64,000 nt of DNA from Candidatus Bathyarchaeota archaeon. Its GTDB lineage: Archaea > Thermoproteota > Bathyarchaeia > Bathyarchaeales > Bathycorpusculaceae. The notes below the pieces were generated by a model that ran no database searches, was not told the origin of the DNA, and saw only the letters and a program-made list of their open reading frames with translations. The translations under genes were made by a program, and so were the position numbers. The stretch spans positions 32,001 through 96,000 of the forward strand of contig CAWHXY010000008.1 in the NCBI GenBank assembly GCA_963833575.1, read 5' to 3'. Numbering within the stretch: position 1 is the stretch's first letter; every line of letters starts with the position of its first letter. Below are positions 1 through 64,000 of the stretch, piece after piece.

Positions 1-209
1 TCTAAGATAAGTAACATATGGACTGAAAATAGAAAGAGCCAAATAGCTCTTACTTACTTAAGATAGACACAAAATTCTAACGAATTTCGCCGGTGAAAAT
101 CAGATACAAGCATCATTTGGAGTGCTGAGATATATGTCGATTTTTTCAATATCGCTTATAACAGTTAATAAGTTAGGAAGTAGCCGCTTGGGAAGAAAGG
201 TGTTGTAAA

Positions 210-902
210 TTGGAGAAAGTGGAAAAGTTGCCTTCGACGCAGGTAATCATTGCTGCTTTGAATGAAGAAGAAGGAATCGGTCTAACAATTAATGAGATTA
301 ACGATAATCTTACCAACTTACATATACTAGTGGTTGATGGTAGAAGCACTGACAGAACTGTTGAAGTTGCCAAGGATAATGGGGCTACTATAGCCTTTCA
401 GGATGGTTTAGGCAAGGGTGATGCTTTCGCCAAAGCCCTTGAGTATTTAGATCCAACCGTTGATTACGTAGTCATAACTGATGCTGATTTCACTTATCCT
501 GCTGTGTATTTGCCTGAAATGATACGAATTCTCGACGAAAACCCTGATGTGGGGATGGTTTGTGGCAACCGATTTAATGGTCATGTTGATAAAAAAGCTA
601 TGCACGATGCCTTTTACTTTGGTAACCGTCTCATAGCTTTTACTCATAATCTTCTAAATGGAGTCCCCTTAAAGGATCCGCTAACAGGTTTGCGCATAGT
701 GAGAGCTGAGATTCTGAGGGATTGGCAAGTCAAATCAAAAGGTTTTGATATTGAGGTAGAACTTAATCATCATGTCGAGAGAAAAGGTTTCACTATCAAA
801 GAATTAGACATAACCTATAGGCAAAGATTGGGTGAAAAGAAACTAGGAATTAGACATGGTGCCGAAATATTGAAACGTATTATGTTGGAAACAACGTATT
901 AA
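210..902 (+). CDS. Glycosyltransferase family 2, DPM1/polyprenol-phosphate glycosyltransferase-like
   Basis: IIAALNEEEGI, VVDGRSTDRT, ITDADFTYP (DxD), GFDIEVE and YRQRLGEKKL motifs. Confidence 0.9.
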   Translation: MEKVEKLPSTQVIIAALNEEEGIGLTINEINDNLTNLHILVVDGRSTDRTVEVAKDNGATIAFQDGLGKGDAFAKALEYLDPTVDYVVITDADFTYPAVYLPEMIRILDENPDVGMVCGNRFNGHVDKKAMHDAFYFGNRLIAFTHNLLNGVPLKDPLTGLRIVRAEILRDWQVKSKGFDIEVELNHHVERKGFTIKELDITYRQRLGEKKLGIRHGAEILKRIMLETTY

Positions 903-1326
903 AAACCAAAGACGTACATAGATCAGCAGACGAATAGAACAGTTTATTTCTTAAATATTCTCACCTATGCATTTATTAATGAATCTTTCGAATGTATTTG
1001 ACATTAAGGGTGTGTAAAACAAAACTTTTCTTATTAAGAGGTAATGTTGCTTATCTACTCTCATCAGAGAGGGATTTTGCTAGTGAGAATTATGTTTATG
1101 AAAACTGAACTGACTCTTAGAAATCAGTTTTTTTTGTTGTTCAGATCGGTATTTTTTGAATCTTATAATAAGAGTTATATTTACCTGAGATTGTTGTCTT
1201 ATAAATTATGTAGCCTGCTAAAGATACAAGTCTCCCTACTTTAGAACAAAACTATTTGTTCTATGCAATATGTAGGGTTTGTCACTTTGCGAGGTTAAGT
1301 ACCGCCTAAAAATAAAGATACAAATA

Positions 1327-2481
1327 ATGGTTGACCCGATTATGAAAGAAAATGAACCATATCGAACAGCTTTCCCTGTTTTTGATGAAGAAAGCATCCA
1401 AAAAATCCTGTCAGATGTGGAGTCTACCCTTAGAACGGGTTTATTAACAAACGGATTGCACGTCAAAGAGTTTGAGAGAAAATTTGCTGAATACATCCAA
1501 ACCAAGCATGCGGTTGCTGTTAATTCAGGGACTTCAAATCTTGAAATTGCCCTCCGGTATTTTGGCGTAAAAAACTCTGAAGTCATAGTTCCTACAAATA
1601 CTTTCGTAGCTACCGCCAATGCAGTTATGTTCGCGGGTGGAAAACCGGTTTTTGCTGATATGCGAGAAGACACATTATGTATTGATCCAATCGATGTTGA
1701 ACGTCAAATTACATCAAAAACGGTTGGGGTTATCGTAGTTCATATTGCTGGATTAGTTTGTCCACAAATGCATGAACTTTTAAAATTATGTAAGGATCGT
1801 GGTTTGTTTCTTATCGAAGATTGTGCTCATGCCCATGGCGCTATGATTGATGGTGTAAAAGCTGGTGCTTTGGCAGATGCGGGGTGCTTCTCATTTTATG
1901 CCACTAAACTAATGACTACGGGTGAAGGTGGAATGATTACTACAGATAATTCTGGTTTGGTTGAAGCTGCTCGCATGATGCGAAATCATGGCCAGAACTC
2001 TCAGTCACTAATGGTTACTCCTGGTTATAATTGGCGCATGGGTGAAATTAATGCTATTCTTGGTTCACATCAATTGGCGAACTTGGAGTTTTTCGTTAAT
2101 CGAAGGAACGAACTGGCTCAAATTTACAATGAATGCTTGCTTAATGTCGACGGAGTTTCTCCAATCCCAAAGCCATCTGGTATAAGGCATGGTTATTACA
2201 AATACAATGTAAAACTTGATAAAAACATCAATGTCGAAAAAGTGGGCAAGATGTTGAAAGCAGAATACAACATCGAAACGGGGCATCTTTACTATCCACC
2301 AGTTCACCTTCACCCCTATTACAAAGAAAACTTTGGAACTATCGAAGGTATGTGTCCAATTGCAGAGGATGTTTTGCGAAGAACATTGTGCTTACCATTA
2401 CATGTGGCGATAGCCAACGAAAGCGTGCCCTACATAACCAAAGCTCTTAATACTTGCATTCAAGCATCAAGAACAAATTAA
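1327..2481 (+). CDS. DegT/DnrJ/EryC1/StrS PLP-dependent sugar aminotransferase
   Basis: AVNSGTSNL, PTNTFVATANA, IEDCAHAHG and FSFYATKLMTTGEGG (PLP-Lys) motifs. ORF is open from 1279; ATG 1327 is the more likely start. Confidence 0.92.
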   Translation: MVDPIMKENEPYRTAFPVFDEESIQKILSDVESTLRTGLLTNGLHVKEFERKFAEYIQTKHAVAVNSGTSNLEIALRYFGVKNSEVIVPTNTFVATANAVMFAGGKPVFADMREDTLCIDPIDVERQITSKTVGVIVVHIAGLVCPQMHELLKLCKDRGLFLIEDCAHAHGAMIDGVKAGALADAGCFSFYATKLMTTGEGGMITTDNSGLVEAARMMRNHGQNSQSLMVTPGYNWRMGEINAILGSHQLANLEFFVNRRNELAQIYNECLLNVDGVSPIPKPSGIRHGYYKYNVKLDKNINVEKVGKMLKAEYNIETGHLYYPPVHLHPYYKENFGTIEGMCPIAEDVLRRTLCLPLHVAIANESVPYITKALNTCIQASRTN

Positions 2482-2518
2482 ACTCACTTTTGACTCTGGT
2501 TATCTTAAGAAGGAAGTA

Positions 2519-3214
2519 ATGACAATGATTACATCTGGGCATCAACCAAATTATCTGCCGTATCTCGGCTTTTTTGACAAAATGGCCCAATGCGATATCT
2601 TCGTAATTCAAGATGACGTTCAGTACGAGAGACATGATTTTCAAAATAGAAATCAAATAAAAACGGTTAAAGGCGCAACGTGGTTGTCGGTCCCTATTGA
2701 ACATGTGGGTGAGACTTTGCCATTCAAGGAAATTAGGATTGCTAAACGTTTGGAGTCGGAGTGGGGGCTACATCACTGGCGAGTTATTGAGTTAAACTAC
2801 GAGCGGGCGCCTTATTGGAAGCAATATTACGATTTTTTTGAGCAGGCATACAGTCAAAAATGGGAATCTCTAATGGATCTTAACCTTTATTTAATAAAGG
2901 GAATAATGAAATTCCTTAGAATAAAGACTAATTTAGTCATGGCTTCGTCATTAAATGCTTCAGGAAAATCTTCGAACATGATTCTTGCCCAATGTAAATC
3001 AGTTGGGGCCGACGTTTATCTTTCAGGAATTGGCGGGCGCGTCTACTTAGACATGTCGCTATTTGAGAAAGCTGGGATCAAAGTGGTCTTCCAAGACTTT
3101 CATTATCCCGTCTACAACCAATTGCACGGGCCATTTGTCCCTAACCTTTCTGTGATTGATTATCTTTTTTGCCATGGAGGAGAAGACTGGGCTCCCCAGA
3201 AAGTTATACTCTAA
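2519..3214 (+). CDS. wbqC: WbqC family protein (putative glycyl/acyl transferase for amino sugars)
   Basis: HQPNYLPYLGFFDKM...DDVQY...QNRNQI, YLSGIGGRVY and NLSVIDYLF motifs. Confidence 0.9.
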   Translation: MTMITSGHQPNYLPYLGFFDKMAQCDIFVIQDDVQYERHDFQNRNQIKTVKGATWLSVPIEHVGETLPFKEIRIAKRLESEWGLHHWRVIELNYERAPYWKQYYDFFEQAYSQKWESLMDLNLYLIKGIMKFLRIKTNLVMASSLNASGKSSNMILAQCKSVGADVYLSGIGGRVYLDMSLFEKAGIKVVFQDFHYPVYNQLHGPFVPNLSVIDYLFCHGGEDWAPQKVIL

Positions 3215-3318
3215 CCTCAGTAGAAATCGGCGAAGTGACTATTGATGAAGGACGATATTACGGAATCCAGAATATCATATATTAGTTGTTTGTTAAGAGT
3301 ATCACGAGGTGTTAAGCA

Positions 3319-3936
3319 GTGGTATTAAGATCTGATGTTTTGATTGCGGTGGGAGCACACCCTGACGATATCGAATTAGGCTGCGGAGGAACAATAAAGG
3401 CAGCTACTGCAGCTGGAAAAAAAGTAATTGCAATCTACCTGACGAAAGGAGAAGAAAGCGGAAATCCTGATGTAAGAATGAGTGAAAGCAAAAAAGCACT
3501 ATCGATTCTGGGCGTAAAAGACGTGTTTTTTGGGGATTTCAAAGATACCGAGATCCCTAGTTCGCATGAGGCAGTCAAATTCTTAGAGGACTTTTATGAT
3601 AAATACCAACCAGACACAGTTTTGACTCATACAACCCATGATACCCACCAAGACCATCGCCAAATAGCTTGGCTATCTTTATCTGCATTTAGAAATGCAT
3701 CCAAATTGCTTTCTTATGAGACTCCTAGAGTTCTGGGTCAATTCTCTCCAAACTATTTTGTAGACATATCAGATTGTATTCAATTTAAGTGGGAAGCACT
3801 GCAATGTCATCTAACGCAGAAAACAAAAAGGTACCTTAATTATGAATCAATGGTTAACCTGTCCTCTTTCAGAGGAAGCCAAGTAGGTCTCCGCGCAGCT
3901 GAGGCTTATGAAGTAATACGATACGTAGACAAATGA
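3319..3936 (+). CDS. PIG-L/LmbE family deacetylase
   Basis: GAHPDDIELGCGG, DTHQDH and AEAY motifs. Confidence 0.9.
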   Translation: MVLRSDVLIAVGAHPDDIELGCGGTIKAATAAGKKVIAIYLTKGEESGNPDVRMSESKKALSILGVKDVFFGDFKDTEIPSSHEAVKFLEDFYDKYQPDTVLTHTTHDTHQDHRQIAWLSLSAFRNASKLLSYETPRVLGQFSPNYFVDISDCIQFKWEALQCHLTQKTKRYLNYESMVNLSSFRGSQVGLRAAEAYEVIRYVDK

Positions 3937-4311
3937 CTCTATAACGAACATAGTGATAAGCTGCAAGTGCCTGTGCCTGCAAACAACAATAATTTTCCTG
4001 GCGAACCTAAATTAAATAATTTTGAGCAAATAACTAGTGTTAGTACTCGACGGTGATTTCATCTCCCTCAAAAACTCCAATTACGAAGTAACCAAAACAG
4101 GCTAAGAACTTTTTGGTAAATTGCAAACTTTTCTAACAAATTCTCGAAAATTTGATGGTTTTACAAGAAATAATCAAAGTGCAAACCCCTTAAATCACTC
4201 TGTCTAAAACGTGAACCAACGTTATAACACAAGAACAAAAATTATTTAGCTTGGAGGCAACTACACATAAATAACTACTGCAAATTTATCGCTGCCACTC
4301 TGTTCATTTTC

Positions 4312-4773
4312 TTGACGCTTGGCTCTTGCTTTTACAGCACGAATTATGTTTTTGCCCAAACTGACCAATCGAGCTCGAAACTGCAGGCGGCCAACACGGC
4401 TGTCGCGCTAGCTTTTAATGCTGTTTTGGCCGCTGAAAAAGCAGGCGCAAACGTTACAAACCTAATAGCTCAGTTAAATACTGCTGCAGGCATCTTGGCT
4501 CAAGCAGAAAACTCGTACCGAACTGGAGATTATAACGCAACAGCGGCCCAAGCAGACAGTGTACTCCCAATTGCACAAGAAGTCACAAGCGTTGCTCAAA
4601 ACGCCAAACAAAAAGCTTTGGTTTCCAGCCAAAATGCCTTCTGGCAGATGATGGCATTTACGGCAATCGGTGCTTCCGTGTTCCTTTTGGTTTTGTTTTC
4701 GATTTGGCGCCGGTTTAAGCAGGGTTACATTAAGAGTTTTTCTGGATCAAAACCTGTGGTGAATAATCGATGA
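4312..4773 (+). CDS. Hypothetical secreted helical protein with C-terminal TM anchor
   Basis: Ala-rich helical body, C-terminal hydrophobic segment followed by WRRFK; overlaps the next gene (ATGA); true start may be slightly upstream. Confidence 0.7.
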   Translation: MTLGSCFYSTNYVFAQTDQSSSKLQAANTAVALAFNAVLAAEKAGANVTNLIAQLNTAAGILAQAENSYRTGDYNATAAQADSVLPIAQEVTSVAQNAKQKALVSSQNAFWQMMAFTAIGASVFLLVLFSIWRRFKQGYIKSFSGSKPVVNNR

Positions 4774-5387
4774 AGCTTGAAGGCTACAAACTTATTTTTG
4801 TCACTGTGGCTTTAGTTGGTGTTTTGCTCATTGCAACGCCTGCACTTGCCGACGCTATTCACATTCCCAGTGTTCCAGGCGGAGCGAAATTTTCTGAGCT
4901 TTTTCTTTTAGGTTCAAACCAGACAGCTGAAAATTATCCTTATAACATTGCTATAGACCAAAACTACTCAGTTTATGTAGGCGTAGGAAACCAGTTGGGG
5001 TATTCAGCTTACTATGTTTTGAACGTAAAGCTTGGCAATGAGACCGATCAAATGCCGAATGATACCCTTGCGACGCCGAGTTCTCTTCAGCCTCTGTATT
5101 CATACAGGTTTTCAATTCAAAATAGCATGTATTGGAAAAATCTCTTGACTTTTTCATTTTCTAACGCTTCAATATCAGGAAATAATTCACAGCTCAACAG
5201 TTTACTGTTAAATGGTGTTACATTTTATGTCGATAAACCCGCTCTGTGGGATTCAAATAATACTTCCTTCACATATCGACTTTTGTTCGAATTATGGATT
5301 TATAGTACTCAATCTAACCAAATCGAATATAACAATCGTTACGTAGCTCTTCAACTTAATCTGACAACTAATGCATATTCTGGTTAG
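4770..5387 (+). CDS. DUF1616 domain archaeal membrane protein
   Basis: FSELFLLG...AENYPYNI...VYVGVGN...YRLLFELW pattern typical of DUF1616 in archaeal glycosylation loci. Confidence 0.75.
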   Translation: MKLEGYKLIFVTVALVGVLLIATPALADAIHIPSVPGGAKFSELFLLGSNQTAENYPYNIAIDQNYSVYVGVGNQLGYSAYYVLNVKLGNETDQMPNDTLATPSSLQPLYSYRFSIQNSMYWKNLLTFSFSNASISGNNSQLNSLLLNGVTFYVDKPALWDSNNTSFTYRLLFELWIYSTQSNQIEYNNRYVALQLNLTTNAYSG

Positions 5388-5486
5388 ATATTTTTTCGAA
5401 CAAATTTTATTTGTTGTAGTAATTTTTCAATTTCTTGTTGAGAATTGAAAGATAGGTTCCATTCTTTGCCTTTGGGAGATTCTTAA

Positions 5487-6731
5487 GTGAAGATTTGTTT
5501 GTTAGCTCCTGAATTTCCTCCCGTTTGGGGAGGAGTAGGCACCTATTCCTTTGAGTTGACGAAACATTTACCTAAAAGTGTTGAGATTCATGTTTTAACT
5601 CCCCGACGGGAAAGTTTTGGTAGGCAGAAGGTGTCACCGACCGGTATCAATCCGATAGAGTCTCTTGGGAACAATGTGCATATTCATTACGTTTCTGCAG
5701 CTCATGATTCTTTTATGTATAATGCGGAATTTCAATACGCATGCCTTAAGCAGGTTCCTAAGATTGTAAAGGCGGAAAGAATTGATGTTATTCATTCACA
5801 TCAGGCTCACATGCCCGACTTGTTGCTAATGTTTCGAAAACTGCCCGCCAAAACTGTTGTTACCGTCCATACTACGATAAAATTTCAAAGAGCAGCCACT
5901 ATTGCATCTCACCAAAATATCAGTGAGCTTGAAAATTCGGAAAGAGGGACGTTTTTCTTGTATCCTTTTCTCAGGATCGCGGAAGAATTATACGCTAAAA
6001 GAAACAAAACGTGTATAACACCTTCCTTTTATATGGCAAAATGGTTAAAAGACAATTTTTCTAATTCCGAAAGTGTTACTGTAATTCCAAACTGCGTATC
6101 TTCACCCGATAACTCTCAATCTTTTGAAACTGGCTCACTAATTAAAAACAAAATTCCGAAAAACCTTCTAAACAAGAGAATAATTCTTTATTCAGGTCGA
6201 CTTTTGGCTATGAAAGGCATTGATGTTTTAGTCAATGCAATTCCAAAAATTTCCAGAATCGCCGGGAAAGGTGAACTCCTGTTTGTTTTCGCTGGACCAG
6301 GAAATTATAGTAAGTTCAAAACAAAGCTAGATAACATGAATGTCAAATCAAATTACGTTTTCACTGGTCCAGTATCTCGAGAAACGATAATGTCATTTAT
6401 AACAAAATCTGAAATTGTGGTGGTTCCAAGCTATAATGAAAATTGCCCCTATGCAGTCTTGGAGCCCATGTCTTATGGAAAGCCTGTAGTTGCCTCAAGT
6501 GTCGGTGGAATTCCAGAAATAATAACTGATGGAGTTGATGGGTTGCTTGTAGAGCCTGGCAATTCAGATATGTTAGCAAAGGCAATTACAAGGCTTTTGT
6601 CCGACAAGTCTCTGAAGAACGTTCTGGGTCAACAGGCTAAACTTAAAATTGCAAATAAATTTTCTTGGCACGTCAACATTCCAAAATATCTAAAGTGCTA
6701 TTCGGAAGCAGCAACCAAACAGCTAAATTAG
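5487..6731 (+). CDS. Glycosyltransferase family 4 (GT-B)
   Basis: EFPPVWGGVG, SGRLLAMKGID and ENCPYAVLE (ExxxxxxxE) motifs. Confidence 0.92.
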   Translation: MKICLLAPEFPPVWGGVGTYSFELTKHLPKSVEIHVLTPRRESFGRQKVSPTGINPIESLGNNVHIHYVSAAHDSFMYNAEFQYACLKQVPKIVKAERIDVIHSHQAHMPDLLLMFRKLPAKTVVTVHTTIKFQRAATIASHQNISELENSERGTFFLYPFLRIAEELYAKRNKTCITPSFYMAKWLKDNFSNSESVTVIPNCVSSPDNSQSFETGSLIKNKIPKNLLNKRIILYSGRLLAMKGIDVLVNAIPKISRIAGKGELLFVFAGPGNYSKFKTKLDNMNVKSNYVFTGPVSRETIMSFITKSEIVVVPSYNENCPYAVLEPMSYGKPVVASSVGGIPEIITDGVDGLLVEPGNSDMLAKAITRLLSDKSLKNVLGQQAKLKIANKFSWHVNIPKYLKCYSEAATKQLN

Positions 6732-6935
6732 ATTAGACTAACTTGTTATCCGATAGTTAGAAGAAATGCAAAGAAGAGACATAACGCATCTATCAGGAGT
6801 TTCTTAATGGTGAACAGTGAAGGATTTAAGTTTGTCGTCTTTGGTTTAAATCTATTTTGCATAGTTTGTTAAATTTAATTATTTTCTAGCTTATTGACAT
6901 ATCACAAATGCAGTTATATGGAGAGGTAACCTGAA

Positions 6936-8066
6936 GTGCACGTTTGCATGATCACTAGAGAATTTCCTCCTGCGTCGGGCGGAATAGGCTATTATGTATA
7001 TAACCTCTCAAAGGGGTTAATCAAAAAAGGACATAGAGTCACCGTTATTACTCGTGGATCTACTCACCGACTAGAAAAGGAGACAATTGATGGTATAGAT
7101 GTATTTAAGGCGACTTTCTTTCCGCTGTATCCCTTTCAAATGCCCCTACATGGGCTATTTGTTAATTCACTGGTTAAATCGTTAGAACCTCAGTTTAACT
7201 TAATTCATTTACACTCACCTGTAACTCCATCAATTAAGACTGCCTTGCCAATAATTACCACAATTCATACTGCAATGAGGATTGACTCAAGATATCACGA
7301 GGTAGTTGATCCCTATTCATTAGCCGAAAAAATACAATCAATGTATTTCTCTCCACTCGTAGAATCACAGCTGTTAAAGCTTTCAGATATCATTACGGCT
7401 GTCTCTCCTACTGTTGCAAATGAACTGAATGGATACGGAATGGATTCTAGTAAAGTCAAAGTAATGTGGAACGGCGTTGACGAAAAAATCTTTTCCCCTA
7501 CCAAGAACAAAGAAAAACTGGAAAAATACGTTTTGTTCACTGGAGTCTTACGAGCACGAAAAGGCTTATTTGACCTTATAAAATGTGCAATTCTTGTTAA
7601 GAAAACAATTCCTGACATTAAGTTTGTTATCTGCGGTACTGGTCCTTTACTTCAACAGTTAACAGAACAAGTTCGAAACGTTGGGCTTAAAGAGCAAGTA
7701 ATTTTCTTAGGGCGAGTAGATCGAAGAAAATTTATTCAAATATGTCAAAGTGCTACTATACAAGTTGTTCCTTCTATTTATGAGGGTCTTCCAACAGTTC
7801 TCTTAGAAGCTATGGCATGTGGTTTACCCGTTGTAGCCACAAATATAGGAGGTATCCGAGACATAATCTCTTCTAATGTAAACGGTTTACTAGTCCCTCC
7901 AGGCTCTCCTGTGAAAATGGCAAAAATGATAGAAATGCTATGGACTGATGAGCCTTTGAGAAAAAAACTTGGGAACAGTGCTAGGGAAACCATACTTAAA
8001 AAGTATACCTGGGAGAAAATAACCAATGATTTCGTTCACCTGTACGAAGGTCTCCTTCAAAAGTAG
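6936..8066 (+). CDS. Glycosyltransferase family 4 (GT-B)
   Basis: EFPPASGGIG, RARKGL and EGLPTVLLEAMACG motifs. Confidence 0.93.
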   Translation: MHVCMITREFPPASGGIGYYVYNLSKGLIKKGHRVTVITRGSTHRLEKETIDGIDVFKATFFPLYPFQMPLHGLFVNSLVKSLEPQFNLIHLHSPVTPSIKTALPIITTIHTAMRIDSRYHEVVDPYSLAEKIQSMYFSPLVESQLLKLSDIITAVSPTVANELNGYGMDSSKVKVMWNGVDEKIFSPTKNKEKLEKYVLFTGVLRARKGLFDLIKCAILVKKTIPDIKFVICGTGPLLQQLTEQVRNVGLKEQVIFLGRVDRRKFIQICQSATIQVVPSIYEGLPTVLLEAMACGLPVVATNIGGIRDIISSNVNGLLVPPGSPVKMAKMIEMLWTDEPLRKKLGNSARETILKKYTWEKITNDFVHLYEGLLQK

Positions 8067-8417
8067 AGACCTATTTGCTGCCGAATGAATTAGTGTTATA
8101 AAAACAAGCTCATAATAAAACCGGTTGTCGTCGACTATCTTTAGGATTTTGCTCAAAAAAGGCAACTAATTTGCAATTGAAATAGTCTTATGATTACGAA
8201 AGAACTCGCATTTGTGAGCGCGCCAATGCATATCTAAATTGATTTTTTTCCTATAATTTCTAGTCATTTTTGCAAACAAGATTGCTAGGCAATAGTGAAT
8301 GTATTCAGTTTACTGCTACAGCAATAATCAAATCCTGCAGTTCTCTTCCTGCGTTCAAGAAGAAATCTTTATGAGCATAACAAGACACTTAAGATACACT
8401 AAAATAAAAAAAGAGGT

Positions 8418-11027
8418 TTGAAAACAATGAATAAACTGAAAATAATATTTACAATCTTATTTGTTACACTTGCACTTGTTGCAATAATAGGATACGCCAA
8501 AGCGGCTGGTTCACCTTCGACTACGACGACTGTGCTTTCTTCGTCTTCTATTACGTTTGGTGGTTCTGTTACGGATACGGCGACTGTTACGTCTGGCGCT
8601 ACCGGTTTGGTTGATTTTTTGGTCTCGTCTAACGGTGGTTCCACTTTTTATCAATATGACGTTCAGACTTTATCTGGAAGTTCTGCTACTTCTACACCGT
8701 ATTATCCGACTAATTCTGGCACCTATTACTTTAGAGCTATTTATGTTGGCGATACACTATATGCTGGTTCTCAGAGTGGTGACACCGCTGAGCTTTTGAC
8801 GGTGAATAAGGCTGCTTCGACTACGACGACTGTGCTTTCTTCGTCTTCTATTGCGTTTGGTGGTTCTGTTACGGATACGGCGACTGTTACGTCTGGCGCT
8901 ACCGGTGTGGTTGATTTTTTGGTCTCGTCTAACGGTGGTTCTACTTGGTTCCAATATGACGTTCAGACTTTATCTGGAAGTTCTGCTACTTCTGCCCCAT
9001 ATTATCCGCCTAATTCTGGCACTTACTATTTTGTGGCTAGTTACACTGGGAGTGGACAGTATGCTGTTTCTCAGAGTGGTGACACCGCTGAGCTTTTGAC
9101 GGTGAATAAGGCTGCTTCGACTACGACGACTGTGCTTTCTTCGTCTTCTATTGCGTTTGGTGGTTCTGTTACGGATACGGCGACTGTTACGTCTGGCGCT
9201 ACCGGTGTGGTTGATTTTTTGGTCTCGTCTAACGGTGGTTCTACTTGGTTCCAATATGACGTTCAGACTTTATCTGGAAGTTCTGCTACTTCTGCCCCAT
9301 ATACTCCTGCTTCTCACGGCACTTACTACTTTATGGCTAGTTACACTGGGAGTGGACAGTATGCTGTTTCTCAGAGTGGTGACACAGCCGAGCCATTGGT
9401 GGTTCACACAACGACCGTCGCTAGTGTAGCGATTACTCCTGCTGCAGCGACGATAAACGCTGGCAGTTCTCAGACTTATACGGCCACTGCTTACGATCAG
9501 TACAATGATGGTTGGGACGTAACTTCATCTACAACTTGGAGTATAAGTCCAGCCGCATTAGGTTCGTGGAACAGTAACGTTTACACTTCAGCGAATGCTG
9601 GAACTTGGACTATTACCGGCACCTATGCTTCTACGCCCTACACAACTACTTTGACGGTTAATCCGGCTGCTATCAGTCGCTTTGTTTTTAACACTGTTGG
9701 TTTACAGGTTGCGGGTACGCCGTTTAGCATAACAATTACAGCTGTGGACGCTTCAGGAAACTCAGTCGCAAGTTACAGCGGCGCTCCCACTTTGAGTTAC
9801 TCTGCTGGATCCATTTCGCCATCTTCTGCAACTGGAGGTTTCTCTAACGGTGTTTGGACAGGAATGGTTAGCGTGACTGCTGCGGGTTCAAGCGTTACTC
9901 TTGGTGTGAATGATGGTAGTTCCCATACTGGAACGAGTAACACCTTTACTGTTAATCCGGGTGTTGCTGTGAGCGTAGCTGTATCTCCTAGCTCGGCGAC
10001 TATTAACGCTGGAAACACAGAAACTTACACGGCAACGGCTTCTGACGCTTATGGTAACACTTGGGATATAACTTCTACAACAACTTGGAGCATAAGCTCC
10101 GGTGCTGGAGGTTCATGGAATAACAATGTTTACACTTCTGCAACTGTCGGCTCCTGGACGGTAACTGCACAGTATAACGGACTGCAAGGCACAGCTCAAC
10201 TAATTGTTAACTCTACGCTAGGTGCTCCAACCGTGTCTACTTCCGCAAGTACGGTTGATCAGGGTCAAACTTCAGCTTTAACTTCGACGTCAGTTACGAA
10301 CGGCGCTAGTCCATACACGTATCAATGGTTTGAGGAGATTCCAAGTGCGAATTTTTATTCGGCAATTAGCGGTGCGACATCAACCAGTTATTCTTTTGTT
10401 CCTACGAGTTCTAACGCTACAGGTGTTTACAGTTTTAAGCTTCAGGTCACTGATGCAGCTTTGGCAGTGATCACTTCAAACTCTGTCTCGATTACTGTGA
10501 ATACTGCTCCGACTGTTACTGTTTCACCTGCTTCTTGGACTATGAATGTTGGTCAGTCTCAGACGTTCACAGCAACTCCTATTGGCGGTTCTGGCACTTA
10601 CACAAGTTATCAGTGGTTTATAGGCGGATTAGCACAGGCTGGTCAGAATGCATCAACATTGAGCTACTCTCCTGCTTCTTCGGGTTATTACTCGATCACA
10701 GTTACTGTTACTGACAGTTTAGGCGCAACTTCAGTTCAGTCAAGTGCGGCGACGGTTATGGCTTCAGTTCTTGTGAGTACAACTCCAACTTCAACACCAG
10801 TACCAACAGCAAAACCAACTGCAACTCCAACCCCTACCCCAACCCCAACAGCAAAACCAACTGCAACTCCAACATTAACGCCTACAGCAACTGCAGCGGC
10901 ATTTGTTTTCAGTGCAATTGATTGGCTCATAACAGTCATCGTTATCATCATAGTGTTGATACTCATAATCCTCGTATGGTTCAGAAGATTCCGCAAGCCG
11001 AAGCCTCAACAAACCCCAAAAAAATAA
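8418..11027 (+). CDS. Cell-surface protein with Ig-like (Big_3/PKD-like) modules, Thr/Pro stalk and C-terminal TM anchor
   Basis: N-terminal signal peptide, three ~100-aa repeats, further beta-sandwich modules, TPTP linker, TM segment followed by basic tail. Confidence 0.85.
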   Translation: MKTMNKLKIIFTILFVTLALVAIIGYAKAAGSPSTTTTVLSSSSITFGGSVTDTATVTSGATGLVDFLVSSNGGSTFYQYDVQTLSGSSATSTPYYPTNSGTYYFRAIYVGDTLYAGSQSGDTAELLTVNKAASTTTTVLSSSSIAFGGSVTDTATVTSGATGVVDFLVSSNGGSTWFQYDVQTLSGSSATSAPYYPPNSGTYYFVASYTGSGQYAVSQSGDTAELLTVNKAASTTTTVLSSSSIAFGGSVTDTATVTSGATGVVDFLVSSNGGSTWFQYDVQTLSGSSATSAPYTPASHGTYYFMASYTGSGQYAVSQSGDTAEPLVVHTTTVASVAITPAAATINAGSSQTYTATAYDQYNDGWDVTSSTTWSISPAALGSWNSNVYTSANAGTWTITGTYASTPYTTTLTVNPAAISRFVFNTVGLQVAGTPFSITITAVDASGNSVASYSGAPTLSYSAGSISPSSATGGFSNGVWTGMVSVTAAGSSVTLGVNDGSSHTGTSNTFTVNPGVAVSVAVSPSSATINAGNTETYTATASDAYGNTWDITSTTTWSISSGAGGSWNNNVYTSATVGSWTVTAQYNGLQGTAQLIVNSTLGAPTVSTSASTVDQGQTSALTSTSVTNGASPYTYQWFEEIPSANFYSAISGATSTSYSFVPTSSNATGVYSFKLQVTDAALAVITSNSVSITVNTAPTVTVSPASWTMNVGQSQTFTATPIGGSGTYTSYQWFIGGLAQAGQNASTLSYSPASSGYYSITVTVTDSLGATSVQSSAATVMASVLVSTTPTSTPVPTAKPTATPTPTPTPTAKPTATPTLTPTATAAAFVFSAIDWLITVIVIIIVLILIILVWFRRFRKPKPQQTPKK
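8515..9385 (+). repeat. Three tandem 300-bp intragenic repeats (Ig-like module)
   Basis: cttcgactacgacgactgtgctttc recurs at 8515, 8815 and 9115; copies are near-identical. Confidence 0.95.
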
Positions 11028-11394
11028 GCTGACAGAATTCAAACGGGGAAAGCATATCCCCTTTTCCATTTTTTAAGATCTTTTTGAAGTACTTTACAAA
11101 CTATAAGCTTACAGTTCATTCGTATTTCAAAGAGAGTATTTTCGCTAAAAACCATCTTCACACCAAACTTCGTTAATGCTCCTGAAGAACCTGTATACAA
11201 CCGGTTCTCCTCAAGAGTTAATGCTTTCACATTTAACTATGATTTACCCAAGATATTTTATTTCAAAAGAATTATACTTAAAGGTCATTTTACCATCGCT
11301 GTTTGTACTATTTGAGCAATTTAGAAGATTCAGTTGATATGTTGACTTTTCATGCCCACCGCGCTATTGAGTTTAACCCAGTAGGTTACAAGTT

Positions 11395-12435
11395 ATGACG
11401 GAAAATGAAGTTAATACTGTTGAATCCCCCGAAGTAAGCGTCATTTTGGCAACAAAAGGCGACAAGTTGGGCTTTTTGAAAAATTGCTTAGAGTCATTGA
11501 AAAAACAGAAGTTTAGATCCTTCGAAATTATTGTTGTTTCTAAAAGGTTCCCTGAACAACTTAAAGATTTTTTTGAAAGCGAACATATTAGATTTCTCGA
11601 AGAAAAAGGATCGACCTTAGGTGCAGCCAGAAACTTGGGTGTTAGGAACGCCAAAGGAAAATTGGTTTCTTTCATCGATGATGATGCTGAAGCATCGGTG
11701 GATTGGCTTGATAAAATATCTATGACTTTTTCCCGTTTTCCTTCATTGTGTTGTTTGGGTGGACCACATTTTACTCCTCAAGAAGAATCAGAAAAGAACC
11801 CGCTAAGATTTGTCGAGGGTTCATTTGGGGAGGCTCATTTACAAAAAACTTACTTTGACAAATCAGCTGTTGGAAAGATTGCAGGTTGTAACGTGACGTA
11901 CAAAAGATCTGTCTTTCAGGAAATAGGTTATTTAAATGAGAATTTAAAAACGTGCGAAGATTGGGAGTTCAATAGACGATTATTGGAAAACGGATATAGT
12001 TTGCGCTTTGATTCAGAAATTTGGGTCTTGCACCATAGACAGGGGCTAAAGCATGCTTTTCAAGGCAGTTCGAAAAGCGCACCCTTTTTCTTGTCTTGGA
12101 AAACTCTCAAACTTTCGAGGTACGACTCTCTTCTTGCTTCATTCTATGGTACAAATTTGGTTTTTATTTTGCTTCTTATTATTCTTTTTATTTCTCCTTA
12201 TCTCTTTGTTTTGATATTCTTTTCATTTTTGGTGGGGTATGTAATTTTTACTGCAGTAAGAACAAAGACATATGATCGTAAGATTTTTTATTTTCCTTTG
12301 GCGATTTTGTTTACAATAGCAAGAATACTGGGTTTCTATTTTGGGCTGCTCAAGTACGCGGCAATTAAGTTGCACACACATTTTGCACGTCCCGCTTCGC
12401 TTGTTGAACAATCTTCGTCGAGTCAATCCTTGTAA
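11395..12435 (+). CDS. Glycosyltransferase family 2 with C-terminal TM helices
   Basis: VSVIL, GAARNLG, FIDDDAE and CEDWEF motifs, hydrophobic C-terminus. Confidence 0.9.
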   Translation: MTENEVNTVESPEVSVILATKGDKLGFLKNCLESLKKQKFRSFEIIVVSKRFPEQLKDFFESEHIRFLEEKGSTLGAARNLGVRNAKGKLVSFIDDDAEASVDWLDKISMTFSRFPSLCCLGGPHFTPQEESEKNPLRFVEGSFGEAHLQKTYFDKSAVGKIAGCNVTYKRSVFQEIGYLNENLKTCEDWEFNRRLLENGYSLRFDSEIWVLHHRQGLKHAFQGSSKSAPFFLSWKTLKLSRYDSLLASFYGTNLVFILLLIILFISPYLFVLIFFSFLVGYVIFTAVRTKTYDRKIFYFPLAILFTIARILGFYFGLLKYAAIKLHTHFARPASLVEQSSSSQSL

Positions 12436-12845
12436 TATTTTGCAAAAGCGGTATTACGCATAGAGAAAACCTTGGCTACTTATGGATCGAGCAATCATTG
12501 ACGGGTTATAGGGACATTATTCCAATCATAGATACGGCGTCACTGATGCTCATAAGCACAAGTTCCCCGGCGGGACATTTTTCTGTGGTCTAGATGTAGC
12601 TGCAAGAGCTATGAACGAACGCACAGAAAGTTAATCCTTTCTGATACTACTACAAATAACTTTTTCAAACATTGATTGGCAATGTTGCATTTTCTTAAGG
12701 GCACACAACTAGTTATAGGCAGGAAAATTGTGTGACATTATTCGAAATCCGCTGTTTTTCTTTAGTTAATAAAAGAGTTGCCCCATCCGATAAAGTATCG
12801 ATTTAAAGAACCGACTCTTATGGTTCGAAGCTAATTGATATTGAG

Positions 12846-15800
12846 TTGATGCTGAACATGAGAAAAGTCATGATGATTATACCAGTTTTGACTATACTTG
12901 CGGATATTGCAATTTTGTTTGACATCCCAGTTCTTAGAGAAATCATTGTCTTTATCTTTTTATCATTTATACCTGGATTTGCACTTCTCAGACTGTTCAA
13001 ACTGAAAGAGATCAGTCTTCTAGACACTGTTTTGTTCTCGGTAGCTCTGAGCATTACTTTTGTAATGCTTTTGGGTTTGTTAATTAATGAGCTTTATCTG
13101 TATCTTGGCTTTTCCCAACCTTTGTCGACTATTCCATTGACGGTTGGAATTTCTGTTTTTACATTGGCTGCTTTTTTAATCGAATATAGGCGCGATTTGT
13201 CAGAGACTTTGAAGCAGAAAACAAGTTCTGAAGGCAAACTAAGAAATGTTTTTCCTTTGTCCATAATCCTGATTCTTCTACCTCTTATCAGTGCACTAGG
13301 TGTTTTGTATCTTAATGTTCCCCTTATTCTCATTTCATACGCAATAATCGCGGCTTTATGTGTTATGTGCGCGTTGTCCAGAAGAGTGGTTCCAGAAAAC
13401 TTATTCCCTTTTTTAATTTTTTCAATTTCTATAGCTCTTGTTTGTCAAGTTCCGTTAACTTCAAAATATATTATAGGCTCCGACACTAACCTTGAATATT
13501 ACGTTTTCAGGTTAACCCAGATAAATGGAAACTGGGGTTTTCTTAATGCACAGGTTAACTCGTTGGCAGCGCTAACCTATGACTCCATGCTATCAATTAC
13601 CTTGTTGCCAGCAGTCTATTCCGCTCTAATGCATGCTCAGGGCGAAATAGTATTCAAACTCTTTTACTCTTTCATTTTTTGTTTCATACCATTAACTATG
13701 TACAGAATTTGCGAAAAACAGTTCGGAAAACTAATTGGTCTTTTCTCCGCGCTCTTCTTTGTTTTCACTGTTACAGCTTTTTACGGAGTTGTGCCATTAA
13801 GTGTTGACAGACAAATTGTCGGCGAGCTTTTTCTCATGCTCTCTGTTTTCTTATTGATAAACAAAACCATCCCAGTAACAAAACGAAGGTTGCTCTTGAT
13901 AATTTTTGGAGCCGCTTTAGTACTATCACATTACTCCCTTGCTTATATTTTTCTAGCAATTGTAGCCGTTGTTTTCATCATCTCAAAAGCCAAGCTCAAA
14001 TTTGATGATACACTTAACACTGTGACTGTATTGTTTCTTTTTGTGATTACTTTCACATGGTACTCTTTAGGGCCTAACTCGCCACTGATATCATTGACTA
14101 ACGTCTTTAAATTAACTTTCGCGGAGCTAACTTCAGGTGTACAGTCTGCTAATGCGCTTGGAAGTACAGCATCTAGTAGTGTGCTCGCAGTTCCTCAAGT
14201 TTTTACTGCAGCCAGCTGGATTAATCTATTTCTGTCGGGTATTGCAAATTTCTTCTTAATAATAGGAGTTCTCTCAATAGTATTGAGACCAAAAGAAAAA
14301 GGCATTTTAGAACAGTACAAAATAATGACACTTGTAGCTGCAATCATCCTTGTCGCTTCGCTTATTGCCCCAAGCATTGCCCAAATTCTCAATTTCACCA
14401 GATTCTACGGAATAACTTTGCTAGTCTTGTCGCCTTGCTTTGTCCTAGGGGGCCAAACTATTCTGACAACAATTGGAAAAGCATGGACAAAAACTGAGCG
14501 ACGTCTAAAACCTCAGGTTGTCTCAAAAAGTAAGAAGATGGACATAGTGCTCTTGTTAATTGCAATTTTGCTAAGTGCCTATTTCCTATCGCAAGTTGGT
14601 TTTATCAATAGCGTTACCAATGGTGCCATCCACTCTTATTCACTTGATTTTAATAGAATGCTCACATCGAACGATGTCCAAGTCAAAATTAATCTTTACG
14701 AAAGTTACATTCCAGTGCAAGATGTATTTAGTGCAACTTGGTTATCAAACCATAAAGTTGAAACAACAAAGGTCTTCGCTGATTCTCTTTCTGAATCTCA
14801 TGTACTTTGGAGCTACGGTTTAATTCCAAACGAACTATTACTTAAATTAGATAATACAACGAATCCAACGCAAGATAGCTTCATTTACTTAGGAAGTTTA
14901 AATGTACTGAATGGTGTAATGACTACCCACAGTGGATCATTCAACACATCTAAAATTTCGTTTCTTCTCGATCAAAACAATCTAGTGTATTCAAATGGCA
15001 ATAGTAAGATATGGTATGTTGCTAACGCTCGTGCTGGTTCTCAGATTGGTAACACATCTGAGCCTTCAACGGTGAATAAGGCTAATTTGCCTTCGACTAC
15101 GACGACTGTGCTTTCTTCGTCTTCTATTGCGTTTGGTGGTTCTGTTACGGATACGGCGACTGTTGCGCCTGGTGGTACTGGCTCGGTTACTTTTTGGGTT
15201 TCAAGTAATGGTGGTTCTTCTTGGGTTCAATATGATGGTGAGACTTTGTCGGGTGGTTCTGCTACTTCTGCTTCATATACTCCGTTTAGTTCTGGCACTT
15301 ATTACTTTAGGGCTGTTTATTCTGGGGATGCGCAGTATGCTGGTTCTCAGAGTGGTGACACCGCTGAGCTTTTGACGGTGAATAAGGCTAATTTGCCTTC
15401 GACTACGACGACTGTGCTTTCTTCGTCTTCTATTGCGTTTGGTGGTTCTGTTACGGATACGGCGACTGTTGCGCCTGGTGGTACTGGCTCGGTTACTTTT
15501 TGGGTTTCAAGTAATGGTGGTTCTTCTTGGGTTCAATATGATGGTGAGACTTTGTCGGGTGGTTCTGCTACTTCTGCTTCATATACTCCGTTTAGTTCTG
15601 GCACTTATTACTTTAGGGCTGTTTATTCTGGGGATGCGCAGTATGCTGGTTCTCAGAGTGGTGACACCGCTGAGCTTTTGACGGTGAATAAGGCTAATTT
15701 GCCTTCGACTACGACGACTGTGCTTTCTTCGTCTTCTATTGCGTTTGGTGGTTCTGTTACGGATACGGCGACTGTTGCGCCTGGTGGTACTGGCTCGGTT

Positions 15801-16304
15801 ACTTTTTGGGTTTCAAGTAATGGTGGTTCTTCTTGGGTTCAATATGATGGTGAGACTTTGTCGGGTGGTTCTGCTACTTCTGCTTCATATACTCCGTTTA
15901 GTTCTGGCACTTATTACTTTAGGGCTGTTTATTCTGGGGATGCGCAGTATGCTGGTTCTCAGAGTGGTGACACCGCTGAGCTTTTGACGGTGAATAAGGC
16001 TAATTTGCCTTCGACTACGACGACTGTGCTTTCTTCGTCTTCTATTGCGTTTGGTGGTTCTGTTACGGATACGGCGACTGTTGCGCCTGGTGGTACTGGC
16101 TCGGTTACTTTTTGGGTTTCAAGTAATGGTGGTTCTTCTTGGGTTCAATATGATGGTGAGACTTTGTCGGGTGGTTCTGCTACTTCTGCTTCATATACTC
16201 CGTTTAGTTCTGGCACTTATTACTTTAGGGCTGTTTATTCTGGGGATGCGCAGTATGCTGGTTCTCAGAGTGGTGACACCGCTGAGCGTTTGGTCGTTCA
16301 TTAG
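12846..16304 (+). CDS. DUF2206-family polytopic membrane protein fused to four Ig-like repeats
   Basis: FIPGFALLR, GSDTNLEYY, DRQIVGELF, LSHYSLAY and LVYSNGNSKIW motifs (DUF2206-like), then 4x102-aa repeats. Confidence 0.82.
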   Translation: MMLNMRKVMMIIPVLTILADIAILFDIPVLREIIVFIFLSFIPGFALLRLFKLKEISLLDTVLFSVALSITFVMLLGLLINELYLYLGFSQPLSTIPLTVGISVFTLAAFLIEYRRDLSETLKQKTSSEGKLRNVFPLSIILILLPLISALGVLYLNVPLILISYAIIAALCVMCALSRRVVPENLFPFLIFSISIALVCQVPLTSKYIIGSDTNLEYYVFRLTQINGNWGFLNAQVNSLAALTYDSMLSITLLPAVYSALMHAQGEIVFKLFYSFIFCFIPLTMYRICEKQFGKLIGLFSALFFVFTVTAFYGVVPLSVDRQIVGELFLMLSVFLLINKTIPVTKRRLLLIIFGAALVLSHYSLAYIFLAIVAVVFIISKAKLKFDDTLNTVTVLFLFVITFTWYSLGPNSPLISLTNVFKLTFAELTSGVQSANALGSTASSSVLAVPQVFTAASWINLFLSGIANFFLIIGVLSIVLRPKEKGILEQYKIMTLVAAIILVASLIAPSIAQILNFTRFYGITLLVLSPCFVLGGQTILTTIGKAWTKTERRLKPQVVSKSKKMDIVLLLIAILLSAYFLSQVGFINSVTNGAIHSYSLDFNRMLTSNDVQVKINLYESYIPVQDVFSATWLSNHKVETTKVFADSLSESHVLWSYGLIPNELLLKLDNTTNPTQDSFIYLGSLNVLNGVMTTHSGSFNTSKISFLLDQNNLVYSNGNSKIWYVANARAGSQIGNTSEPSTVNKANLPSTTTTVLSSSSIAFGGSVTDTATVAPGGTGSVTFWVSSNGGSSWVQYDGETLSGGSATSASYTPFSSGTYYFRAVYSGDAQYAGSQSGDTAELLTVNKANLPSTTTTVLSSSSIAFGGSVTDTATVAPGGTGSVTFWVSSNGGSSWVQYDGETLSGGSATSASYTPFSSGTYYFRAVYSGDAQYAGSQSGDTAELLTVNKANLPSTTTTVLSSSSIAFGGSVTDTATVAPGGTGSVTFWVSSNGGSSWVQYDGETLSGGSATSASYTPFSSGTYYFRAVYSGDAQYAGSQSGDTAELLTVNKANLPSTTTTVLSSSSIAFGGSVTDTATVAPGGTGSVTFWVSSNGGSSWVQYDGETLSGGSATSASYTPFSSGTYYFRAVYSGDAQYAGSQSGDTAERLVVH
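15069..16287 (+). repeat. Four tandem 306-bp repeats, apparently identical
   Basis: acggtgaataaggctaatttgcc recurs at 15069, 15375, 15681 and 15987; off-frame ORF translations are also identical. Confidence 0.95.
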
Positions 16305-16548
16305 ACCTATTAGTGCGCGCTTGTAGTTATTGACAACGGCTCAAAGGGCAATGATGCTGAAGTTATAAAAGAAAAATTTTGGAGGTTAGTTTGAGTGTAT
16401 ATTCAAGTGGTAATAGTGACATACTGTATATACTCCTGCCCATTGATTCATTGCAAGAATATCCAATTATTTTGAACATGAAAGGACAAAATAAGAAAAG
16501 GTAATAAGCGCGCCAGCTATTTCTGTTGCAAAAACTAATCTAGCCAGT

Positions 16549-17517
16549 ATGTGGATAATCATGGCGATAAATCTCTTAAAAAGAAAAGTGGGAGACTTAG
16601 TCGCGTACAGCCTCTCATTGACTTTGCCGAGGAAAGTGATGAAGGATAGTCGTTACTTCTATCTCTGGGAGAAGAGAGGTTTCCACGTTACACCCATAGA
16701 TTACTATTTTCCTATTCCTGACACCAGAGAATTGGGAGATGAACTATGGACGCAACACTCTGATATGGTGGGTGTTGATTTAAATGAAGGCGGTCAACTC
16801 AGGCTTCTAGAGTTGTTCTTATCTCAATTCAAGAATGAATATGACGGCTTTCCACTACAAAAAACGACGACACCGTACAGATACTACATTAACAATGGAG
16901 CAATTGGAAGTGTGGATGGCGAAATACTCTATTGTATGGTTCGCCACTTCAAACCAAAGAGAGTAATTGAAATAGGCTCAGGAAATTCTACATATCTCTT
17001 TGCGGAAGCAATTCTAAAGAACAAAGAGGAAAATCCGAACTACGACTGCAAGTTAACTGCAATTGAACCATATCCTAACCCTGTTCTCAAGAAAGGATTT
17101 CCCGGATTGTCAGAACTGATTCCAAGGCGCATCCAGACCCTTCCTCTGACAGATTTTATGAAACTGAATGAAAATGACATTCTATTTATTGACTCTACAC
17201 ATGTTTTGCAAGTTGGAAGTGATGTTAGATACGAATATTTGGAGATATTACCCCGACTAAAAAATGGCGTAATAGTTCATGCACACGACATTTTTCTTCC
17301 TGCAGAATATCCCAAGGAGTGGGTTCGGAAGAAGGCCATATTCTGGAATGAGCAATATATGCTTCAAGCTTTTCTTAGTTTCAATAATGGCTTTGAAGTA
17401 CTATGGGCTGGGAGCTACATGCATCTAAAAAACCCCGATAAATTAGAGGAAGCTTTTCGTTCATACAAGAGAAACGAAAGGCGCCCAGGCAGCTTTTGGA
17501 TTAGACGAGTCAAATAG
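16549..17517 (+). CDS. Class I SAM-dependent methyltransferase (Methyltransf_24-like)
   Basis: VIEIGSGNST, LFIDSTHV, VHAHDIFLP and WNEQY motifs. Confidence 0.88.
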   Translation: MWIIMAINLLKRKVGDLVAYSLSLTLPRKVMKDSRYFYLWEKRGFHVTPIDYYFPIPDTRELGDELWTQHSDMVGVDLNEGGQLRLLELFLSQFKNEYDGFPLQKTTTPYRYYINNGAIGSVDGEILYCMVRHFKPKRVIEIGSGNSTYLFAEAILKNKEENPNYDCKLTAIEPYPNPVLKKGFPGLSELIPRRIQTLPLTDFMKLNENDILFIDSTHVLQVGSDVRYEYLEILPRLKNGVIVHAHDIFLPAEYPKEWVRKKAIFWNEQYMLQAFLSFNNGFEVLWAGSYMHLKNPDKLEEAFRSYKRNERRPGSFWIRRVK

Positions 17518-17903
17518 CTTGATGTGAGCTAAAAGTGCGCGTTTTAACAAATATCCATCTCAAGCTAACCTTGCGCGACACAATCACAATTTTGATACGA
17601 CAAACTCAACTTTTCATCAATTTCTTCATTAGTAAACCTTTGTTTTTAGTTATTTATCGCCTTTTGTAACTGTATTATTGGCCCTTAGAATTCTTAACCA
17701 GAATTATTTTACCGAGTGTTGAAACTTAGCTCGCAACGCGCTCAAAACATTCTTTGCTCAGAAAGAGAGCAATGAGTCTTGGAATATCTATTTACTCTCA
17801 CCAGGCTTTTCAAACTCGGTGTTTATTTTCTTGGCTGTTGAGCGGGCACTTAATATGTCAGATAGGTCATTTCTCAGAGTAAATTGTTTAGAGGCAAGTA
17901 TCT

Positions 17904-18830
17904 ATGCAGGCTGTTTGTCCTAAGGTAGCGATTGTAATACTTAATTGGAATGGGTTATCTGACACTTTAGAATGCTTAGAGTCTCTTAAGACGGTTGTAT
18001 ATCCAAACTATGAGCTTGTAGTTATTGACAACGGCTCAAAGGGCAATGATGCTGAAGTTATAAAAGAAAAATTTGGAGCTTTCGTTTCCGTCGTGGAAGA
18101 AGAAAAAAACCTTGGTTTTGTAGGTGGTTGCAACGTTGGGATCCGTTGGGGGCTCCACTTTGGTGCTAAATACATTCTTCTGTTGAATAACGACACCGTT
18201 GTGGATCCTTGCTTTTTATCTGAATTGGTCGATGTTGCTCAAAATGATGTGCAAATTGGAATAGTTGGTCCAAAGGTTTACTATTATGGTCAACCCACAA
18301 GAGATGCCACCGCTGGTGGCAAGGTGAATTTTTGGACCGGCAATACCCCTCTTTTTAGAAAAAGTGCAACTGATGATGGGCAATTCGATAACATTGAAGA
18401 GGTTGATTTTGTTTCTGGTTGTGCCTTGTTAATAAAAGAAGAAACGATTCGGCGGATTGGTCTCTTAAATGAAATGTATTTTGCTTATTATGAAGAAACA
18501 GAATGGTGCACAAAGGCAAAGAAAGCAGGATTTAAAGTAGTTTATGTGCCGAAGGCAAAAATTTGGCACAAAGCACAAACGAGGACAAGTGAATTGGCCA
18601 TGTATCTTATGACTCGAAATCGATTCTTGTTTGTGAAAAGAAACTCTAGCAGCTTTCAACTAATCATTTTCAACATTTTTTTTCTAACGACCGATCTAAT
18701 ACTTCAAATGTACAGGAAGCTCTTCTTGAAGCCAAAGTTGTTTGTTGCATATCTTAAAGGTGTTCGCGACGGTTTACGCTTGCTTGCCTACCCTAAACAA
18801 AGCAAAGATGCTTGGAAAATACGTGCGTAA
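17904..18830 (+). CDS. Glycosyltransferase family 2 (rhamnosyltransferase-like)
   Basis: IVILNWNG, VIDNGS, LLLNNDT, VSGCALL and YYEETEW motifs. Confidence 0.92.
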   Translation: MQAVCPKVAIVILNWNGLSDTLECLESLKTVVYPNYELVVIDNGSKGNDAEVIKEKFGAFVSVVEEEKNLGFVGGCNVGIRWGLHFGAKYILLLNNDTVVDPCFLSELVDVAQNDVQIGIVGPKVYYYGQPTRDATAGGKVNFWTGNTPLFRKSATDDGQFDNIEEVDFVSGCALLIKEETIRRIGLLNEMYFAYYEETEWCTKAKKAGFKVVYVPKAKIWHKAQTRTSELAMYLMTRNRFLFVKRNSSSFQLIIFNIFFLTTDLILQMYRKLFLKPKLFVAYLKGVRDGLRLLAYPKQSKDAWKIRA

Positions 18831-19211
18831 CAATTGAAGAGGAAAATTTTGTTAAGGAATAATGTCTTCCTAAAAGTTTATTAGGAAAAAGTTCTGCATT
18901 GGACAGACCCTATGTAGTTGGCGAGTTAGATCTAGGTTTTATGAAACCTAAAATTCCTAAATCTATTGAAAAGATCTTCTTTGGTTATTAATAGGTTTTC
19001 AGTTTGAGGTTAAAAATAGTTTCATCACTGTCTTTGACTTAGCATTCAGAATTATCTTGGGGAGTTCTAAACAAATTTCTCATTTTCATTATTAAAGTAT
19101 TGTAGTCTCAACTGAGAACAATTGGCTGCAAACAAGTTTTTGACAAAGATAATAAGAAACTTTATATTAAATTTATTCATACGTTCGCAGTAAGAACTTG
19201 AGTGAGACTCT

Positions 19212-20537
19212 ATGGATATCTGGAATATCTTCGACTCTATGAATTCAGGTGTTTTTAAGAAGGCTAGAGATAGACTTCCCCTGAAATTACAAGGACTCGT
19301 GTGGAAAATTATGGATGCATTGAAATTTTTCAGTGCAAAATTATGGTTGATGATTACTAGTAAGAAAAACGTGCCAAATCCAGCGACGATTTACTGGATT
19401 TCTCCTAATAGAATTATTTACTTAACGAATTACAAAAAGGTTGACATTTCAGATCCGACGTCTCCACAAGAAAGTGTCTTTCCTAATAACATGCGTGGAA
19501 AGGTAATTGACGGAAATTGGGACATCGCTGATTTCAAATTTGCCGACGTCGATCACATGGATGCTTTCAAACAGAGGATAAAAGATGGCGCCGAGTGGGA
19601 AGATACTAGATTTTACAAGAGATTTCTTAAAGAAATTGAATCTGGCAGAACTGTTTGGAACATGAAGAACAAGAGTGATCTTGACCAACACTGCAGACAT
19701 CACGATGAACTTTACGAAAAAATAAAAAACGAAGGATACCATCTCAATATTGACAAAAGAACGAAGATTGCCTCAAATGAGATTGATGTAAACATTGGAC
19801 GAAATGGAGAATATCTTTTTCAAAATGGAGTTCATAGGCTTTCAATAGCGAAAACCCTCGAGATAAAATCAGTACCTGTGATGGTTTATGTAAGACACAA
19901 GCAATGGCAGGATTTCAGGGAACGCTTGATTGAATATGCTCGATTGGAACCCGAGGGAAAACTGTATCAACCACCGATTCACCCTGATCTCGCTGACATA
20001 CCATTTGAAAATCAGAAACATGAATGGCTGCGCCTCATGGAAACAATTGAAAAACACCTGTCAAAAAAGAATGGACTGATGCTTGATATAGGTGCAAATC
20101 TCGGTTTCTTTTGTCACAAATTCGAGGATATTGGCTATCGTTGCTACGCTATTGAACAAGAACTCGTGACATCTCAGATCGCGGAGAAAATTAGAATCGC
20201 TGAAGACAAAAAATTCACGATAATCAATAAGTCAATAATAGATGCCGAATTTGTAAGAACCACGGAATTTGACGTCGTACTAGCGCTGAATATTTTCCAT
20301 TGGTTCTTGCAGACAAAAACATCGTTTTTTCAACTCCAAGACTTACTGAAAGATCTAAAAACAACTGAAATGTTTTTTGAGCCACATCTGCAAAGCGAAA
20401 ATCAAATGAAAAACACATACATAAATTTTAATGAAACCGAATTCGTTGACTTCATGTTGCATCATACATCTCTGAACAAAGCCAGTCTAATATACACCGA
20501 CCCTTGCGGGAGACATGTCTTCAAGTTATCCAAATAG
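19212..20537 (+). CDS. ParB/Srx-like domain fused to a WbdD-like SAM methyltransferase
   Basis: IDVNIGRNGEYLFQNGVHRLSIAK (ParB/Srx-like GxHR); LYQPPIHP, LDIGANLGFF and FDVVLALNIFHW (MTase). Confidence 0.7.
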   Translation: MDIWNIFDSMNSGVFKKARDRLPLKLQGLVWKIMDALKFFSAKLWLMITSKKNVPNPATIYWISPNRIIYLTNYKKVDISDPTSPQESVFPNNMRGKVIDGNWDIADFKFADVDHMDAFKQRIKDGAEWEDTRFYKRFLKEIESGRTVWNMKNKSDLDQHCRHHDELYEKIKNEGYHLNIDKRTKIASNEIDVNIGRNGEYLFQNGVHRLSIAKTLEIKSVPVMVYVRHKQWQDFRERLIEYARLEPEGKLYQPPIHPDLADIPFENQKHEWLRLMETIEKHLSKKNGLMLDIGANLGFFCHKFEDIGYRCYAIEQELVTSQIAEKIRIAEDKKFTIINKSIIDAEFVRTTEFDVVLALNIFHWFLQTKTSFFQLQDLLKDLKTTEMFFEPHLQSENQMKNTYINFNETEFVDFMLHHTSLNKASLIYTDPCGRHVFKLSK

Positions 20538-20731
20538 GCAATTGATATAGTCATCAATGCTAAATTTGGCTCATAATTTTTTTGAGGAAAATAGATGACA
20601 TTAAAAGATGTTATTTCACAAATATCGAGATTAATATACATGAGATTACATAGTCGGACTCGGCTAAGTGAAGCCAAAAGAGAGCAAAACACTGCTGTCC
20701 CAAATTTACTATCAAACGAAATAGGCTGAGA

Positions 20732-21634
20732 GTGATTAAAATGAACACAAAAGTGACCATAGGATTATGCGTTAAGAACGGCGCGAAAATTGTGAAAACA
20801 GCTTTTAATAGTATTTCTATTCAAGATTATCCTCATGAATTGATGAAGTTGGTAATAGTTGATAATGGTAGTACTGATAACACTTTATCACTCGCGATGG
20901 AGTTTGCTCAAAAAACAGATATTAAGACTTTTGTTACATCCAACAAGGGCGGGCTTGGAGTCATTAGGCAGATCGCCGTAGATAATGCCGAAGGCGATTA
21001 TATAGTTTGGGTAGACGACGATCTTGTGCTCTCGAAAAATTTCGTGAAAAATCAGGTGGAGTTTATGGAAAAAAACCCAAATGTAGGTGCAGCAAAAGGT
21101 GCTGGTGCTCCTGTATCCAATCCGGCGACAATAATTGCCATAGCGTCGTATGGCAATATACTTGACGCTCACTCACAAAACCCGAAAAAAATCGGTACTG
21201 GAGGCGCTATTTTTCGACTTAAAGCTTTAGAAAGTGTAGGTGGGTTTGATGTTCGAATCAAAGGTGCAGGGGAAGACATAGATGTTTCGCGAAGAATAAC
21301 AGAGTCAGGATGGGCGTTGTCAGTTAATACTTCAGCAATACTCGACAAAAAGGATAAGCCGGCAACATTGAAAGCTTTGTGGAAAAAAAATCGTTGGTAT
21401 GGTTATGCGAGACACTTCCGCTTCCACAAGTATAAAGATCGACGGGAGCTGATTTACTACTTTCCACCTTTTGCACTATTAGGGGGATTCATGATGTCAT
21501 GTTCAATTTATCGCTTGACTAACATGAAAAAGGTATTTTTTTTCCCATTTCTCCATTCTTTTAGCATGACAGCCGATTATGTTGGGTTTATTCATGCTCA
21601 TCACGACGGGTATGGTCATGATAATACCAGTTAA
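20732..21634 (+). CDS. Glycosyltransferase family 2
   Basis: IVDNGSTD, WVDDDLV and GGFD...GAGEDID motifs. Confidence 0.9.
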   Translation: MIKMNTKVTIGLCVKNGAKIVKTAFNSISIQDYPHELMKLVIVDNGSTDNTLSLAMEFAQKTDIKTFVTSNKGGLGVIRQIAVDNAEGDYIVWVDDDLVLSKNFVKNQVEFMEKNPNVGAAKGAGAPVSNPATIIAIASYGNILDAHSQNPKKIGTGGAIFRLKALESVGGFDVRIKGAGEDIDVSRRITESGWALSVNTSAILDKKDKPATLKALWKKNRWYGYARHFRFHKYKDRRELIYYFPPFALLGGFMMSCSIYRLTNMKKVFFFPFLHSFSMTADYVGFIHAHHDGYGHDNTS

Positions 21635-21692
21635 GATCAAGATTCAATGCAATTTATAAAAATAGACCGCTTTTAATCACCCGATTCCGTGA

Positions 21693-23135
21693 TCAATAGT
21701 TTGCGGTGTAAATCGCATTCGATGATGGGACTGTTATTGTGTGTGTTTGTGTTCCGTTGTCTGACCAGCTGGTGAAGTTTTGTCCTTGAATGTTGTTTGC
21801 TGTTAGTGTGTATGTGGTTCCAACTTTGGCTTGGAATGTGTAGGGTATCCATTTTTGTGCTACATTATTTACCGATATGGATCCAGGTTCGATGGTTGAA
21901 GCTGTTACTGTTATGGTTACTATAGATGGCACTTCATAGGTAGTGTCCGTTCCGCTATCAGAAATTTTAGTTGTGCATCCGCTGAAAATATTGCCATAAA
22001 CAGTATTATTTGAACACTTTCCATGAATCATTATCCCTGTTGGAGCTTTCGTAATAGTATTGAATTCCACGATATTGTAAGAAGAAGACGGATTATTAGC
22101 TAAATCTATAGCACCACCACTATAACGCGCATTATCGCAATTTGTAAGAGTATTTCCGGAGATTATGCAATTGGTTGCGCCATTACTTGTGCTGCATTCA
22201 GCTAATTCAATTCCTCTTCCAACGTTGATTATTGTATTATTTGCGATTAAGTCGTTTGCGCCGGCTTCGACTGCGATGCCCCAGTAAGAGTTTCCGTAGC
22301 CATACATTGGGCATGATGTGCTGCTGCAGTCGTGAACGTAATTTCCAGTCATGGTTGTGTTTTCGCCTTGGGCATCTACTGCGACGTCGCTGCAGCCGTA
22401 GACTACGTTATTTATGAAGTAATCATTGGTTGATGTCGGGTCGTCTGATATGCCGTTGGCGCCGCAGTTGTAGACGGTGCAGTCTATGACTCCGTTGTTG
22501 TTTCCGGCTTCTTCGTATGCTGCAATTATTCCGAAGCAGCGGACATTGTAAACAGTGCAATTGTAGATTATGTCGTTGTTGCCGCTGTATGTTATTCCAT
22601 CATTGAAGTTTGATCCGGTGAGCATAGTTTTGGCAGAGGGCAATTGGTTTAGTCCGTTTCCGTTTATTGTTGCTCCTGTTACGGTTACGAAGTTGCCGTA
22701 TATCCACATGATTTTGGTGTTTAGGTTGTTGATGGCTGTTAGGACTGCGCCTGGTTGGAATGTTACTGTGACGCTGTTGATGTTGATGTTCCATGTTGCG
22801 TCTACTGTGTATGCGCCGCTTTTGATGCAGATGGTGTTGTCGCTGGTGGCTTTTCCTGTTGTTCCTAGTAGGTAGTTGAATGCTGTGCTGGAGCTTGTGC
22901 TTGTGTAGATTGGGGTGTTGGCGGAGTTTAGTATTTGGTAGTTTGAGCCTGAGGTGTCCATGGTGTAGGAGTATGTTCCTGTTGGAGTTAGTGTGGATGT
23001 TGGATTAGGTGTTGGAGTTAGGGTTGGTGTTAGCGGAACCTGCATATTTCTATGATAAAATGTCGTTGCTGTTGCAACGACTGCAAAAGCTACAATCAAT
23101 GATACGGCTAATGCAATTACTTTCTTCTTATCCAT
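21693..23135 (-). CDS. Secreted right-handed beta-helix (pectin-lyase-like/NosD) protein, paralogue 1
   Basis: N-terminal TM/signal, short TP linker, Asn/Cys-ladder beta-helix repeats ([17 protein letters not shown]), C-terminal FTSWSDNG B-repeat-like module. ORF is open from 23168. Confidence 0.85.
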   Translation of the reverse strand: MDKKKVIALAVSLIVAFAVVATATTFYHRNMQVPLTPTLTPTPNPTSTLTPTGTYSYTMDTSGSNYQILNSANTPIYTSTSSSTAFNYLLGTTGKATSDNTICIKSGAYTVDATWNININSVTVTFQPGAVLTAINNLNTKIMWIYGNFVTVTGATINGNGLNQLPSAKTMLTGSNFNDGITYSGNNDIIYNCTVYNVRCFGIIAAYEEAGNNNGVIDCTVYNCGANGISDDPTSTNDYFINNVVYGCSDVAVDAQGENTTMTGNYVHDCSSTSCPMYGYGNSYWGIAVEAGANDLIANNTIINVGRGIELAECSTSNGATNCIISGNTLTNCDNARYSGGAIDLANNPSSSYNIVEFNTITKAPTGIMIHGKCSNNTVYGNIFSGCTTKISDSGTDTTYEVPSIVTITVTASTIEPGSISVNNVAQKWIPYTFQAKVGTTYTLTANNIQGQNFTSWSDNGTQTHTITVPSSNAIYTANY

Positions 23136-23454
23136 TTTTACCAACCAAATATAGGCAGGAAAATCCACTTTTATTGATTCCTTGCTATTACCTCATAACT
23201 TAAGCTTTAGAATTAGCATAGTTCACACTATATAAGTACTATCATTCAAGTAATCAATTAACTTTCTTTATTAAACATAACACTAACATGCTGTCCTGAA
23301 AAAGTTCTCAAGTCTTAAATGGTCAGACTCGGGTTAAGGCTGCAGATAAATGTTGAAGGCGAGTACAAGTGGTAAACGCTGATACAAAATGAGGACAGAA
23401 AACCATAAAAGAATTAAACCTATACTAAAAAAAGTACGCTGAAGATGTGATGAT

Positions 23455-24630
23455 TTGAAGATTTGCCTTACGTATCCTTTTTATCTTCCATACATTGGAG
23501 GCATAGAACTGCATATGAGTGAATTAGCCTCATATTTGGCTGGGCAAGGTCATGAGGTCTGTATTTTTACTTCTATGTTGAAAAAGGATTTGTTCAAAAC
23601 TAATTATGCATTGAAGTTCAATGAGTCTTTGAGACAGCCAGAAACTGAGCATGATAACAGTATTGTTATACGACGATTTAATCCTGAAATTTATTTACCG
23701 CGTGGAACACCAGCTACTTTACAGTTTTTGTTTGAGTATTCTGAGGCTTTCAGACGGTTCAAAGCCAAGAATCATTTTGATATTATACATTGGCACAGCT
23801 TTCAGAAAGGCGCGATAAATCTTCTTATGGGTTCTGGTTCCCAAACTAATAACATTTTAACTCTTCATGGACAATTTTACCCTGCTAATGATCCTTTCTT
23901 TTATAAGCGGGTCTTTATGAGATCGGTTCTTAACAAAATTGATGGTATAATCTGCATCAGCAAGGAGTGCCTGATGGATGCACTTAAATGCAATATCGAA
24001 GAAAACAAGCTGTATCTTCTTTCAAATTGGGTGGATACTGACCTCTTTAAGCCGGTGCAAAAACAATCTTCTCAAGACGACGTTAACTGTGTTCTTTACG
24101 TTGGAAGAATGGTTAAAGAAAAAGGAGTAGATGTGTTAATTGTAGCGCTAAGTGATCTCTTGAAAGAAGGAGTAAAAGTAAAAGCACTTTTGGTGGGCGA
24201 TGGACCTGATTTACCCTATTTTATTCACTTAGCAAAACAATTAGGTATTGATAAGAATGTTGTTTTTACAGGAAACGTGCCTATTGGAAAAACGGCGTTA
24301 TACTATTCAATGGCTGATATTTTTGTTTTAATGTCCACTCATGAACCACAGGGCAGAGTTTTGCTTGAAGCTATGAGTGCCGGGATACCTGTGATAGCCT
24401 TCAAAAGTGAAGGTGTTGCCGAAATCGTTCCTCCTGATGCGGGCATTTTATTAGAGGATAGAAGCGCTAGCGCTGTAAAAGATGCTATTCATCAATTACT
24501 GACCGATGAGAGAAAAAAAAGGAAAATGCGCGAGAACGGCCGAAAGTTCGTAGTCCAAAATTACGGCATGAAAGTTGTCTTGCCAAAAATCGAAAAAATT
24601 TATGAATCTGTAAGAACTATCGGATCTTAA
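23455..24630 (+). CDS. Glycosyltransferase family 4 (GT-B)
   Basis: PYIGGIE, VGRMVKEKGVD and EPQGRVLLEAMSAG motifs. Confidence 0.92.
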   Translation: MKICLTYPFYLPYIGGIELHMSELASYLAGQGHEVCIFTSMLKKDLFKTNYALKFNESLRQPETEHDNSIVIRRFNPEIYLPRGTPATLQFLFEYSEAFRRFKAKNHFDIIHWHSFQKGAINLLMGSGSQTNNILTLHGQFYPANDPFFYKRVFMRSVLNKIDGIICISKECLMDALKCNIEENKLYLLSNWVDTDLFKPVQKQSSQDDVNCVLYVGRMVKEKGVDVLIVALSDLLKEGVKVKALLVGDGPDLPYFIHLAKQLGIDKNVVFTGNVPIGKTALYYSMADIFVLMSTHEPQGRVLLEAMSAGIPVIAFKSEGVAEIVPPDAGILLEDRSASAVKDAIHQLLTDERKKRKMRENGRKFVVQNYGMKVVLPKIEKIYESVRTIGS

Positions 24631-24982
24631 ATGCCTAGTAAAATCAGTTGTTCTTTTTTCTTCTTTTAATTTCTTTTTTCCAAATCTGCCTTTTTGTATT
24701 TACAGGTAATTTTTTCTAGATAGTTTCCTGTCACAGTCGATGTAATCAAGAACTCGCTCAAAAGACTTTTTTTCAATCTTTTTACTTTGATATTGTCGTA
24801 ATCTCCTGGTTTGTCAGAACTTTGAAAGTACGATTTTTGCTGCTTTTGATATTCATTTAAGAAGTAACTTGTGTGTTAATGTACTTGAGGACGGTTAATC
24901 TTAGCTCCAACTAATTGTCAGAGTATTTAACCTTGCTTCACCAATTAATTTTAAGGAAAAAAGCAAGTGACTAGGGAAAAAC

Positions 24983-27322
24983 GTGAAAGTTAACTTCAGT
25001 AAATTAAGTGAAATTCAAAAAATCGCTATTACCTTATTCTTAGTTTGTATTCTTGTTTTCAGTGGAGGGATCCTTACGGGAAAATTCCTTTTCGCCACAA
25101 GTAGCGCCTCCACTCTTCTAAACTATTATTTGCACCAATCAACCGCGCCCTATCAATACATGATAGTGACCAACAATAACGGCGGGTATTTTGCCATTAA
25201 TGGAACAGACGGTTCATGGGTCACATCTTGGGCATCAACAAACCTAACGCAGACAGAACAGGACGCGGTTAAAGCGAAAACCGGAAACAGCACCATAATA
25301 CTAAATCAACTCCAATGGGAACCAGCCATAGAAATCCCAATAGGCGTTTTGGTTTGGGCGAATTACGGAGGAAAACTACCAACACTTTGGGACAGCACCG
25401 GCGAAATATCCCTTGTGGGTGCTGCAGGACCAAGAGGACCGACGGGTGCCACTGGACCACAAGGGGCGACGGGAGCAACCGGCGCGACAGGACCGCAAGG
25501 AATACAAGGAGCAGCTGGAACCAACGGAACAATCGGCGCGACATGGTGGTACGGCTCAATAATACCTTCTAGTGAAACTGGAAACGATGGCGACTTATAC
25601 ATCAACACAGCAAACGGCTACGTTTACGCAAAAATCTCAGGGACTTGGACCTACCAAACAAATCTAACAGGGTCTCAAGGAATACAAGGCATTCAAGGCG
25701 TACAGGGAGTTGCAGGAGCTATCGCAGTCGTAATCCAACCTTATTCTTACCTGATCTACTATAATTCTACTAACCGTGAATATATGGTGCAAAATGGAAC
25801 CAATGGGGCAATTATAAACAGCTGGTCCTCAACAGTGGACGCCTCATCAGTAATCCAAGACTGCGTTTCAGCAATAAACTCGTCTGGGCATACAGGCATC
25901 ATAGATTTTGCTCAAGGAGGCTTTTATCCCGCTGACAACCTGAATATAACTGGTGGAGTAACCTTTTCTGGTGCAGGCGCAGTATCCAGCGCGACAACAA
26001 CATCTGCAACCATTCTCCAAGATGGACCCAATAACCTGATGAATTTCAATCAAGCAACCACTGACTTCGCATTCACTATGAAAGATATAACTCTACAAGG
26101 CGACTATCATACTTATTCAACAGGAAGCGGATTATATATTACACCAAAAGGCTCTGGAGCATTAAATGATGTTTTTCTGCAAAGAGTATTCATGCTATAT
26201 TTTCCTGCATATGCCATTTATACTACAACTACTTGGGGCTGGATGATTTCAAACAGCATCTTTGAATATAACTGTGTAAATGCCACATCTGACTATGCAA
26301 TTTATTTTGCAAGCCTTGGAAGTAACCAAGCTGATTTAGGATACAGCAAAATCTTGACGAATTATGGCGGTGGCATCTATAGTAAATCTGCCACCATGAT
26401 AATCACTGAAAACCAAATAGGAGGAAACATTGGCTACGGAGCTTACTTGAATAACGGTTTTATAACTTTTGATTCAAACCAAGTTTACAGCAATACGCTC
26501 GGTGGAATATATGTCGCTTCATCTTATGACACAATTTCTAACAACGAAATTGACTCCAATCCTGGCGGGGGAATATTCCTCACTGGTTACGCTGGTGAAA
26601 TAGTAGGAAATACACTATACCAAAATGGCGGCTCACAAATTGTGGCTACAGGAACAGACACAACAATAGCTTCTAACTCTATCAATGGCGGTTTAGGGCA
26701 AGGATTAACTATCAATGCTTCTAGCTGCACTATCGAAAACAATGTTCTTGACGGAAACGGCAATTTATCAATCATTCAAGCACTTCTAAATGGAGCAAAC
26801 TGCACAGTTTCCGGAAACGTCTTCGATGGTAGCGGTATAAGCGGGGGAGGCTTAGAAATTATAGGCGTACCATCGCAAACAGGCAATATGGTTACAAACA
26901 ACATCTTTGAGAAAAATGTAGGCACTGATTTCAGCTTTAACAATAACGCAATATACCTAGACAGATGTTATGCACCAACAACAATCAGAGATAACAGTGG
27001 CTTAAACCTTCTTAGTGCATCACCTAAACTATTTTGGATAAATGGCGTAGGCTACATTCAAGCTTATGGAAAAGATCTTTTCTATGGAGTCGGGAACGCA
27101 ACCTCAACATGGATTACGGGTCAAACATACACAGTCACAGGCTTTGATGTCAATGTCTACTTAGTAGGCGGGGGCTCAAATGATACAGTTTCAATAAACG
27201 GCATCACAATTGTTAGTACAGCCCAAATAACCACGCTCTCAATACCTGCACCCGTAGGAACAACTATAACGATAACATGCAACTCAATGCCAATGATAGC
27301 TATAGTTCCCGTTCCACAATAG
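24983..27322 (+). CDS. Membrane-anchored collagen-like (Gly-X-Y) plus right-handed beta-helix protein
   Basis: N-terminal TM, GPRGPTGATGPQGATG..., GDLYINTANGYVY motif, long NxI beta-helix region. Confidence 0.82.
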   Translation: MKVNFSKLSEIQKIAITLFLVCILVFSGGILTGKFLFATSSASTLLNYYLHQSTAPYQYMIVTNNNGGYFAINGTDGSWVTSWASTNLTQTEQDAVKAKTGNSTIILNQLQWEPAIEIPIGVLVWANYGGKLPTLWDSTGEISLVGAAGPRGPTGATGPQGATGATGATGPQGIQGAAGTNGTIGATWWYGSIIPSSETGNDGDLYINTANGYVYAKISGTWTYQTNLTGSQGIQGIQGVQGVAGAIAVVIQPYSYLIYYNSTNREYMVQNGTNGAIINSWSSTVDASSVIQDCVSAINSSGHTGIIDFAQGGFYPADNLNITGGVTFSGAGAVSSATTTSATILQDGPNNLMNFNQATTDFAFTMKDITLQGDYHTYSTGSGLYITPKGSGALNDVFLQRVFMLYFPAYAIYTTTTWGWMISNSIFEYNCVNATSDYAIYFASLGSNQADLGYSKILTNYGGGIYSKSATMIITENQIGGNIGYGAYLNNGFITFDSNQVYSNTLGGIYVASSYDTISNNEIDSNPGGGIFLTGYAGEIVGNTLYQNGGSQIVATGTDTTIASNSINGGLGQGLTINASSCTIENNVLDGNGNLSIIQALLNGANCTVSGNVFDGSGISGGGLEIIGVPSQTGNMVTNNIFEKNVGTDFSFNNNAIYLDRCYAPTTIRDNSGLNLLSASPKLFWINGVGYIQAYGKDLFYGVGNATSTWITGQTYTVTGFDVNVYLVGGGSNDTVSINGITIVSTAQITTLSIPAPVGTTITITCNSMPMIAIVPVPQ

Positions 27323-27880
27323 GTTAAAAAAATACATCGGTTCTTAACTTTTGATTCTCCTACAACTCCTGCTACACTGCCTTGTCCCAAGCGTTGAATT
27401 AGCTGGGTGAAACTGCTTTTTCTTGTCTTCTAATTTTTTCAGCTTTTTCCTGTTCAGAAACAAGCATAATATGCCGAATAGTGCAATAGGTGCAATGTGT
27501 TACGAGTCTGTAGTCTTGTTCATTGCCGTATTGAACTTTTAAGTAGCTATTTACCGCTTAACGAGTGTTTCTTCTCGTTCTGGTTAGCGGATGCAAAAAG
27601 AAATGATAGTGTAAGCGCCTTTCAGAGTTAATTGGCAAACGAAGTTTTGTGCCTAAAACGAAAGTTCTGCCTGCCGTCCAACCTTCTGCTTCCCACACAT
27701 AGCTATAACTCTTTATGTCACATATCCCAAAAAAAACATTCATTACTCTTAAACAAGGTTTTTATGTTAGCGATTGGTTAAGGCTCGGAGCTTTGGTGAC
27801 CTAAAACGGAACAATTTCTTGAACATTATCGCGCTGATTTTCTTGAAGTCCTTGCACACCAGAAACTATTTGGGTATTTT

Positions 27881-28696
27881 TTGATCCTTTGGGGTGCATA
27901 TTTCATTGCCGCGGTAGTCCAAGACCCATTCGTGGATTCGGCGCCTAGTTTTGGCTATTTGGAAACCGCCTATGCAGTTGTAAACATAATTTTTAGTCTG
28001 ATAATCCTTGTAACTGCGGTGGTACTGGTGTTTCTGGGACGGAACGTTTTAAGAAGCAATTCAATATCTTCGGCGAAACAGAAACTGCTTGGGTATTTTC
28101 TGGTTCTTTGGGGTGCAGGGTGGTTCTTAAACGCCATTTTGAATGTGTTGCCTAATTATGGTTATTGGAAAACCGCAAGCACAGGGGTGTTCATCATTTT
28201 GAGTCTGATATACCTTGTAACTGCGGTGGTACTGGTGTTTCTGGGACGGAACGTTTTAAGAAGCAATTCAATATCTTCGGCGAAACAGAAACTGCTTGGG
28301 TATTTTCTGGTTCTTTGGGGTATAATATTCTTTGTCACTCCAGTCGAACAGTCATTGTATAGTCATAATTTAGGCATCGCATACACAGGGTCATCGATCA
28401 TTTTGAGTCTGATATACCTTGTAACTGCGGTGGTACTGGTGTTTCTGGGACGGAACGTTTTAAGAAGCAATTCAATATCTTCGGCGAAACAGAAACTGCT
28501 TGGGTATTTTCTGGTTCTTTGGGGTGCAGGGTGGTTCTTAAACGCCATCCTAAATGCGTTTTACAGTTATGGTTATTGGAAAAACCTAGACTCAGATTAT
28601 AACATCATTGCATATGCGGTATTCCTTGCCACTGCGGCGGTGCTGGTATTGCTGGGACGTAAAGTTTTAGGAAACAAGACAGACAAATCATCTTGA
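27881..28696 (+). CDS. Repetitive multi-pass membrane protein (four TM-hairpin units)
   Basis: LVTAVVLVFLGRNVLRSNSISSAKQKLLGYFLVLWG occurs three times plus degenerate ends; frame is open from 27800 so the start is uncertain. Confidence 0.7.
   Translation: MILWGAYFIAAVVQDPFVDSAPSFGYLETAYAVVNIIFSLIILVTAVVLVFLGRNVLRSNSISSAKQKLLGYFLVLWGAGWFLNAILNVLPNYGYWKTASTGVFIILSLIYLVTAVVLVFLGRNVLRSNSISSAKQKLLGYFLVLWGIIFFVTPVEQSLYSHNLGIAYTGSSIILSLIYLVTAVVLVFLGRNVLRSNSISSAKQKLLGYFLVLWGAGWFLNAILNAFYSYGYWKNLDSDYNIIAYAVFLATAAVLVLLGRKVLGNKTDKSS
28006..28525 (+). repeat. Three ~109-bp identical cores spaced 207 and 204 bp apart
   Basis: ccttgtaactgcggtggtactgg...ctttggggt begins at 28006, 28213 and 28417. Confidence 0.92.
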
Positions 28697-28883
28697 CAAA
28701 GCAGACCAATGGAAAACACATGCTTTTTCTATTTATACTATTTCTATAAAAGACCCGAAGAAAATGTAAGAACTAGGTGTTTTCCATAGATTTTCGTATG
28801 TTTACTGCTCTGACTTTGGTTGTCGAAGCTGACGTCAAAAAATCAGGTGTCATTGTTGTGGTAGGTGTTGGACTACCATCTGA

Positions 28884-30530
28884 TCAATAGTTTGCGGTGT
28901 AAATCGCATTCGATGATGGGACTGTTATTGTGTGTGTTTGTGTTCCGTTGTCTGACCAGCTGGTGAAGTTTTGTCCTTGAATGTTGTTTGCTGTTAGTGT
29001 GTATGTGGTTCCAACTTTGGCTTGGAATGTGTAGGGTATCCATTTTTGTGCTACATTGTTTACGGATATGGATCCAGATGCATTAGGTGAAGATGTAACT
29101 GTTATAGCTACTATGGATGGCGCTGTGGTTGTAATGGTTCCTGTTCCTGAATTAGAATAATTTGTTGTGCAACCGAAATATGTGTTTCCGTAAACTGTAT
29201 TGCTCGCACCGGTTGAACTTATGCCAATACCTAATATTGCTGTCGTAATAGTGTTAAACTCTATAATGTCATGTGCGGCATTAGTATAAATAGCGGCAGC
29301 ATAGCCTTCACTCGCTGGATGACAGTTTGTGAAAGTGTTTCCAGAAATTAAAACATAACTGCACCCATCGGTTACGTATATTCCTACACCACAATTAAGT
29401 GCTGTGTTTCCAGCTACAAGTTCGTATTGATTGCTTGTGCCTCCGCCAACTTCAACTGAAATAGCCCAGTAAGAGTTTCCGTAGCCATACATTGGGCATG
29501 ATGTGCTGCTGCAGTCGTGAACGTAATTTCCAGTCATGGTTGTGTTTTCGCCTTGGGCATCTACTCCAACGTCGCTGCAGCCGTAGACTACGTTATTTAT
29601 GAAGTAGCTGTTGGTTGATGTCGGGTCGTCTGATATGCCGTTGGCGCCGCAGTTGTAGACGGTGCAGTCTATGACTCCGTTGTTGTTTCCGCCTTCTTCG
29701 TATGCCGCAATTATTCCGAAGCAGCGGACATTATAAACAGTGCAATTATAAATTACAACATTATCTCCACTAAACGTTATGCCGTCATTAAAGTTAGCTC
29801 CATCATTATAGTTAACTAACAGGACATCAGCAGCAGGAGTTTGTTTTAGTCCGTTTCCGTTTATTGTTGCTCCTGTTACGGTGACGTTGTTGCTGTATAT
29901 CCACATGACTTCGTTTCCAGTACCGCTGAAGGGAACTGCTGTTAGGACTGCGCCTGGTTGGAATGTTACTGTGACGCTGTTGATGTTGATGTTCCATGTT
30001 GCGTCTACTGTGTATGCGCCGCTTTTGATGCAGATGGTGTTGTCGCTGGTGGCTTTTCCTGTTGTTCCTAGTAGGTAGTTGAATGCTGTGCTGGAGCTTG
30101 TGCTTGTGTAGATTGGGGTGTTGGCGGAGTTTAGTATTTGGTAGTTTGAGCCTGAGGTGTCCATGGTGTAGGAGTATGTTCCTGTTGGTGTGGCGGTTGG
30201 TGTTGGTGTTGGTGTGGCGGTTGGTGTTGGTGTTGGTGTGGCGGTTGGTGTTGGTGTTGGTGTGGCGGTTGGTGTTGGTGTTGGTGTGGCGGTTGGTGTT
30301 GGTGTTGGTGTGGCGGTTGGTGTTGGTGTTGGTGTGGCGGTTGGTGTTGGTGTTGGTGTGGCGGTTGGTGTTGGTGTTGGTGTGGCGGTTGGTGTCTGCG
30401 AAGAAGTAAGTTGGACAACTCCGGTTGATTGGAGGGTGAAAGAAGTTTGTATAGATGCGTTGCCTGCGTTCACATAGAACGCTGCAAAAACAATGATGAT
30501 TGCAAAGGCGACTAAGGCTTGCTTTTTCAT
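28884..30530 (-). CDS. Secreted right-handed beta-helix protein, paralogue 2
   Basis: Signal peptide, (TPTPTPTA)n stalk, blocks identical to paralogues 1 and 3. Confidence 0.87.
   Translation of the reverse strand: MKKQALVAFAIIIVFAAFYVNAGNASIQTSFTLQSTGVVQLTSSQTPTATPTPTPTATPTPTPTATPTPTPTATPTPTPTATPTPTPTATPTPTPTATPTPTPTATPTPTPTATPTGTYSYTMDTSGSNYQILNSANTPIYTSTSSSTAFNYLLGTTGKATSDNTICIKSGAYTVDATWNININSVTVTFQPGAVLTAVPFSGTGNEVMWIYSNNVTVTGATINGNGLKQTPAADVLLVNYNDGANFNDGITFSGDNVVIYNCTVYNVRCFGIIAAYEEGGNNNGVIDCTVYNCGANGISDDPTSTNSYFINNVVYGCSDVGVDAQGENTTMTGNYVHDCSSTSCPMYGYGNSYWAISVEVGGGTSNQYELVAGNTALNCGVGIYVTDGCSYVLISGNTFTNCHPASEGYAAAIYTNAAHDIIEFNTITTAILGIGISSTGASNTVYGNTYFGCTTNYSNSGTGTITTTAPSIVAITVTSSPNASGSISVNNVAQKWIPYTFQAKVGTTYTLTANNIQGQNFTSWSDNGTQTHTITVPSSNAIYTANY
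30184..30395. repeat. 24-bp minisatellite, about 8.7 copies, encoding a TPTPTPTA stalk
   Basis: Perfect tandem unit ggtgtggcggttggtgttggtgtt. Confidence 0.95.
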
Positions 30531-30610
30531 TTATGCGTTCACTCTTAAGCATTATTCTGGGAGTGTGATATGTAGGAAGACTTACGATTTAATAAATATA
30601 GTGGATCAAC

Positions 30611-30679
30611 TGAACAACACAAATAACTTGAACAACACAAATTCACATTTCAAAGTATTAGATGATTTTTAAAAATCAT
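30611..30679. promoter_or_regulatory. Candidate operator upstream of paralogue 2: 14-bp direct repeat and 18-bp perfect palindrome
   Basis: tgaacaacacaaat at 30611 and 30629; ATGATTTTTAAAAATCAT at 30662-30679. Confidence 0.35.
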
Positions 30680-30834
30680 TCTCAGCTAATTTGAACCTGC
30701 CTTTTATTCGTATGCTGAATCTTATAATGCAAGCTATGTTTGGGGTACCGGCGGGGAAAGATTTTGTAGTTGTCTGTCCAAGCTGAAGGAATGTGCTTTC
30801 TATATTTCACGTCAGGGTCATTGGACGAACTAGA

Positions 30835-31080
30835 ATGCTTGTGTGCAGCTGAAAATGGAGCAAAAGAACGATTGCCCGTGCAATCCATCGCAAAAAGAGC
30901 AGAAGCATCGATGAAGTTGCAGACGTAGCAAACCTGAAGAGAAGAAACGTTTATGCGCTTCTACATCGTCTTCAGGAAAGAGGTATGGGCGGAAAAGAAA
31001 GTAATAAACAAACCGGCAGATCAGCATCCCCGTTAAACAACACAAAGAACATGTACAACAGCTCAATAGAAGACTTCTAG
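30835..31080 (+). pseudogene. Degraded winged-helix/HTH gene fragment
   Basis: Frame reads SIDEVADVANLKRRNVYALLHRLQERG (HTH-like); in-frame TGA at 30850 after ATG 30835. Confidence 0.4.
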
Positions 31081-31236
31081 AAAACGAAACCTGCCAGTGA
31101 TCCGCCAAGAAAGTAAGCCATTAGGCATAAAATGAAGCTTGTTTTTGCTTCGTTATTAGTCGTTTACAGTGATCTTAAGAAGCTGCAACTTCAAGAAAAT
31201 AAAGGGTATTGTGGTAGGTGTTGGACTACCATCTGA

Positions 31237-32925
31237 TCAATAGTTTGCGGTGTAAATCGCATTCGATGATGGGACTGTTATTGTGTGTGTTTGTGTTCCG
31301 TTGTCTGACCAGCTAGTGAAGGTGTATCCTGAAACGTTGTTTGCTGTTAGTGTGTATTTGCTCCCAACTTTGGCTTGAAACGTGTAAGCGGGATATAATT
31401 CTGCGGCACCATTTACTGATATGAAACTCGACCCTATTGGTGATGATGTGACTGTGACGACCACCACTGAAGGTTGAGTTTGAGTTGTGCCTGTTCCACT
31501 ATTGATAATGTTGATTGTGCAAACAGAAAATGCGTTGCCCCAAATATTATTACCAGAACATGTTGAATCCATGATAAATATTCCAATTGACGCTGTTGTA
31601 ATAGAGTTAAATTCAATAGTATTATATGATGATGCAGGGTCATTGTGGAGAGTTATTACGCCGTCATAATCATTAAGTTGACAATTTGTGAGTATGTTTC
31701 CGGAGATTATGCAATTGGTTGCGCCATTACTTGTGCTGCATTCAGCTAATTCAATTCCGTTTCCAACGTTGATTATTGTATTATTTGCGATTAAGTCGTT
31801 TGCGCCGGCTTCGACTGCGATGCCCCAGTAAGAGTTTCCGTAGCCATACATTGGGCATGATGTGCTGCTGCAGTCGTGAACGTAATTTCCAGTCATGGTT
31901 GTGTTTTCGCCTTGGGCATCTACTGCGACGTCGCTGCAGCCGTAGACTACGTTATTTATGAAGTAATCATTGGTTGATGTCGGGTCGTCTGATATGCCGT
32001 TGGCGCCGCAGTTGTAGACGGTGCAGTCTATGACTCCGTTGTTGTTTCCGGCTTCTTCGTATGCTGCAATTATTCCGAAGCAGCGGACATTGTAAACAGT
32101 GCAATTGTAGATTATGTCGTTGTTGCCGCTGTATGTTATTCCATCATTGAAGTTTGATCCGGTGAGCATAGTTTTGGCAGAGGGCAATTGGTTTAGTCCG
32201 TTTCCGTTTATTGTTGCTCCTGTTACGGTTACGAAGTTGCCGTATATCCACATGATTTTGGTGTTTAGGTTGTTGATGGCTGTTAGGACTGCGCCTGGTT
32301 GGAATGTTACTGTGACGCTGTTGATGTTGATGTTCCATGTTGCGTCTACTGTGTATGCGCCGCTTTTGATGCAGATGGTGTTGTCGCTGGTGGCTTTTCC
32401 TGTTGTTCCTAGTAGGTAGTTGAATGCTGTGCTGGAGCTTGTGCTTGTGTAGATTGGGGTGTTGGCGGAGTTTAGTATTTGGTAGTTTGAGCCTGAGGTG
32501 TCCATGGTGTAGGAGTATGTTCCTGTTGGTGTGGCGGTTGGTGTTGGTGTGGGTGTTGGTACTGATGTTGTTTTTGGGGCCAGAGTTGGGGTTGGTGTTG
32601 GTGTTGGTGTGGCGGTTGGTGTTGGTGTGGGTGTTGGTGTGGCGGTTGGTGTTGGTGTGGGTGTTGGTGTTGGTGTGGCTATTGGTTTTGGTGTGGGTGT
32701 TGGTGTGGCTATTGGTTTTGGTGTGGGTGTTGGTGTGGCTGTTGGAGTAGGGGTTGGCCACCAGTGGATGGGGTTCCACGTAAATGTTCTAGCTTGAACT
32801 ATGCTTGACGGAAACGCTGATATCATGCTTAGGATTAAGAGCGTGCAGATTACTGGAACTGCAAGTTTTGTGAGTTTTTTGAGGTTTACATGATGAAGTG
32901 TTTTCGCTAAGTTGTGTTTTTTCAT
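31237..32925 (-). CDS. Secreted right-handed beta-helix protein, paralogue 3
   Basis: Signal/TM, long TP stalk (32524-32756), ~840-bp core almost identical to paralogue 1. Confidence 0.87.
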
Positions 32926-33776
32926 TTCTTTCTCTCTCTCTCTTCCCGAATTTTTGAAACCTTATCGGTTGCATCTGTTTTATAGATTCTTGAAAAATCC
33001 ATTACCAGAAATTGTCAACTTTAACGAATCTTTTGCGAAGTCAACTTGACAAAGTTTGCGAAATTTGATTTAACTTGACCCCTTAATGCTTCAGCTTGTG
33101 GCAAGATCATTAATAGTTGACACGTTTCTGATTAAAATTGTTTGAACTTGAATATTCGGGATGAAGAATAAGGAAATCCTGAATTCTCAGCACCATTCTG
33201 TTAAATTGTGCTCACTCACATGAAATTGCGAAGTTGTTAGGGGCTTATCATAAAGAAGATAGGTTTGGGAGATCACTCAAGGGATTGACAGGCATATTCA
33301 AAGTGTTAATCGTTGAGAAGGTTCACATATCTAACTCAACTATAATTATGATTAACTTAGTAAACAATGATCCAGTAAGGAGATATACAATGGAAACCAA
33401 TTTGGGTCAAATTGAGTTCTTATCACCAATGGAATAATTTATCATAAAGAACAGGTGTTTGGTAAATGATAATAGTTACTACCAAAACAAAATAGTAAGA
33501 GGGTTTACACAAAACACCGTCAATCCCCTCATTCTCGCAAAAAAAACAACTGGAATCCAAGAATGCCAACAGTGCAAATAAAACAAAGGTTGTTTTCGTT
33601 TGATCCGTTCAGTTAAACGTATGCGACTGTCTTATTTCCTCATTCAAAAGTATTTTGTTACATCTTAATTTCTGTATGGGCTTAAAGACTTAATAATTAA
33701 GAATTGCAAATAGTACTGACCGGGGGGGCAAAAAGTAGTTCAAAAAGGAAATGAGTTCTTTAAAAAGTTTCAACAC

Positions 33777-34478
33777 ATGATATGTGATGCTGCTTATGCT
33801 CAACCTCTTTCCAGATTTCTTTTTCTTAAAGAAGTTATCGAAAAAATAGTGCCCAGTGAAAAAATACAAGGATCCTATTTAGATATTGGTTGTAGCGAAG
33901 GCATTGCTTCCATGGTTCTGTCAAAACATTTTTCAGAAACAGTAAATACTGATATTGAAAAATGGGCGATTCGAAGTGGCAAGCAGAATTGCAAAAATAA
34001 TTGTATTAATGCTAATTTTATAGCTTCCGATGCGTTAAAATTACCTTTTGTGGATTCAAGCTTTGACGTTATAACATCGTTTTCGCTTATCGAGCATTTG
34101 AATAATCAGAATGAGCTTTTGCATGAAGCAAATAGACTTCTTCGGGAAAACGGAATTTTCATCATGCAAGTCCCCAACCGCAGTTTTTTTGTAGAACTGC
34201 ATACCGGCTTTCCTTTTCCCGCAATCATTCCTAATAAATTTTGGATTTTATATTGCAGATATCTTCTGAAGAGTGGTGAATATCAAGTAAAAAATCTGAA
34301 CAAGCATGAAGTTACTGAGCTCTGCAACTCTAACTTTAATCATACGTACGTTTTGGAGTGCAATTATACTGAGGATAATGTCCCTTTGACTTTTAGAATA
34401 ATATACAAGTTACTTAATAAAGTTGGCATTCTTCATGTTTTTCCTATGGGGTGGATTGCGTTTTGTACAAAAAATTAA
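33777..34478 (+). CDS. Class I SAM-dependent methyltransferase (Methyltransf_11-like)
   Basis: YLDIGCSEG and DALKLPFVDSSFDVITSFSLIEHL motifs. Confidence 0.9.
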   Translation: MICDAAYAQPLSRFLFLKEVIEKIVPSEKIQGSYLDIGCSEGIASMVLSKHFSETVNTDIEKWAIRSGKQNCKNNCINANFIASDALKLPFVDSSFDVITSFSLIEHLNNQNELLHEANRLLRENGIFIMQVPNRSFFVELHTGFPFPAIIPNKFWILYCRYLLKSGEYQVKNLNKHEVTELCNSNFNHTYVLECNYTEDNVPLTFRIIYKLLNKVGILHVFPMGWIAFCTKN

Positions 34479-34835
34479 GAAAATCGATAGTAGACTAGGC
34501 AGTGGTTAAGTCTCGGTTATACACACACGACTATAATCCAGGTGACAACTGTTTTCTCTATCTCCAACAATTCGAGATTTTCCAACGTTGATAATTCTGT
34601 CACTCTGTTTGCGAATAGGCACTAAGTCTTGCCCTTTATCGATAAACTTGGAAAGAAGGGAAAAGTAATAGGGTGAGAATGCAAAAGAGAAAGAATAATT
34701 AATAGGCTTCGCCTAAGCACTATCTTGTCCTTTTAGGGGACTTAGTTGCAAATTCAAAATGTAGGTTGCAGAAAGATTCTTAATCTTTAATTAGGTCTTT
34801 CGGTGTCGATTCAACTAAACTGATTCACAATTTGC

Positions 34836-36437
34836 CTAAGTTGCTGTCTCGCTATTAATTTGTGCTTGTAGGATTTTCATCAATTTCTCAATTAGGTTAA
34901 GCAAAAAACGTAGCGGTTTACTAAGAGGACCAAGAGCATCAACAATTTCCCGAAGATTTTTTAAGTCAGCCCAGTTAAGAGTTCGAGTAATTACAGCAGC
35001 AAAAATAAAAACAAAAAAGAAAACAATTACACCGATGACTAATTGTATCAGATTGGAGAAAGACAATTGAGAAATAAGCACGTAGGTTAAGACGGCAGCT
35101 ATTATTGACGAAAACAGAATCTTTGCAGAAGAAACCCAATCCACCGATACGCCAAATCGCTTTTTAATGAAAAGTAGACTTATGAGTAAACTTGGAAGCC
35201 CATCAATTAACGCGGTAACAATTAAACCTATAACGCCAAACTGAGAAATCAACACAAAACTCAAAGGAAAACCGATCACAATTGAAAGAATAGCCAATTT
35301 CAGGTTGAATGTTGTTTCACCTTGACCGTTTATCAGGTTGCCTGCACTCAAACTGCCAAAAGCAGCCAAAAGATAACTCATAGACAACAAGGCCAAAAAC
35401 AATGGCGCTTGAGTATACTTTTCTCCATATATGGTGCCAATAGCAGGTTGTGCAAGAGCAATAAGCAAAGCGGTAACTGGCACAACAATCAGCGCTGCGT
35501 ACTTAACCGAATACTGGAAAACATTCTTCAGAACCTCTTTATCTTTCAGATGATCCAATTTTGAAAAAGCGGGAAACAGCATAGTTGTTACGGGAGTAGC
35601 AAAGAAACCAATCAAAACCACGAAATTTAAGGCTACATTATAATTGCCGATAATAGCGTTATTGATAACATAGTATGCCAATATGTAACTATAGAACATA
35701 GTCAAAAATCCTGTGAGAATAGTGCCTATCGACAAAGGTAAACCATACCTTAGCATGATTTTAATATTTAATATGATTTCCAGTTTTCCATTAGTGGGTT
35801 TAGGCAAGGATTTGTACATAGTCCACATCAGAAGCACACCTGTTAAACCTGCAAATACGCTGCCAGCTATGAAACCTTCAACTGCTCCAAGAGTGCCCAA
35901 ACCTAAGAGTACAAGTGCAACTACCAGAATAGTTTTGACTACTGATTGAATTATCAACATGTAGCTGCAGAGGTGCATTTTCTCTAAACCTGTGAAAGCT
36001 GCAGTTGCCGCGTTTACCAGCGCACCAGCCAAGATGAAAAAGGAAGCGATCTGGATCAATGGAGATATAGCTGGTCGGTTAAAGCTTATAGCTAAATAAT
36101 GAGCGAGGAAAAAAGAAAGGATGGAGAGTGCTAGACCCAAAACAATCTCGAATAGTGTACCCGAAACAAAAACGCTTCTTATTTTAGCCACATTGTTTTC
36201 ACGGTTGTATTGTGCAGAGTATTTTACCATAGCCGTGTTGATGCCCCAATCCCTGAATGTAGAAATTAGGTTCGGGGCAGTAAGAGCAATTGCATACAGA
36301 CCATAATTATCTGGACCTAGAAGCCGAGCGATAATTATTATACCTACGGCTGAGATGACAGTGGAAGCAACTAAGCCCCAAAGAAGGTGAAAGCTACCTT
36401 TAGCTGAAACCCTTGCCATCTCTGTAGCCTTAGTCAT
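34836..36437 (-). CDS. Oligosaccharide flippase (Wzx/MOP family)
   Basis: IARLLGPDNYGLY, DWGINTAMVKY, ~14 TM segments. ORF is open from 36515; ATG 36437 is the likely start. Confidence 0.9.
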   Translation of the reverse strand: MTKATEMARVSAKGSFHLLWGLVASTVISAVGIIIIARLLGPDNYGLYAIALTAPNLISTFRDWGINTAMVKYSAQYNRENNVAKIRSVFVSGTLFEIVLGLALSILSFFLAHYLAISFNRPAISPLIQIASFFILAGALVNAATAAFTGLEKMHLCSYMLIIQSVVKTILVVALVLLGLGTLGAVEGFIAGSVFAGLTGVLLMWTMYKSLPKPTNGKLEIILNIKIMLRYGLPLSIGTILTGFLTMFYSYILAYYVINNAIIGNYNVALNFVVLIGFFATPVTTMLFPAFSKLDHLKDKEVLKNVFQYSVKYAALIVVPVTALLIALAQPAIGTIYGEKYTQAPLFLALLSMSYLLAAFGSLSAGNLINGQGETTFNLKLAILSIVIGFPLSFVLISQFGVIGLIVTALIDGLPSLLISLLFIKKRFGVSVDWVSSAKILFSSIIAAVLTYVLISQLSFSNLIQLVIGVIVFFFVFIFAAVITRTLNWADLKNLREIVDALGPLSKPLRFLLNLIEKLMKILQAQINSETAT

Positions 36438-36959
36438 TTTCCAATCCCAATAGCTCTTAATTTGTTGATGAGTGATGTTTATCGCTTTTGGTTTTAATGC
36501 ATTAGAATTATCCACAATTTATCAATTGATTGCTTGTTGACGATGTGTTATCCTTTTTAGCATATTTGAGCTGAATATTCTGATAAAGAAAGAGTTTCTT
36601 TTCAGCCCTCATCTATTGAAAAGGCCGATTGCAAAGACGGAAATCTTCAGAACTCCGCGGCAATAGCATTAAGGCGCTTCAAGCTCAAAATAAAGGGAAC
36701 AAAATTGACTAAAATTTAGGCACGAAACGCGAAATAGTTCCAAGAGTAAATCCAAAAAAAGAACAAACATAAAATGCCCCCTCAAAAAATTACCAATCAT
36801 TTCTCTGAATTACTTAACCGAACTCTAGTTCTTAGCCCAAATGGATGAAGAAAGCTTATCTTCACCTAAACAAGCATTAGATTTAAGAATACTAAGATTC
36901 CAAAAAAGATTCATGCTTCAGATAAAGATATTAATTGAAGTGAGAACAAAGGTTAATAA

Positions 36960-37748
36960 ATGCCTCAACTCCAAAAAAAGAAAGTCAACCAAGATATAAA
37001 TACAGTGATTATGATAGGCGCAGTACTTATAACAGGCATAGTCATGATGCTGCTCTCGGTACTGAATGGTTCATCATTTCTAGCTATTCTGGGCGTTTCC
37101 GTATCATTTTGGAGTGTGCTGCTTCTCTTCTTTACTCCCACAAAACATGCATTTCTCGCCTTGTTGAAGGCCTCTGCGAACGCAGGTGGAAGCAACATTG
37201 AACGCTGCCTCATGGAGTTCAATTCGGCTGAAAAGGGCGTGTACTTACCCCCTCAAAACCTTCGAGACTTCGAATCTAGTCTCGTATTCGTACCTGAAAC
37301 AATCCAGACGCCTTTACCAATATCAGCTGAAAAGAGCGATAAGTTATTTACTGAAAAAAAAACTGGGCTGTTTATTACTCCCCCGGGACTTGCCCTTGCT
37401 ACAATGTTTGAACATGAACTCGGCTTGTCTTTCAGAAAAATCACTCTTCCTCAAATGCAGAAGGCTATTTTGAGATTGATTCGCAATCTGAAATTTGCGG
37501 AAAATGCCCAAATTCAGATTAAAGATAAATTAATAATCTTAGAAGTGACTGGCAGCATTTTTAATATGCTTTGCGACGAAACCAGAAATAATCAACCTCG
37601 AACTCACACGCAAGTCGGATGCATTTTAGCAAGTGCTTTCGCATGTGCATTTGCTAAAGCTTCAGATGAGCCGATAACAATCCAAAAAGATACGTTAAAC
37701 AATGATACCAAAACCCTGATTATTCAGTATAGTATAGGTGGAGTGTAA
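36960..37748 (+). CDS. Hypothetical archaeal membrane protein (two N-terminal TMs)
   Basis: Two TMs; GVYLPP, ITPPGLAL and VGCILASA motifs; location next to the flippase. Confidence 0.7.
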   Translation: MPQLQKKKVNQDINTVIMIGAVLITGIVMMLLSVLNGSSFLAILGVSVSFWSVLLLFFTPTKHAFLALLKASANAGGSNIERCLMEFNSAEKGVYLPPQNLRDFESSLVFVPETIQTPLPISAEKSDKLFTEKKTGLFITPPGLALATMFEHELGLSFRKITLPQMQKAILRLIRNLKFAENAQIQIKDKLIILEVTGSIFNMLCDETRNNQPRTHTQVGCILASAFACAFAKASDEPITIQKDTLNNDTKTLIIQYSIGGV

Positions 37749-37749
37749 A

Positions 37750-37959
37750 ATGTTTCTTCCTCCATTAACTCTACAGGATATAAGTGTACTCCTTGCTGTC
37801 AGTGCTATCCTTCTCCTTATTACTGCAGAAATTGCCCCATATGCTTCAGGGGGGCAGACGTTAACTTCAGATATCAAGAAACTTCGCAACTTGGCTTTGG
37901 TACTCGGCATGTTGTTCTTGGCAACGATTATCCTAGAATATCTGCCACTAAACTTTTAA
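37750..37959 (+). CDS. Small 2-TM membrane protein
   Basis: LAVSAILLLITAEIAPY...KKLRNLALVLG; directly follows the previous stop codon. Confidence 0.65.
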   Translation: MFLPPLTLQDISVLLAVSAILLLITAEIAPYASGGQTLTSDIKKLRNLALVLGMLFLATIILEYLPLNF

Positions 37960-38311
37960 TTGCAAAGACTTTCGAAAACTCTGCAAACATAGATTCAATT
38001 GCATAATATTATCCTATTTCCTTAAAGAAATTGGATATGACTATTCTATTGAATCAAAAGAAAATTAAACAAATTAAGAAATTACTTATCCAATCTGACA
38101 ATAATAACGAAGCTTGCAGTTTGAAAATTTACAAGTTTTACGTGCAATCATGACAGACGGTATTTTATAAAAAAATGATCTTTGGCTGAACACGAAAGCT
38201 ACGCTCTAAAAGATATAAAAGTGTGGAAAGGTTAAAAAACATTGAGAACGGGTGTCTTCAATAGGCATTTACTCAATTTAAATCAAACATAAACATCAGA
38301 AGAAAAAAAGT

Positions 38312-41191
38312 ATGAAGAAACTACAAATCCTAATAATTGCGTTTCTACTTTCGTTATCGATCTTTGCATTCGTGAGCATGCAAGCCAAAGCTGCAAATGC
38401 ACCCATTAGTCTAAGTGTAAATTCAGGTTATGTTGGTGACAGTGTTACGGTTTCCGCAAACAGCGGTTTTGGTCCTGGTTCAGGGGTTACTATAACCATA
38501 AAGTTTGATGACGTCGCTCTGAACACTTCTCCGAGTCCAGTAACTACTAATGGCCTGGGCGGATTTACTGCTATCTTCACTGTTCCGACTGCAACTCCAG
38601 GCACGCACACTGTTACTGCAACAGACTCCAACAGCAACACAGGTTCAATAACGTTTACGGTTTATGCTCCTCCTGTTGTTGCTGTATCTCCTACATCGTG
38701 GAGTATGGACGTTAATCAATCTAAGACGTTTGTTGCTTCTGCAAGTGGTGGCTCTGGTACCTACTCGAGTTATCAATGGTATGTTGGTAGTTCTATTCAA
38801 TCTGGTGCGACTGCATCAACGTTCAATTATTCTCCTACATCTGCAGGTTCCTATTCGATACTCGTGACCGTTACTGACAGTTTAGGAAAAACTTCAGCTC
38901 AGTCTTCTCCTGCTGCCTCGGTTACTGTGAATTCTGCGTTGGTTGCTCCTACTGTGTCTGCTTCTGCGAGTACGATTAATCAGGGTCAAAATTGCAGTTT
39001 GTCTTCTGTTGCTGTGTCTACCGGTACTGGTCCGTATACGTATCAGTGGCTTGAGAAGGTTCCTGGCGCAAGTTCATACTCATTGATTAGCGGTGCAATT
39101 TCATCAACCTACTCTTTCATTACTTCTAGTTCTACGACTACTGGATCTTGGGGTTTTGAGCTTCAAGTTACTGACTCCGCTTCGGAAGTTGTTATCTCAA
39201 CCTCTGTGTCAGTAATAGTTAATGCAGTTCCAATTGTGAATGTAACGCCTATCTCATGGACTATGGACGTTGGTCAGTCTCTAACGTTCACGGCTACTCC
39301 AAGCGGCGGGTCAGGCAGTTACCCATCTACGGGTTATAAGTGGTATGTGGGTGGCGTTGTTCAGAGCGGCCAGACCGCGTCAACATTTAGTTATTCTCCC
39401 ACATCTGCAGGGGCTTTCTTGATTACTGTGACAGTTACTGATAGTCAAGGCGGGACTTCGGCTATATCTTCTGCTGCGACAGTAACTGTTAATGCTTCGC
39501 CGACCGTAAGTATTGCTCCCATTGGTCCTCTCACCTTAGGTTTTGCTCAAGTTCAGTCATTTACGGCTACTCCTAGTGGTGGTTCAGGTACTTTGTCTTA
39601 TCAGTGGTATTTAGACGGCATCGCGGTTGGCAACATTGCAACTTATTCTTATACTGCTGTTGCCGGTTCTCATCAAGTTTATGTTAATGTAACTGATAAC
39701 GCGAGTGCACCGTACATGGTTAAGTCTAACGTTGTTTCGATTACTGTGAATTCTGCGTTGGCTCCTCCTACTGTGTCTGCTTCGGTGAGTTCCGTTAAGC
39801 AGGGTGAGACTTGCAGTTTGTCTTCTGTTGCTGTGTCTACCGGTACTGGTCCGTATACGTATCAGTGGCTTGAGAAGGTTCCTGGCGCAAGTTCTTATTC
39901 GCCGATTAGTGGTGCGACTTCAACCAGTTATTCTTTTGTTACTGCGGATTCTACGATTCCGGGTGTTTGGAGTTTTAAGCTTAATGTTACTGATGCGGCT
40001 TTGGCAGTGGTTACTTCGAACTCTGTGTTGGTTACAGTGAATTCTGCTCCGCTAGATCACTTTGTATTTAGCTCCGTAGGTAACCAGATTGCAGGTACAT
40101 CATTTAGCATAACAATTACAGCTATGGACGCTCTAAACAATACACTTACGAATTACAGCGGAACCAACAATTTGAATGTTTCAACTGGAACTATTAGTCC
40201 ATCTAGCACCGGCGCCTTCTCGAATGGTGTTTGGAGTGGTTCAGTCACAGTCACAAAAGCTGGTTCAGGAATCTGGCTTTTCACATCTGTTTCTGGCATG
40301 TCTGGAACGAGTAGCAGTTTCACCGTTAACCCTAGTGTTCTTGACCATTTCACGTTCAGCACTGTTAGTGATCAAACTGTTGGTTCTGCTTTTACAATAA
40401 CCGTCACCGCTGAAGACGCGTTTAACAACGCGGTTACAGATTATGTTGGCACGCCTTCTTTGACCGTTTCAGCAGGATCCATTAATCCACAAACTATGCC
40501 TGCTTTCGTTAGCGGAGTAGGGTCCACTTCGATTACGATCAATAATGCCGGATCAAGCCTTACTATTACAGCTACTGATGGCACTCATACCGGCGGAAGT
40601 AACCCATTTACAATAACACTTAACCCAACTCCCACACCAACATCATCTCCCACTCAAACGTCAACGCCAACACTTTCTCCCACAACTAAACCCACAACCA
40701 CGCCTGCATCTTCATCAATTATAGCTCCGTTTGTTACAACCGTGCCAGCTATCACAGATAACGGAACAACAATTAATCTTGAAATCAGATCCAACACAAA
40801 CAGTTCACAAATATCCAGCGCCACAATCATAACAAATCAAACCATCAAAACAACCATAGTGTCTTTCACAATAACAGGACCAGATGGTCTATCAATCTTT
40901 AACAATGTGACTATTCCGAAGAATGCAATCTCATATGGAACAATCCCAGTTGTATTAGTGGACGATCAGTACGCTTCAAACCAGGGGTACGCGCAAGATG
41001 CCAATAACTTTTACGTCTGGTACGAAACGCAGTTTAGCACACATCAAGTGAAGATACAATTTGCAGCATCTTCCTCATTGCAACTGCCAATTTCGCCTGT
41101 GGTTATCGTCGGTGTAATCGTCACAGAAATCGTTTTAATCTACACGGCAATAGCCGTCCGTCGCTTAAGACGAAAGCCTGGCAACGAATAA
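38312..41191 (+). CDS. Cell-surface protein with multiple Ig-like/PKD modules, TP linker and C-terminal TM
   Basis: Signal peptide, repeated SYQWY/VTVTDS modules, internal DNA duplication (~38923-39074 vs ~39742-39894), TM followed by RRLRRK. Confidence 0.85.
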   Translation: MKKLQILIIAFLLSLSIFAFVSMQAKAANAPISLSVNSGYVGDSVTVSANSGFGPGSGVTITIKFDDVALNTSPSPVTTNGLGGFTAIFTVPTATPGTHTVTATDSNSNTGSITFTVYAPPVVAVSPTSWSMDVNQSKTFVASASGGSGTYSSYQWYVGSSIQSGATASTFNYSPTSAGSYSILVTVTDSLGKTSAQSSPAASVTVNSALVAPTVSASASTINQGQNCSLSSVAVSTGTGPYTYQWLEKVPGASSYSLISGAISSTYSFITSSSTTTGSWGFELQVTDSASEVVISTSVSVIVNAVPIVNVTPISWTMDVGQSLTFTATPSGGSGSYPSTGYKWYVGGVVQSGQTASTFSYSPTSAGAFLITVTVTDSQGGTSAISSAATVTVNASPTVSIAPIGPLTLGFAQVQSFTATPSGGSGTLSYQWYLDGIAVGNIATYSYTAVAGSHQVYVNVTDNASAPYMVKSNVVSITVNSALAPPTVSASVSSVKQGETCSLSSVAVSTGTGPYTYQWLEKVPGASSYSPISGATSTSYSFVTADSTIPGVWSFKLNVTDAALAVVTSNSVLVTVNSAPLDHFVFSSVGNQIAGTSFSITITAMDALNNTLTNYSGTNNLNVSTGTISPSSTGAFSNGVWSGSVTVTKAGSGIWLFTSVSGMSGTSSSFTVNPSVLDHFTFSTVSDQTVGSAFTITVTAEDAFNNAVTDYVGTPSLTVSAGSINPQTMPAFVSGVGSTSITINNAGSSLTITATDGTHTGGSNPFTITLNPTPTPTSSPTQTSTPTLSPTTKPTTTPASSSIIAPFVTTVPAITDNGTTINLEIRSNTNSSQISSATIITNQTIKTTIVSFTITGPDGLSIFNNVTIPKNAISYGTIPVVLVDDQYASNQGYAQDANNFYVWYETQFSTHQVKIQFAASSSLQLPISPVVIVGVIVTEIVLIYTAIAVRRLRRKPGNE

Positions 41192-41333
41192 ACTTGAACT
41201 TCAAAACTCAATTTTTAGGGAACCGTTTACATTCGTTTTGTAGTTTTGTTGTACAGGTATTCTTTTCTATGGGTGTTGTCACAACACTTTTAAGGTATGT
41301 ATTGTGATTTAAGACTTAAGATGTGCTAAAAGG

Positions 41334-41918
41334 ATGGATTTTAAAACTTTAAAAAAAGCCTCGCAATCATCCTCAAAAAAATCGACACACTTAAAAATCC
41401 TCAAAAAAATCAGCGCCATCAAGACTAACCTGAAGAAAATTAATGTAAAGCAGTTCAACTTAAAGAAAATTAATCTTAGAATAACAGGTGTCATCATACT
41501 AATGATTCTGGCGATATCACTCACCCTAACAACTTACGCAGCTTTAACAACAAACAAAACCGTCCTTTCAGCAGGAGGAGTAACTGTCACAGCAAACCTA
41601 GGAGTTTACTCAGACAACGCTTTTCAAAATAACTTAACATCAATAAATTGGGGTTCACCAACGCCTGGAACAAATGTCACCAGGACAATATACATCAAAA
41701 ACACTAGTAGCGGAGTATCTCTCGCATTAAGTATGGTGCCTATCGGTTGGATTCCAACAAACGCAAACGGACCAATAACCCTTACATGGGACCAAGAAGG
41801 CACAAGACTCTTACCTGGCCAATCAACTGCCGCAATGTTGACCTTGGTAATTTCACCGACCGTGGTTGATATTACGAATTTTAGCGTCTCAATCTCGATA
41901 CTAGGAACACAATACTAA
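41334..41918 (+). CDS. Hypothetical membrane-anchored beta-sandwich protein
   Basis: Lys-rich N-terminus, TM, LGVYSD...SINWG..PG...IYIKN domain. Confidence 0.7.
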   Translation: MDFKTLKKASQSSSKKSTHLKILKKISAIKTNLKKINVKQFNLKKINLRITGVIILMILAISLTLTTYAALTTNKTVLSAGGVTVTANLGVYSDNAFQNNLTSINWGSPTPGTNVTRTIYIKNTSSGVSLALSMVPIGWIPTNANGPITLTWDQEGTRLLPGQSTAAMLTLVISPTVVDITNFSVSISILGTQY

Positions 41919-42448
41919 TAATGAAGTCTCAAACAAAACTACTTTTTTCTATAAAGAAAATCCTAATATTTCTTTAATAGTGCGTTTCTATTTTTTTCGA
42001 TGTTGAGTCTCAGCAAGTTTTCATGGATTGTAACTTTTTATGGATTTTTTGAGGCTAATCTTGAGCTCATTTGAAATCTTGGTCAATGAAGAACGAAGAG
42101 AAAAGATTTGTAAAAAACTTTTTCATTTGATTTAAGTTTGTATAATTTTCCTCCCGATAGAAGACTTCAATTTTGCTTTTCAACTGCAATAAAGAGTAAG
42201 TTGCCCTTAAAGTGCGTTCTTTAATCGTTTGTGTTGGCCTGTTTTCACTTGTACTGGACTAGAGTCTGTGGATTGCGAACAACTTGAATTTTGGATGGGG
42301 TATTAGCATTTTTGATTGATGTGTCTTTTTTGTATACATCAATTTTCGTAATATGTCAATGTTCGAAGTAACCGCTATATTAAGTCTCAATACACTTTTA
42401 ACTGTAGGTAAGTATTACAAAACGACATAAGGAGAAAAGGGCAATAAA

Positions 42449-42814
42449 ATGGACTACATGCAAATTGAGAACTTTCCAAAAATACGGCTGAACTTTAACT
42501 CTACGAGCTTTGATAAAACTATACTTGAAGCGTTAGATCAGACATTTTCAAAGTTAGGTGAGGAGGTTAAACAAAAGTTCTATTTCTTCTTAGACGTAAA
42601 CTTCAAAATAAGCAAAGAAAACATACCTGATCAAATAGGTGATTTTGTTTGTGCTCTCGAAAGTATTTTTGGGGCAAGTGCGTCGCTCCTCGAAATGGAT
42701 GTAATGAAAACTTTAAGGCAAAATGTTCCTTCTTTCACCTACGTAGCTGAGAGTCCTGAGATAAGCTTTGAGCGTTATTTATTCTCATTAAAGCAGTATA
42801 TTGAAAACACCTAA
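42449..42814 (+). CDS. Hypothetical archaeal protein (DUF3227-like)
   Basis: ILEALDQTFSKLGEEVK...FVCALESIFGASASLLE pattern; GGAG upstream. Confidence 0.65.
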   Translation: MDYMQIENFPKIRLNFNSTSFDKTILEALDQTFSKLGEEVKQKFYFFLDVNFKISKENIPDQIGDFVCALESIFGASASLLEMDVMKTLRQNVPSFTYVAESPEISFERYLFSLKQYIENT

Positions 42815-43057
42815 ATATTTTCTTTATTTTTGGCTCTTTTTTGTGTATTTTTGTTCTACGGTTCTATTTTTTTGGTCTAGTCTGAGTTTGCATGGGGTTT
42901 CTTATGGTTTTTGGCTAGTTTTTTGGTTGTTTTTGTTTTTGGGGTGACTGTTTGTTATGCTTTGATATGCTAGTGGTATGTCTTAAGCTTTATATCGTGC
43001 TTTATTGTATATTGAGATACGTGCAACAATAGGTCTGATAAAGTACATATTGTACAC

Positions 43058-43486
43058 ATGCTCAACAAAAATACACGAGGAAAAAAAATGAACCTAACAC
43101 ACAAAAACGTTCAAACAAAACTTACCAAAGGCCTATTAGACCTAATAATTCTCCAATTGCTTGACACTCACCCAATGCACGGCTATGAGTTAATATCAAC
43201 AATCCGCAAAAGCTACGGCGTAACGTTTGGCGCAAGCACAATTTACCCATTGCTAAGCACAATGGAAAAAAAGAGCTATATAAAATGTGAATGGAACATG
43301 AATGGCGAGCGGCCGAGAAAGGTTTATGCGTTAACAAACGATGGGAAATCAATGCTTGATTACACTACCGGTTCACTTAAGACGATCTGCAGAACAATGG
43401 GAACAAGTAACGTTCAAGCTCATGAAGACCATCTGCAATTTAATATTGCGCCAGGTTCAAAGAACACTGACAATTTTGTTTTCTAA
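43058..43486 (+). CDS. PadR family transcriptional regulator
   Basis: KGLLDLIILQLL..PMHGYEL...STIYPLL...RPRKVYALT motif. Confidence 0.92.
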   Translation: MLNKNTRGKKMNLTHKNVQTKLTKGLLDLIILQLLDTHPMHGYELISTIRKSYGVTFGASTIYPLLSTMEKKSYIKCEWNMNGERPRKVYALTNDGKSMLDYTTGSLKTICRTMGTSNVQAHEDHLQFNIAPGSKNTDNFVF

Positions 43487-43641
43487 ATCACAACTTCTTC
43501 CCTATGAAATTGATATTAATGAGTAAGTTTAGCGGAGAAACTGAGTCTGTCGTTTTCTTGTATGGGCATTTTTGTTTTTGTCGATTATTAAGTTTCAGAT
43601 GCCTTTTCAAATCTAATATTCAAAGAATGTTTGTTTACATT

Positions 43642-43866
43642 TCAAGCTTGCAGCGTCTCATTATCAACGCTGACATCAATGCTTGATAAACAACATACGT
43701 CCAGCTGAATCTGCTTTAACACTTTAAGTCTATTTTCAAAAGCCGTAACAAGATCATCCAACAAAATCGTTCGCATTTCAGTTGAAAGCATACCCAAACT
43801 GCCATCTAAAGCGTCAGCTAAATTATTCTTCAGTTGCTTCCTATTTTTGCCCGTTAAATGATTTAT
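43642..43866 (-). CDS. Small hypothetical protein (74 aa, apparent non-canonical ATA start), missed by the ORF track
   Basis: Open frame INHLTGKNRKQLKNNLADALDGSLGMLSTEMRTILLDDLVTAFENRLKVLKQIQ...; GGGGATG upstream. Confidence 0.55.
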   Translation of the reverse strand: MNHLTGKNRKQLKNNLADALDGSLGMLSTEMRTILLDDLVTAFENRLKVLKQIQLDVCCLSSIDVSVDNETLQA

Positions 43867-44031
43867 TTTTTTACATCCCCTAATTGTTTCTTAGAGGTTT
43901 GAAGTATTGCAGTGGCTATATTAGTTCTTTATGAATTCAAAATCAGATGACAAAATTCTTTCCAGTAATATAGAATCTTTCATTTTTCTTTGCCAAAATT
44001 TTTTGTTTGTGTTTTAGGTTGCTTTTTTGGT

Positions 44032-44410
44032 TTAGGGTTTGAATTGGTTGCAGGTTGATACATTTTTTGACACAATTTGACACAAATTGACGTGATTTGA
44101 CATTTTTAGACAATCAAGGTACAAGGCGAAAATAGGCTCAATATCATTTTTTGACTAAACTTTGAAAGAGGATTTCGACGCAGTATTTTTCTAGTTGCTT
44201 TAACTTGGTTTCTTGATTTAGGTCTTGATTTGTTGCAGGTTGAGTGTCTTTTAGTCTAGTTTAATCTTTTTTTAATCTAGTTTGATCTAGTTTAAGCTAT
44301 TTTAGATTGGTCTTTGGATTGTTCTTTTTTTGGTCAGCTTGTGCCAGTGTGTTTCTTTTTGTAGGGCTTATTTTTGCAGGTTGTGTTGTTTTTCGTCAGC
44401 AATTGTCATT
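44032..44410. promoter_or_regulatory. Three TAGG...TTGCAGGTTG motifs, each followed by 10-bp-phased short repeats
   Basis: TTGCAGGTTG at 44048, 44233 and 44374; TTGACA-like units at 44067, 44077, 44087, 44097 and 44107. Confidence 0.45.
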
Positions 44411-44740
44411 TTTCGAGGCATATGGTTATCTTTAATGATTGAGTGAGAGGTTGGACTACAGTTAGGGATTCGAGATTATTTCGGGTGGTAAGCTGGAGTA
44501 AACTGATCCTGGACTATGGTTGGTCGATGCGAAATACGCGAGCGTTATGCTAAAAAGACCTCAAACAAACAAAGCTTTTTAATTCCACATTTAATTGCTT
44601 GGCAAACAGGAAAGTTTCGTCAGGCATCCTTTTAATGCTTCAGCCATTTCTTTTGTCCTTGTCGTTCACCGATATATGCACATGTTAACAAGTCTTTTAT
44701 TATCATGAAGCTGATTCAAACGCAAAAGGAGAAATAATTA

Positions 44741-44908
44741 ATGACAAAACCAAAAACAGTCTTCGAAAATGAAGACGCAGTCCGACTGCTAAACTACTTT
44801 ATCTCCTACAAAGAAATAGTAAACAAAACCAAAAATCATCCAGATAACGACCCCAACAACTTTAAAATATCGGTTTTGCCGCAAAAAGACTTGCCAGAAC
44901 TCAAATGA
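44741..44908 (+). CDS. Small hypothetical protein (55 aa)
   Basis: MTKPKTVFENEDAVRLLNYF...; AGGAG upstream of the ATG. Confidence 0.45.
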   Translation: MTKPKTVFENEDAVRLLNYFISYKEIVNKTKNHPDNDPNNFKISVLPQKDLPELK

Positions 44909-45066
44909 CCTGATTTCTTGTGTTTTTCAAAGATTTTAATTTACAGTTTGACAAGGGGTTCTTTTTTTTTGGTTTAATATCACACTGTAACTTCTGAGAA
45001 TCGCCTTTTTGATTGAGTTTTGCCAAGGTGGTACTTGAGCTCTCCTTTCAATGGAGATATCACCTG

Positions 45067-46518
45067 TCACAATTCTCTTTCTTTGTGCTGAGAAATCAAT
45101 TTTGTTTTAGTTCTTAGAACTGAAGGGATGACAGCTAAGGCATTTACGAATGCTAGCCATAGATAAGTCGTTTTTATGCTTTGGAGAAACATTTCTTTGC
45201 CAATGGTAAGTGTTGTGGTGTATCCTGCTGCTACTTGAGTAACTAGGGTGTATGGGATGGTTAGACTCATAATTAGTATTGCAAGGTTTAGACTGACCGC
45301 GAAGCCTACGTTTAGGAAAGTTGATCGTATTGCTGAGCCTACGCCTCGTTCGTCTGCGGGGCACGCGGTCATGACTGCGCTCATGTTGTGACTGCTGAAA
45401 AGACCCATCGATACGCCAAAAAGAACCATGTAAGTTAGAACGGTCAGATAAGATGTTGTCATGTTTACTGTTGAGAACAAGTAGAGTGAGAGGCTGGAGA
45501 GTGCGATGCCAGAGGTTGTGAAGGGTAAGTGGCTGTATTGGTCACTTAGTTTTCCGCTTATTGGTCCAGCGATGAGAAAGGCGACGTCGAAGGGGATAAT
45601 ACGTACTCCTGCCTCTAATGGGCTGAGACCTAAGACGAGTTGAAAGTAAAAACTTAGAAGCACCAATACAGCACCCCAAGCAAGCCCATTGATTAACAGC
45701 GCAATGAGACCTCCAGTGTATTCACGAATTTTTAGAAGTTTAAAGTTGACCAGAGGATTTAGACTTCTACGTTCTTGAAAAAGAAAACTTGCAAATGTTA
45801 CTATGCTTATGAGCACAAACGATGCTGTTAGAATTTGACTTCCAATGCCATATGCTGCAAAAGTCAGCGCAAGGAGAAGTGTGGATATCGAAGTTGAAAA
45901 TAATGCAAAGCCCGCCCAGTCAACGCTGAGAAATTTGTTTTTGCCATGGCGGTTTTTTGTGCCTGTTTCCTTTATGGTTCTATGGGCCCATATTGTGCCG
46001 ATTATACCCACTGGGATGTTTATGTAGAATAATGCTCGCCAATCGCCTAGAAATGTGATTATTATGCCGCTCAGCGTTAGGCCTGCCATGGCGCCGAATC
46101 TGAATCCTAGGTTGTTTATGCCTAAGGAGTAACCAAGTTCGTTAGGTGGAGTAGCGTCGGTAATTATGGCTATGCTGCTTGTAAGTATGATTCCTGCTCC
46201 CATGCCTTGGATGATGCGGAAGATTATGAGCTGCATTGGAGTAATGGAAAAACTGGTGAGAGCGGAGCCTATGGTGAAAATTAGGAAACCACTGGTATAT
46301 ACTCGTTTTCTGCCATAGAGGTCAGCGAAGCGACCTGTAAGAAGGAGAATGCCTATTGTGCCCATTATGTAGGCTTGGCTTATCCAGATGCCTTGTTCTG
46401 CGTCGGCTCCTATGGCGTGGATTACTTGGGGGAGGCCGATTATGACTATTCGTGCGTCGATTCCTGCCATTAGAACGCCGATGGTTGTTACGGTGAGGAC
46501 TAGCCACTTATACTTCAA
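45067..46518 (-). CDS. MFS transporter, DHA2/EmrB-QacA type (14 TM)
   Basis: GRFADLYGRKR motif A, FRIIQGMG and WRALFYINIPVG motifs. Confidence 0.93.
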   Translation of the reverse strand: MKYKWLVLTVTTIGVLMAGIDARIVIIGLPQVIHAIGADAEQGIWISQAYIMGTIGILLLTGRFADLYGRKRVYTSGFLIFTIGSALTSFSITPMQLIIFRIIQGMGAGIILTSSIAIITDATPPNELGYSLGINNLGFRFGAMAGLTLSGIIITFLGDWRALFYINIPVGIIGTIWAHRTIKETGTKNRHGKNKFLSVDWAGFALFSTSISTLLLALTFAAYGIGSQILTASFVLISIVTFASFLFQERRSLNPLVNFKLLKIREYTGGLIALLINGLAWGAVLVLLSFYFQLVLGLSPLEAGVRIIPFDVAFLIAGPISGKLSDQYSHLPFTTSGIALSSLSLYLFSTVNMTTSYLTVLTYMVLFGVSMGLFSSHNMSAVMTACPADERGVGSAIRSTFLNVGFAVSLNLAILIMSLTIPYTLVTQVAAGYTTTLTIGKEMFLQSIKTTYLWLAFVNALAVIPSVLRTKTKLISQHKEREL

Positions 46519-46706
46519 AGTTTAGGCATCTCGAAAGATTGTTCCCACATGGATTGAAGCGTGGTTTTAAAGTTTACCCAAGGAAAAGTAAGAATCGAGA
46601 TTTGTCCACAAACTACGAAAATTCGTTAGACCTGTTTTTTCGTCGCTAGTTTTGAGAGTTTCAAAAAAATTAAATTTTGAGCAATAGCTCCTTAGTTTTT
46701 GTCATG

Positions 46707-46802
46707 GCGGTGAATTCAAATGCTGGTTGTTTTAATTTGAGCTCCGGTCTCAGACAGATACAGGCTTGATTTGAAACCATACTCAAATTGAGGCTTCACC
46801 GC
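46707..46802 (-). other. Long imperfect stem-loop between the PQQ-propeller gene and the MFS gene
   Basis: GCGGTGAA/TTCACCGC and AATTTGAG/CTCAAATT stems, plus an inner stem that is completed by G-U pairs only on the minus strand. Confidence 0.5.
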
Positions 46803-46818
46803 ATTTCTTTTTTTGTTA

Positions 46819-48123
46819 TTACAGATAAACAGTGTATACATGGTTGTCGGAAAAAGTCTGCTTCCGTATATTGCTGATTTTTGGGTGTCTAATTACAATC
46901 GCAAGAGTTAGTATGACTATTAGTAAGAGCATAACCGCCAGTTCGGGTAACTCTGGAACGGTAGGTGAAGGAGTGGAAGTTGGAGTTTGAATAAGTGTAG
47001 AAGGCGAAGTAGGTAAAACACCTAAAGCATAGACTTTATGGTCATTCGAGCCAACGTAAACTACGCCCCCCACAACAGCTGGAGATGAATAGACGTAGCT
47101 TCCTGTACTATAACTCCAGAGCTTGCTTCCACTTGTTGCATTGAGGGCGTAGACGTTGCAATCCCACGAACCAACATAGACAACTCCGTCGACGACAGCA
47201 GGGGAAGAATCAACATAACTGCCTGCAGTGAAATTCCAAAGTTGGGCGCCGTTATCTGCATTCAAAGCATAAACAGTATAGCCATCCTCTGAGCCAACAT
47301 AGACAATGCCCCCAGCAACAGCAGGACACGAATCAACCTCTCCACCGATGGTATAATTCCAGAGTTGGGTCCCACTGGAAGCATCCAAAGCATAAACGCC
47401 ATAACTTGAGCCTACATAGACTATTCCACCAATAACAGCAGGAGGCGAATCCACCCCTTCGTTAACAGGAGCGTACTTCCAGAGCCTTGCCCCATTGACT
47501 GCATTCAAAGCATAAACTCCCCCATCATTCGAAACGACGTAGACTACCCCGTCGACAATTGCTGGAGACGACTCAAAACTGCCGCCGGCACTGTAGTTCC
47601 AGACTTGCACGCCGTTAGCTGCATTCAAAGCATAAAAGGTACTGTCACTCGAACCTACGTAGACTACGCCGTTAAACACAGCTGGAGACGAATCAATTTT
47701 GCCTCCGGCGGTGTAATTCCAAAGCTTAACCCCGTTGGTTGCATTTAAAGCATAAACGTTATGGTCTTCTGAGCCAATATAGACTATGCCCCCGACAACA
47801 GCAGGTGATGACAAAACCCAGTTTCCTGTGGTGTAATTCCACAATTGGTTGCCGTTTGTAGTGTTTAAAGCATAAACATTATGGTCAAAAGAGCCGACGT
47901 AGACTATGCCGTCGACGACAGCAGGAGATGATTCTACCAAGCCACCGGTGGTGTAGCTCCAAAGTCTCGTAGAATTGAGCACTGAACTGCCTGAGACTAC
48001 ACCGCTGTGAGACAAATCAGCATGGAACATGGTCCAATCAGCGTTTGCAAATGGAATCAAAACTAAGCTGGAAATTAAAAATATTAAGGCAATAAATGCA
48101 AGAAGAATGATTGGAAATCTCAT
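46819..48123 (-). CDS. Secreted PQQ-like/BamB beta-propeller protein with VPEL motif and C-terminal TM
   Basis: Eight SSPAVVxGxVYVGS...YALNA..G..LWNY repeats, DWTMFH start, TP linker, VPEL followed by TM. ORF is open from 48162. Confidence 0.9.
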   Translation of the reverse strand: MRFPIILLAFIALIFLISSLVLIPFANADWTMFHADLSHSGVVSGSSVLNSTRLWSYTTGGLVESSPAVVDGIVYVGSFDHNVYALNTTNGNQLWNYTTGNWVLSSPAVVGGIVYIGSEDHNVYALNATNGVKLWNYTAGGKIDSSPAVFNGVVYVGSSDSTFYALNAANGVQVWNYSAGGSFESSPAIVDGVVYVVSNDGGVYALNAVNGARLWKYAPVNEGVDSPPAVIGGIVYVGSSYGVYALDASSGTQLWNYTIGGEVDSCPAVAGGIVYVGSEDGYTVYALNADNGAQLWNFTAGSYVDSSPAVVDGVVYVGSWDCNVYALNATSGSKLWSYSTGSYVYSSPAVVGGVVYVGSNDHKVYALGVLPTSPSTLIQTPTSTPSPTVPELPELAVMLLLIVILTLAIVIRHPKISNIRKQTFSDNHVYTVYL

Positions 48124-48636
48124 CAATACCACTTTTAAATAACAATTATCTAACACTGACATTTAGTTCTAATCTTGGAACAGCTAAAGAATAGGCTGTT
48201 CTTCTTTTGGAACACTGAAAGCTTATTCAGCATTGAACTTCCACCCTCCAGCAAATCAGGCGGGAGAACGCATTAAACGATTCCTCTTTTGGATACATTA
48301 CTGCATTTCCTATTTTTTTGTTAAATTAGGGTTTTAATCGTTTGCAGGTTGCGGTTTGAAAAGGTTCGGAAGGTCTAAAAAGGTTATAGACTGGGAAAAT
48401 ACTGAAGGTCCACAAGATCAAGCGTATTTTGCAACTAAATTAAAGCTTTTTGAGTTAATTTGGACCCTTCTCGAATTCATGTCTTTTTAGTGTTTTTGTT
48501 CAAAGCTTATGCTATCAGAAAATCAGATGGCAGAAAAGCAAGTCCAGTAACTCTCAAACCTTTCTTTCTTAGAGGATTTCTGATATCCCAGAAGAGTGAA
48601 CCTTCACCATTCCTACCCTCGTGAAACAAACAAAGC

Positions 48637-49254
48637 TTATGCGAAGCAACCTGCTCCAACTAAGATTACAAAAAAGAGTATAGCGAAGTAGAAACTTAGT
48701 TTGCCAAGTTTGTAGTATCGCAATTTTGTTCTAGTTTTCCTTGAAATTGAAAAAGTCTCACGAACATGATCTCTATACGCCTTGCTCAATAAATCATTGG
48801 GACTGCTATTGAAATAACTGGTCCATAGATCGAGCTTCTCATCTGAAATTTCCTTGAAATAAAAAAGAGACTGAGGCTCAAAGGTTTTCTTGCCGTCTTT
48901 AATCTCAGTTTTGTCTTCATTCCGAAACCTTTTGCCTTGTCTGCCGATTCCACCAAGAGATGCTTCCAAAAAAATAAATATTCCAAGAGCAACAAAGATT
49001 GCGAATCCAGCAAAAGAGATTGAAATCAAGTTAAAGTGAGAATTCAAAAGATTAATTTGAACTGATAACTTTAAGTTTGCGAAAACTGCGAATGCAGTGG
49101 CTGCAGTAATAGACAGAAACGCCATCGCCTCCAATATTCTGCCAGCTTTCGTATCCTCATGCTCATTAAGTTCGGTTATATGTTCAAACATTTCCGCGAC
49201 GATTTTGTATTTTTGTTGCAAATCGTCTTTATCGATAGTGCTCACAAAATTCAA
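48637..49254 (-). CDS. Pycsar-type transmembrane effector (PycTM/DUF5706-like)
   Basis: EDTKAGRIL then two TMs, PQSLFYFKEIS, ISRKTRTKLRYY then terminal TM. Confidence 0.75.
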   Translation of the reverse strand: MNFVSTIDKDDLQQKYKIVAEMFEHITELNEHEDTKAGRILEAMAFLSITAATAFAVFANLKLSVQINLLNSHFNLISISFAGFAIFVALGIFIFLEASLGGIGRQGKRFRNEDKTEIKDGKKTFEPQSLFYFKEISDEKLDLWTSYFNSSPNDLLSKAYRDHVRETFSISRKTRTKLRYYKLGKLSFYFAILFFVILVGAGCFA

Positions 49255-49495
49255 AATGCATCAATGTTATATTTAACATTTCCCAGAAACTCAAAGTACA
49301 AAACCAAACTTCTCGAATTCATTTTGATAATAACTTTCTGCTTCTCATAATTTTCCGTGTCATAAGAGAGGCCAATGTCAGAAAGAACTATTTTGACACA
49401 TTAATATATCAATCAGAACATCCCCTCTTATTGTTTTAAGGGAAACGTAAAAAAAGTATTCAGATTAGTAATTCACTGTTTGAAGTGTTACAACT

Positions 49496-49927
49496 ATGTT
49501 ACGTAAACCTTGGAAGCTATCCGTTAAAATCCTGATCTTTGATAACAATGGAAAATTTTTGTTGTTAAGACGGTCACTAAACTCAAAGGGAAATCCTGGT
49601 AAATGGGAGCCACCGGGAGGAAAAATTGATCAAGGTGAAACCTTTGAAACAGCCCTTATGCGCGAGATTGAAGAAGAGACTGGCTTGACCGCTTCAATTC
49701 AGCATGTTGCCGGAACATCTGAATCCGAATTATCTAAAGTAAAGATAGTTCACCTGATTTTAGAAGGAAAATTAGAATCAGGACAAGTACATATTAGCGA
49801 AGAACACATAGAATTTGAATGGATCAAACCTGAGGAACTCAACAACTTTGACATAGCAGATTGGTTTATTCCTTTCGCAGTTGAATACATTGAAAAGAAA
49901 GCGTCAAGCTTAACCAGAAAAACCTAA
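49496..49927 (+). CDS. NUDIX hydrolase
   Basis: Complete Nudix box GGKIDQGETFETALMREIEEETGL; SEEH motif. Confidence 0.93.
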   Translation: MLRKPWKLSVKILIFDNNGKFLLLRRSLNSKGNPGKWEPPGGKIDQGETFETALMREIEEETGLTASIQHVAGTSESELSKVKIVHLILEGKLESGQVHISEEHIEFEWIKPEELNNFDIADWFIPFAVEYIEKKASSLTRKT

Positions 49928-49970
49928 GTTAGACTTCAAATAATTGTTCCTACTGACAAGGGAAGATTAA

Positions 49971-52457
49971 GTGAATTCAACGAAAGAAGATCAAGCTCAA
50001 CTGCTAAACGAGCAGGTTAACCAGTACACAAAGTTATTTTCAAATTACAAATTATTTGCTGATATCTTAGTTCAAATATTTGAGAAAGCTTCAACAAAAT
50101 ATGCGCCTTTAGCAATAGTACAAGCTCGCCCGAAATCAATTTCAAGTTTTGCCGAAAAAATTTTACGGAAAAATAAGTACACTGACCCTCTTAATCAAAT
50201 AACTGATTTATGCGGTGCCAGAGTCATCACACATATTCCTGAAGAAGTCGAGGAAATAGGCAAATATATTGAAAATAATTTTAATGTCGATTTCAATAAC
50301 AGTGTTGATGTAAACCAGAGATTAAAGCCCACAGAATTTGGCTATCGATCCGTTCATTACGTTGTGCAATTCAAAGAGGACATTTTTCCCAATAAAGATG
50401 TTCCCGTAAAGATTCCCGAAGAACTATTTGGTTTAAAGGCAGAAATTCAAGTAAGAACAATCTTGGAGCATTCCTGGGCTGATTTCAGTCATGATTTGAG
50501 CTATAAAGGCTCTTTTAAGATTCCTCAAAAATGGGAACGTGAACTTGCCGGATTAGCTGCCTCACTTGAATCTGCAGATAAAACCTACTCCCGAGTTCAT
50601 AATGGCCTCCAAGTTTATGCTTCCAACTTTGGAGCTTACATGTCTACAGAGCAAATGCAAAATGAAATTAGCCTTCAAGAGTTAGTTTTAGAAAACGATC
50701 CCAATAACTTTGAAGTCGCTCACCGAATAGGAAAAATAGCTATAGTAATGGGTGATTGGCAAAAAGCCATAAATGTTCTCTCCAAGTTCGTCAAATCCGA
50801 TTATCATCCTTTGATTAGAGACCTTGGCGTTGCGCTTTGTACATTCAATAAAGACAATAAAGACAGCACAGAATTCTCTCAAGGTAGAAAGTTTTTAGAA
50901 ATTGCTTGTGCTCCTCCAAATGAAGACATCGATGCACTAACATTTTTAGCAGGTACCTACAGGGGGGTTGACGAAGATAAAGCACGCGAACTTTACCAGC
51001 AAGCTTTTGCTCTCGATTCCACTAATCCTTATGTGCTCGGCAATTATTTAGAATCTGAACTAATCTGTGGACTCGATGTTCCTGCGTTATCCTTGGTTAA
51101 TCCCTTAATTGAGCTGGCAATTAAGAGAAGCCAAAGTCAAGCTGAAGTTGGCGTAAATCTGCAATGGGTATTTTATGATATTGGCCGGTTCTACCTATTT
51201 TTAGGAAAACCCTACGAAAGTCTCAGCGCCTATGCAAAAGCGATACAGGTGAGCTTAAATGATTGGGTCATCGAAGCTGCGCTTAGATCTATTGATCGAC
51301 TTGCAGTTGTAAAAAGTCAATTGACTGGATATGAATGGGTAAAACGGCTGCTTCTAATTGGATTATCATGCAAGTTTCCTGAGAGTGTTGCAGGAAAAAC
51401 TGCATTAAACAAGGCTAAAAAATTAGCCTCAACTAGACATGAACGGCTTAGTGGCGCAATAGTTATTGTGGCCGGCGGAGTCAGCTCCGAAGTTGAACTT
51501 CAAATGTTAACGTACCAGGGCCTTATGTTGGAGGCTTTTTGGGACTTTAAAGGTACAATAATTTCTGGAGGTACAATCTCAGGCATTAGCGGATTAATAG
51601 GGCAAGTGCAAGAAAAATATGCGAGCACAATTAAGACAGTTGGTTACATTCCGAAACCAACCAAAGCAGCATTGATAGATAAACGCTACTGTCAAATTCG
51701 CTTCACTGAGGGTGAAAACTTTAGCCCAACAGAGCCTCTTCAGTATTGGATAGACCTTGTTGACTCAGGCATTAACTGTAATGATGTTAAGCTTTTGGGA
51801 ATAAATGGAGGAATCATATCTTCCATAGAATACAAAATAGCGTTGGCACTTGGAGCGAGCACAGCTATTATTGAGGATGGCAAAATGGAAAAAGAAACGC
51901 TGTTCTCAGATAAAAATTGGAATACTCTGAAGAATTTTGTTCCTATGCTTAATGATTCTTTGACAGCTTGGGCTTTTGTTCAGTCGGGCGCAAAAAAACT
52001 GGACCCAGCCAGCCGAGAACAACTAGGCCAAATTATCCACAAGAACTATCTAGATGCATCTTCACAAAAGAAAAGTCTTGACCCCTCACTGCAGAATTGG
52101 CACAATTTAAAAGATGATTTGAAGGAATCAAATTGCCAGCAAGCTGATCACATAATAGAAAAGCTCAATCGCATTAATTGTTCCACACGTTTAGTAACCG
52201 ACCGTGATATTTCACTTATGCAGTTCTCAAATAGTGAAGTAGAAACAATGGCGCAAATGGAGCACGCCCGATGGAATGTTGAACGCTTTCTTGATGGATG
52301 GCGAAAAGGGCCAAAAGATGTAAGCAGGAAAATCAGCCCCTATCTAGTTTCCTGGTCAGAACTACCGGAGGATATTAAAGACTATGATAGAGATGCTGTC
52401 AAAAAAATTCCTGAAGTTCTAGCAAACATGAACTTGGAAGTAAGGCGCACAAAATAA
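49971..52457 (+). CDS. RelA/SpoT-type alarmone synthetase fused to TPR, SLOG (LSDAT-like) and RyR domains
   Basis: RPKSISSFAEK, DLCGARV, GYRSVHY and EIQVRT (synthetase); TPR-like helices; VAGG...IISGGTISGISGLIG...INGG (SLOG); EHARW...DGW...SPYLVSWSELPEDIKDYDR (RyR). Confidence 0.85.
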   Translation: MNSTKEDQAQLLNEQVNQYTKLFSNYKLFADILVQIFEKASTKYAPLAIVQARPKSISSFAEKILRKNKYTDPLNQITDLCGARVITHIPEEVEEIGKYIENNFNVDFNNSVDVNQRLKPTEFGYRSVHYVVQFKEDIFPNKDVPVKIPEELFGLKAEIQVRTILEHSWADFSHDLSYKGSFKIPQKWERELAGLAASLESADKTYSRVHNGLQVYASNFGAYMSTEQMQNEISLQELVLENDPNNFEVAHRIGKIAIVMGDWQKAINVLSKFVKSDYHPLIRDLGVALCTFNKDNKDSTEFSQGRKFLEIACAPPNEDIDALTFLAGTYRGVDEDKARELYQQAFALDSTNPYVLGNYLESELICGLDVPALSLVNPLIELAIKRSQSQAEVGVNLQWVFYDIGRFYLFLGKPYESLSAYAKAIQVSLNDWVIEAALRSIDRLAVVKSQLTGYEWVKRLLLIGLSCKFPESVAGKTALNKAKKLASTRHERLSGAIVIVAGGVSSEVELQMLTYQGLMLEAFWDFKGTIISGGTISGISGLIGQVQEKYASTIKTVGYIPKPTKAALIDKRYCQIRFTEGENFSPTEPLQYWIDLVDSGINCNDVKLLGINGGIISSIEYKIALALGASTAIIEDGKMEKETLFSDKNWNTLKNFVPMLNDSLTAWAFVQSGAKKLDPASREQLGQIIHKNYLDASSQKKSLDPSLQNWHNLKDDLKESNCQQADHIIEKLNRINCSTRLVTDRDISLMQFSNSEVETMAQMEHARWNVERFLDGWRKGPKDVSRKISPYLVSWSELPEDIKDYDRDAVKKIPEVLANMNLEVRRTK

Positions 52458-52659
52458 TGCGCTCGTGAACTGGATTAGATGACCCGTTTAAGCTTAATTT
52501 TCACGCAAAAACTAAGTTTTTTTTAGCTTAGCGTCGTTCATACATTTACAGTTGATTGAGAATAAAGGATTTTTCGAATCTTTAGTTACCTTAAATTCTT
52601 TAAATCGATAAAGTACTTAGGTATGTTACAGTGAGGTAAATAACAGAGGTATTTCCTAG

Positions 52660-53664
52660 ATGGGAAAAATTCGGGTATTCATTAGTTCTTCTTTAACTGA
52701 ACTTGAAAGCGAAAGGGAAATCGCTCAAGAGACTATTGCTCAACTAAACTTAGAGCCTGTAATGTTTGAAAGTCTTCCTGCAATGGACAAAACATTGGAA
52801 AACGCATATGTAGATGCAATAAAGGAAGCTCATATCTTTGTTTTAATTCTTTGGAAGGACCTGACAGAAGCGGTTGAAAGAGAATATAATGTAGCTAATG
52901 AATATGGGATCCCAATTCTAATGATAGTTAAAATTCCAACTTTCAGGGAAGCAAGAACTCAACGACTTGAAAATCTAATAAATATCGCGGCAAACCAGAA
53001 TCTACAGAGTAATAATCACATTGTTCCATTTCGCAAGAACTTTCGAACGCTTAGTCAACTTGAGAACGTGTTAAAAGAAGGAGTAATGAAACTTGTTTCT
53101 GACAGATTCACAGAACCAGTTTTAACAACAACTAACGTCGATCTAATCTTGGAGACTAATCTAAATATGGTCCAAAACGCTAGAAGAAGACTTCTTGTAG
53201 TTGCTAAAACACCAATACTTCTTTTTGGGCCGCGACCGTATAATTCACCGCACAAAAACTTTGCGAAAAACAAGTTCTATGACGCCTTAATTGCTTGGAT
53301 AGAGAATATGAAAAAAGATGAAAACAAAAAAATGCTCTATCTATATTCTGTTGAAGATACCTATAATGAAATGAAAGAAAACCAGCTTGAACAGTTTGTA
53401 AAAGTTAACGTAGAAAAATACAAGAAAATTGAAGAAGAAACAAACGGACGATTTGAACTCGGATCAATCCAAGAATTTCCAGGTCGCATATGTATTAGTG
53501 ACAATAATTTTGGAATATCATTTAGAGCGCCAAAAGGAAAAGTTGTTTATGTTAATCGTCAAGATGCAAGTTTTTCCTCAAATCTCTTTCAAGCTCTCCG
53601 TGATTGCCGAGGCTCTTCTGAAGCAACCTTGACTAATTTATTAAAGGAACTAAAACTGCAATAG
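52660..53664 (+). CDS. DUF4062 (TIR-like) domain protein with uncharacterised C-terminal domain
   Basis: RVFISSSLTELESERE and AVEREYNVANEYGIPIL motifs. Confidence 0.82.
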   Translation: MGKIRVFISSSLTELESEREIAQETIAQLNLEPVMFESLPAMDKTLENAYVDAIKEAHIFVLILWKDLTEAVEREYNVANEYGIPILMIVKIPTFREARTQRLENLINIAANQNLQSNNHIVPFRKNFRTLSQLENVLKEGVMKLVSDRFTEPVLTTTNVDLILETNLNMVQNARRRLLVVAKTPILLFGPRPYNSPHKNFAKNKFYDALIAWIENMKKDENKKMLYLYSVEDTYNEMKENQLEQFVKVNVEKYKKIEEETNGRFELGSIQEFPGRICISDNNFGISFRAPKGKVVYVNRQDASFSSNLFQALRDCRGSSEATLTNLLKELKLQ

Positions 53665-53901
53665 CGCACGCTATGTCTAGATGAGACAAACGATGGTTGA
53701 AAGAGTAGTTGCTTCTTTCTAAATTCAAAAGAACCTGCTGGTCGAATCCTTAATCAAGAAAGATTTAGATCGTAAAATTACATATAACTAAGCAATCGGT
53801 TGCATTGGCTTTCACTATTATAAAGTTTGTTGCAGAAAAATTAATGAAGATATTTATTGCAGCGTCGCGAGCTACTGGTAGATGAGGAGAGGGAGTGCTG
53901 G

Positions 53902-56900
53902 ATGAGTAAAATTAGGAGATTAATAGCTAAAGCTATGGTATTACTTTTTATTGCGTTGTTTATTTTTCCAATGCTAAATTCTTCCGTAACTGTACATGCA
54001 GCAGAGAATTACCAATACGTAACACAATGGGGCAGTTATGGGTCTGGACCCGGCCAATTCAATGAACCTCTTGGTGTTGCTGTAGACAGTTCAGGAAACG
54101 TCTACGTGGCAGATTGGGGATCTAATAATCGTGTTCAGAAGTTTACTAGTAACGGGGGGTTCATTCTATCGTGGGGAGGCACTGGGTCAGGTAATGGCCA
54201 ATTCAACAATCCTGGTCAGATTGCTGTTGACAGTTCAGGAAACGTCTACGTAGCTGATGCTGCTAATAATCGTGTTCAGAAATTCACTAGCAATGGCGCA
54301 TTCGTTTCATCGTTGGGAGGTTTCTTTAATCCTATCGGAATCGCTGTTGACAGTTCAGGAAACGTCTATGTTCTTGACTCATATAATGATCGGGTGGTAA
54401 AGTTTACTGGCAACGGTGTGTTAATTACATCATGGGGGACCTCTAGTGCAGGTTGGTGCGATGCTGTTGACAGTTCAGGAAACGTCTACGTAGTTGAGCC
54501 TTACATTAATCTTGTTGAAAAGTTCACTAGCACGGGTGTGTTCATTACATCATGGGGAGGCGGTGGTTCAGGTAATGGTCAATTCAGCAATCCGACTGGA
54601 ATTGCTACGGATAGTCAAGATAACGTCTACGTAACTGATACCTACAACCATCGAGTACAAAAGTTTACTAGTAGTGGCGTTTTCATTACTCAATGGAGCA
54701 TTGCAGGCTCTGGTTGGGGTGTTGCTGTTGACAGTTCAGGAAACGTCTACGTAACAGACTATAGCAATATTTGTGTACAAAAGTTCTCTATGCAAGGTAA
54801 CCCGAATCCTGCTCCGGCTGTAGCTTGGAGCCAAACTTACAACGGAATCAGTCTAAATGGTGCAAATTCGGTGGTTCAAACTAATGATGGTGGTTATGCT
54901 TTAACCGGCTCAGCAGACGTTGCAAACAATATTAGTACTACAATCTGGAAACCGTGGCTTATTAAGACGGACTCTAACGGCATGATGCTTTGGAACCAAA
55001 CCTACACCGAAGGGCTTGATTACATTGAACCATATTCACTAGCTAAAACTTCAGATGGCGGATATATGATACTTTGTGGTACAAATACTAATGTTGGCAA
55101 CCCTTGTTACAGGTTGATTAAAACTGATTCAAATGGCAATATGCTTTGGAATAAAACCTATGCAGTAAATCAGTTCGATGCGTTGGGTTCTGTCATCCAG
55201 ACGACTGACGGAGGATATGCCTTTATAGGAACAATGAGTCAACTTGGAAATTCAAATTCATACGCTATGCTTATCAAAACCGATTCCCAGGGCAACATGC
55301 TTTGGAATAAAACATACGGAGGTTTGTATTCCAATGAAGCAGATTCTTTTGTGCAAAACATTGATGGCGGTTACACGATAACAGGGGCTTCAAGTCCATC
55401 TGGAAATAATGAAGCTTGGCTTTTCAGAACTGATTTGAACGGAAATATTTTATGGAGCAAAACGTACGGAATGGGTTTGGATGCATCTTCAAACAGGCTC
55501 ATCTTGACAAGTGATGGTGGTTATGCTTTTGGGGGAACCACAGGCCCTAACTACTTTGGTACTCTTTGGAAGACAGATGCGAATGGAAATCAACAATGGA
55601 ACCAAACATATGTTGGAGCAAACTACTATGGAGTATTTTCTCTTTGTCAAACCAAAGATGGAGGATTTGCACTTATGGGTAGTCCAGGAAACGGTACAGC
55701 CCTTAATCTTCTTGTCAGAACAGACTCTTCTGGCAAAATGTTATGGGATCAATCATATTCTCAATACCTCTCAAACGCCCAGATTAACGCAATGATACTG
55801 ACAAATGATGGATGTTATGCTTTTGCAGGTTCAGTTGTGGATAATTCTGGCAACTCTAGTCCTTTCTTAATGAAGACAGATCCAGAACAAAACACTTCTA
55901 CTACACAAGTTTTACAAATAGGGAATCTGGTTGTAGGAAATCCTGCAAATTCGACTTGGAACTGCAAAGTAACTGACAACGCTACAGGAAATGTAATAAG
56001 CGAATTCACTCTTCCAGCTGCAGGAACAAGCGGTAGCTACACAAACACTGTCCAGTTAAGCAATGGCGGAAGTTACATCGTTTTTGAAGAACCACAACTC
56101 GGTTACCATACAAGTATGCAAATTAATGCCTCACAGGTTGATAGTTTTCAATTCACCGTCAATGTAAACGCAGGTGACAGTCTACAAGTCCTCTTTAATA
56201 ATACTGCCTTGGCTCCTGGATCGTTAGAATTGCCTCCGCCAAGTAGTATGAACTTTTCTATACCTCCTTTAACTCTAATTCCGATCCAAGCCGCATGGAA
56301 CCCAGACGCAAACAACGACGGTACGCTCGATCTCGTAGTCAACAAAACAATGGCGATAATCATCAACTTCACGGTACCAGTTAACCCAACTGATATAGTC
56401 AATCTCTCCGTTAAGTTTGATCAACAAGTATTCACAAAAACAGTTTACGGAGCAATTTTACAGGCAGATTCAATTATTCCTTTTTGCCCAATAACGCCAA
56501 AAAATCTTGGGAACAAAGCCCTCAACGGCACATATCAAATCAACAGTGCTTCTCCAATTAATTTTCCATCCTTGACCGTTAAGGTAAGACAAACTACCGA
56601 TTTACCTTTGGTCTATGGCTACTTTACAAGAAGCAACTACGGAACAGTATCGCAAACAGAATATTCACAAATGGCAAACACTTCAACTGTTTTCATAAAA
56701 GCAACATACCCGGTTACGAACGTTCCCGTCAATGAGAGTTATATCGGTTTAGCAGGCAACTCAAACAGTGGCGGTGGTTATTCTGGTGCAACAAAGGATC
56801 TATCGCTAGTCTTGGGTCCATACGCCAAATCCCATATGGGCCAATACACTAACGCCATTGGCATCGCAATTGAACCTGCTAGCTACTTCACCTACAATGG

Positions 56901-59160
56901 ATTAACGGGCGGTGCTGGATGGACTCCTAATCAAAATACCAAGGCTAGTTTGGTACTGGATGGCGGCTATACTGAAGCAGCTCATGAAGTAGGGCACTCG
57001 TTCGGATTATACATCGGAGCTGTTCCAGAGTACTACCTAATACCAGGTCTTGCTGGAACAAATGTCAGCGGGGTTTACCCTGACATTGATCAGTGGAGAA
57101 CAGGTCTGGACATCATGGATAGATCTAGTCAATCTGGAAACAATTGGGCAAGCACTGGCACATACAATCAATTGTTTAATTGGACCCGAGGAAACTTCAC
57201 TGACCCAGACATTCTCATAGCTAGCGGCATAATTTACAAGAACGGTACCGTTGACCTTTCCACTAGTTGGCTCGAAGTATCCCAAGGCATCCCAGACATT
57301 ATAGCACCTGGCAACTATTCACTTCAATTTTTAGCTGCCAATGGGACAGTTCTGGGTTCAATCACCTTTGACGCTCAAAGTCCTTTGAATTATGACGGTG
57401 CACCTTTCTGTTTTGCAACTGTTTATCCAAAAGGCACAAGCTACGTTAATGTTCTAAATACGGCTAATCAGGCCGCTCCACCAAAAACTCTTGCAACGGT
57501 TCAAGCAGAAGATATCGTAAAGCTAAACAACAGCGTCACGTTCGCTGAAACCGGATTACCCTTGGGCACCTCTTGGAGCGTGACTCTTGGTAGTAAAACT
57601 CTTTCCTCAACGAATTCTACTATCGCATTCACAGGTCTTGCTTATGGTAATTATGATTGGAATTCATCGACTGAAATTTCTGGTGGCGCTGGAATTAGAT
57701 ATGACGCTTCAGTTGCGTCGGGAACAATTGACGTGGAAGGCAATGTTTCCTCGACCATTGCTTACATTACCCAATATCAAGTATCCTTAGCAGTTGACCC
57801 TTCAGGTGCAGGAAGTGCTAATCCAGCCAGCGCCAACTACTATAATGTAGGTACTCAGATTCCAATTTCAGCAGCAGCCAATGATCAATATCAGTTTTTA
57901 GATTGGAGCTCAAATAGCCCATCCATAGTTTTAGCGAATGTCGCTTCGCCATCAACTTCAGCAACTATCAACGGCCCTGGCACAGTTACCTGCGCATTTG
58001 CTTCCACCATCGGCAACAGCGTGGCTTTTGCCGAAACAGGGTTGCCCTCTGGAAAACCTTGGAATGTTACTTTAGGAGGTCAGACGTTGTCTTCCACAAC
58101 TGGCGCGATCGTGTTCACTAATCTGGCTTCGGGAAGCTACAGTTGGAGCACGCCATCTATAATTTCTGGAAGTACAGGAACAAGATATGCAGCTTCAATC
58201 ACGTCAGGAACGTTAAACGTGGCGGGACAAACATCAACTAGCATTACATACACTACTCAATACCAAGTATCTTTCACAATGAACACAGTGGGGTCAGGCG
58301 TAATCAACCCAGCAACAGTCACCTTCTTTGATTCTGGTTCCAAAATCTCAATTTCCGCAACCCCAAAACCAGGCTTCACACTCTACATATGGTCTTCAAA
58401 CACACCTTCAATAACATTCACCAACAGCTCAGCAGCAACCACAACCGCAACCATAACCGGACCCGGCACTGTCACCGCCAACTTTGCCCTACTCGTCGGA
58501 GGTAACAAGCAGATCACCCTTACCGGAAGCAATAATGCGGTAATTATAACCGGCGGAAGTAACCAGATTAACGCGGTACAAGCCTCAGCTACAACTATTG
58601 TCAAAACCGGAGCAGGAAACAACATCATCAACTTAGGCAACGGCAATAATAAGGTGATAGAAACTGCAGATGGCAATGACATAATTTCAACGGGCAACGG
58701 CGACAATGTCCTATCTATTCTGGGAAACGGCAACAACCAAATCACAACAGGTAGCGGAAACGACGTCATCCAAATAACCGGAAACGGAAACAACATCATT
58801 AAAGCAGGTGACGGCGACAATCAAGTCACGGTTAAAGGCTATGGCAACAACCAAATTACAGCTGGGTCTGGAAGTGATGTCATTGTTGCAGGTGATGGAA
58901 ACAACATTATCAAAGCTGGTGATGGCAACAACAAAGTGACACTAGGAAAAGGCAATAACCTGGTCACAACTGGAACAGGTGGCGACGAAGTGACAGTTGG
59001 AAACGGAAACAACAACATTCAAACTGGAGCCGGAGATGATACCATCACCGTTGGCAAAGGCAACAACTACGTCGATGGAGGCGCTGATTACGACATCTGT
59101 TTGCACGGTACAGGGAATAACACGATACTGAACTGCGAAAAAGGAGTAATAGCAAAGTAA
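53902..59160 (+). CDS. Giant secreted protein: NHL propeller, second propeller, zinc metalloprotease, thermopsin-like repeats and RTX-like Gly/Asn repeats
   Basis: Signal peptide; FNxPxGIAVDSSGNVYV repeats; GGY..KTDSNGNMLWNKTY repeats; AAHEVGHSFG; VTFAETGLP repeats; GxGND/NxIxx C-terminal repeats. ORF is open from 53857. Confidence 0.85.
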   Translation: MSKIRRLIAKAMVLLFIALFIFPMLNSSVTVHAAENYQYVTQWGSYGSGPGQFNEPLGVAVDSSGNVYVADWGSNNRVQKFTSNGGFILSWGGTGSGNGQFNNPGQIAVDSSGNVYVADAANNRVQKFTSNGAFVSSLGGFFNPIGIAVDSSGNVYVLDSYNDRVVKFTGNGVLITSWGTSSAGWCDAVDSSGNVYVVEPYINLVEKFTSTGVFITSWGGGGSGNGQFSNPTGIATDSQDNVYVTDTYNHRVQKFTSSGVFITQWSIAGSGWGVAVDSSGNVYVTDYSNICVQKFSMQGNPNPAPAVAWSQTYNGISLNGANSVVQTNDGGYALTGSADVANNISTTIWKPWLIKTDSNGMMLWNQTYTEGLDYIEPYSLAKTSDGGYMILCGTNTNVGNPCYRLIKTDSNGNMLWNKTYAVNQFDALGSVIQTTDGGYAFIGTMSQLGNSNSYAMLIKTDSQGNMLWNKTYGGLYSNEADSFVQNIDGGYTITGASSPSGNNEAWLFRTDLNGNILWSKTYGMGLDASSNRLILTSDGGYAFGGTTGPNYFGTLWKTDANGNQQWNQTYVGANYYGVFSLCQTKDGGFALMGSPGNGTALNLLVRTDSSGKMLWDQSYSQYLSNAQINAMILTNDGCYAFAGSVVDNSGNSSPFLMKTDPEQNTSTTQVLQIGNLVVGNPANSTWNCKVTDNATGNVISEFTLPAAGTSGSYTNTVQLSNGGSYIVFEEPQLGYHTSMQINASQVDSFQFTVNVNAGDSLQVLFNNTALAPGSLELPPPSSMNFSIPPLTLIPIQAAWNPDANNDGTLDLVVNKTMAIIINFTVPVNPTDIVNLSVKFDQQVFTKTVYGAILQADSIIPFCPITPKNLGNKALNGTYQINSASPINFPSLTVKVRQTTDLPLVYGYFTRSNYGTVSQTEYSQMANTSTVFIKATYPVTNVPVNESYIGLAGNSNSGGGYSGATKDLSLVLGPYAKSHMGQYTNAIGIAIEPASYFTYNGLTGGAGWTPNQNTKASLVLDGGYTEAAHEVGHSFGLYIGAVPEYYLIPGLAGTNVSGVYPDIDQWRTGLDIMDRSSQSGNNWASTGTYNQLFNWTRGNFTDPDILIASGIIYKNGTVDLSTSWLEVSQGIPDIIAPGNYSLQFLAANGTVLGSITFDAQSPLNYDGAPFCFATVYPKGTSYVNVLNTANQAAPPKTLATVQAEDIVKLNNSVTFAETGLPLGTSWSVTLGSKTLSSTNSTIAFTGLAYGNYDWNSSTEISGGAGIRYDASVASGTIDVEGNVSSTIAYITQYQVSLAVDPSGAGSANPASANYYNVGTQIPISAAANDQYQFLDWSSNSPSIVLANVASPSTSATINGPGTVTCAFASTIGNSVAFAETGLPSGKPWNVTLGGQTLSSTTGAIVFTNLASGSYSWSTPSIISGSTGTRYAASITSGTLNVAGQTSTSITYTTQYQVSFTMNTVGSGVINPATVTFFDSGSKISISATPKPGFTLYIWSSNTPSITFTNSSAATTTATITGPGTVTANFALLVGGNKQITLTGSNNAVIITGGSNQINAVQASATTIVKTGAGNNIINLGNGNNKVIETADGNDIISTGNGDNVLSILGNGNNQITTGSGNDVIQITGNGNNIIKAGDGDNQVTVKGYGNNQITAGSGSDVIVAGDGNNIIKAGDGNNKVTLGKGNNLVTTGTGGDEVTVGNGNNNIQTGAGDDTITVGKGNNYVDGGADYDICLHGTGNNTILNCEKGVIAK

Positions 59161-59205
59161 CAGGCGTTCAATTTTTCAAACATGAATTTGGAGGTGAAAA
59201 TAGAA

Positions 59206-59628
59206 ATGAAAAGAAATATGATCATAATTGGAACAACCCTCATATTGATATCAATGCTGGCTTCCATAGCCCTGGCAGCGGCGTCAAACGTCTACTACCC
59301 CGACTTGCAGATTCAACTAAAAGGAGTAATCTGGACCATACCTACTGATATTAACCTAGATGGCAAGCCCGATTTTAACAGTTACCTATTGATAAGAAGC
59401 TCCGTTGTGGCTACTGTTTTCGTCGACACAAACAATGACGGACTGATTGACACTACCGTTGTTGTCCATCCGCTTGTAATCCTAATAGATAAGAATGACA
59501 TCTACCTCGTTTTCTGCCCAAGCAGTCTTCCAACAGGCGTGGCGCTCAAGACTTTGGTGACAGCAAACCTCCAAGGTGGAGACTCAATCGTCGCAACAGG
59601 TCCAGGATTCACATATCGAATCAAATAG
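59206..59628 (+). CDS. Small secreted protein with two DxNxDG Ca-binding-like motifs
   Basis: Signal peptide, DINLDGKPD and DTNNDGLID; GGAGGTGA upstream of ATG 59206. Confidence 0.65.
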   Translation: MKRNMIIIGTTLILISMLASIALAAASNVYYPDLQIQLKGVIWTIPTDINLDGKPDFNSYLLIRSSVVATVFVDTNNDGLIDTTVVVHPLVILIDKNDIYLVFCPSSLPTGVALKTLVTANLQGGDSIVATGPGFTYRIK

Positions 59629-59706
59629 CATATTGGAGCTATCTTTGCTCCCCATTCCTGTTTTTTGGAGCAACTTCTGAAACATTTTATTAACAGTCTC
59701 ATATAA

Positions 59707-62700
59707 TTGGATTCGTTAAGTCACACTGTATCAGGAAAAGGATTGTTTATGGGCACTATTCGCGCAGAAAAGGAATACAAGTGGCTGGAAGCAGCGAAAG
59801 CTCATGAACAAAAGGCAAAAACAGAAACAAACAAAAATGTCGCCGCAGAATCTTTTAAAAAAATAGGATTCTGGTACAGTTTAGCCTCAAGGCAAGCTCA
59901 CAGCCCAGAGGAATTCAAGAAACTTAGGAAACTATCAATCGAAGCTTACGAAACGGCCGCCAAACTTTTTCGTGAGAGTACAGCTACAGAAAAAGAAGGA
60001 AGAAGCGCAGATTGTCTAGTAATGGCCGACTACACGAGATCGTGGCTCGCTCCTAACTCTGTTCAGAAATGCGAAATAATTCACAAATGTATCTCCAATG
60101 GGCAAAATGCTTTAGAAGCGTTCAAAAAGATAACCGAGAATTTGAACTACGCCAGAACATGCAACCTTCTAGCCCAGTGCATGTTTGACTTAGTTTCTAT
60201 TACTTCTCAAACAGAAGAAAAACTCGAAGTTGCCAAAAAAGGATTACTTTACGTAATGGATGCAGTCTCAGTTTTGTCTAATTTTGACGAAAAAGGTGAG
60301 TTGATCACTTCCTTCTCCTTGGCTAGTCTTCTCAGTTGGCACATTGCAAACCTTAGCGATCAGGAAGAGGAGAGAAAAGATTTAACGAAGAAATGTTTGA
60401 GTTATGCAACTGATGCTGCAACTCTTGCGAACCAGACAGTTAACCCTTATTCTTGCATCATGTCTTTATGGGCAAAAGCGTTGTCTTCTTTCTATTTCGG
60501 AGAAAAAACCCAGGATTCCTCAAAATATACGCAAAAAATGTTCAAGCTAAGCTCAATCATTGAAGACAATTACTTCAAGGGTGTCGCGTGCTATCTGGAG
60601 GCTTACATTAAAAATTGGAGCGTCGAGGAAGAAGAAGACATTGATAAGAAAAAGAAAGCTTACAACGAAATTATTACCTCTTCAGAAGCAGCAATACAAT
60701 ACTACCAATTGGTCTGTCAGGATTCGGATATCGCAGAAGCCTATTTGTTTTATGCAGAAAGCTACTTATCGTTGGCAAACGAAATCGCCATCTCCATAAA
60801 AGATAAAAAAGATTTTTCCGAAAAATCTGTTAGGATTGGAGAGGAAGGGTTGAAGTTTGCCGTTAGTTCCGGGTCAGTTGATGCAATGCTTTCTACCGTT
60901 CACGCCCTTAGCAAAGCTTATCATTATCGTTCTAAACTCGAACCCGGAATCGATAAGAAACTTGAACTGTTGAAAAACGCTTTAGGCTACAGAGAAGAAA
61001 GCCTAAGGATTGGAGAACAAGCTTTTTCGTCCAACTTCTGGATTTTAGGCGTTGCCATGATCTATGAAGCATTAATAAAAGTGGACTTGGCCAAACTTGA
61101 AGAAAATCAAATCACCAAAGCCACCTACTTAAAAGAAGCAGTTAGAGATATGGAAAGCGGCGTATCTTACAGTAACAAATGGCTCAAAACCTGCTCCGTA
61201 CCCTCACTTGTAACAGTCGCAGCAAACTATGAAGATAGGTTCGGGGGAATGCTTGCTGAACAATACCAACAAACTTGCCAAAAAGAGGATCTGGTCAACG
61301 CAAACAAAACCTACAGCGAAGCCGCAACAAAGTTCAAAGAAGTTGATTTACCCAGTCGAGTAGCAGAATCCTATTGGAAAATTGCTATAAACCTCGATCT
61401 ATTAAGCGAGAACGCTCAAGCTGCGGAGAACTTTGAGAAAGCCTTTTCCTGGTACAAAACAGCGGCTCGAAAAATCGACCAGTTCAACGACTTCTATATC
61501 GATTATGCGTCCTATATGAAAGCATGGAGCGAAATCGAAAATGCCAAATATGCACATAACAATGATAAATACTCAATCGCTGCGAGCCATTATCAAGAAA
61601 CTTCCAATCTTCTCAAACAATCGAAATCCTGGAACTACTTGTCTTCAAACTTTCTTGCTTGGTCACTTCTGGAGCAAGCGGAAGACCTAAGCAGAAAAGA
61701 CAATTGCCGAGAATCTATAATAGCATTCAAGAAATCTGTAGAAACCTTTCGAGAATCCGCGCGAATCTTGCATAATGAATTGGGCAGAATCAACAAGGTT
61801 GATGAACAAAATCTAGTCAAGAGACTAATACACGCATCAAACAATAGGGTCGAATATAGTAATGGAAGAATCGCAATTGAAGAAGCGATAATTTCTGACA
61901 AGCAAGGCGACCACGACAATAGCTCCCGAAAATATGAATCTGCAGCAGAAATCTTTAGAAAAATTGTCCAGATCGATCCGCAGCAAACGGGAAAAGAAGC
62001 TGAACCACTCTTCTATCTCTGCCAAGCATGGCAAAAAATGACTTTGGCGGAGGCCAGGAGCTCTCCCATATTGTACGAGGAAGCAGCAGACCTATTCAAG
62101 CTTGCAAACAAATTCTCGACCAAAGAATCAACTAGCCTATTAGCGTTGGGACACAGCAACTTTTGCAAAGCAATGGAAGCCGGAGCAGAATTTGAAATGA
62201 CAAGAAGCACAACCATGTACGAACAAACAACTAAACATATGAGTTCAGCAGCTAACTATTATCTACGCGCTGGTTTTGAATCGGCCTCGGATTTCACAAA
62301 AGCCACTCAACGCTTATTCGACGCATACGTATTCATGGACACGGCTAAACGTGAAAAAGACCCGCAGAGAGAAGCAAAGTACTATTTGATGGCGGAAAAA
62401 GTGTTGCAAATATCTGCTGAATGTTTTACTAAAGCAGGGCACATTGAAAAAAATGATCAAGTCCAACGTCTACTTAGGAAAGTCAGAGATGAGAAGGAAA
62501 TAGTACTTTCCTTGAATGAAATCTTTAATGCTTCAAGTATTGCGTCGTCAACAGCGAGTTTCGCGACTATAGGACCAAACGAGGAAGAGGCGGTTGGTTT
62601 AGAAAGGTTCGAGCATGGAGACATACAAGCAAAGTTAGATCAAAAAGAAATTGAAACTAACTTGGAAAGTGCCATAAGTCTTGAATTAAAGATTGTAAAC

Positions 62701-63372
62701 GTAGGCAAAGAATCTGTTCGAATGACGAAAATTGAAAAAGTCGTGCCAGCTGGATTTCAAGTAATAACTAAACCAGACTACTGTTCTATTGAGGGCAGTG
62801 CCCTTGTTATGATGGGAAAGAAACTAGGTCCTCTTAAAACTGAAATAATAAGGATTACTTTGAAATCGTCTGAAAAAAGTCCAGTTGAAATTAAGCCTAG
62901 AATTGTTTGCGTTGATGAAACGGGGCTACAAGCAAGCTATGATGTTGAATCAGCCTATGACGTATTTATCAGTTATTCCCAAAATGATAAAAAAGTAGCC
63001 GATGCAATATGCTCCACTTTGGAGAGCCAGGAGATTCGATGTTGGATAGCCCCTCGTAACGTGAATATTAGTAAACCCTTTCTAAGCGAGATTATTCACG
63101 CCCTAAACAATAGCCAGATCTTTGTACTAGTATTCAGCAACAATGCAAACCACTCGAACCATGTTATCAGAGAAACAGAATTAGCAGTCCATAGAGGAAT
63201 TACAATCATACCCTTTCGAATAGAAAACGTCTTGCCAATAGAAAGTATGGAATATTTGATTTCTATTTCACAATGGCTCGACGCAACGACTGTTCCAATT
63301 GAGAAACATTTGCAGAAACTTGTAGAAACCGTACAAGCACTTTTATCAAACAATATCGAAACGCATGATTAG
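59707..63372 (+). CDS. Large TPR/helical-repeat protein with C-terminal TIR domain
   Basis: ~950 aa of AAxxYxxAA helical repeats, Ig-like segment, then YDVFISYS...CWIAPRNV...HVIRETELA (TIR with conserved Glu). Confidence 0.87.
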   Translation: MDSLSHTVSGKGLFMGTIRAEKEYKWLEAAKAHEQKAKTETNKNVAAESFKKIGFWYSLASRQAHSPEEFKKLRKLSIEAYETAAKLFRESTATEKEGRSADCLVMADYTRSWLAPNSVQKCEIIHKCISNGQNALEAFKKITENLNYARTCNLLAQCMFDLVSITSQTEEKLEVAKKGLLYVMDAVSVLSNFDEKGELITSFSLASLLSWHIANLSDQEEERKDLTKKCLSYATDAATLANQTVNPYSCIMSLWAKALSSFYFGEKTQDSSKYTQKMFKLSSIIEDNYFKGVACYLEAYIKNWSVEEEEDIDKKKKAYNEIITSSEAAIQYYQLVCQDSDIAEAYLFYAESYLSLANEIAISIKDKKDFSEKSVRIGEEGLKFAVSSGSVDAMLSTVHALSKAYHYRSKLEPGIDKKLELLKNALGYREESLRIGEQAFSSNFWILGVAMIYEALIKVDLAKLEENQITKATYLKEAVRDMESGVSYSNKWLKTCSVPSLVTVAANYEDRFGGMLAEQYQQTCQKEDLVNANKTYSEAATKFKEVDLPSRVAESYWKIAINLDLLSENAQAAENFEKAFSWYKTAARKIDQFNDFYIDYASYMKAWSEIENAKYAHNNDKYSIAASHYQETSNLLKQSKSWNYLSSNFLAWSLLEQAEDLSRKDNCRESIIAFKKSVETFRESARILHNELGRINKVDEQNLVKRLIHASNNRVEYSNGRIAIEEAIISDKQGDHDNSSRKYESAAEIFRKIVQIDPQQTGKEAEPLFYLCQAWQKMTLAEARSSPILYEEAADLFKLANKFSTKESTSLLALGHSNFCKAMEAGAEFEMTRSTTMYEQTTKHMSSAANYYLRAGFESASDFTKATQRLFDAYVFMDTAKREKDPQREAKYYLMAEKVLQISAECFTKAGHIEKNDQVQRLLRKVRDEKEIVLSLNEIFNASSIASSTASFATIGPNEEEAVGLERFEHGDIQAKLDQKEIETNLESAISLELKIVNVGKESVRMTKIEKVVPAGFQVITKPDYCSIEGSALVMMGKKLGPLKTEIIRITLKSSEKSPVEIKPRIVCVDETGLQASYDVESAYDVFISYSQNDKKVADAICSTLESQEIRCWIAPRNVNISKPFLSEIIHALNNSQIFVLVFSNNANHSNHVIRETELAVHRGITIIPFRIENVLPIESMEYLISISQWLDATTVPIEKHLQKLVETVQALLSNNIETHD

Positions 63373-63588
63373 GTAAATTAGGTAACTGCAAACAATTTCG
63401 CATATTACATCTGTTTTAGGAACAAAGCTATCAAATCGCATTTTTCTGTTCTTTGTATTTTGGGCTGCTTTTTTGTTTTAGGGTTTTAAATTGTTTACAA
63501 GCAGTTCTAGAATTGTCTCTATTTATCTATCATTGTCGAGATTTTGTCTTTGTTTGTTCCCAAATAATCAGTTCTTTGTTGATTGTGT

Positions 63589-63741
63589 TTATGGTTTAAG
63601 GAGCCTTATGGTTCCTTTTGAGTCGGATGTTGATTGTTGTGGTCTTGAGCGTTCAACCTGCTTTGCATATATGCCCCATTCGCCGCATATTTTTTCCAGT
63701 TCAATGGAAATATTTTCTTCTGATTCGTAATTGGACTCCAT
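63589..63741 (-). CDS. Possible small hypothetical protein (50 aa)
   Basis: ATG-started open frame MESNYESEENISIELEKICGEWGIYAKQ...; no other support. Confidence 0.25.
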   Translation of the reverse strand: MESNYESEENISIELEKICGEWGIYAKQVERSRPQQSTSDSKGTIRLLKP

Positions 63742-64000
63742 TTGTTCTCGCCTATTTTAAGTATTAATCAAGAAGATATAAGACAGTTATTTCAAAGCAA
63801 AGAGTATATCAATATTGGGAATACAATTTGAACGATCTTCTAGAATGAGATTCTATGTTTAGCTAAGCTTGCAATTGCAGCAAAAAAGTTCTTTGCTTTA
63901 ATTATTGAAAAAATAAAAGTTGAAAAATAAAAAGGGTTGGTTTTTATGGTTCTTTTTTGAAGTCTATTTGTTTTTTGAGTTCTTTCAGTTTCTTAACGTT

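Follow-up and report, generated by a model that had tools for sequence, protein, structure and literature searches.

We found that a Candidatus Bathyarchaeota archaeon carries, beside a NUDIX hydrolase gene and close to genes for TIR and TIR-like proteins, a gene for an 828-aa protein in which a SLOG-type signal-binding domain is fused to a Rel/SAS domain (fold matches of Z 14.5-16.7 and Z 16-17, respectively). The reading that best explains the data, to which we give roughly an even chance, takes the locus for a conflict system that signals through nucleotides in the manner of Thoeris, its effector being an enzyme of the alarmone-synthetase type, switched on through its SLOG domain by an NAD-derived signal. 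The domain identities, the conservation of catalytic residues, the gene linkage and the sporadic distribution are established by the results below. No experimental description of this gene set was found in the literature, a possible earlier computational mention aside.

Gene content of the locus

The window is the whole stretch of DNA analysed, 64,000 nt at positions 32,001-96,000 of the forward strand of contig CAWHXY010000008.1 (assembly GCA_963833575.1; genome of 2.75 Mb, 94% complete). The host is an archaeon, as had been claimed: its SSU rRNA matched the archaeal model end to end with 1486 bits and won the clan competition. A first-pass annotation of the sequence had proposed a four-gene system comprising a PycTM protein, a NUDIX hydrolase, a RelA/SpoT-TPR-SLOG-RyR protein and a DUF4062 protein. 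The ORF listing places all four genes exactly where that annotation had them (Table 1), and the arrangement it described was confirmed: the 205-aa PycTM-like gene and NUDIX point away from each other, their starts 241 nt apart, and 43 nt separate the NUDIX stop from the start of the 828-aa ORF. The DUF4062 gene begins 202 nt downstream of the 828-aa gene. The domain calls also held in Pfam, PADLOC and fold comparison, and the catalytic motifs of Rel, NUDIX, TIR and DUF4062 were all conserved in family alignments. PADLOC matches at 1e-5 were obtained for 2 of the 33 other window ORFs, one being the 1221-aa TIR protein; the window is no dense defence island.

Table 1 Features of the locus (positions are those of the window)
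Feature	Position	Strand	Remarks
PycTM-family membrane protein	48637..49254	-	205 aa; divergent from NUDIX; system membership uncertain
NUDIX hydrolase, MutT/NudG/NudI-like	49496..49927	+	143 aa; Nudix box intact
Core protein RelA/SpoT-TPR-SLOG-RyR	49971..52457	+	828 aa; Pfam, structure model, fold matches
Rel/SAS-like nucleotide pyrophosphokinase domain	50016..50618	+	aa 16-216 of the 828-aa protein
TPR helical repeat region	50628..51428	+	aa 220-486 of the 828-aa protein
SLOG domain, LSDAT/TRPM type, predicted ligand sensor	51423..51992	+	aa 485-674 of the 828-aa protein
RyR domain	52206..52445	+	aa 746-825 of the 828-aa protein
DUF4062 + C-terminal PLD-like domain	52660..53664	+	334 aa; candidate signal generator or separate NADase effector
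1767-aa NHL/RTX repeat protein + 148-aa ORF	53857..59628	+	Pfam; N-terminal hydrophobic anchor/signal
1221-aa protein with C-terminal TIR_2 domain	59707..63372	+	TIR_2 = aa 1086-1205, nt 62962-63321

The 828-aa protein joins a Rel domain to a SLOG domain

Pfam assigned RelA_SpoT (PF04607, 3e-19), RyR (PF02026, 4e-13) and TPR families to the 828-aa protein, whose structure model reached pLDDT 85.5 and pTM 0.73. There were 810 homologues at E ≤ 1e-3, and both RelA_SpoT and RyR were present in every homologue among the matches listed. On the model, the Rel domain matched the folds of SAS1 (5dec, Z 17.2), RelP (6ewz, Z 16.9), SAS2 (6fgk, Z 16.0) and CapRel (7ztb, Z 11.8). Residues R53, K55, K63, D79, G82 and R84, together with E158, Q160, T163, H174 and K179, were invariant across 27 sequences, with Y178 conserved in at least 90% of them; we take the invariant residues to be the synthetase motifs. 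The TPR region resembled the central regulatory region of ASK1 (Z 18.2) and other TPR proteins. The RyR domain matched a RyR1 repeat (1.3e-11; 1e-21 with the profile), and Foldseek returned RyR3 Repeat12 entries with titles naming bound AMP-PCP or ADP.

By sequence, SLOG gave a weak LSDAT_prok match in the window protein (E 0.15), and PF18171 was precomputed in 67 of 120 homologues among the matches listed (hand count). On the model, aa 485-674 matched LOG-type TM1055 (Z 16.7), MCP (Z 15.6) and the N-terminal domain of TRPM2 (8sr7, Z 14.9, rmsd 2.8, 183 aligned; 7aov, Z 14.5), as well as TRPM7/5/8, LOG and DprA. In its glycine loops G528, T529, G610 and G613 were invariant in the aligned homologues, and G614 and E620 were conserved in at least 90% of sequences. 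These fold matches on the model confirm that the SLOG domain called in the first-pass annotation is real; it is of the LSDAT/TRPM type and has glycine-rich ligand loops.

The NUDIX and DUF4062 proteins

The NUDIX protein matched Pfam PF00293 (E 1.8e-23) and PADLOC PDC-S07 (4.4e-24, over 8-131 of 135 profile positions), and P40, G41, G42, K43, E57, E60 and E61 were invariant in 31 sequences. Its closest PDB relatives were the MutT-related 3grn (4.5e-25), followed by NudI and NudG. It resembles NTP pyrophosphohydrolases of the MutT/NudG/NudI type more than ADP-ribose pyrophosphatases, and the Rel product is therefore as likely a target as a TIR signal. MutT, NudG and NahA are reported to be Nudix enzymes acting on (p)ppGpp.

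The DUF4062 domain (PF13271, E 4e-12) is the only one matched in the host genome. Residues F7, S9, S10, E75 and E97 were invariant in 28 sequences, as was the E75-Y76 pair in the family alignment; an E-Y catalytic motif is reported for the DUF4062 protein Eva01. The structure model (pLDDT 84.8) matched BcmB and the SPARTA TIR in its N-terminal half, and TrmBL2, PLD, NucT and FAM83 in its C-terminal half, where aa 155-334 form a folded domain. This PLD-like domain, in which the HKD motif is not conserved, was absent from the first-pass annotation. The gene sits at position +1, the slot of TIR_2 genes in sister loci. Its subfamily comprises 47 clusters and appears to be tied to Rel-SLOG genes in the window, in its close relative L007 and in four paired sources; the pairing of the latter is indirect, the longest contigs in the sources of four DUF4062-family homologues (8002, 92266, 287366 and 5506) being equal to those of Rel homologues. 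DUF4062 was described in 2026 preprints as a TIR-like NADase that yields ADPR and acts as a stand-alone defence effector, which makes stand-alone activity a serious rival reading for the gene studied here. These findings point to a possible signal-generating role, in addition to NAD+ depletion, for one or more DUF4062 subfamilies.

NUDIX and TIR genes are linked to Rel-SLOG genes

We compared 81 related loci (66 non-redundant); these represent the best 80 of 580 confirmed metagenome matches, and the sample is therefore tilted towards the window's own clade. A NUDIX gene directly adjoined the Rel gene on the same strand in 38 of the 66 non-redundant loci and was present anywhere in the locus in 46, and it was found in 27 of the 35 loci that had at least two genes on each side of Rel. 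NUDIX is thus the tightest-linked partner of the 828-aa gene. TIR-domain genes were found in 28 of the 66 loci (18 of the same 35), with 2-4 TIR genes in each of 7 loci. The flanks held 38 TIR genes in 474 kb, about 80 per Mb, versus one per 2.75 Mb in the host genome. The TIR HMM was built from the Rel-flanking neighbours themselves, with Pfam-confirmed seeds, and with it no TIR was detected in 38 of the 66 loci. NUDIX and TIR occurred together in 19 loci, and NUDIX without detected TIR in 27.

TIR genes beside Rel were co-oriented with it and stood at the fixed positions -2 or +1, TIR_2 lying directly downstream of Rel in L014, L015, L023, L025, L026 and L046. Within the largest neighbour cluster, 8 of 10 tested members had TIR_2 fused to LRR, LVIVD or propeller domains (Pfam), and one further tested member was a DUF4062-NACHT protein. 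Among 48 further same-strand neighbours, Pfam found NACHT in 7, WD40 in 7, NAD-binding TrkA_N in 11 and RyR in 10; ClpB-like chaperone genes were present in 11 of the 66 loci. In the Rel tree, the well-supported clade of the window had TIR or DUF4062 in 21 of 31 rows, and 7 of the 10 remaining rows were loci shorter than 7 kb. Another clade combined a ClpB-like AAA+ gene, a downstream NUDIX gene and TrkA_N-RyR proteins, with TIR in a few loci only. Given this clade and the 38 loci in which no TIR was detected, TIR is not universal. SLATT membrane genes occurred in 8 of the 66 loci, all of which also had TIR, so that some variants have a slot for a membrane effector.

The 205-aa protein had no Pfam match of its own. 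It matched PADLOC PycTM (6.4e-9), 17 of its 42 aligned relatives matched Pfam PycTM (PF18967), and it has three hydrophobic segments. The PycTM-family profile found a gene beside a Rel homologue in 1 of 81 loci, namely in L007, which is 95% identical to the window, and hhalign of the PycTM family against the SLATT neighbours gave no relation (probability 11%). The first-pass linkage claim thus divides: the 828-aa, NUDIX and TIR-type genes are linked in many genomes, and PycTM drops out as a conserved member, being at best a lineage-specific addition. With NUDIX adjoining in 38 loci, TIR in 28, SLATT in 8 and PycTM in 1, the conserved system consists of a TIR or TIR-like protein, NUDIX and Rel-SLOG.

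A canonical TIR gene, absent from the first-pass annotation, lies further downstream in the window and encodes a 1221-aa protein. Its TIR_2 domain (7.2e-19) is the only match in the 2.75-Mb genome, it scored 139 bits against the HMM from TIR genes flanking Rel homologues, and its E1156 aligns with a Glu found in 34 of 34 TIR domains. Sequence hydrophobicity revealed no TM segment in this cytosolic protein, which is a probable second signal generator. Two genes for secreted proteins separate it from the core. The 1767-aa protein matched NHL, RTX and InlB B-repeat in Pfam, it and the 148-aa ORF both have hydrophobic N-terminal segments, and among the related loci homologues of the two were found in L007 only; they probably lie outside the system.

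The 828-aa architecture is widespread across bacteria and archaea, yet sporadic like an accessory gene. Of 401 genomes sampled from the phylum, this one alone contained the full-length Rel protein, and the same holds for the full-length DUF4062 protein; in the genus, Rel was present in 1 of 11 genomes. The host genome has one Rel-SLOG, one TIR_2 and one DUF4062 gene, the latter two less than 11 kb from Rel-SLOG.

A proposed relay and its alternatives

We infer each chemical step of the proposed system, the direction of each step and its antiviral role. An invader would be detected by those parts of the TIR-type proteins that vary and are not catalytic, whereupon the TIR or DUF4062 domains would cleave NAD+ to ADP-ribose or a cyclic or conjugated derivative. 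Much as ThsA binds 3'cADPR, the 828-aa protein could bind this molecule in its SLOG domain, and an inhibition imposed through the TPR/RyR part would be lifted. The N-terminal pyrophosphokinase would then make (p)ppGpp/(p)ppApp-type nucleotides or pyrophosphorylate tRNA, and growth would stop. NUDIX, whose gene as a rule lies immediately upstream in the same orientation, may hydrolyse the Rel product or the signal, setting a threshold and a reset. TIR to SLOG signalling is known from Thoeris, as outlined in the introduction of 10.64898/2025.12.03.692087. NACHT/WD40-fused TIR proteins and all characterised DUF4062 proteins are themselves NAD+-depleting effectors, and they may signal to no partner at all. 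If the relay holds, TIR immune signalling gains a further output, the switching on of an alarmone-synthetase-type enzyme, and two large signalling worlds, NAD-derived messengers and (p)ppNpp, are joined.

It is unlikely, in our estimate, that NUDIX and the 828-aa protein instead form a self-contained toxSAS-type pair in which NUDIX is the enzymatic antidote, the TPR-SLOG-RyR part responds directly to a trigger, be it a protein of a phage or a metabolite of the host (for instance ADPR from NAD+ depletion), and the TIR and DUF4062 genes encode NADase defences in their own right that happen to cluster nearby. The closer linkage of NUDIX than of TIR, the loci with NUDIX and no detected TIR and the likeness of NUDIX to enzymes acting on (p)ppGpp all fit such a pair, as do the characterised DUF4062 proteins, which work alone, and the listing of Rel-like (PDC-S33) and NUDIX (PDC-S07) models as single-gene candidates in PADLOC. 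The density of TIR genes in the flanks, about 200 times that of the host genome, speaks against the pair, as do their shared orientation and fixed positions, their presence in 8 of 8 SLATT-bearing loci and the role of SLOG as the known receiver of TIR products. The four-gene system of the first-pass annotation, with PycTM as an integral second effector gated by the TIR/DUF4062 or Rel product, seems to us very improbable. PycTM is adjacent and divergent both here and in L007, the single PycTM of the genome has no Guanylate_cyc-family cyclase that could supply it, and a 61%-identical PycTM and a 52%-identical Rel homologue from the same source, with a longest contig of 10033 for both, are suggestive; SLATT, a different two-TM effector family always accompanied by TIR, could fill a comparable place. 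Against this stand the single locus with PycTM among 81, one 95% identical to the window, the opposite strand of the gene and the failure of hhalign to relate PycTM to SLATT.

A physiological regulator through which NAD+/ADP-ribose status governs growth by alarmone-type control, in redox or energy stress for instance, is likewise a poor prospect. The TrkA_N, RyR and ClpB-like neighbours and a window without dense defence-gene context would suit it, and eukaryotic SLOG, NUDIX and RyR counterparts function in ADPR-linked channel regulation, in line with the TRPM2 fold matches. The sporadic, accessory-like occurrence in phylum and genus argues against such a role, as do several loci with multiple TIR paralogues and, nearby, SLATT effectors and NACHT/WD40/LRR-fused TIR proteins such as conflict systems typically have. 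An extended form of the proposed relay would have two tiers: an ADPR-derived messenger from TIR/DUF4062 acting on SLOG, and an alarmone-type second messenger from Rel that both arrests growth and gates PycTM or SLATT, with NUDIX as the eraser. We regard this as a long shot. If true, it would be the first defence cascade joining NAD-derived and (p)ppNpp-type signalling, and a precursor, in prokaryotes, of the SLOG + NUDIX + RyR modules by which eukaryotic TRPM2 and ryanodine-receptor channels are regulated.

Comparison with known systems

As the first-pass annotation had expected, no complete named system matches the locus. It resembles Thoeris (ThsB TIR + ThsA SIR2-SLOG, and later types with other effectors) in several respects: TIR genes, often several per locus, stand beside one effector with a SLOG ligand-binding domain, the TIR catalytic Glu is conserved (as is DUF4062 E75), and the distribution is that of a sporadic accessory system. 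In contrast to known Thoeris effectors, which are SIR2, Macro-TM, protease or other known types, the effector here joins a RelA/SpoT-type pyrophosphokinase to TPR and RyR domains and has a SLOG of the LSDAT/TRPM type. Further differences are a third conserved component, the NUDIX gene, the build of many TIR proteins as large STAND/WD40/LRR fusions, and DUF4062 as the adjacent TIR-like gene in the window. The 29-type survey (10.64898/2025.12.03.692087) uses none of the terms alarmone, ppGpp, Nudix and RyR in its main text.

With toxSAS proteins (CapRel, FaRel2, Tas1) the 828-aa protein shares the Rel/SAS fold and the conserved synthetase motifs, and the small adjacent gene, a NUDIX predicted to be catalytically intact, could neutralise the product. 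CapRel, a fused sensor-toxin defence protein, is alike in that respect too. The 828-aa protein is much larger, however, with TPR-SLOG-RyR sensor domains; its partner is NUDIX rather than a small alarmone hydrolase or binding antitoxin, and its locus is linked to TIR genes. The single-gene DUF4062/NIR defences (Swarozyc, Evangelion, Vulcan, Vesta, NIR-Avs) likewise have an N-terminal DUF4062, to which the invariant F7 and E75-Y76 correspond, and a C-terminal auxiliary domain. KpSwz is similar in length (326 aa versus 334 aa), with a weak match confined to residues 4-64 (E 0.29). The auxiliary domain here differs in its PLD-like fold, and the subfamily seems to go with Rel-SLOG genes and not to occur by itself.

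With Pycsar (PycC + PycTM or PycTIR) the locus shares a PycTM-family protein, the 205-aa one. The family of the Pycsar pyrimidine cyclase (class III; Guanylate_cyc, PF00211) had no match anywhere in the 94%-complete genome, and the neighbouring genes are unrelated to Pycsar.

With the 828-aa protein there is a concrete, purifiable subject in which to seek the ligands of LSDAT-type SLOG and RyR domains, a question that touches on how the ADP-ribose-sensing parts of TRPM channels and the repeat domains of ryanodine receptors arose. TRPM2 combines an N-terminal SLOG/MHR region with a C-terminal NUDT9-H NUDIX domain; its SLOG superposes on the one described here, whose protein has NUDIX as its constant partner, and the RyR domain matches ryanodine-receptor repeats. 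Here, in contrast, the protein is a soluble enzyme instead of a channel, and the NUDIX, which is MutT-like, is a protein of its own. The resemblance to ADPR-gated channels is a parallel in evolution and does not place this protein among them.

Gene content of the locus

The first-pass annotation had proposed that four adjacent genes, encoding a PycTM-like protein, a NUDIX protein, an 828-aa RelA/SpoT-TPR-SLOG-RyR protein (hereafter Rel) and a DUF4062 protein, form a nucleotide-signalling defence system. ORF calls confirmed the coordinates and strands of all four, and Pfam matched every one of its NUDIX, RelA_SpoT, TPR, RyR and DUF4062 domain assignments. The NUDIX and Rel ORFs are separated by a 43-nt spacer. 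The host is an archaeon, as had been assumed, since its SSU rRNA matched the archaeal Rfam model over the full length (1486 bits).

The locus extends beyond these four genes to a gene for a 1221-aa TIR protein, which scored 139 bits against an HMM built from TIR genes flanking Rel homologues. This protein is the sole TIR_2 match in the 2.75-Mb genome; the DUF4062 protein is likewise the only match to its family, and the Rel gene is single-copy. The first ~1085 aa of the TIR protein had no Pfam match, and among the loci surveyed its N-terminal part had homologues only in L007, a close relative whose Rel is 95% identical to that of the window. Between the DUF4062 and TIR genes sit a 148-aa ORF and a 1767-aa NHL/RTX gene, both with N-terminal anchors or signals; their products look extracellular and were treated as unrelated cargo. 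The NHL/RTX protein is conserved in L007. Past the TIR gene come Ig-like and HTH genes on the opposite strand, and no further system component was found among them. The flanking PQQ/BamB-like propeller gene is one of an expanded set of paralogues (16 matches here, the same number in a congener), so the island borders are not fixed by synteny. Outside the locus, one of 33 window ORFs matched the PADLOC model 'mad2' (MADS system) at 2e-17; the match was absent from the ten ORFs rescanned.

Coordinates of genes in the window and of selected neighbours of Rel homologues in metagenomic loci
Feature	Coordinates	Strand	Evidence or remark
PQQ/BamB-like beta-propeller protein	46819-48162	-	flanks locus
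PycTM-like protein, 205 aa	48637..49254	-	divergent from NUDIX
NUDIX, 143 aa	49496..49927	+	Pfam NUDIX 1.8e-23
Rel core protein, 828 aa	49971..52457	+	Pfam RelA_SpoT 3e-19, several TPR families, RyR 4e-13
DUF4062 protein, 334 aa	52660..53664	+	Pfam DUF4062 4e-12
NHL/RTX protein, 1767 aa	53857-59160	+	NHL propeller, RTX calcium-binding, InlB B-repeats; N-terminal anchor/signal
TIR protein, 1221 aa	59707-63372	+	C-terminal TIR_2, aa 1086-1205, E 7.2e-19 (Pfam)
~605-aa proteins	L024:3416-5233, L044:6654-8480, L051:5019-6842, L035:2819-4627, L037:5181-7010		
ClpB-like double AAA+ ATPases	L037:2252-4618, L075:882-3281		also in 9 other loci
NUDIX with N-terminal TrkA_N, 407 aa	L071:4759-5982		
TY-Chap1/YbjN-like small protein	L024:10683-11114, L037:9897-10328, L040:7597-8022		directly 3' of Rel

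Domain architecture of the 828-aa protein

Rel was modelled with AlphaFold2 from 27 homologues (pLDDT 85.5, pTM 0.73), and the model was searched against ~48,000 PDB representatives. Residues 16-216 adopt a small-alarmone-synthetase fold (SAS1, Z 17.2; RelP, Z 16.9; SAS2, Z 16.0; CapRel, Z 11.8) and are followed by TPRs at residues 220-486. Residues 485-674 form a SLOG fold, with TM1055 (Z 16.7), MCP (Z 15.6) and the N-terminal domain of TRPM2 (Z 14.9/14.5) as best matches, and further matches to TRPM7/5/8, LOG and DprA. The SLOG/LSDAT families were reportedly defined by Burroughs et al. in 2015 (NAR). The C-terminal RyR domain matched ryanodine-receptor repeats at 1.3e-11 by sequence and at 1e-21 with a profile, and its fold matched RyR3 Repeat12 entries whose titles name AMP-PCP or ADP as bound. 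Motif conservation was scored in the 27 homologues, whose identity to the window protein ranges from 46 to 83%. The motifs RxKxxxSxxxK, D-x-x-G-x-R, E-x-Q-x-R-T, H-x-x-x-Y-K and the GYRSxH stretch, which we take to be the RSH synthetase motifs, are conserved, as are two glycine-rich loops and one Glu of the SLOG domain. Judged by sequence, the predicted enzyme and sensor parts both seem functional.

Gene neighbourhoods of Rel homologues

JGI metagenome contigs, scanned with a profile, gave 580 confirmed matches, of which the best 80, leaning towards the window's own clade, were combined with one genome locus into a set of 81; a single-protein scan of genome contigs had returned one locus, L002. 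Merging Rel proteins at least 90% identical left 66 loci, many of them on short contigs. ORFs in the 81 loci were called mechanically and searched with the window proteins, and their neighbours were clustered and the clusters identified by Pfam; labels (TIR, SLATT, Clp, NUDIX) were assigned with HMMs made from those same neighbours, and Pfam was used for spot checks.

In 38 of the 66 loci a co-oriented NUDIX gene lies next to Rel (30 upstream, 8 downstream). TIR genes lie within three genes of Rel in 26 loci; they number 38 in 474 kb of flank, with 2-4 per locus in seven loci. SLATT/DUF4231 two-TM proteins were always accompanied by TIR (8/8), ClpB-like AAA+ genes occurred in 11/66 loci, and eight of the 66 had none of NUDIX, TIR, SLATT or ClpB-like genes. 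Where Rel is flanked by two or more genes on both sides (35 loci), 27 loci have NUDIX and 18 have TIR. The first-pass annotation had asked whether Rel homologues co-occur with NUDIX, PycTM/SLATT and DUF4062/TIR genes across genomes. That linkage stood for NUDIX (anywhere in 46/66 loci), for TIR (at least 28/66, a lower bound since the DUF4062-NACHT protein of L040 escaped the HMM) and for SLATT (8/66), and was not supported for PycTM, which a profile of 42 family members found in one of the 81 loci, L007.

The largest neighbour cluster, of which ten members were examined by Pfam, carried TIR_2 in 8/10, with one DUF4062-NACHT protein and one protein with at least WD40; the TIR_2 domains are fused to LRR, LVIVD, NHL/lactonase propellers or uncharacterised regions. 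A further 48 same-strand neighbours gave TrkA_N (11), RyR (10), WD40 (7) and NACHT (7). The TrkA_N and RyR hits fall in ~605-aa proteins encoded directly 5' of Rel homologues within a single clade, and those of L024, L044 and L051, scanned singly, have TrkA_N (NAD-binding) and a C-terminal RyR domain. These proteins are weakly similar to the C-terminal part of Rel. One NUDIX partner, in L071, carries an N-terminal TrkA_N fusion, and a small TY-Chap1/YbjN-like protein lies directly 3' of Rel in three loci.

A FastTree phylogeny of 64 Rel proteins plus that of the window, two short fragments being left out, resolved two flavours. The window's clade (31 rows, SH-like support 97) has NUDIX mostly upstream and TIR/DUF4062 in 21/31 rows; 7 of the 10 rows lacking them are loci shorter than 7 kb. 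The second clade is characterised by ClpB-like genes, downstream NUDIX, TrkA_N-RyR proteins and few TIR, and TIR occurs in 8/34 rows outside the window's clade. The ClpB-like genes encode double AAA+ ATPases and belong mostly to the downstream-NUDIX, TIR-poor clade.

The DUF4062, NUDIX and PycTM proteins

Three 2026 preprints show DUF4062 to be a TIR-like NADase that makes ADPR and nicotinamide and depletes NAD+ as the effector of single-gene or NLR-like defences (Swarozyc, Evangelion, NIR-Avs, Vulcan and Vesta); an E-Y pair has been reported as catalytic in Eva01. The protein of the window falls in a small subfamily (47 clusters) with invariant F7, S9, S10, E75 and E97, and resembles KpSwz, the Swarozyc DUF4062 protein, within aa 4-64 only (E 0.29). 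In its model (pLDDT 84.8) the C-terminal domain (aa 155-334) is PLD-like, matching the TrmBL2 C-terminal domain, phospholipase D, NucT and FAM83. This domain has no invariant His or Lys of the HKD type and is probably a binding or sensor module rather than a nuclease. Three observations tie the DUF4062 protein to Rel: its gene adjoins Rel in the window and in L007; it holds the +1 slot, occupied by TIR_2 in L014, L015, L023, L025, L026 and L046; and four DUF4062-family members come from sources whose longest contigs exactly equal in size those of Rel homologues 55-80% identical to the window's. The equal sizes are indirect evidence that the two genes share contigs, and the shortest pairs (5506, 8002) could be chance.

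The Nudix box does not vary among the 31 sequences aligned. The closest characterised relatives are the MutT-related 3grn, NudI, NudG and MutT, and the best NCBIfam model is a pyrimidine (d)NTP diphosphatase, scored below its cut-off. Since MutT, NudG and Bacillus NahA are reported to metabolise (p)ppGpp, the NUDIX protein would by analogy be at least as likely an eraser of the Rel product as of a TIR signal.

The 205-aa protein matched the PADLOC PycTM model (6.4e-9) and has three hydrophobic segments. It has no Pfam match of its own; Pfam PycTM was matched by 17 of 42 aligned relatives. The gene has one copy in this genome, and a search of 30 other genomes from the family did not find it. 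One pair with equal longest-contig size (10033), which could be chance, is a possible third co-occurrence with Rel. A Pycsar identity was ruled out because no Guanylate_cyc-family cyclase was found in the 94%-complete genome. In 8 loci a comparable place, that of a membrane effector, is taken by SLATT proteins; hhalign found no relation between the PycTM family and these SLATT neighbours (probability 11%), nor between the SLATT neighbours and the Rel family (0.2%). We regard PycTM as no more than an addition specific to its lineage.

Proposed mechanism and relation to known systems

The best-supported model, to which we give about an even chance, is a Thoeris-like relay. TIR or DUF4062 sensors would make an NAD-derived ligand, the SLOG domain of Rel would receive it, the Rel domain would provide a toxic or signalling output, and NUDIX would act as a buffer. 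This relay is favoured because SLOG domains are known to receive the products of TIR enzymes, as in Thoeris (10.64898/2025.12.03.692087), because several loci have multiple TIR genes, because TIR genes are co-oriented and in fixed positions, and because they number ~80 per Mb in the flanks versus a single one in the 2.75 Mb of this genome, a crude comparison. With the flanks so populated, a self-contained NUDIX/Rel module, which would centre on the frequent adjacency of these two genes and leave the TIR genes as mere neighbours, is rather unlikely.

The four-gene version, in which PycTM would be integral to the system as an effector, matches the arrangement in the window and in L007; with the profile finding PycTM in no other of the 81 loci, its conserved membership is not supported, and we consider this version unlikely. 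A NAD/ADPR-responsive regulator outside defence would share the SLOG and RyR parts and is quite improbable. On the Thoeris-like relay, the locus would be a form of the known TIR-to-SLOG signalling, as in Thoeris, from which it would differ by a new type of effector and by the conserved NUDIX gene.

We found no experimental or named description of such a system in the literature searched, although Burroughs et al. 2015 and Burroughs & Aravind 2020 may already show the neighbourhood computationally. The main text of a 29-type Thoeris survey (10.64898/2025.12.03.692087) has no mention of alarmone, ppGpp, Nudix or RyR; its Table S1 may bear on novelty. Only three papers, apparently overview pieces, were found to name both 'alarmone synthetase' and Thoeris, and Figure S1 of 10.64898/2026.05.01.722283 may likewise bear on novelty. 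In PADLOC, only single-gene candidate models touch the NUDIX and Rel parts.

Distribution of the core protein

A word-indexed search (8000 scored) found 810 proteins matching Rel at E<=1e-3. Among the 120 of these listed, most are 820-907 aa long, all 120 have RelA_SpoT and RyR, and 67, by hand count, have LSDAT_prok; the few named sources are Altiarchaeales, Chloroflexota, Proteobacteria, Planctomycetes, Bacteroidota, Omnitrophica and Eisenbacteria MAGs. Three listed homologues (P0008-P0010, 1053-1060 aa) carry an extra KaiC/RecA-like ATPase domain (PF06745), and long versions also occur as ORFs of 1060-1107 aa in L008 and L009-L012.

Among 401 genomes sampled in the window's phylum, any Rel match at E<=1e-20 was present in five, four of which match residues 15-229 alone; the full-length Rel and the full-length DUF4062 protein were each found in this genome only. 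The Rel gene is thus accessory and patchily distributed, consistent with horizontal spread. Full-length Rel was not found in viral contigs, where 17 loci carry short Rel-domain genes only. The short Rel/SAS-like domains of these contigs (L087-L103) are 26-37% identical to the query over the matched parts, which lie within residues 12-241, and the genes are phage-borne, small alarmone synthetase-like and devoid of the TPR-SLOG-RyR part.

Follow-up and report, generated by a model that had tools for sequence, protein, structure and literature searches.

An archaeal gene fusing a RelA/SpoT synthetase to TRPM-type SLOG and RyR-repeat domains, a possible centre of an uncharacterised defence system based on nucleotide signals

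A single archaeal gene joins a RelA/SpoT synthetase, a TPR region, a SLOG domain of the TRPM type and a pair of ryanodine-receptor (RyR) repeats. The protein appears to stand at the centre of a defence system based on nucleotide signals that is as yet uncharacterised. The gene lies on the forward strand at positions 49971..52457 of the 64,000-nucleotide stretch of DNA that was analysed (the window). It encodes 828 amino acids from a GTG start, the position of which is consistent with the starts of its homologues in an alignment; full-length homologues are 46-100% identical. The first-pass annotation had proposed a synthetase-only RSH with TPR, TRPM-type SLOG and RyR modules next to a Nudix gene, in an archaeon. 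This architecture holds in every segment, and the host is indeed archaeal, RF01959 scoring higher (1486 bits) than any other model in its rRNA clan; Rfam and tRNA scans of the 64-kb window returned no match. Absent from that annotation was the strongest context: a DUF4062 gene directly downstream, a TIR gene further downstream and a gene for a PycTM-like membrane protein upstream.

The synthetase domain spans residues ~20-215 (50028..50615, forward strand). Its Pfam core, RelA_SpoT (PF04607), covers residues 53-180 (nt 50127-50510; E 3e-19, 69.8 bits vs a cut-off of 27) and is matched by all 41 of 41 full-length homologues. The motifs RxKxxxSxxxK, DxxGxR, GYxSxH and ExQxRT, which we take to be the catalytic motifs of RSH synthetases, had been described as intact and are so: R53-x-K55-xxx-S59-xxx-K63, D79-xx-G82-x-R84, G124-Y125-x-S127-x-H129 and E158-x-Q160-x-R162-T163 (nt ~50127-50459), with R53, K55, D79, G82, R84, G124, Y125, H129, E158, Q160 and T163 invariant across the 41 homologues. 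HD, TGS and ACT domains, also said to be lacking, gave no Pfam match at E<=0.1 on the 828-aa protein. In a search of PDB sequences the best solved relatives of the head were RelQ/YjbM and RelP/YwaC (PDB 5ded, 5dec, 6ewz, 6fgj; E 1.4e-11 to 2.6e-8), which share the synthetase-only RSH fold with all catalytic motifs, and no toxSAS chain (FaRel2, CapRel, Tas1) was found at E<=1. Judged from its motifs, the head is predicted to be an intact RelQ/RelP-like pyrophosphokinase without a hydrolase. RelQ and RelP are stand-alone enzymes of ~210 aa, whereas here there are ~610 further residues (TPR, SLOG, RyR) and a TIR/Nudix neighbourhood. With these modules the 828-aa protein falls outside the strict, single-domain definition of a small alarmone synthetase (SAS), and its sequence reads as that of a synthetase-only RSH with sensor extensions. 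The PADLOC candidate-defence model PDC-S33 also matches the head (E 8.1e-19).

Behind the head lies the TPR region (50634..51380, forward strand; residues ~222-470), where the expected repeats were recovered as Pfam matches (TPR_2, TPR_8, TPR_12 and others) between ~residues 239 and 428; TPR-S (PF20308) is present in 21 of 41 homologues. The SLOG domain of LSDAT (TRPM) type follows at 51438..51998 (forward strand; residues ~490-676), assigned from homologue Pfam matches, an AF2 model and structure searches. The strings I499-V-A-G-G503, G533-G-T-xx-G538-xxx-L-I-G544 and N612-G-G614 sit in the region where the first reading had placed them. On the protein itself LSDAT_prok (PF18171) is sub-threshold (residues 497-564, E 0.036, 14 bits vs a cut-off of 25.4); among the aligned full-length homologues 37 of 41 match it at E<=0.01 (best 2.3e-9). 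An AF2 model of residues 478-680 (pLDDT 87.6, pTM 0.88) has the SLOG Rossmannoid fold anticipated for this middle segment, both in Foldseek and in VIA-wide. Foldseek gave 106 matches at E<=1e-3; those at the head of the list, with E 3e-6 to 1e-4, were the N-termini of TRPM2/4/8 and the MoCo carrier protein. The VIA-wide Z scores were 16.9 for TM1055, 15.9 for MCP, 14.8 for TRPM2, 14.2-14.5 for the LOG-family protein PpnN/YgdH, 13.9 for LOG, 13.5 for DprA and 9.8 for the SLOG of ThsA (7uxs), and the top 26 rows (Z 16.9 to 9.4) were all SLOG members, judging membership by entry title. SLOG and LSDAT were reportedly defined by Burroughs et al. in 2015, in a work that may already list the synthetase-SLOG-RyR architecture.

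The glycine-rich loops S532-G-G-T...G538 and N612-G-G...E620 resemble what are presumably the catalytic motifs of LOG, so the SLOG domain might be an enzyme and not a sensor. It would then release a base as LOG and PpnN do, and the RelA head would pyrophosphorylate the product, or ADPR, into a composite signal read by RyR-domain proteins. The enzymes LOG and TM1055 are indeed among the closest folds (Z 13.9-16.9) and separate RyR-domain genes occur at ~25 related loci. However, LSDAT-type SLOG domains of TRPM channels bind ligands, ADPR in the case of TRPM2 (PMC13143021), and that of ThsA is likewise a ligand binder (10.64898/2025.12.03.692087); we regard a catalytic SLOG as highly improbable.

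The RyR-repeat module announced for the C-terminus consists of two repeats. The canonical one (52200..52454, forward strand; residues 744-828) matches Pfam RyR (PF02026) at residues 746-825 (E 4e-13, 49.9 bits vs a cut-off of 27.4), and phmmer paired it with chains of bacterial RyR proteins as well as with Repeat12 of RyR1/RyR3 (E 5.7e-14 to 1e-5). Ahead of it, residues 677-743 (51999..52199, forward strand) form a degenerate, shortened repeat that is invisible to phmmer and Pfam and was aligned with the canonical repeat by hhalign (probability 96.5%, E 8e-10, 66 columns); in it H690-xx-Y693 replaces HxxW. Within the canonical repeat H765, R767, E771, R772 and W777 are invariant in the homologue alignment and W768 is nearly so (>=90%). 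W768, R772 and K782, the last mostly conserved by consensus, align with Trp880, Lys884 and Arg895 of RyR3 when its numbering is mapped by the 114-residue spacing between the two Trp residues, and according to PMC12627627 these RyR3 Repeat12 residues stack on and bind AMP-PCP/ADP. The nucleotide contacts of Repeat12 thus appear to be retained, and the canonical repeat may bind a nucleotide. As a lead only, residues 676-828 retrieved nothing but RyR clusters from the ESM Atlas (0.85-0.86).

On the same strand, 43 nt upstream of the synthetase gene, is the Nudix hydrolase gene reported earlier (49496..49927; 143 aa), with PF00293 at E 1.8e-23 and 83.5 bits (cut-off 21.1), the box GX5EX7REUXEEXGU intact and a match to PADLOC PDC-S07 (E 4.4e-24). 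The enzyme is nearest to MutT/NudI/NudG-type NTP pyrophosphohydrolases (3grn, E 4.5e-25; 2rrk, E 1.6e-11), with the ADP-ribose pyrophosphatase 1v8i at 5e-6; resembling the former and not the latter, it is therefore silent on any ADPR signal. This divides the proposed echo of nucleotide sensing in TRPM2 and RyR channels: the analogy stands for SLOG, and is weaker for NUDT9-H because the Nudix is closest to MutT/NudI/NudG. With TRPM2 (SLOG MHR1/2, channel and NUDT9-H) the locus shares the LSDAT subfamily of SLOG, which in TRPM2 binds ADPR, and an associated Nudix. It differs from TRPM2 and RyR in having no channel, in a Nudix that is a separate gene and not NUDT9-like, and in the degeneracy of its first RyR repeat.

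A gene starting 202 nt downstream of the synthetase gene (52660..53664, forward strand; 334 aa) encodes DUF4062, a TIR-like NADase fold (Pfam E 4e-12), joined to a PLD-like C-terminal domain without a conserved HKD motif. In VIA-wide searches with its AF2 model (pLDDT 84.8), residues 1-150 matched MilB (Z 14.3) and the TIR domains of SfSTING (13.3) and SARM1 (12.8) as well as ThsB (11.2), and residues 150-334 matched TrmBL2 (12.8) and NucT (11.8). The short DUF4062-PLD form is restricted to close relatives (47 clusters; related locus L085), and phmmer found no homologue of the 334-aa protein in the first 80 related loci. Published DUF4062, NIR and Swarozyc systems likewise have a gene with DUF4062 and a TIR/NDT fold, but there it is an NAD-depleting executioner with partner domains other than the PLD-like one seen here; the main texts of these preprints make no mention of SLOG, RyR, SpoT or Nudix. 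The TIR gene (59707..63372, forward strand), 7.2 kb downstream of the synthetase gene and beyond two genes for secreted proteins, encodes a 1221-aa cytoplasmic protein with no predicted TM segment and a C-terminal TIR_2 domain (residues 1086-1205, nt 62962-63321; Pfam E 7.2e-19). An intervening 1767-aa NHL/RTX protein (53857-59160) was considered as a system member and set aside, since its N-terminus resembles a signal peptide and it gave no TIR match. Divergent from the operon, the reverse strand carries the PycTM-like membrane protein (48637..49254; 205 aa; PADLOC PycTM E 6.4e-9), with three hydrophobic segments (40-58, 76-94, 186-204). The 205-aa protein has no Pfam match of its own, PF18967 is found on 6 of 9 relatives, and homologues adjoin the synthetase gene in loci L015 (E 5.5e-90) and L028 (E 9.2e-66).

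At least 809 protein clusters match the 828-aa protein at E<=1e-3, and the family is present at 328 loci in 185,579 species genomes; being widespread and mostly bacterial, it is not an archaeal oddity. No plasmid (72,556 records) or phage (50,697) covers >=80% of the protein, only its head matching other SAS genes there. Two DNA sequencing runs share words with the gene (word shares 0.20-0.22), and no RNA run is listed as containing it. Neighbourhoods were counted at 80 of the 328 loci, 12 of them archaeal and many with short flanks. A Nudix gene occurs in 53 of the 80 and is directly adjacent in 46 by our own ORF calls (31 immediately upstream, 5 more where the start calls overlap, and 10 on the downstream side). 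TIR is found in 27, DUF4062 in 13 and either in 38; Nudix stands alone in 18, and 9 have none of Nudix, TIR, DUF4062 and TrkA-RyR. In ~25-30 of the 80 the RyR domain also occurs in a gene of its own, in most cases of the channel-like 2TM-TrkA_N-RyR form, so that membrane proteins bearing RyR, channel-like or of pore type, are frequent companions of the family. Further neighbours include SLATT, PycTM-like proteins and NACHT/WD40 sensors. Matches to the TIR domain of the window occur among the ORFs of 20 synthetase loci, in 13 of them at E<=1e-29 (range E 1e-29 to 1e-48). At related loci the fused parts of the TIR proteins vary (propeller, WD40, TPR, LVIVD) and the TIR may be at either end.

These neighbourhoods bear on whether synthetase and Nudix instead form a toxin-antitoxin-like pair that does without TIR signalling. 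In that case the synthetase would be a toxSAS-type toxin making (pp)pApp or pyrophosphorylating tRNA CCA ends, the Nudix its enzymatic (type IV-like) antidote, and a viral protein on the TPR the direct trigger, as the capsid is for CapRel, with TIR and DUF4062 simply co-resident island neighbours. The known toxSAS (FaRel, FaRel2, CapRel, PhRel, Tas1) are likewise synthetase-only RSH enzymes encoded beside a small partner, and FaRel is neutralised by a hydrolase partner according to PMC7229694. The bicistronic layout, the Nudix as commonest partner (53/80 vs 38/80 for TIR/DUF4062), the loci with Nudix alone and the TPR-S sensor repeats of half the homologues (21/41) all agree with such a pair, in which neutralisation would be putative. 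Yet the partner is a Nudix and not an SAH or protein antitoxin, the solved toxSAS are no closer to the head than the non-toxic RelQ/RelP, the large sensor extensions with their invariant SLOG and RyR modules are left roleless, and one particular TIR clade accompanies the synthetase gene from locus to locus. We consider this explanation unlikely.

The genome could also be read in terms of physiological stress signalling, the protein being the archaeon's own alarmone synthetase, which would read NAD+/ADPR or adenylate through SLOG and RyR while the Nudix replaces the SpoT hydrolase. Its RelA_SpoT match is the sole one in the 2.75-Mb genome, as are those of RyR, DUF4062 and TIR_2, all inside window positions 49971-63372 (14 kb), and no SpoT-type HD_4 hydrolase was found in this genome (94% complete). 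A RelQ/RelP-like head would suit such a role, as would the breakdown of (p)ppGpp by Nudix enzymes, among them MutT and NudG, and the (p)ppGpp binding of PpnN/YgdH, one of the SLOG fold matches (both from PMC5845004). Against it stand the patchy spread of the family, the TIR, DUF4062, NACHT/WD40, SLATT and PycTM-like neighbours, which are typical of conflict systems, and the archaeal rows interspersed among bacterial ones on the tree (4 changes needed, only 1 of them forced by well-supported branches). We consider such a physiological role quite unlikely.

The reading we prefer, with about even confidence, is that this protein is central to a Thoeris-like conflict (defence) module that is horizontally mobile and signals through nucleotides, for which we infer the ligand, product and defence role. 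Upon attack, TIR and/or DUF4062 proteins would cleave NAD+, and an ADP-ribose-type product would bind in the pocket of the SLOG domain, just as TRPM2 MHR1/2 binds ADPR and ThsA binds 3'cADPR; the RyR cleft may hold an adenine nucleotide too. Ligand binding would release or oligomerise the synthetase, which would make (p)ppGpp/(p)ppApp-type nucleotides or place pyrophosphate on another 3'-OH. Growth arrest would follow, the PycTM-like membrane protein possibly being driven as well, and the MutT/NudG-like Nudix, translated just upstream, would degrade product or signal, keeping the system silent and then resetting it.

We favour this module because of the intact motifs, the SLOG fold, the RyR pair, the Nudix and TIR/DUF4062 neighbourhood and the single copies within 14 kb, and because one TIR type recurs beside the synthetase with varying fused parts. 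It is further favoured by the absence of HD_4 from the genome, the PADLOC matches of head and Nudix, the degradation of (p)ppGpp by MutT and NudG, and the description of DUF4062, in a preprint (bioRxiv 10.64898/2026.05.01.722283), as a TIR-like NADase making ADPR. The same source, however, presents TIR-STAND and DUF4062 proteins as usually NAD-depleting executioners and not signal makers. Moreover, TIR or DUF4062 went unseen in 42 of the 80 loci (many with short flanks), the TIR gene of the window lies behind two secreted-protein genes, the 828-aa protein misses the LSDAT_prok cut-off and the PycTM assignment lacks Pfam support on the 205-aa protein itself.

Type I Thoeris (the TIR protein ThsB with the SIR2-SLOG protein ThsA) likewise places a TIR-family gene beside an effector with a presumed SLOG receptor, and two TIR-family genes, DUF4062 and TIR_2, accompany the SLOG-bearing protein here. 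Its output is a SIR2 NADase rather than an alarmone synthetase, whereas the putative defence locus here has a SLOG of LSDAT/TRPM type and adds Nudix, RyR and TPR. The main text of a Thoeris survey preprint (10.64898/2025.12.03.692087) makes no mention of alarmone, RyR or Nudix. Our literature search, which covered the Thoeris and DUF4062 preprints by their main texts, found no experimental study of the family (ligand, product, toxicity or defence phenotype) and no paper on an LSDAT, RelA/SpoT and RyR architecture.

A more far-reaching version, which we think very unlikely, is a nucleotide relay in two tiers to which the regulation of eukaryotic channels would trace back. An ADPR-type first signal from a TIR or DUF4062 NADase would act on the LSDAT SLOG, the fused synthetase would turn it into an alarmone-type second signal, and this would act on RyR clefts, with receptors both on co-encoded 2TM-TrkA_N-RyR channel-like proteins and, as feedback, on the synthetase. 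If true, a role as ligand receptor would be defined for the RyR repeat for the first time, and the modules by which TRPM2 and RyR channels sense nucleotides would have been wired together already in prokaryotic immunity.

To our knowledge, RSH enzymes and TIR/NADase-type systems have barely been studied in archaea. If the Thoeris-like module is real, TIR/NADase immune signalling would gain alarmone synthesis as a new output, and in archaea. Because the family spans hundreds of species, apparently without experimental study, one reconstitution would annotate many genes. The 828-aa protein, soluble and tractable, would also place an easily assayed enzyme under the control of a TRPM-type SLOG and an RyR pair, and so would offer a direct route to the ligands of two eukaryotic channel modules, SLOG and RyR.

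The open reading frame at 49971-52457 (+), assigned to a RelA/SpoT synthetase fusion by the first-pass annotation, was confirmed by translation to encode 828 residues. Pfam places a RelA_SpoT domain at residues 53-180 (E 3e-19), TPRs at approximately residues 239 to 428 and an RyR domain at residues 746-825 (E 4e-13), and detects no HD, TGS or ACT domain in this protein, as had been described. All four synthetase motifs claimed earlier are present, and when 41 full-length homologues are aligned the key residues of these motifs do not vary. Three homologues of ~1055 aa (P0012, P0013 and P0014) carry an additional C-terminal KaiC/RecA-like ATPase domain (PF06745). Among solved proteins the head of the fusion is nearest in sequence to RelQ/YjbM and RelP/YwaC, both small alarmone synthetases (E 1.4e-11 to 2.6e-8), and the search returned no toxSAS (toxic small alarmone synthetase) chain at E<=1.

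The SLOG assignment of the middle segment was examined by structure. Pfam LSDAT_prok matches the fusion protein itself at E 0.036, short of the cut-off, and 37 of the 41 homologues at E<=0.01. Residues 478-680 gave a confident AlphaFold model (pLDDT 87.6, pTM 0.88). With this model Foldseek gave 106 matches at E<=1e-3, headed by the N-terminal regions of TRPM2/4/8 and the molybdenum-cofactor carrier protein (MCP; E 3e-6 to 1e-4). In a second, independent all-against-all structural search the top 26 rows were exclusively SLOG-superfamily members; Z scores were 16.9 for TM1055, 15.9 for MCP, 14.8 for TRPM2, 13.9 for LOG, 13.5 for DprA, 9.8 for the ThsA SLOG and 9.6 for YpsA. The segment thus models as a SLOG fold, and the outcome that the first-pass annotation had named as refuting its reading, a middle segment of some other fold, did not occur. 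The link between SLOG and TRPM reportedly goes back to Burroughs in 2015. The domain could be an enzyme instead of a sensor; as precedents for sensing, the LSDAT SLOG of TRPM2 binds ADPR (PMC13143021), and Thoeris SLOG effectors are activated by TIR products (10.64898/2025.12.03.692087).

At the C-terminus, where an RyR-repeat module had been anticipated, sequence searches recognise one canonical repeat (residues 744-825). Profile-profile comparison with hhalign identifies residues 677-743, directly ahead of it, as a conserved, shortened and degenerate copy (96.5%, E 8e-10, 66 columns), so that the module consists of two repeats, as animal RyR Repeat12 does. PMC12627627 describes Repeat12 as binding adenine nucleotides, with Trp880 of RyR3 sandwiching the adenine nucleotide and Lys884 and Arg895 among the residues holding it. 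In a sequence alignment W768, R772 and K782 of the fusion protein correspond to these three residues; R772 is invariant, and 90% or more of the family keeps W768. The mapping of RyR3 residue numbers is putative, drawn from the 114-residue spacing of two HxxW tryptophans.

The window locus fits the partner pattern of related loci. The neighbouring Nudix gene noted previously (49496-49927 (+)) lies 43 nt upstream, and a DUF4062 gene (52660-53664 (+), 334 aa) 202 nt downstream. In the model of the DUF4062 protein a PLD-like domain comes after a TIR/nucleoside-deoxyribosyltransferase fold (Z 11-14); residues 150-334 have a PLD/NucT/TrmBL2-like fold with invariant R264 and D281 and no conserved HKD motif, and this C-terminal domain may be binding, not catalytic. 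The gene at 59707-63372 (+), 7.2 kb downstream, encodes a protein of 1221 aa whose C-terminal domain is TIR_2. It lies past two genes whose products are secreted: an NHL/beta-propeller/RTX-repeat protein of 1767 aa whose N-terminus is signal-peptide-like (53857-59160) and a protein of 148 aa with a single hydrophobic segment (59182-59628), both probably surface proteins outside the system. Upstream of the locus, at 24983-32925, a cell-surface protein cluster is suggested by three large proteins of the right-handed beta-helix/NosD-like type, one of which has collagen repeats. A divergent gene (48637-49254 (-)) encodes a 205-aa membrane protein matching PADLOC PycTM models (E 6.4e-9), and its homologues adjoin the synthetase gene in two Bathyarchaeia loci at another position. 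RelA_SpoT, RyR, DUF4062 and TIR_2 each have a single match in the 2.75-Mb genome (94% complete), all within this stretch. Against the TIR domains encoded beside the synthetase elsewhere, that of the 1221-aa protein scores E 1e-29 to 1e-48, and outside this domain the TIR proteins of different loci are unlike one another; an immune receptor partner is expected to show such a pattern, its signalling domain conserved and its sensor parts diversifying.

To survey partners, ORFs were called in 80 related loci and searched with the window proteins and with profiles made from the loci. A Nudix relative was found in 53 of the 80: directly upstream on the same strand in 31, upstream with overlapping start calls in five more, upstream with one gene between in five, directly downstream in 10 and elsewhere in two. 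ORFs with a TIR domain were seen in 27 loci and ORFs with DUF4062 in 13; 38 loci have one or the other. Ten of 12 cluster-1 neighbours examined by Pfam combine TIR_2 or DUF4062 with WD40, beta-propeller, LVIVD, TPR or NACHT; the remaining two have WD40 families only, among the 25 families listed. A recurrent neighbour of ~600 aa has two N-terminal hydrophobic segments joined by a conserved loop, then TrkA_N (RCK-like) and, at the C-terminus, RyR (L008:2588-4396, L007:3684-5468, L063:8017-9756 and ~20 further loci); Pfam found TrkA_N in nine and RyR in eight of 10 examined, and we predict a ligand-gated channel bearing an RyR repeat. With split main genes set aside, RyR-bearing ORFs besides the main gene occur in ~25 loci. 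Eighteen loci hold an RyR-less Rel+SLOG form, some truncated by contig ends, and in five of these a stand-alone RyR gene lies just upstream. Soluble proteins of 879 aa, in which Pfam matches nothing beyond two RyR stretches, lie directly upstream of RyR-less Rel+TPR+SLOG synthetases (L020:2775-5414, L037:2775-5414, L060:3078-5717). Ten loci (L055:1042-3339, L041:2180-4480, L077:2114-4384 and seven others) share a ClpB-like double AAA+ ATPase of ~765 aa, accompanied in five by a ~190-aa protein lacking a Pfam match, and SLATT_1/SLATT_3 membrane proteins lie near the synthetase gene in four, including L018:8758-10371. Nudix, TIR, DUF4062 and TrkA-RyR partners were not seen in nine of the 80.

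The host genome is archaeal (RF01959, 1486 bits), as originally stated, and the nearest named relative of the fusion protein (61% identity) comes from a Bathyarchaeia MAG. The family is large: of 7999 scored candidates, 809 proteins reach E<=1e-3, with full-length identities of ~46-83% among the matches listed, and there are 328 confirmed loci across 185,579 species in one-genome-per-species collections. As labelled in the records, 12 of the 80 loci kept are archaeal and the remainder come from many bacterial phyla. A FastTree was built from 59 full-length rows, with 22 of the 80 loci dropped for ORF length; in it the window's fusion protein stands beside the Bathyarchaeia row (support 100), and the pair is nested in a mostly Chloroflexota group (support 94). 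The tree has four domain-label changes, one forced by well-supported branches, making transfer between archaea and bacteria likely. No full-length copies were found on sequenced plasmids or phages.

Beyond the observed architecture, intact motifs and gene associations, we infer a mechanism from the TRPM2, Thoeris and RyR precedents and two others: DUF4062 domains are TIR-like NADases making ADPR (10.64898/2026.05.01.722283), and the Nudix enzymes MutT and NudG degrade (p)ppGpp (PMC5845004). The closest matches of the window's Nudix protein are MutT-related, RppH, NudI and NudG proteins rather than ADPR pyrophosphatases, and no SpoT-type hydrolase was found in the 94% complete host genome. Together these lead us to propose, at roughly even odds, that NADase-derived ligands would gate the synthetase via SLOG, while RyR would provide another site for a nucleotide; that the synthetase product would stop growth or drive a membrane effector; and that the Nudix protein would remove this product. 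Less likely rivals are a toxSAS/antidote pair independent of TIR, a physiological alarmone system and a SLOG domain that acts as an enzyme. That RelA-type domains may generate nucleotides in conflict systems is, as a general idea, already published (PMC7159879). In searchable literature texts we found no description or experimental study of the synthetase-TPR-SLOG-RyR fusion, nor of its association with genes for TIR/DUF4062, Nudix and RyR-channel proteins. We predict that the system represents TIR-SLOG signalling with an alarmone-synthetase output.
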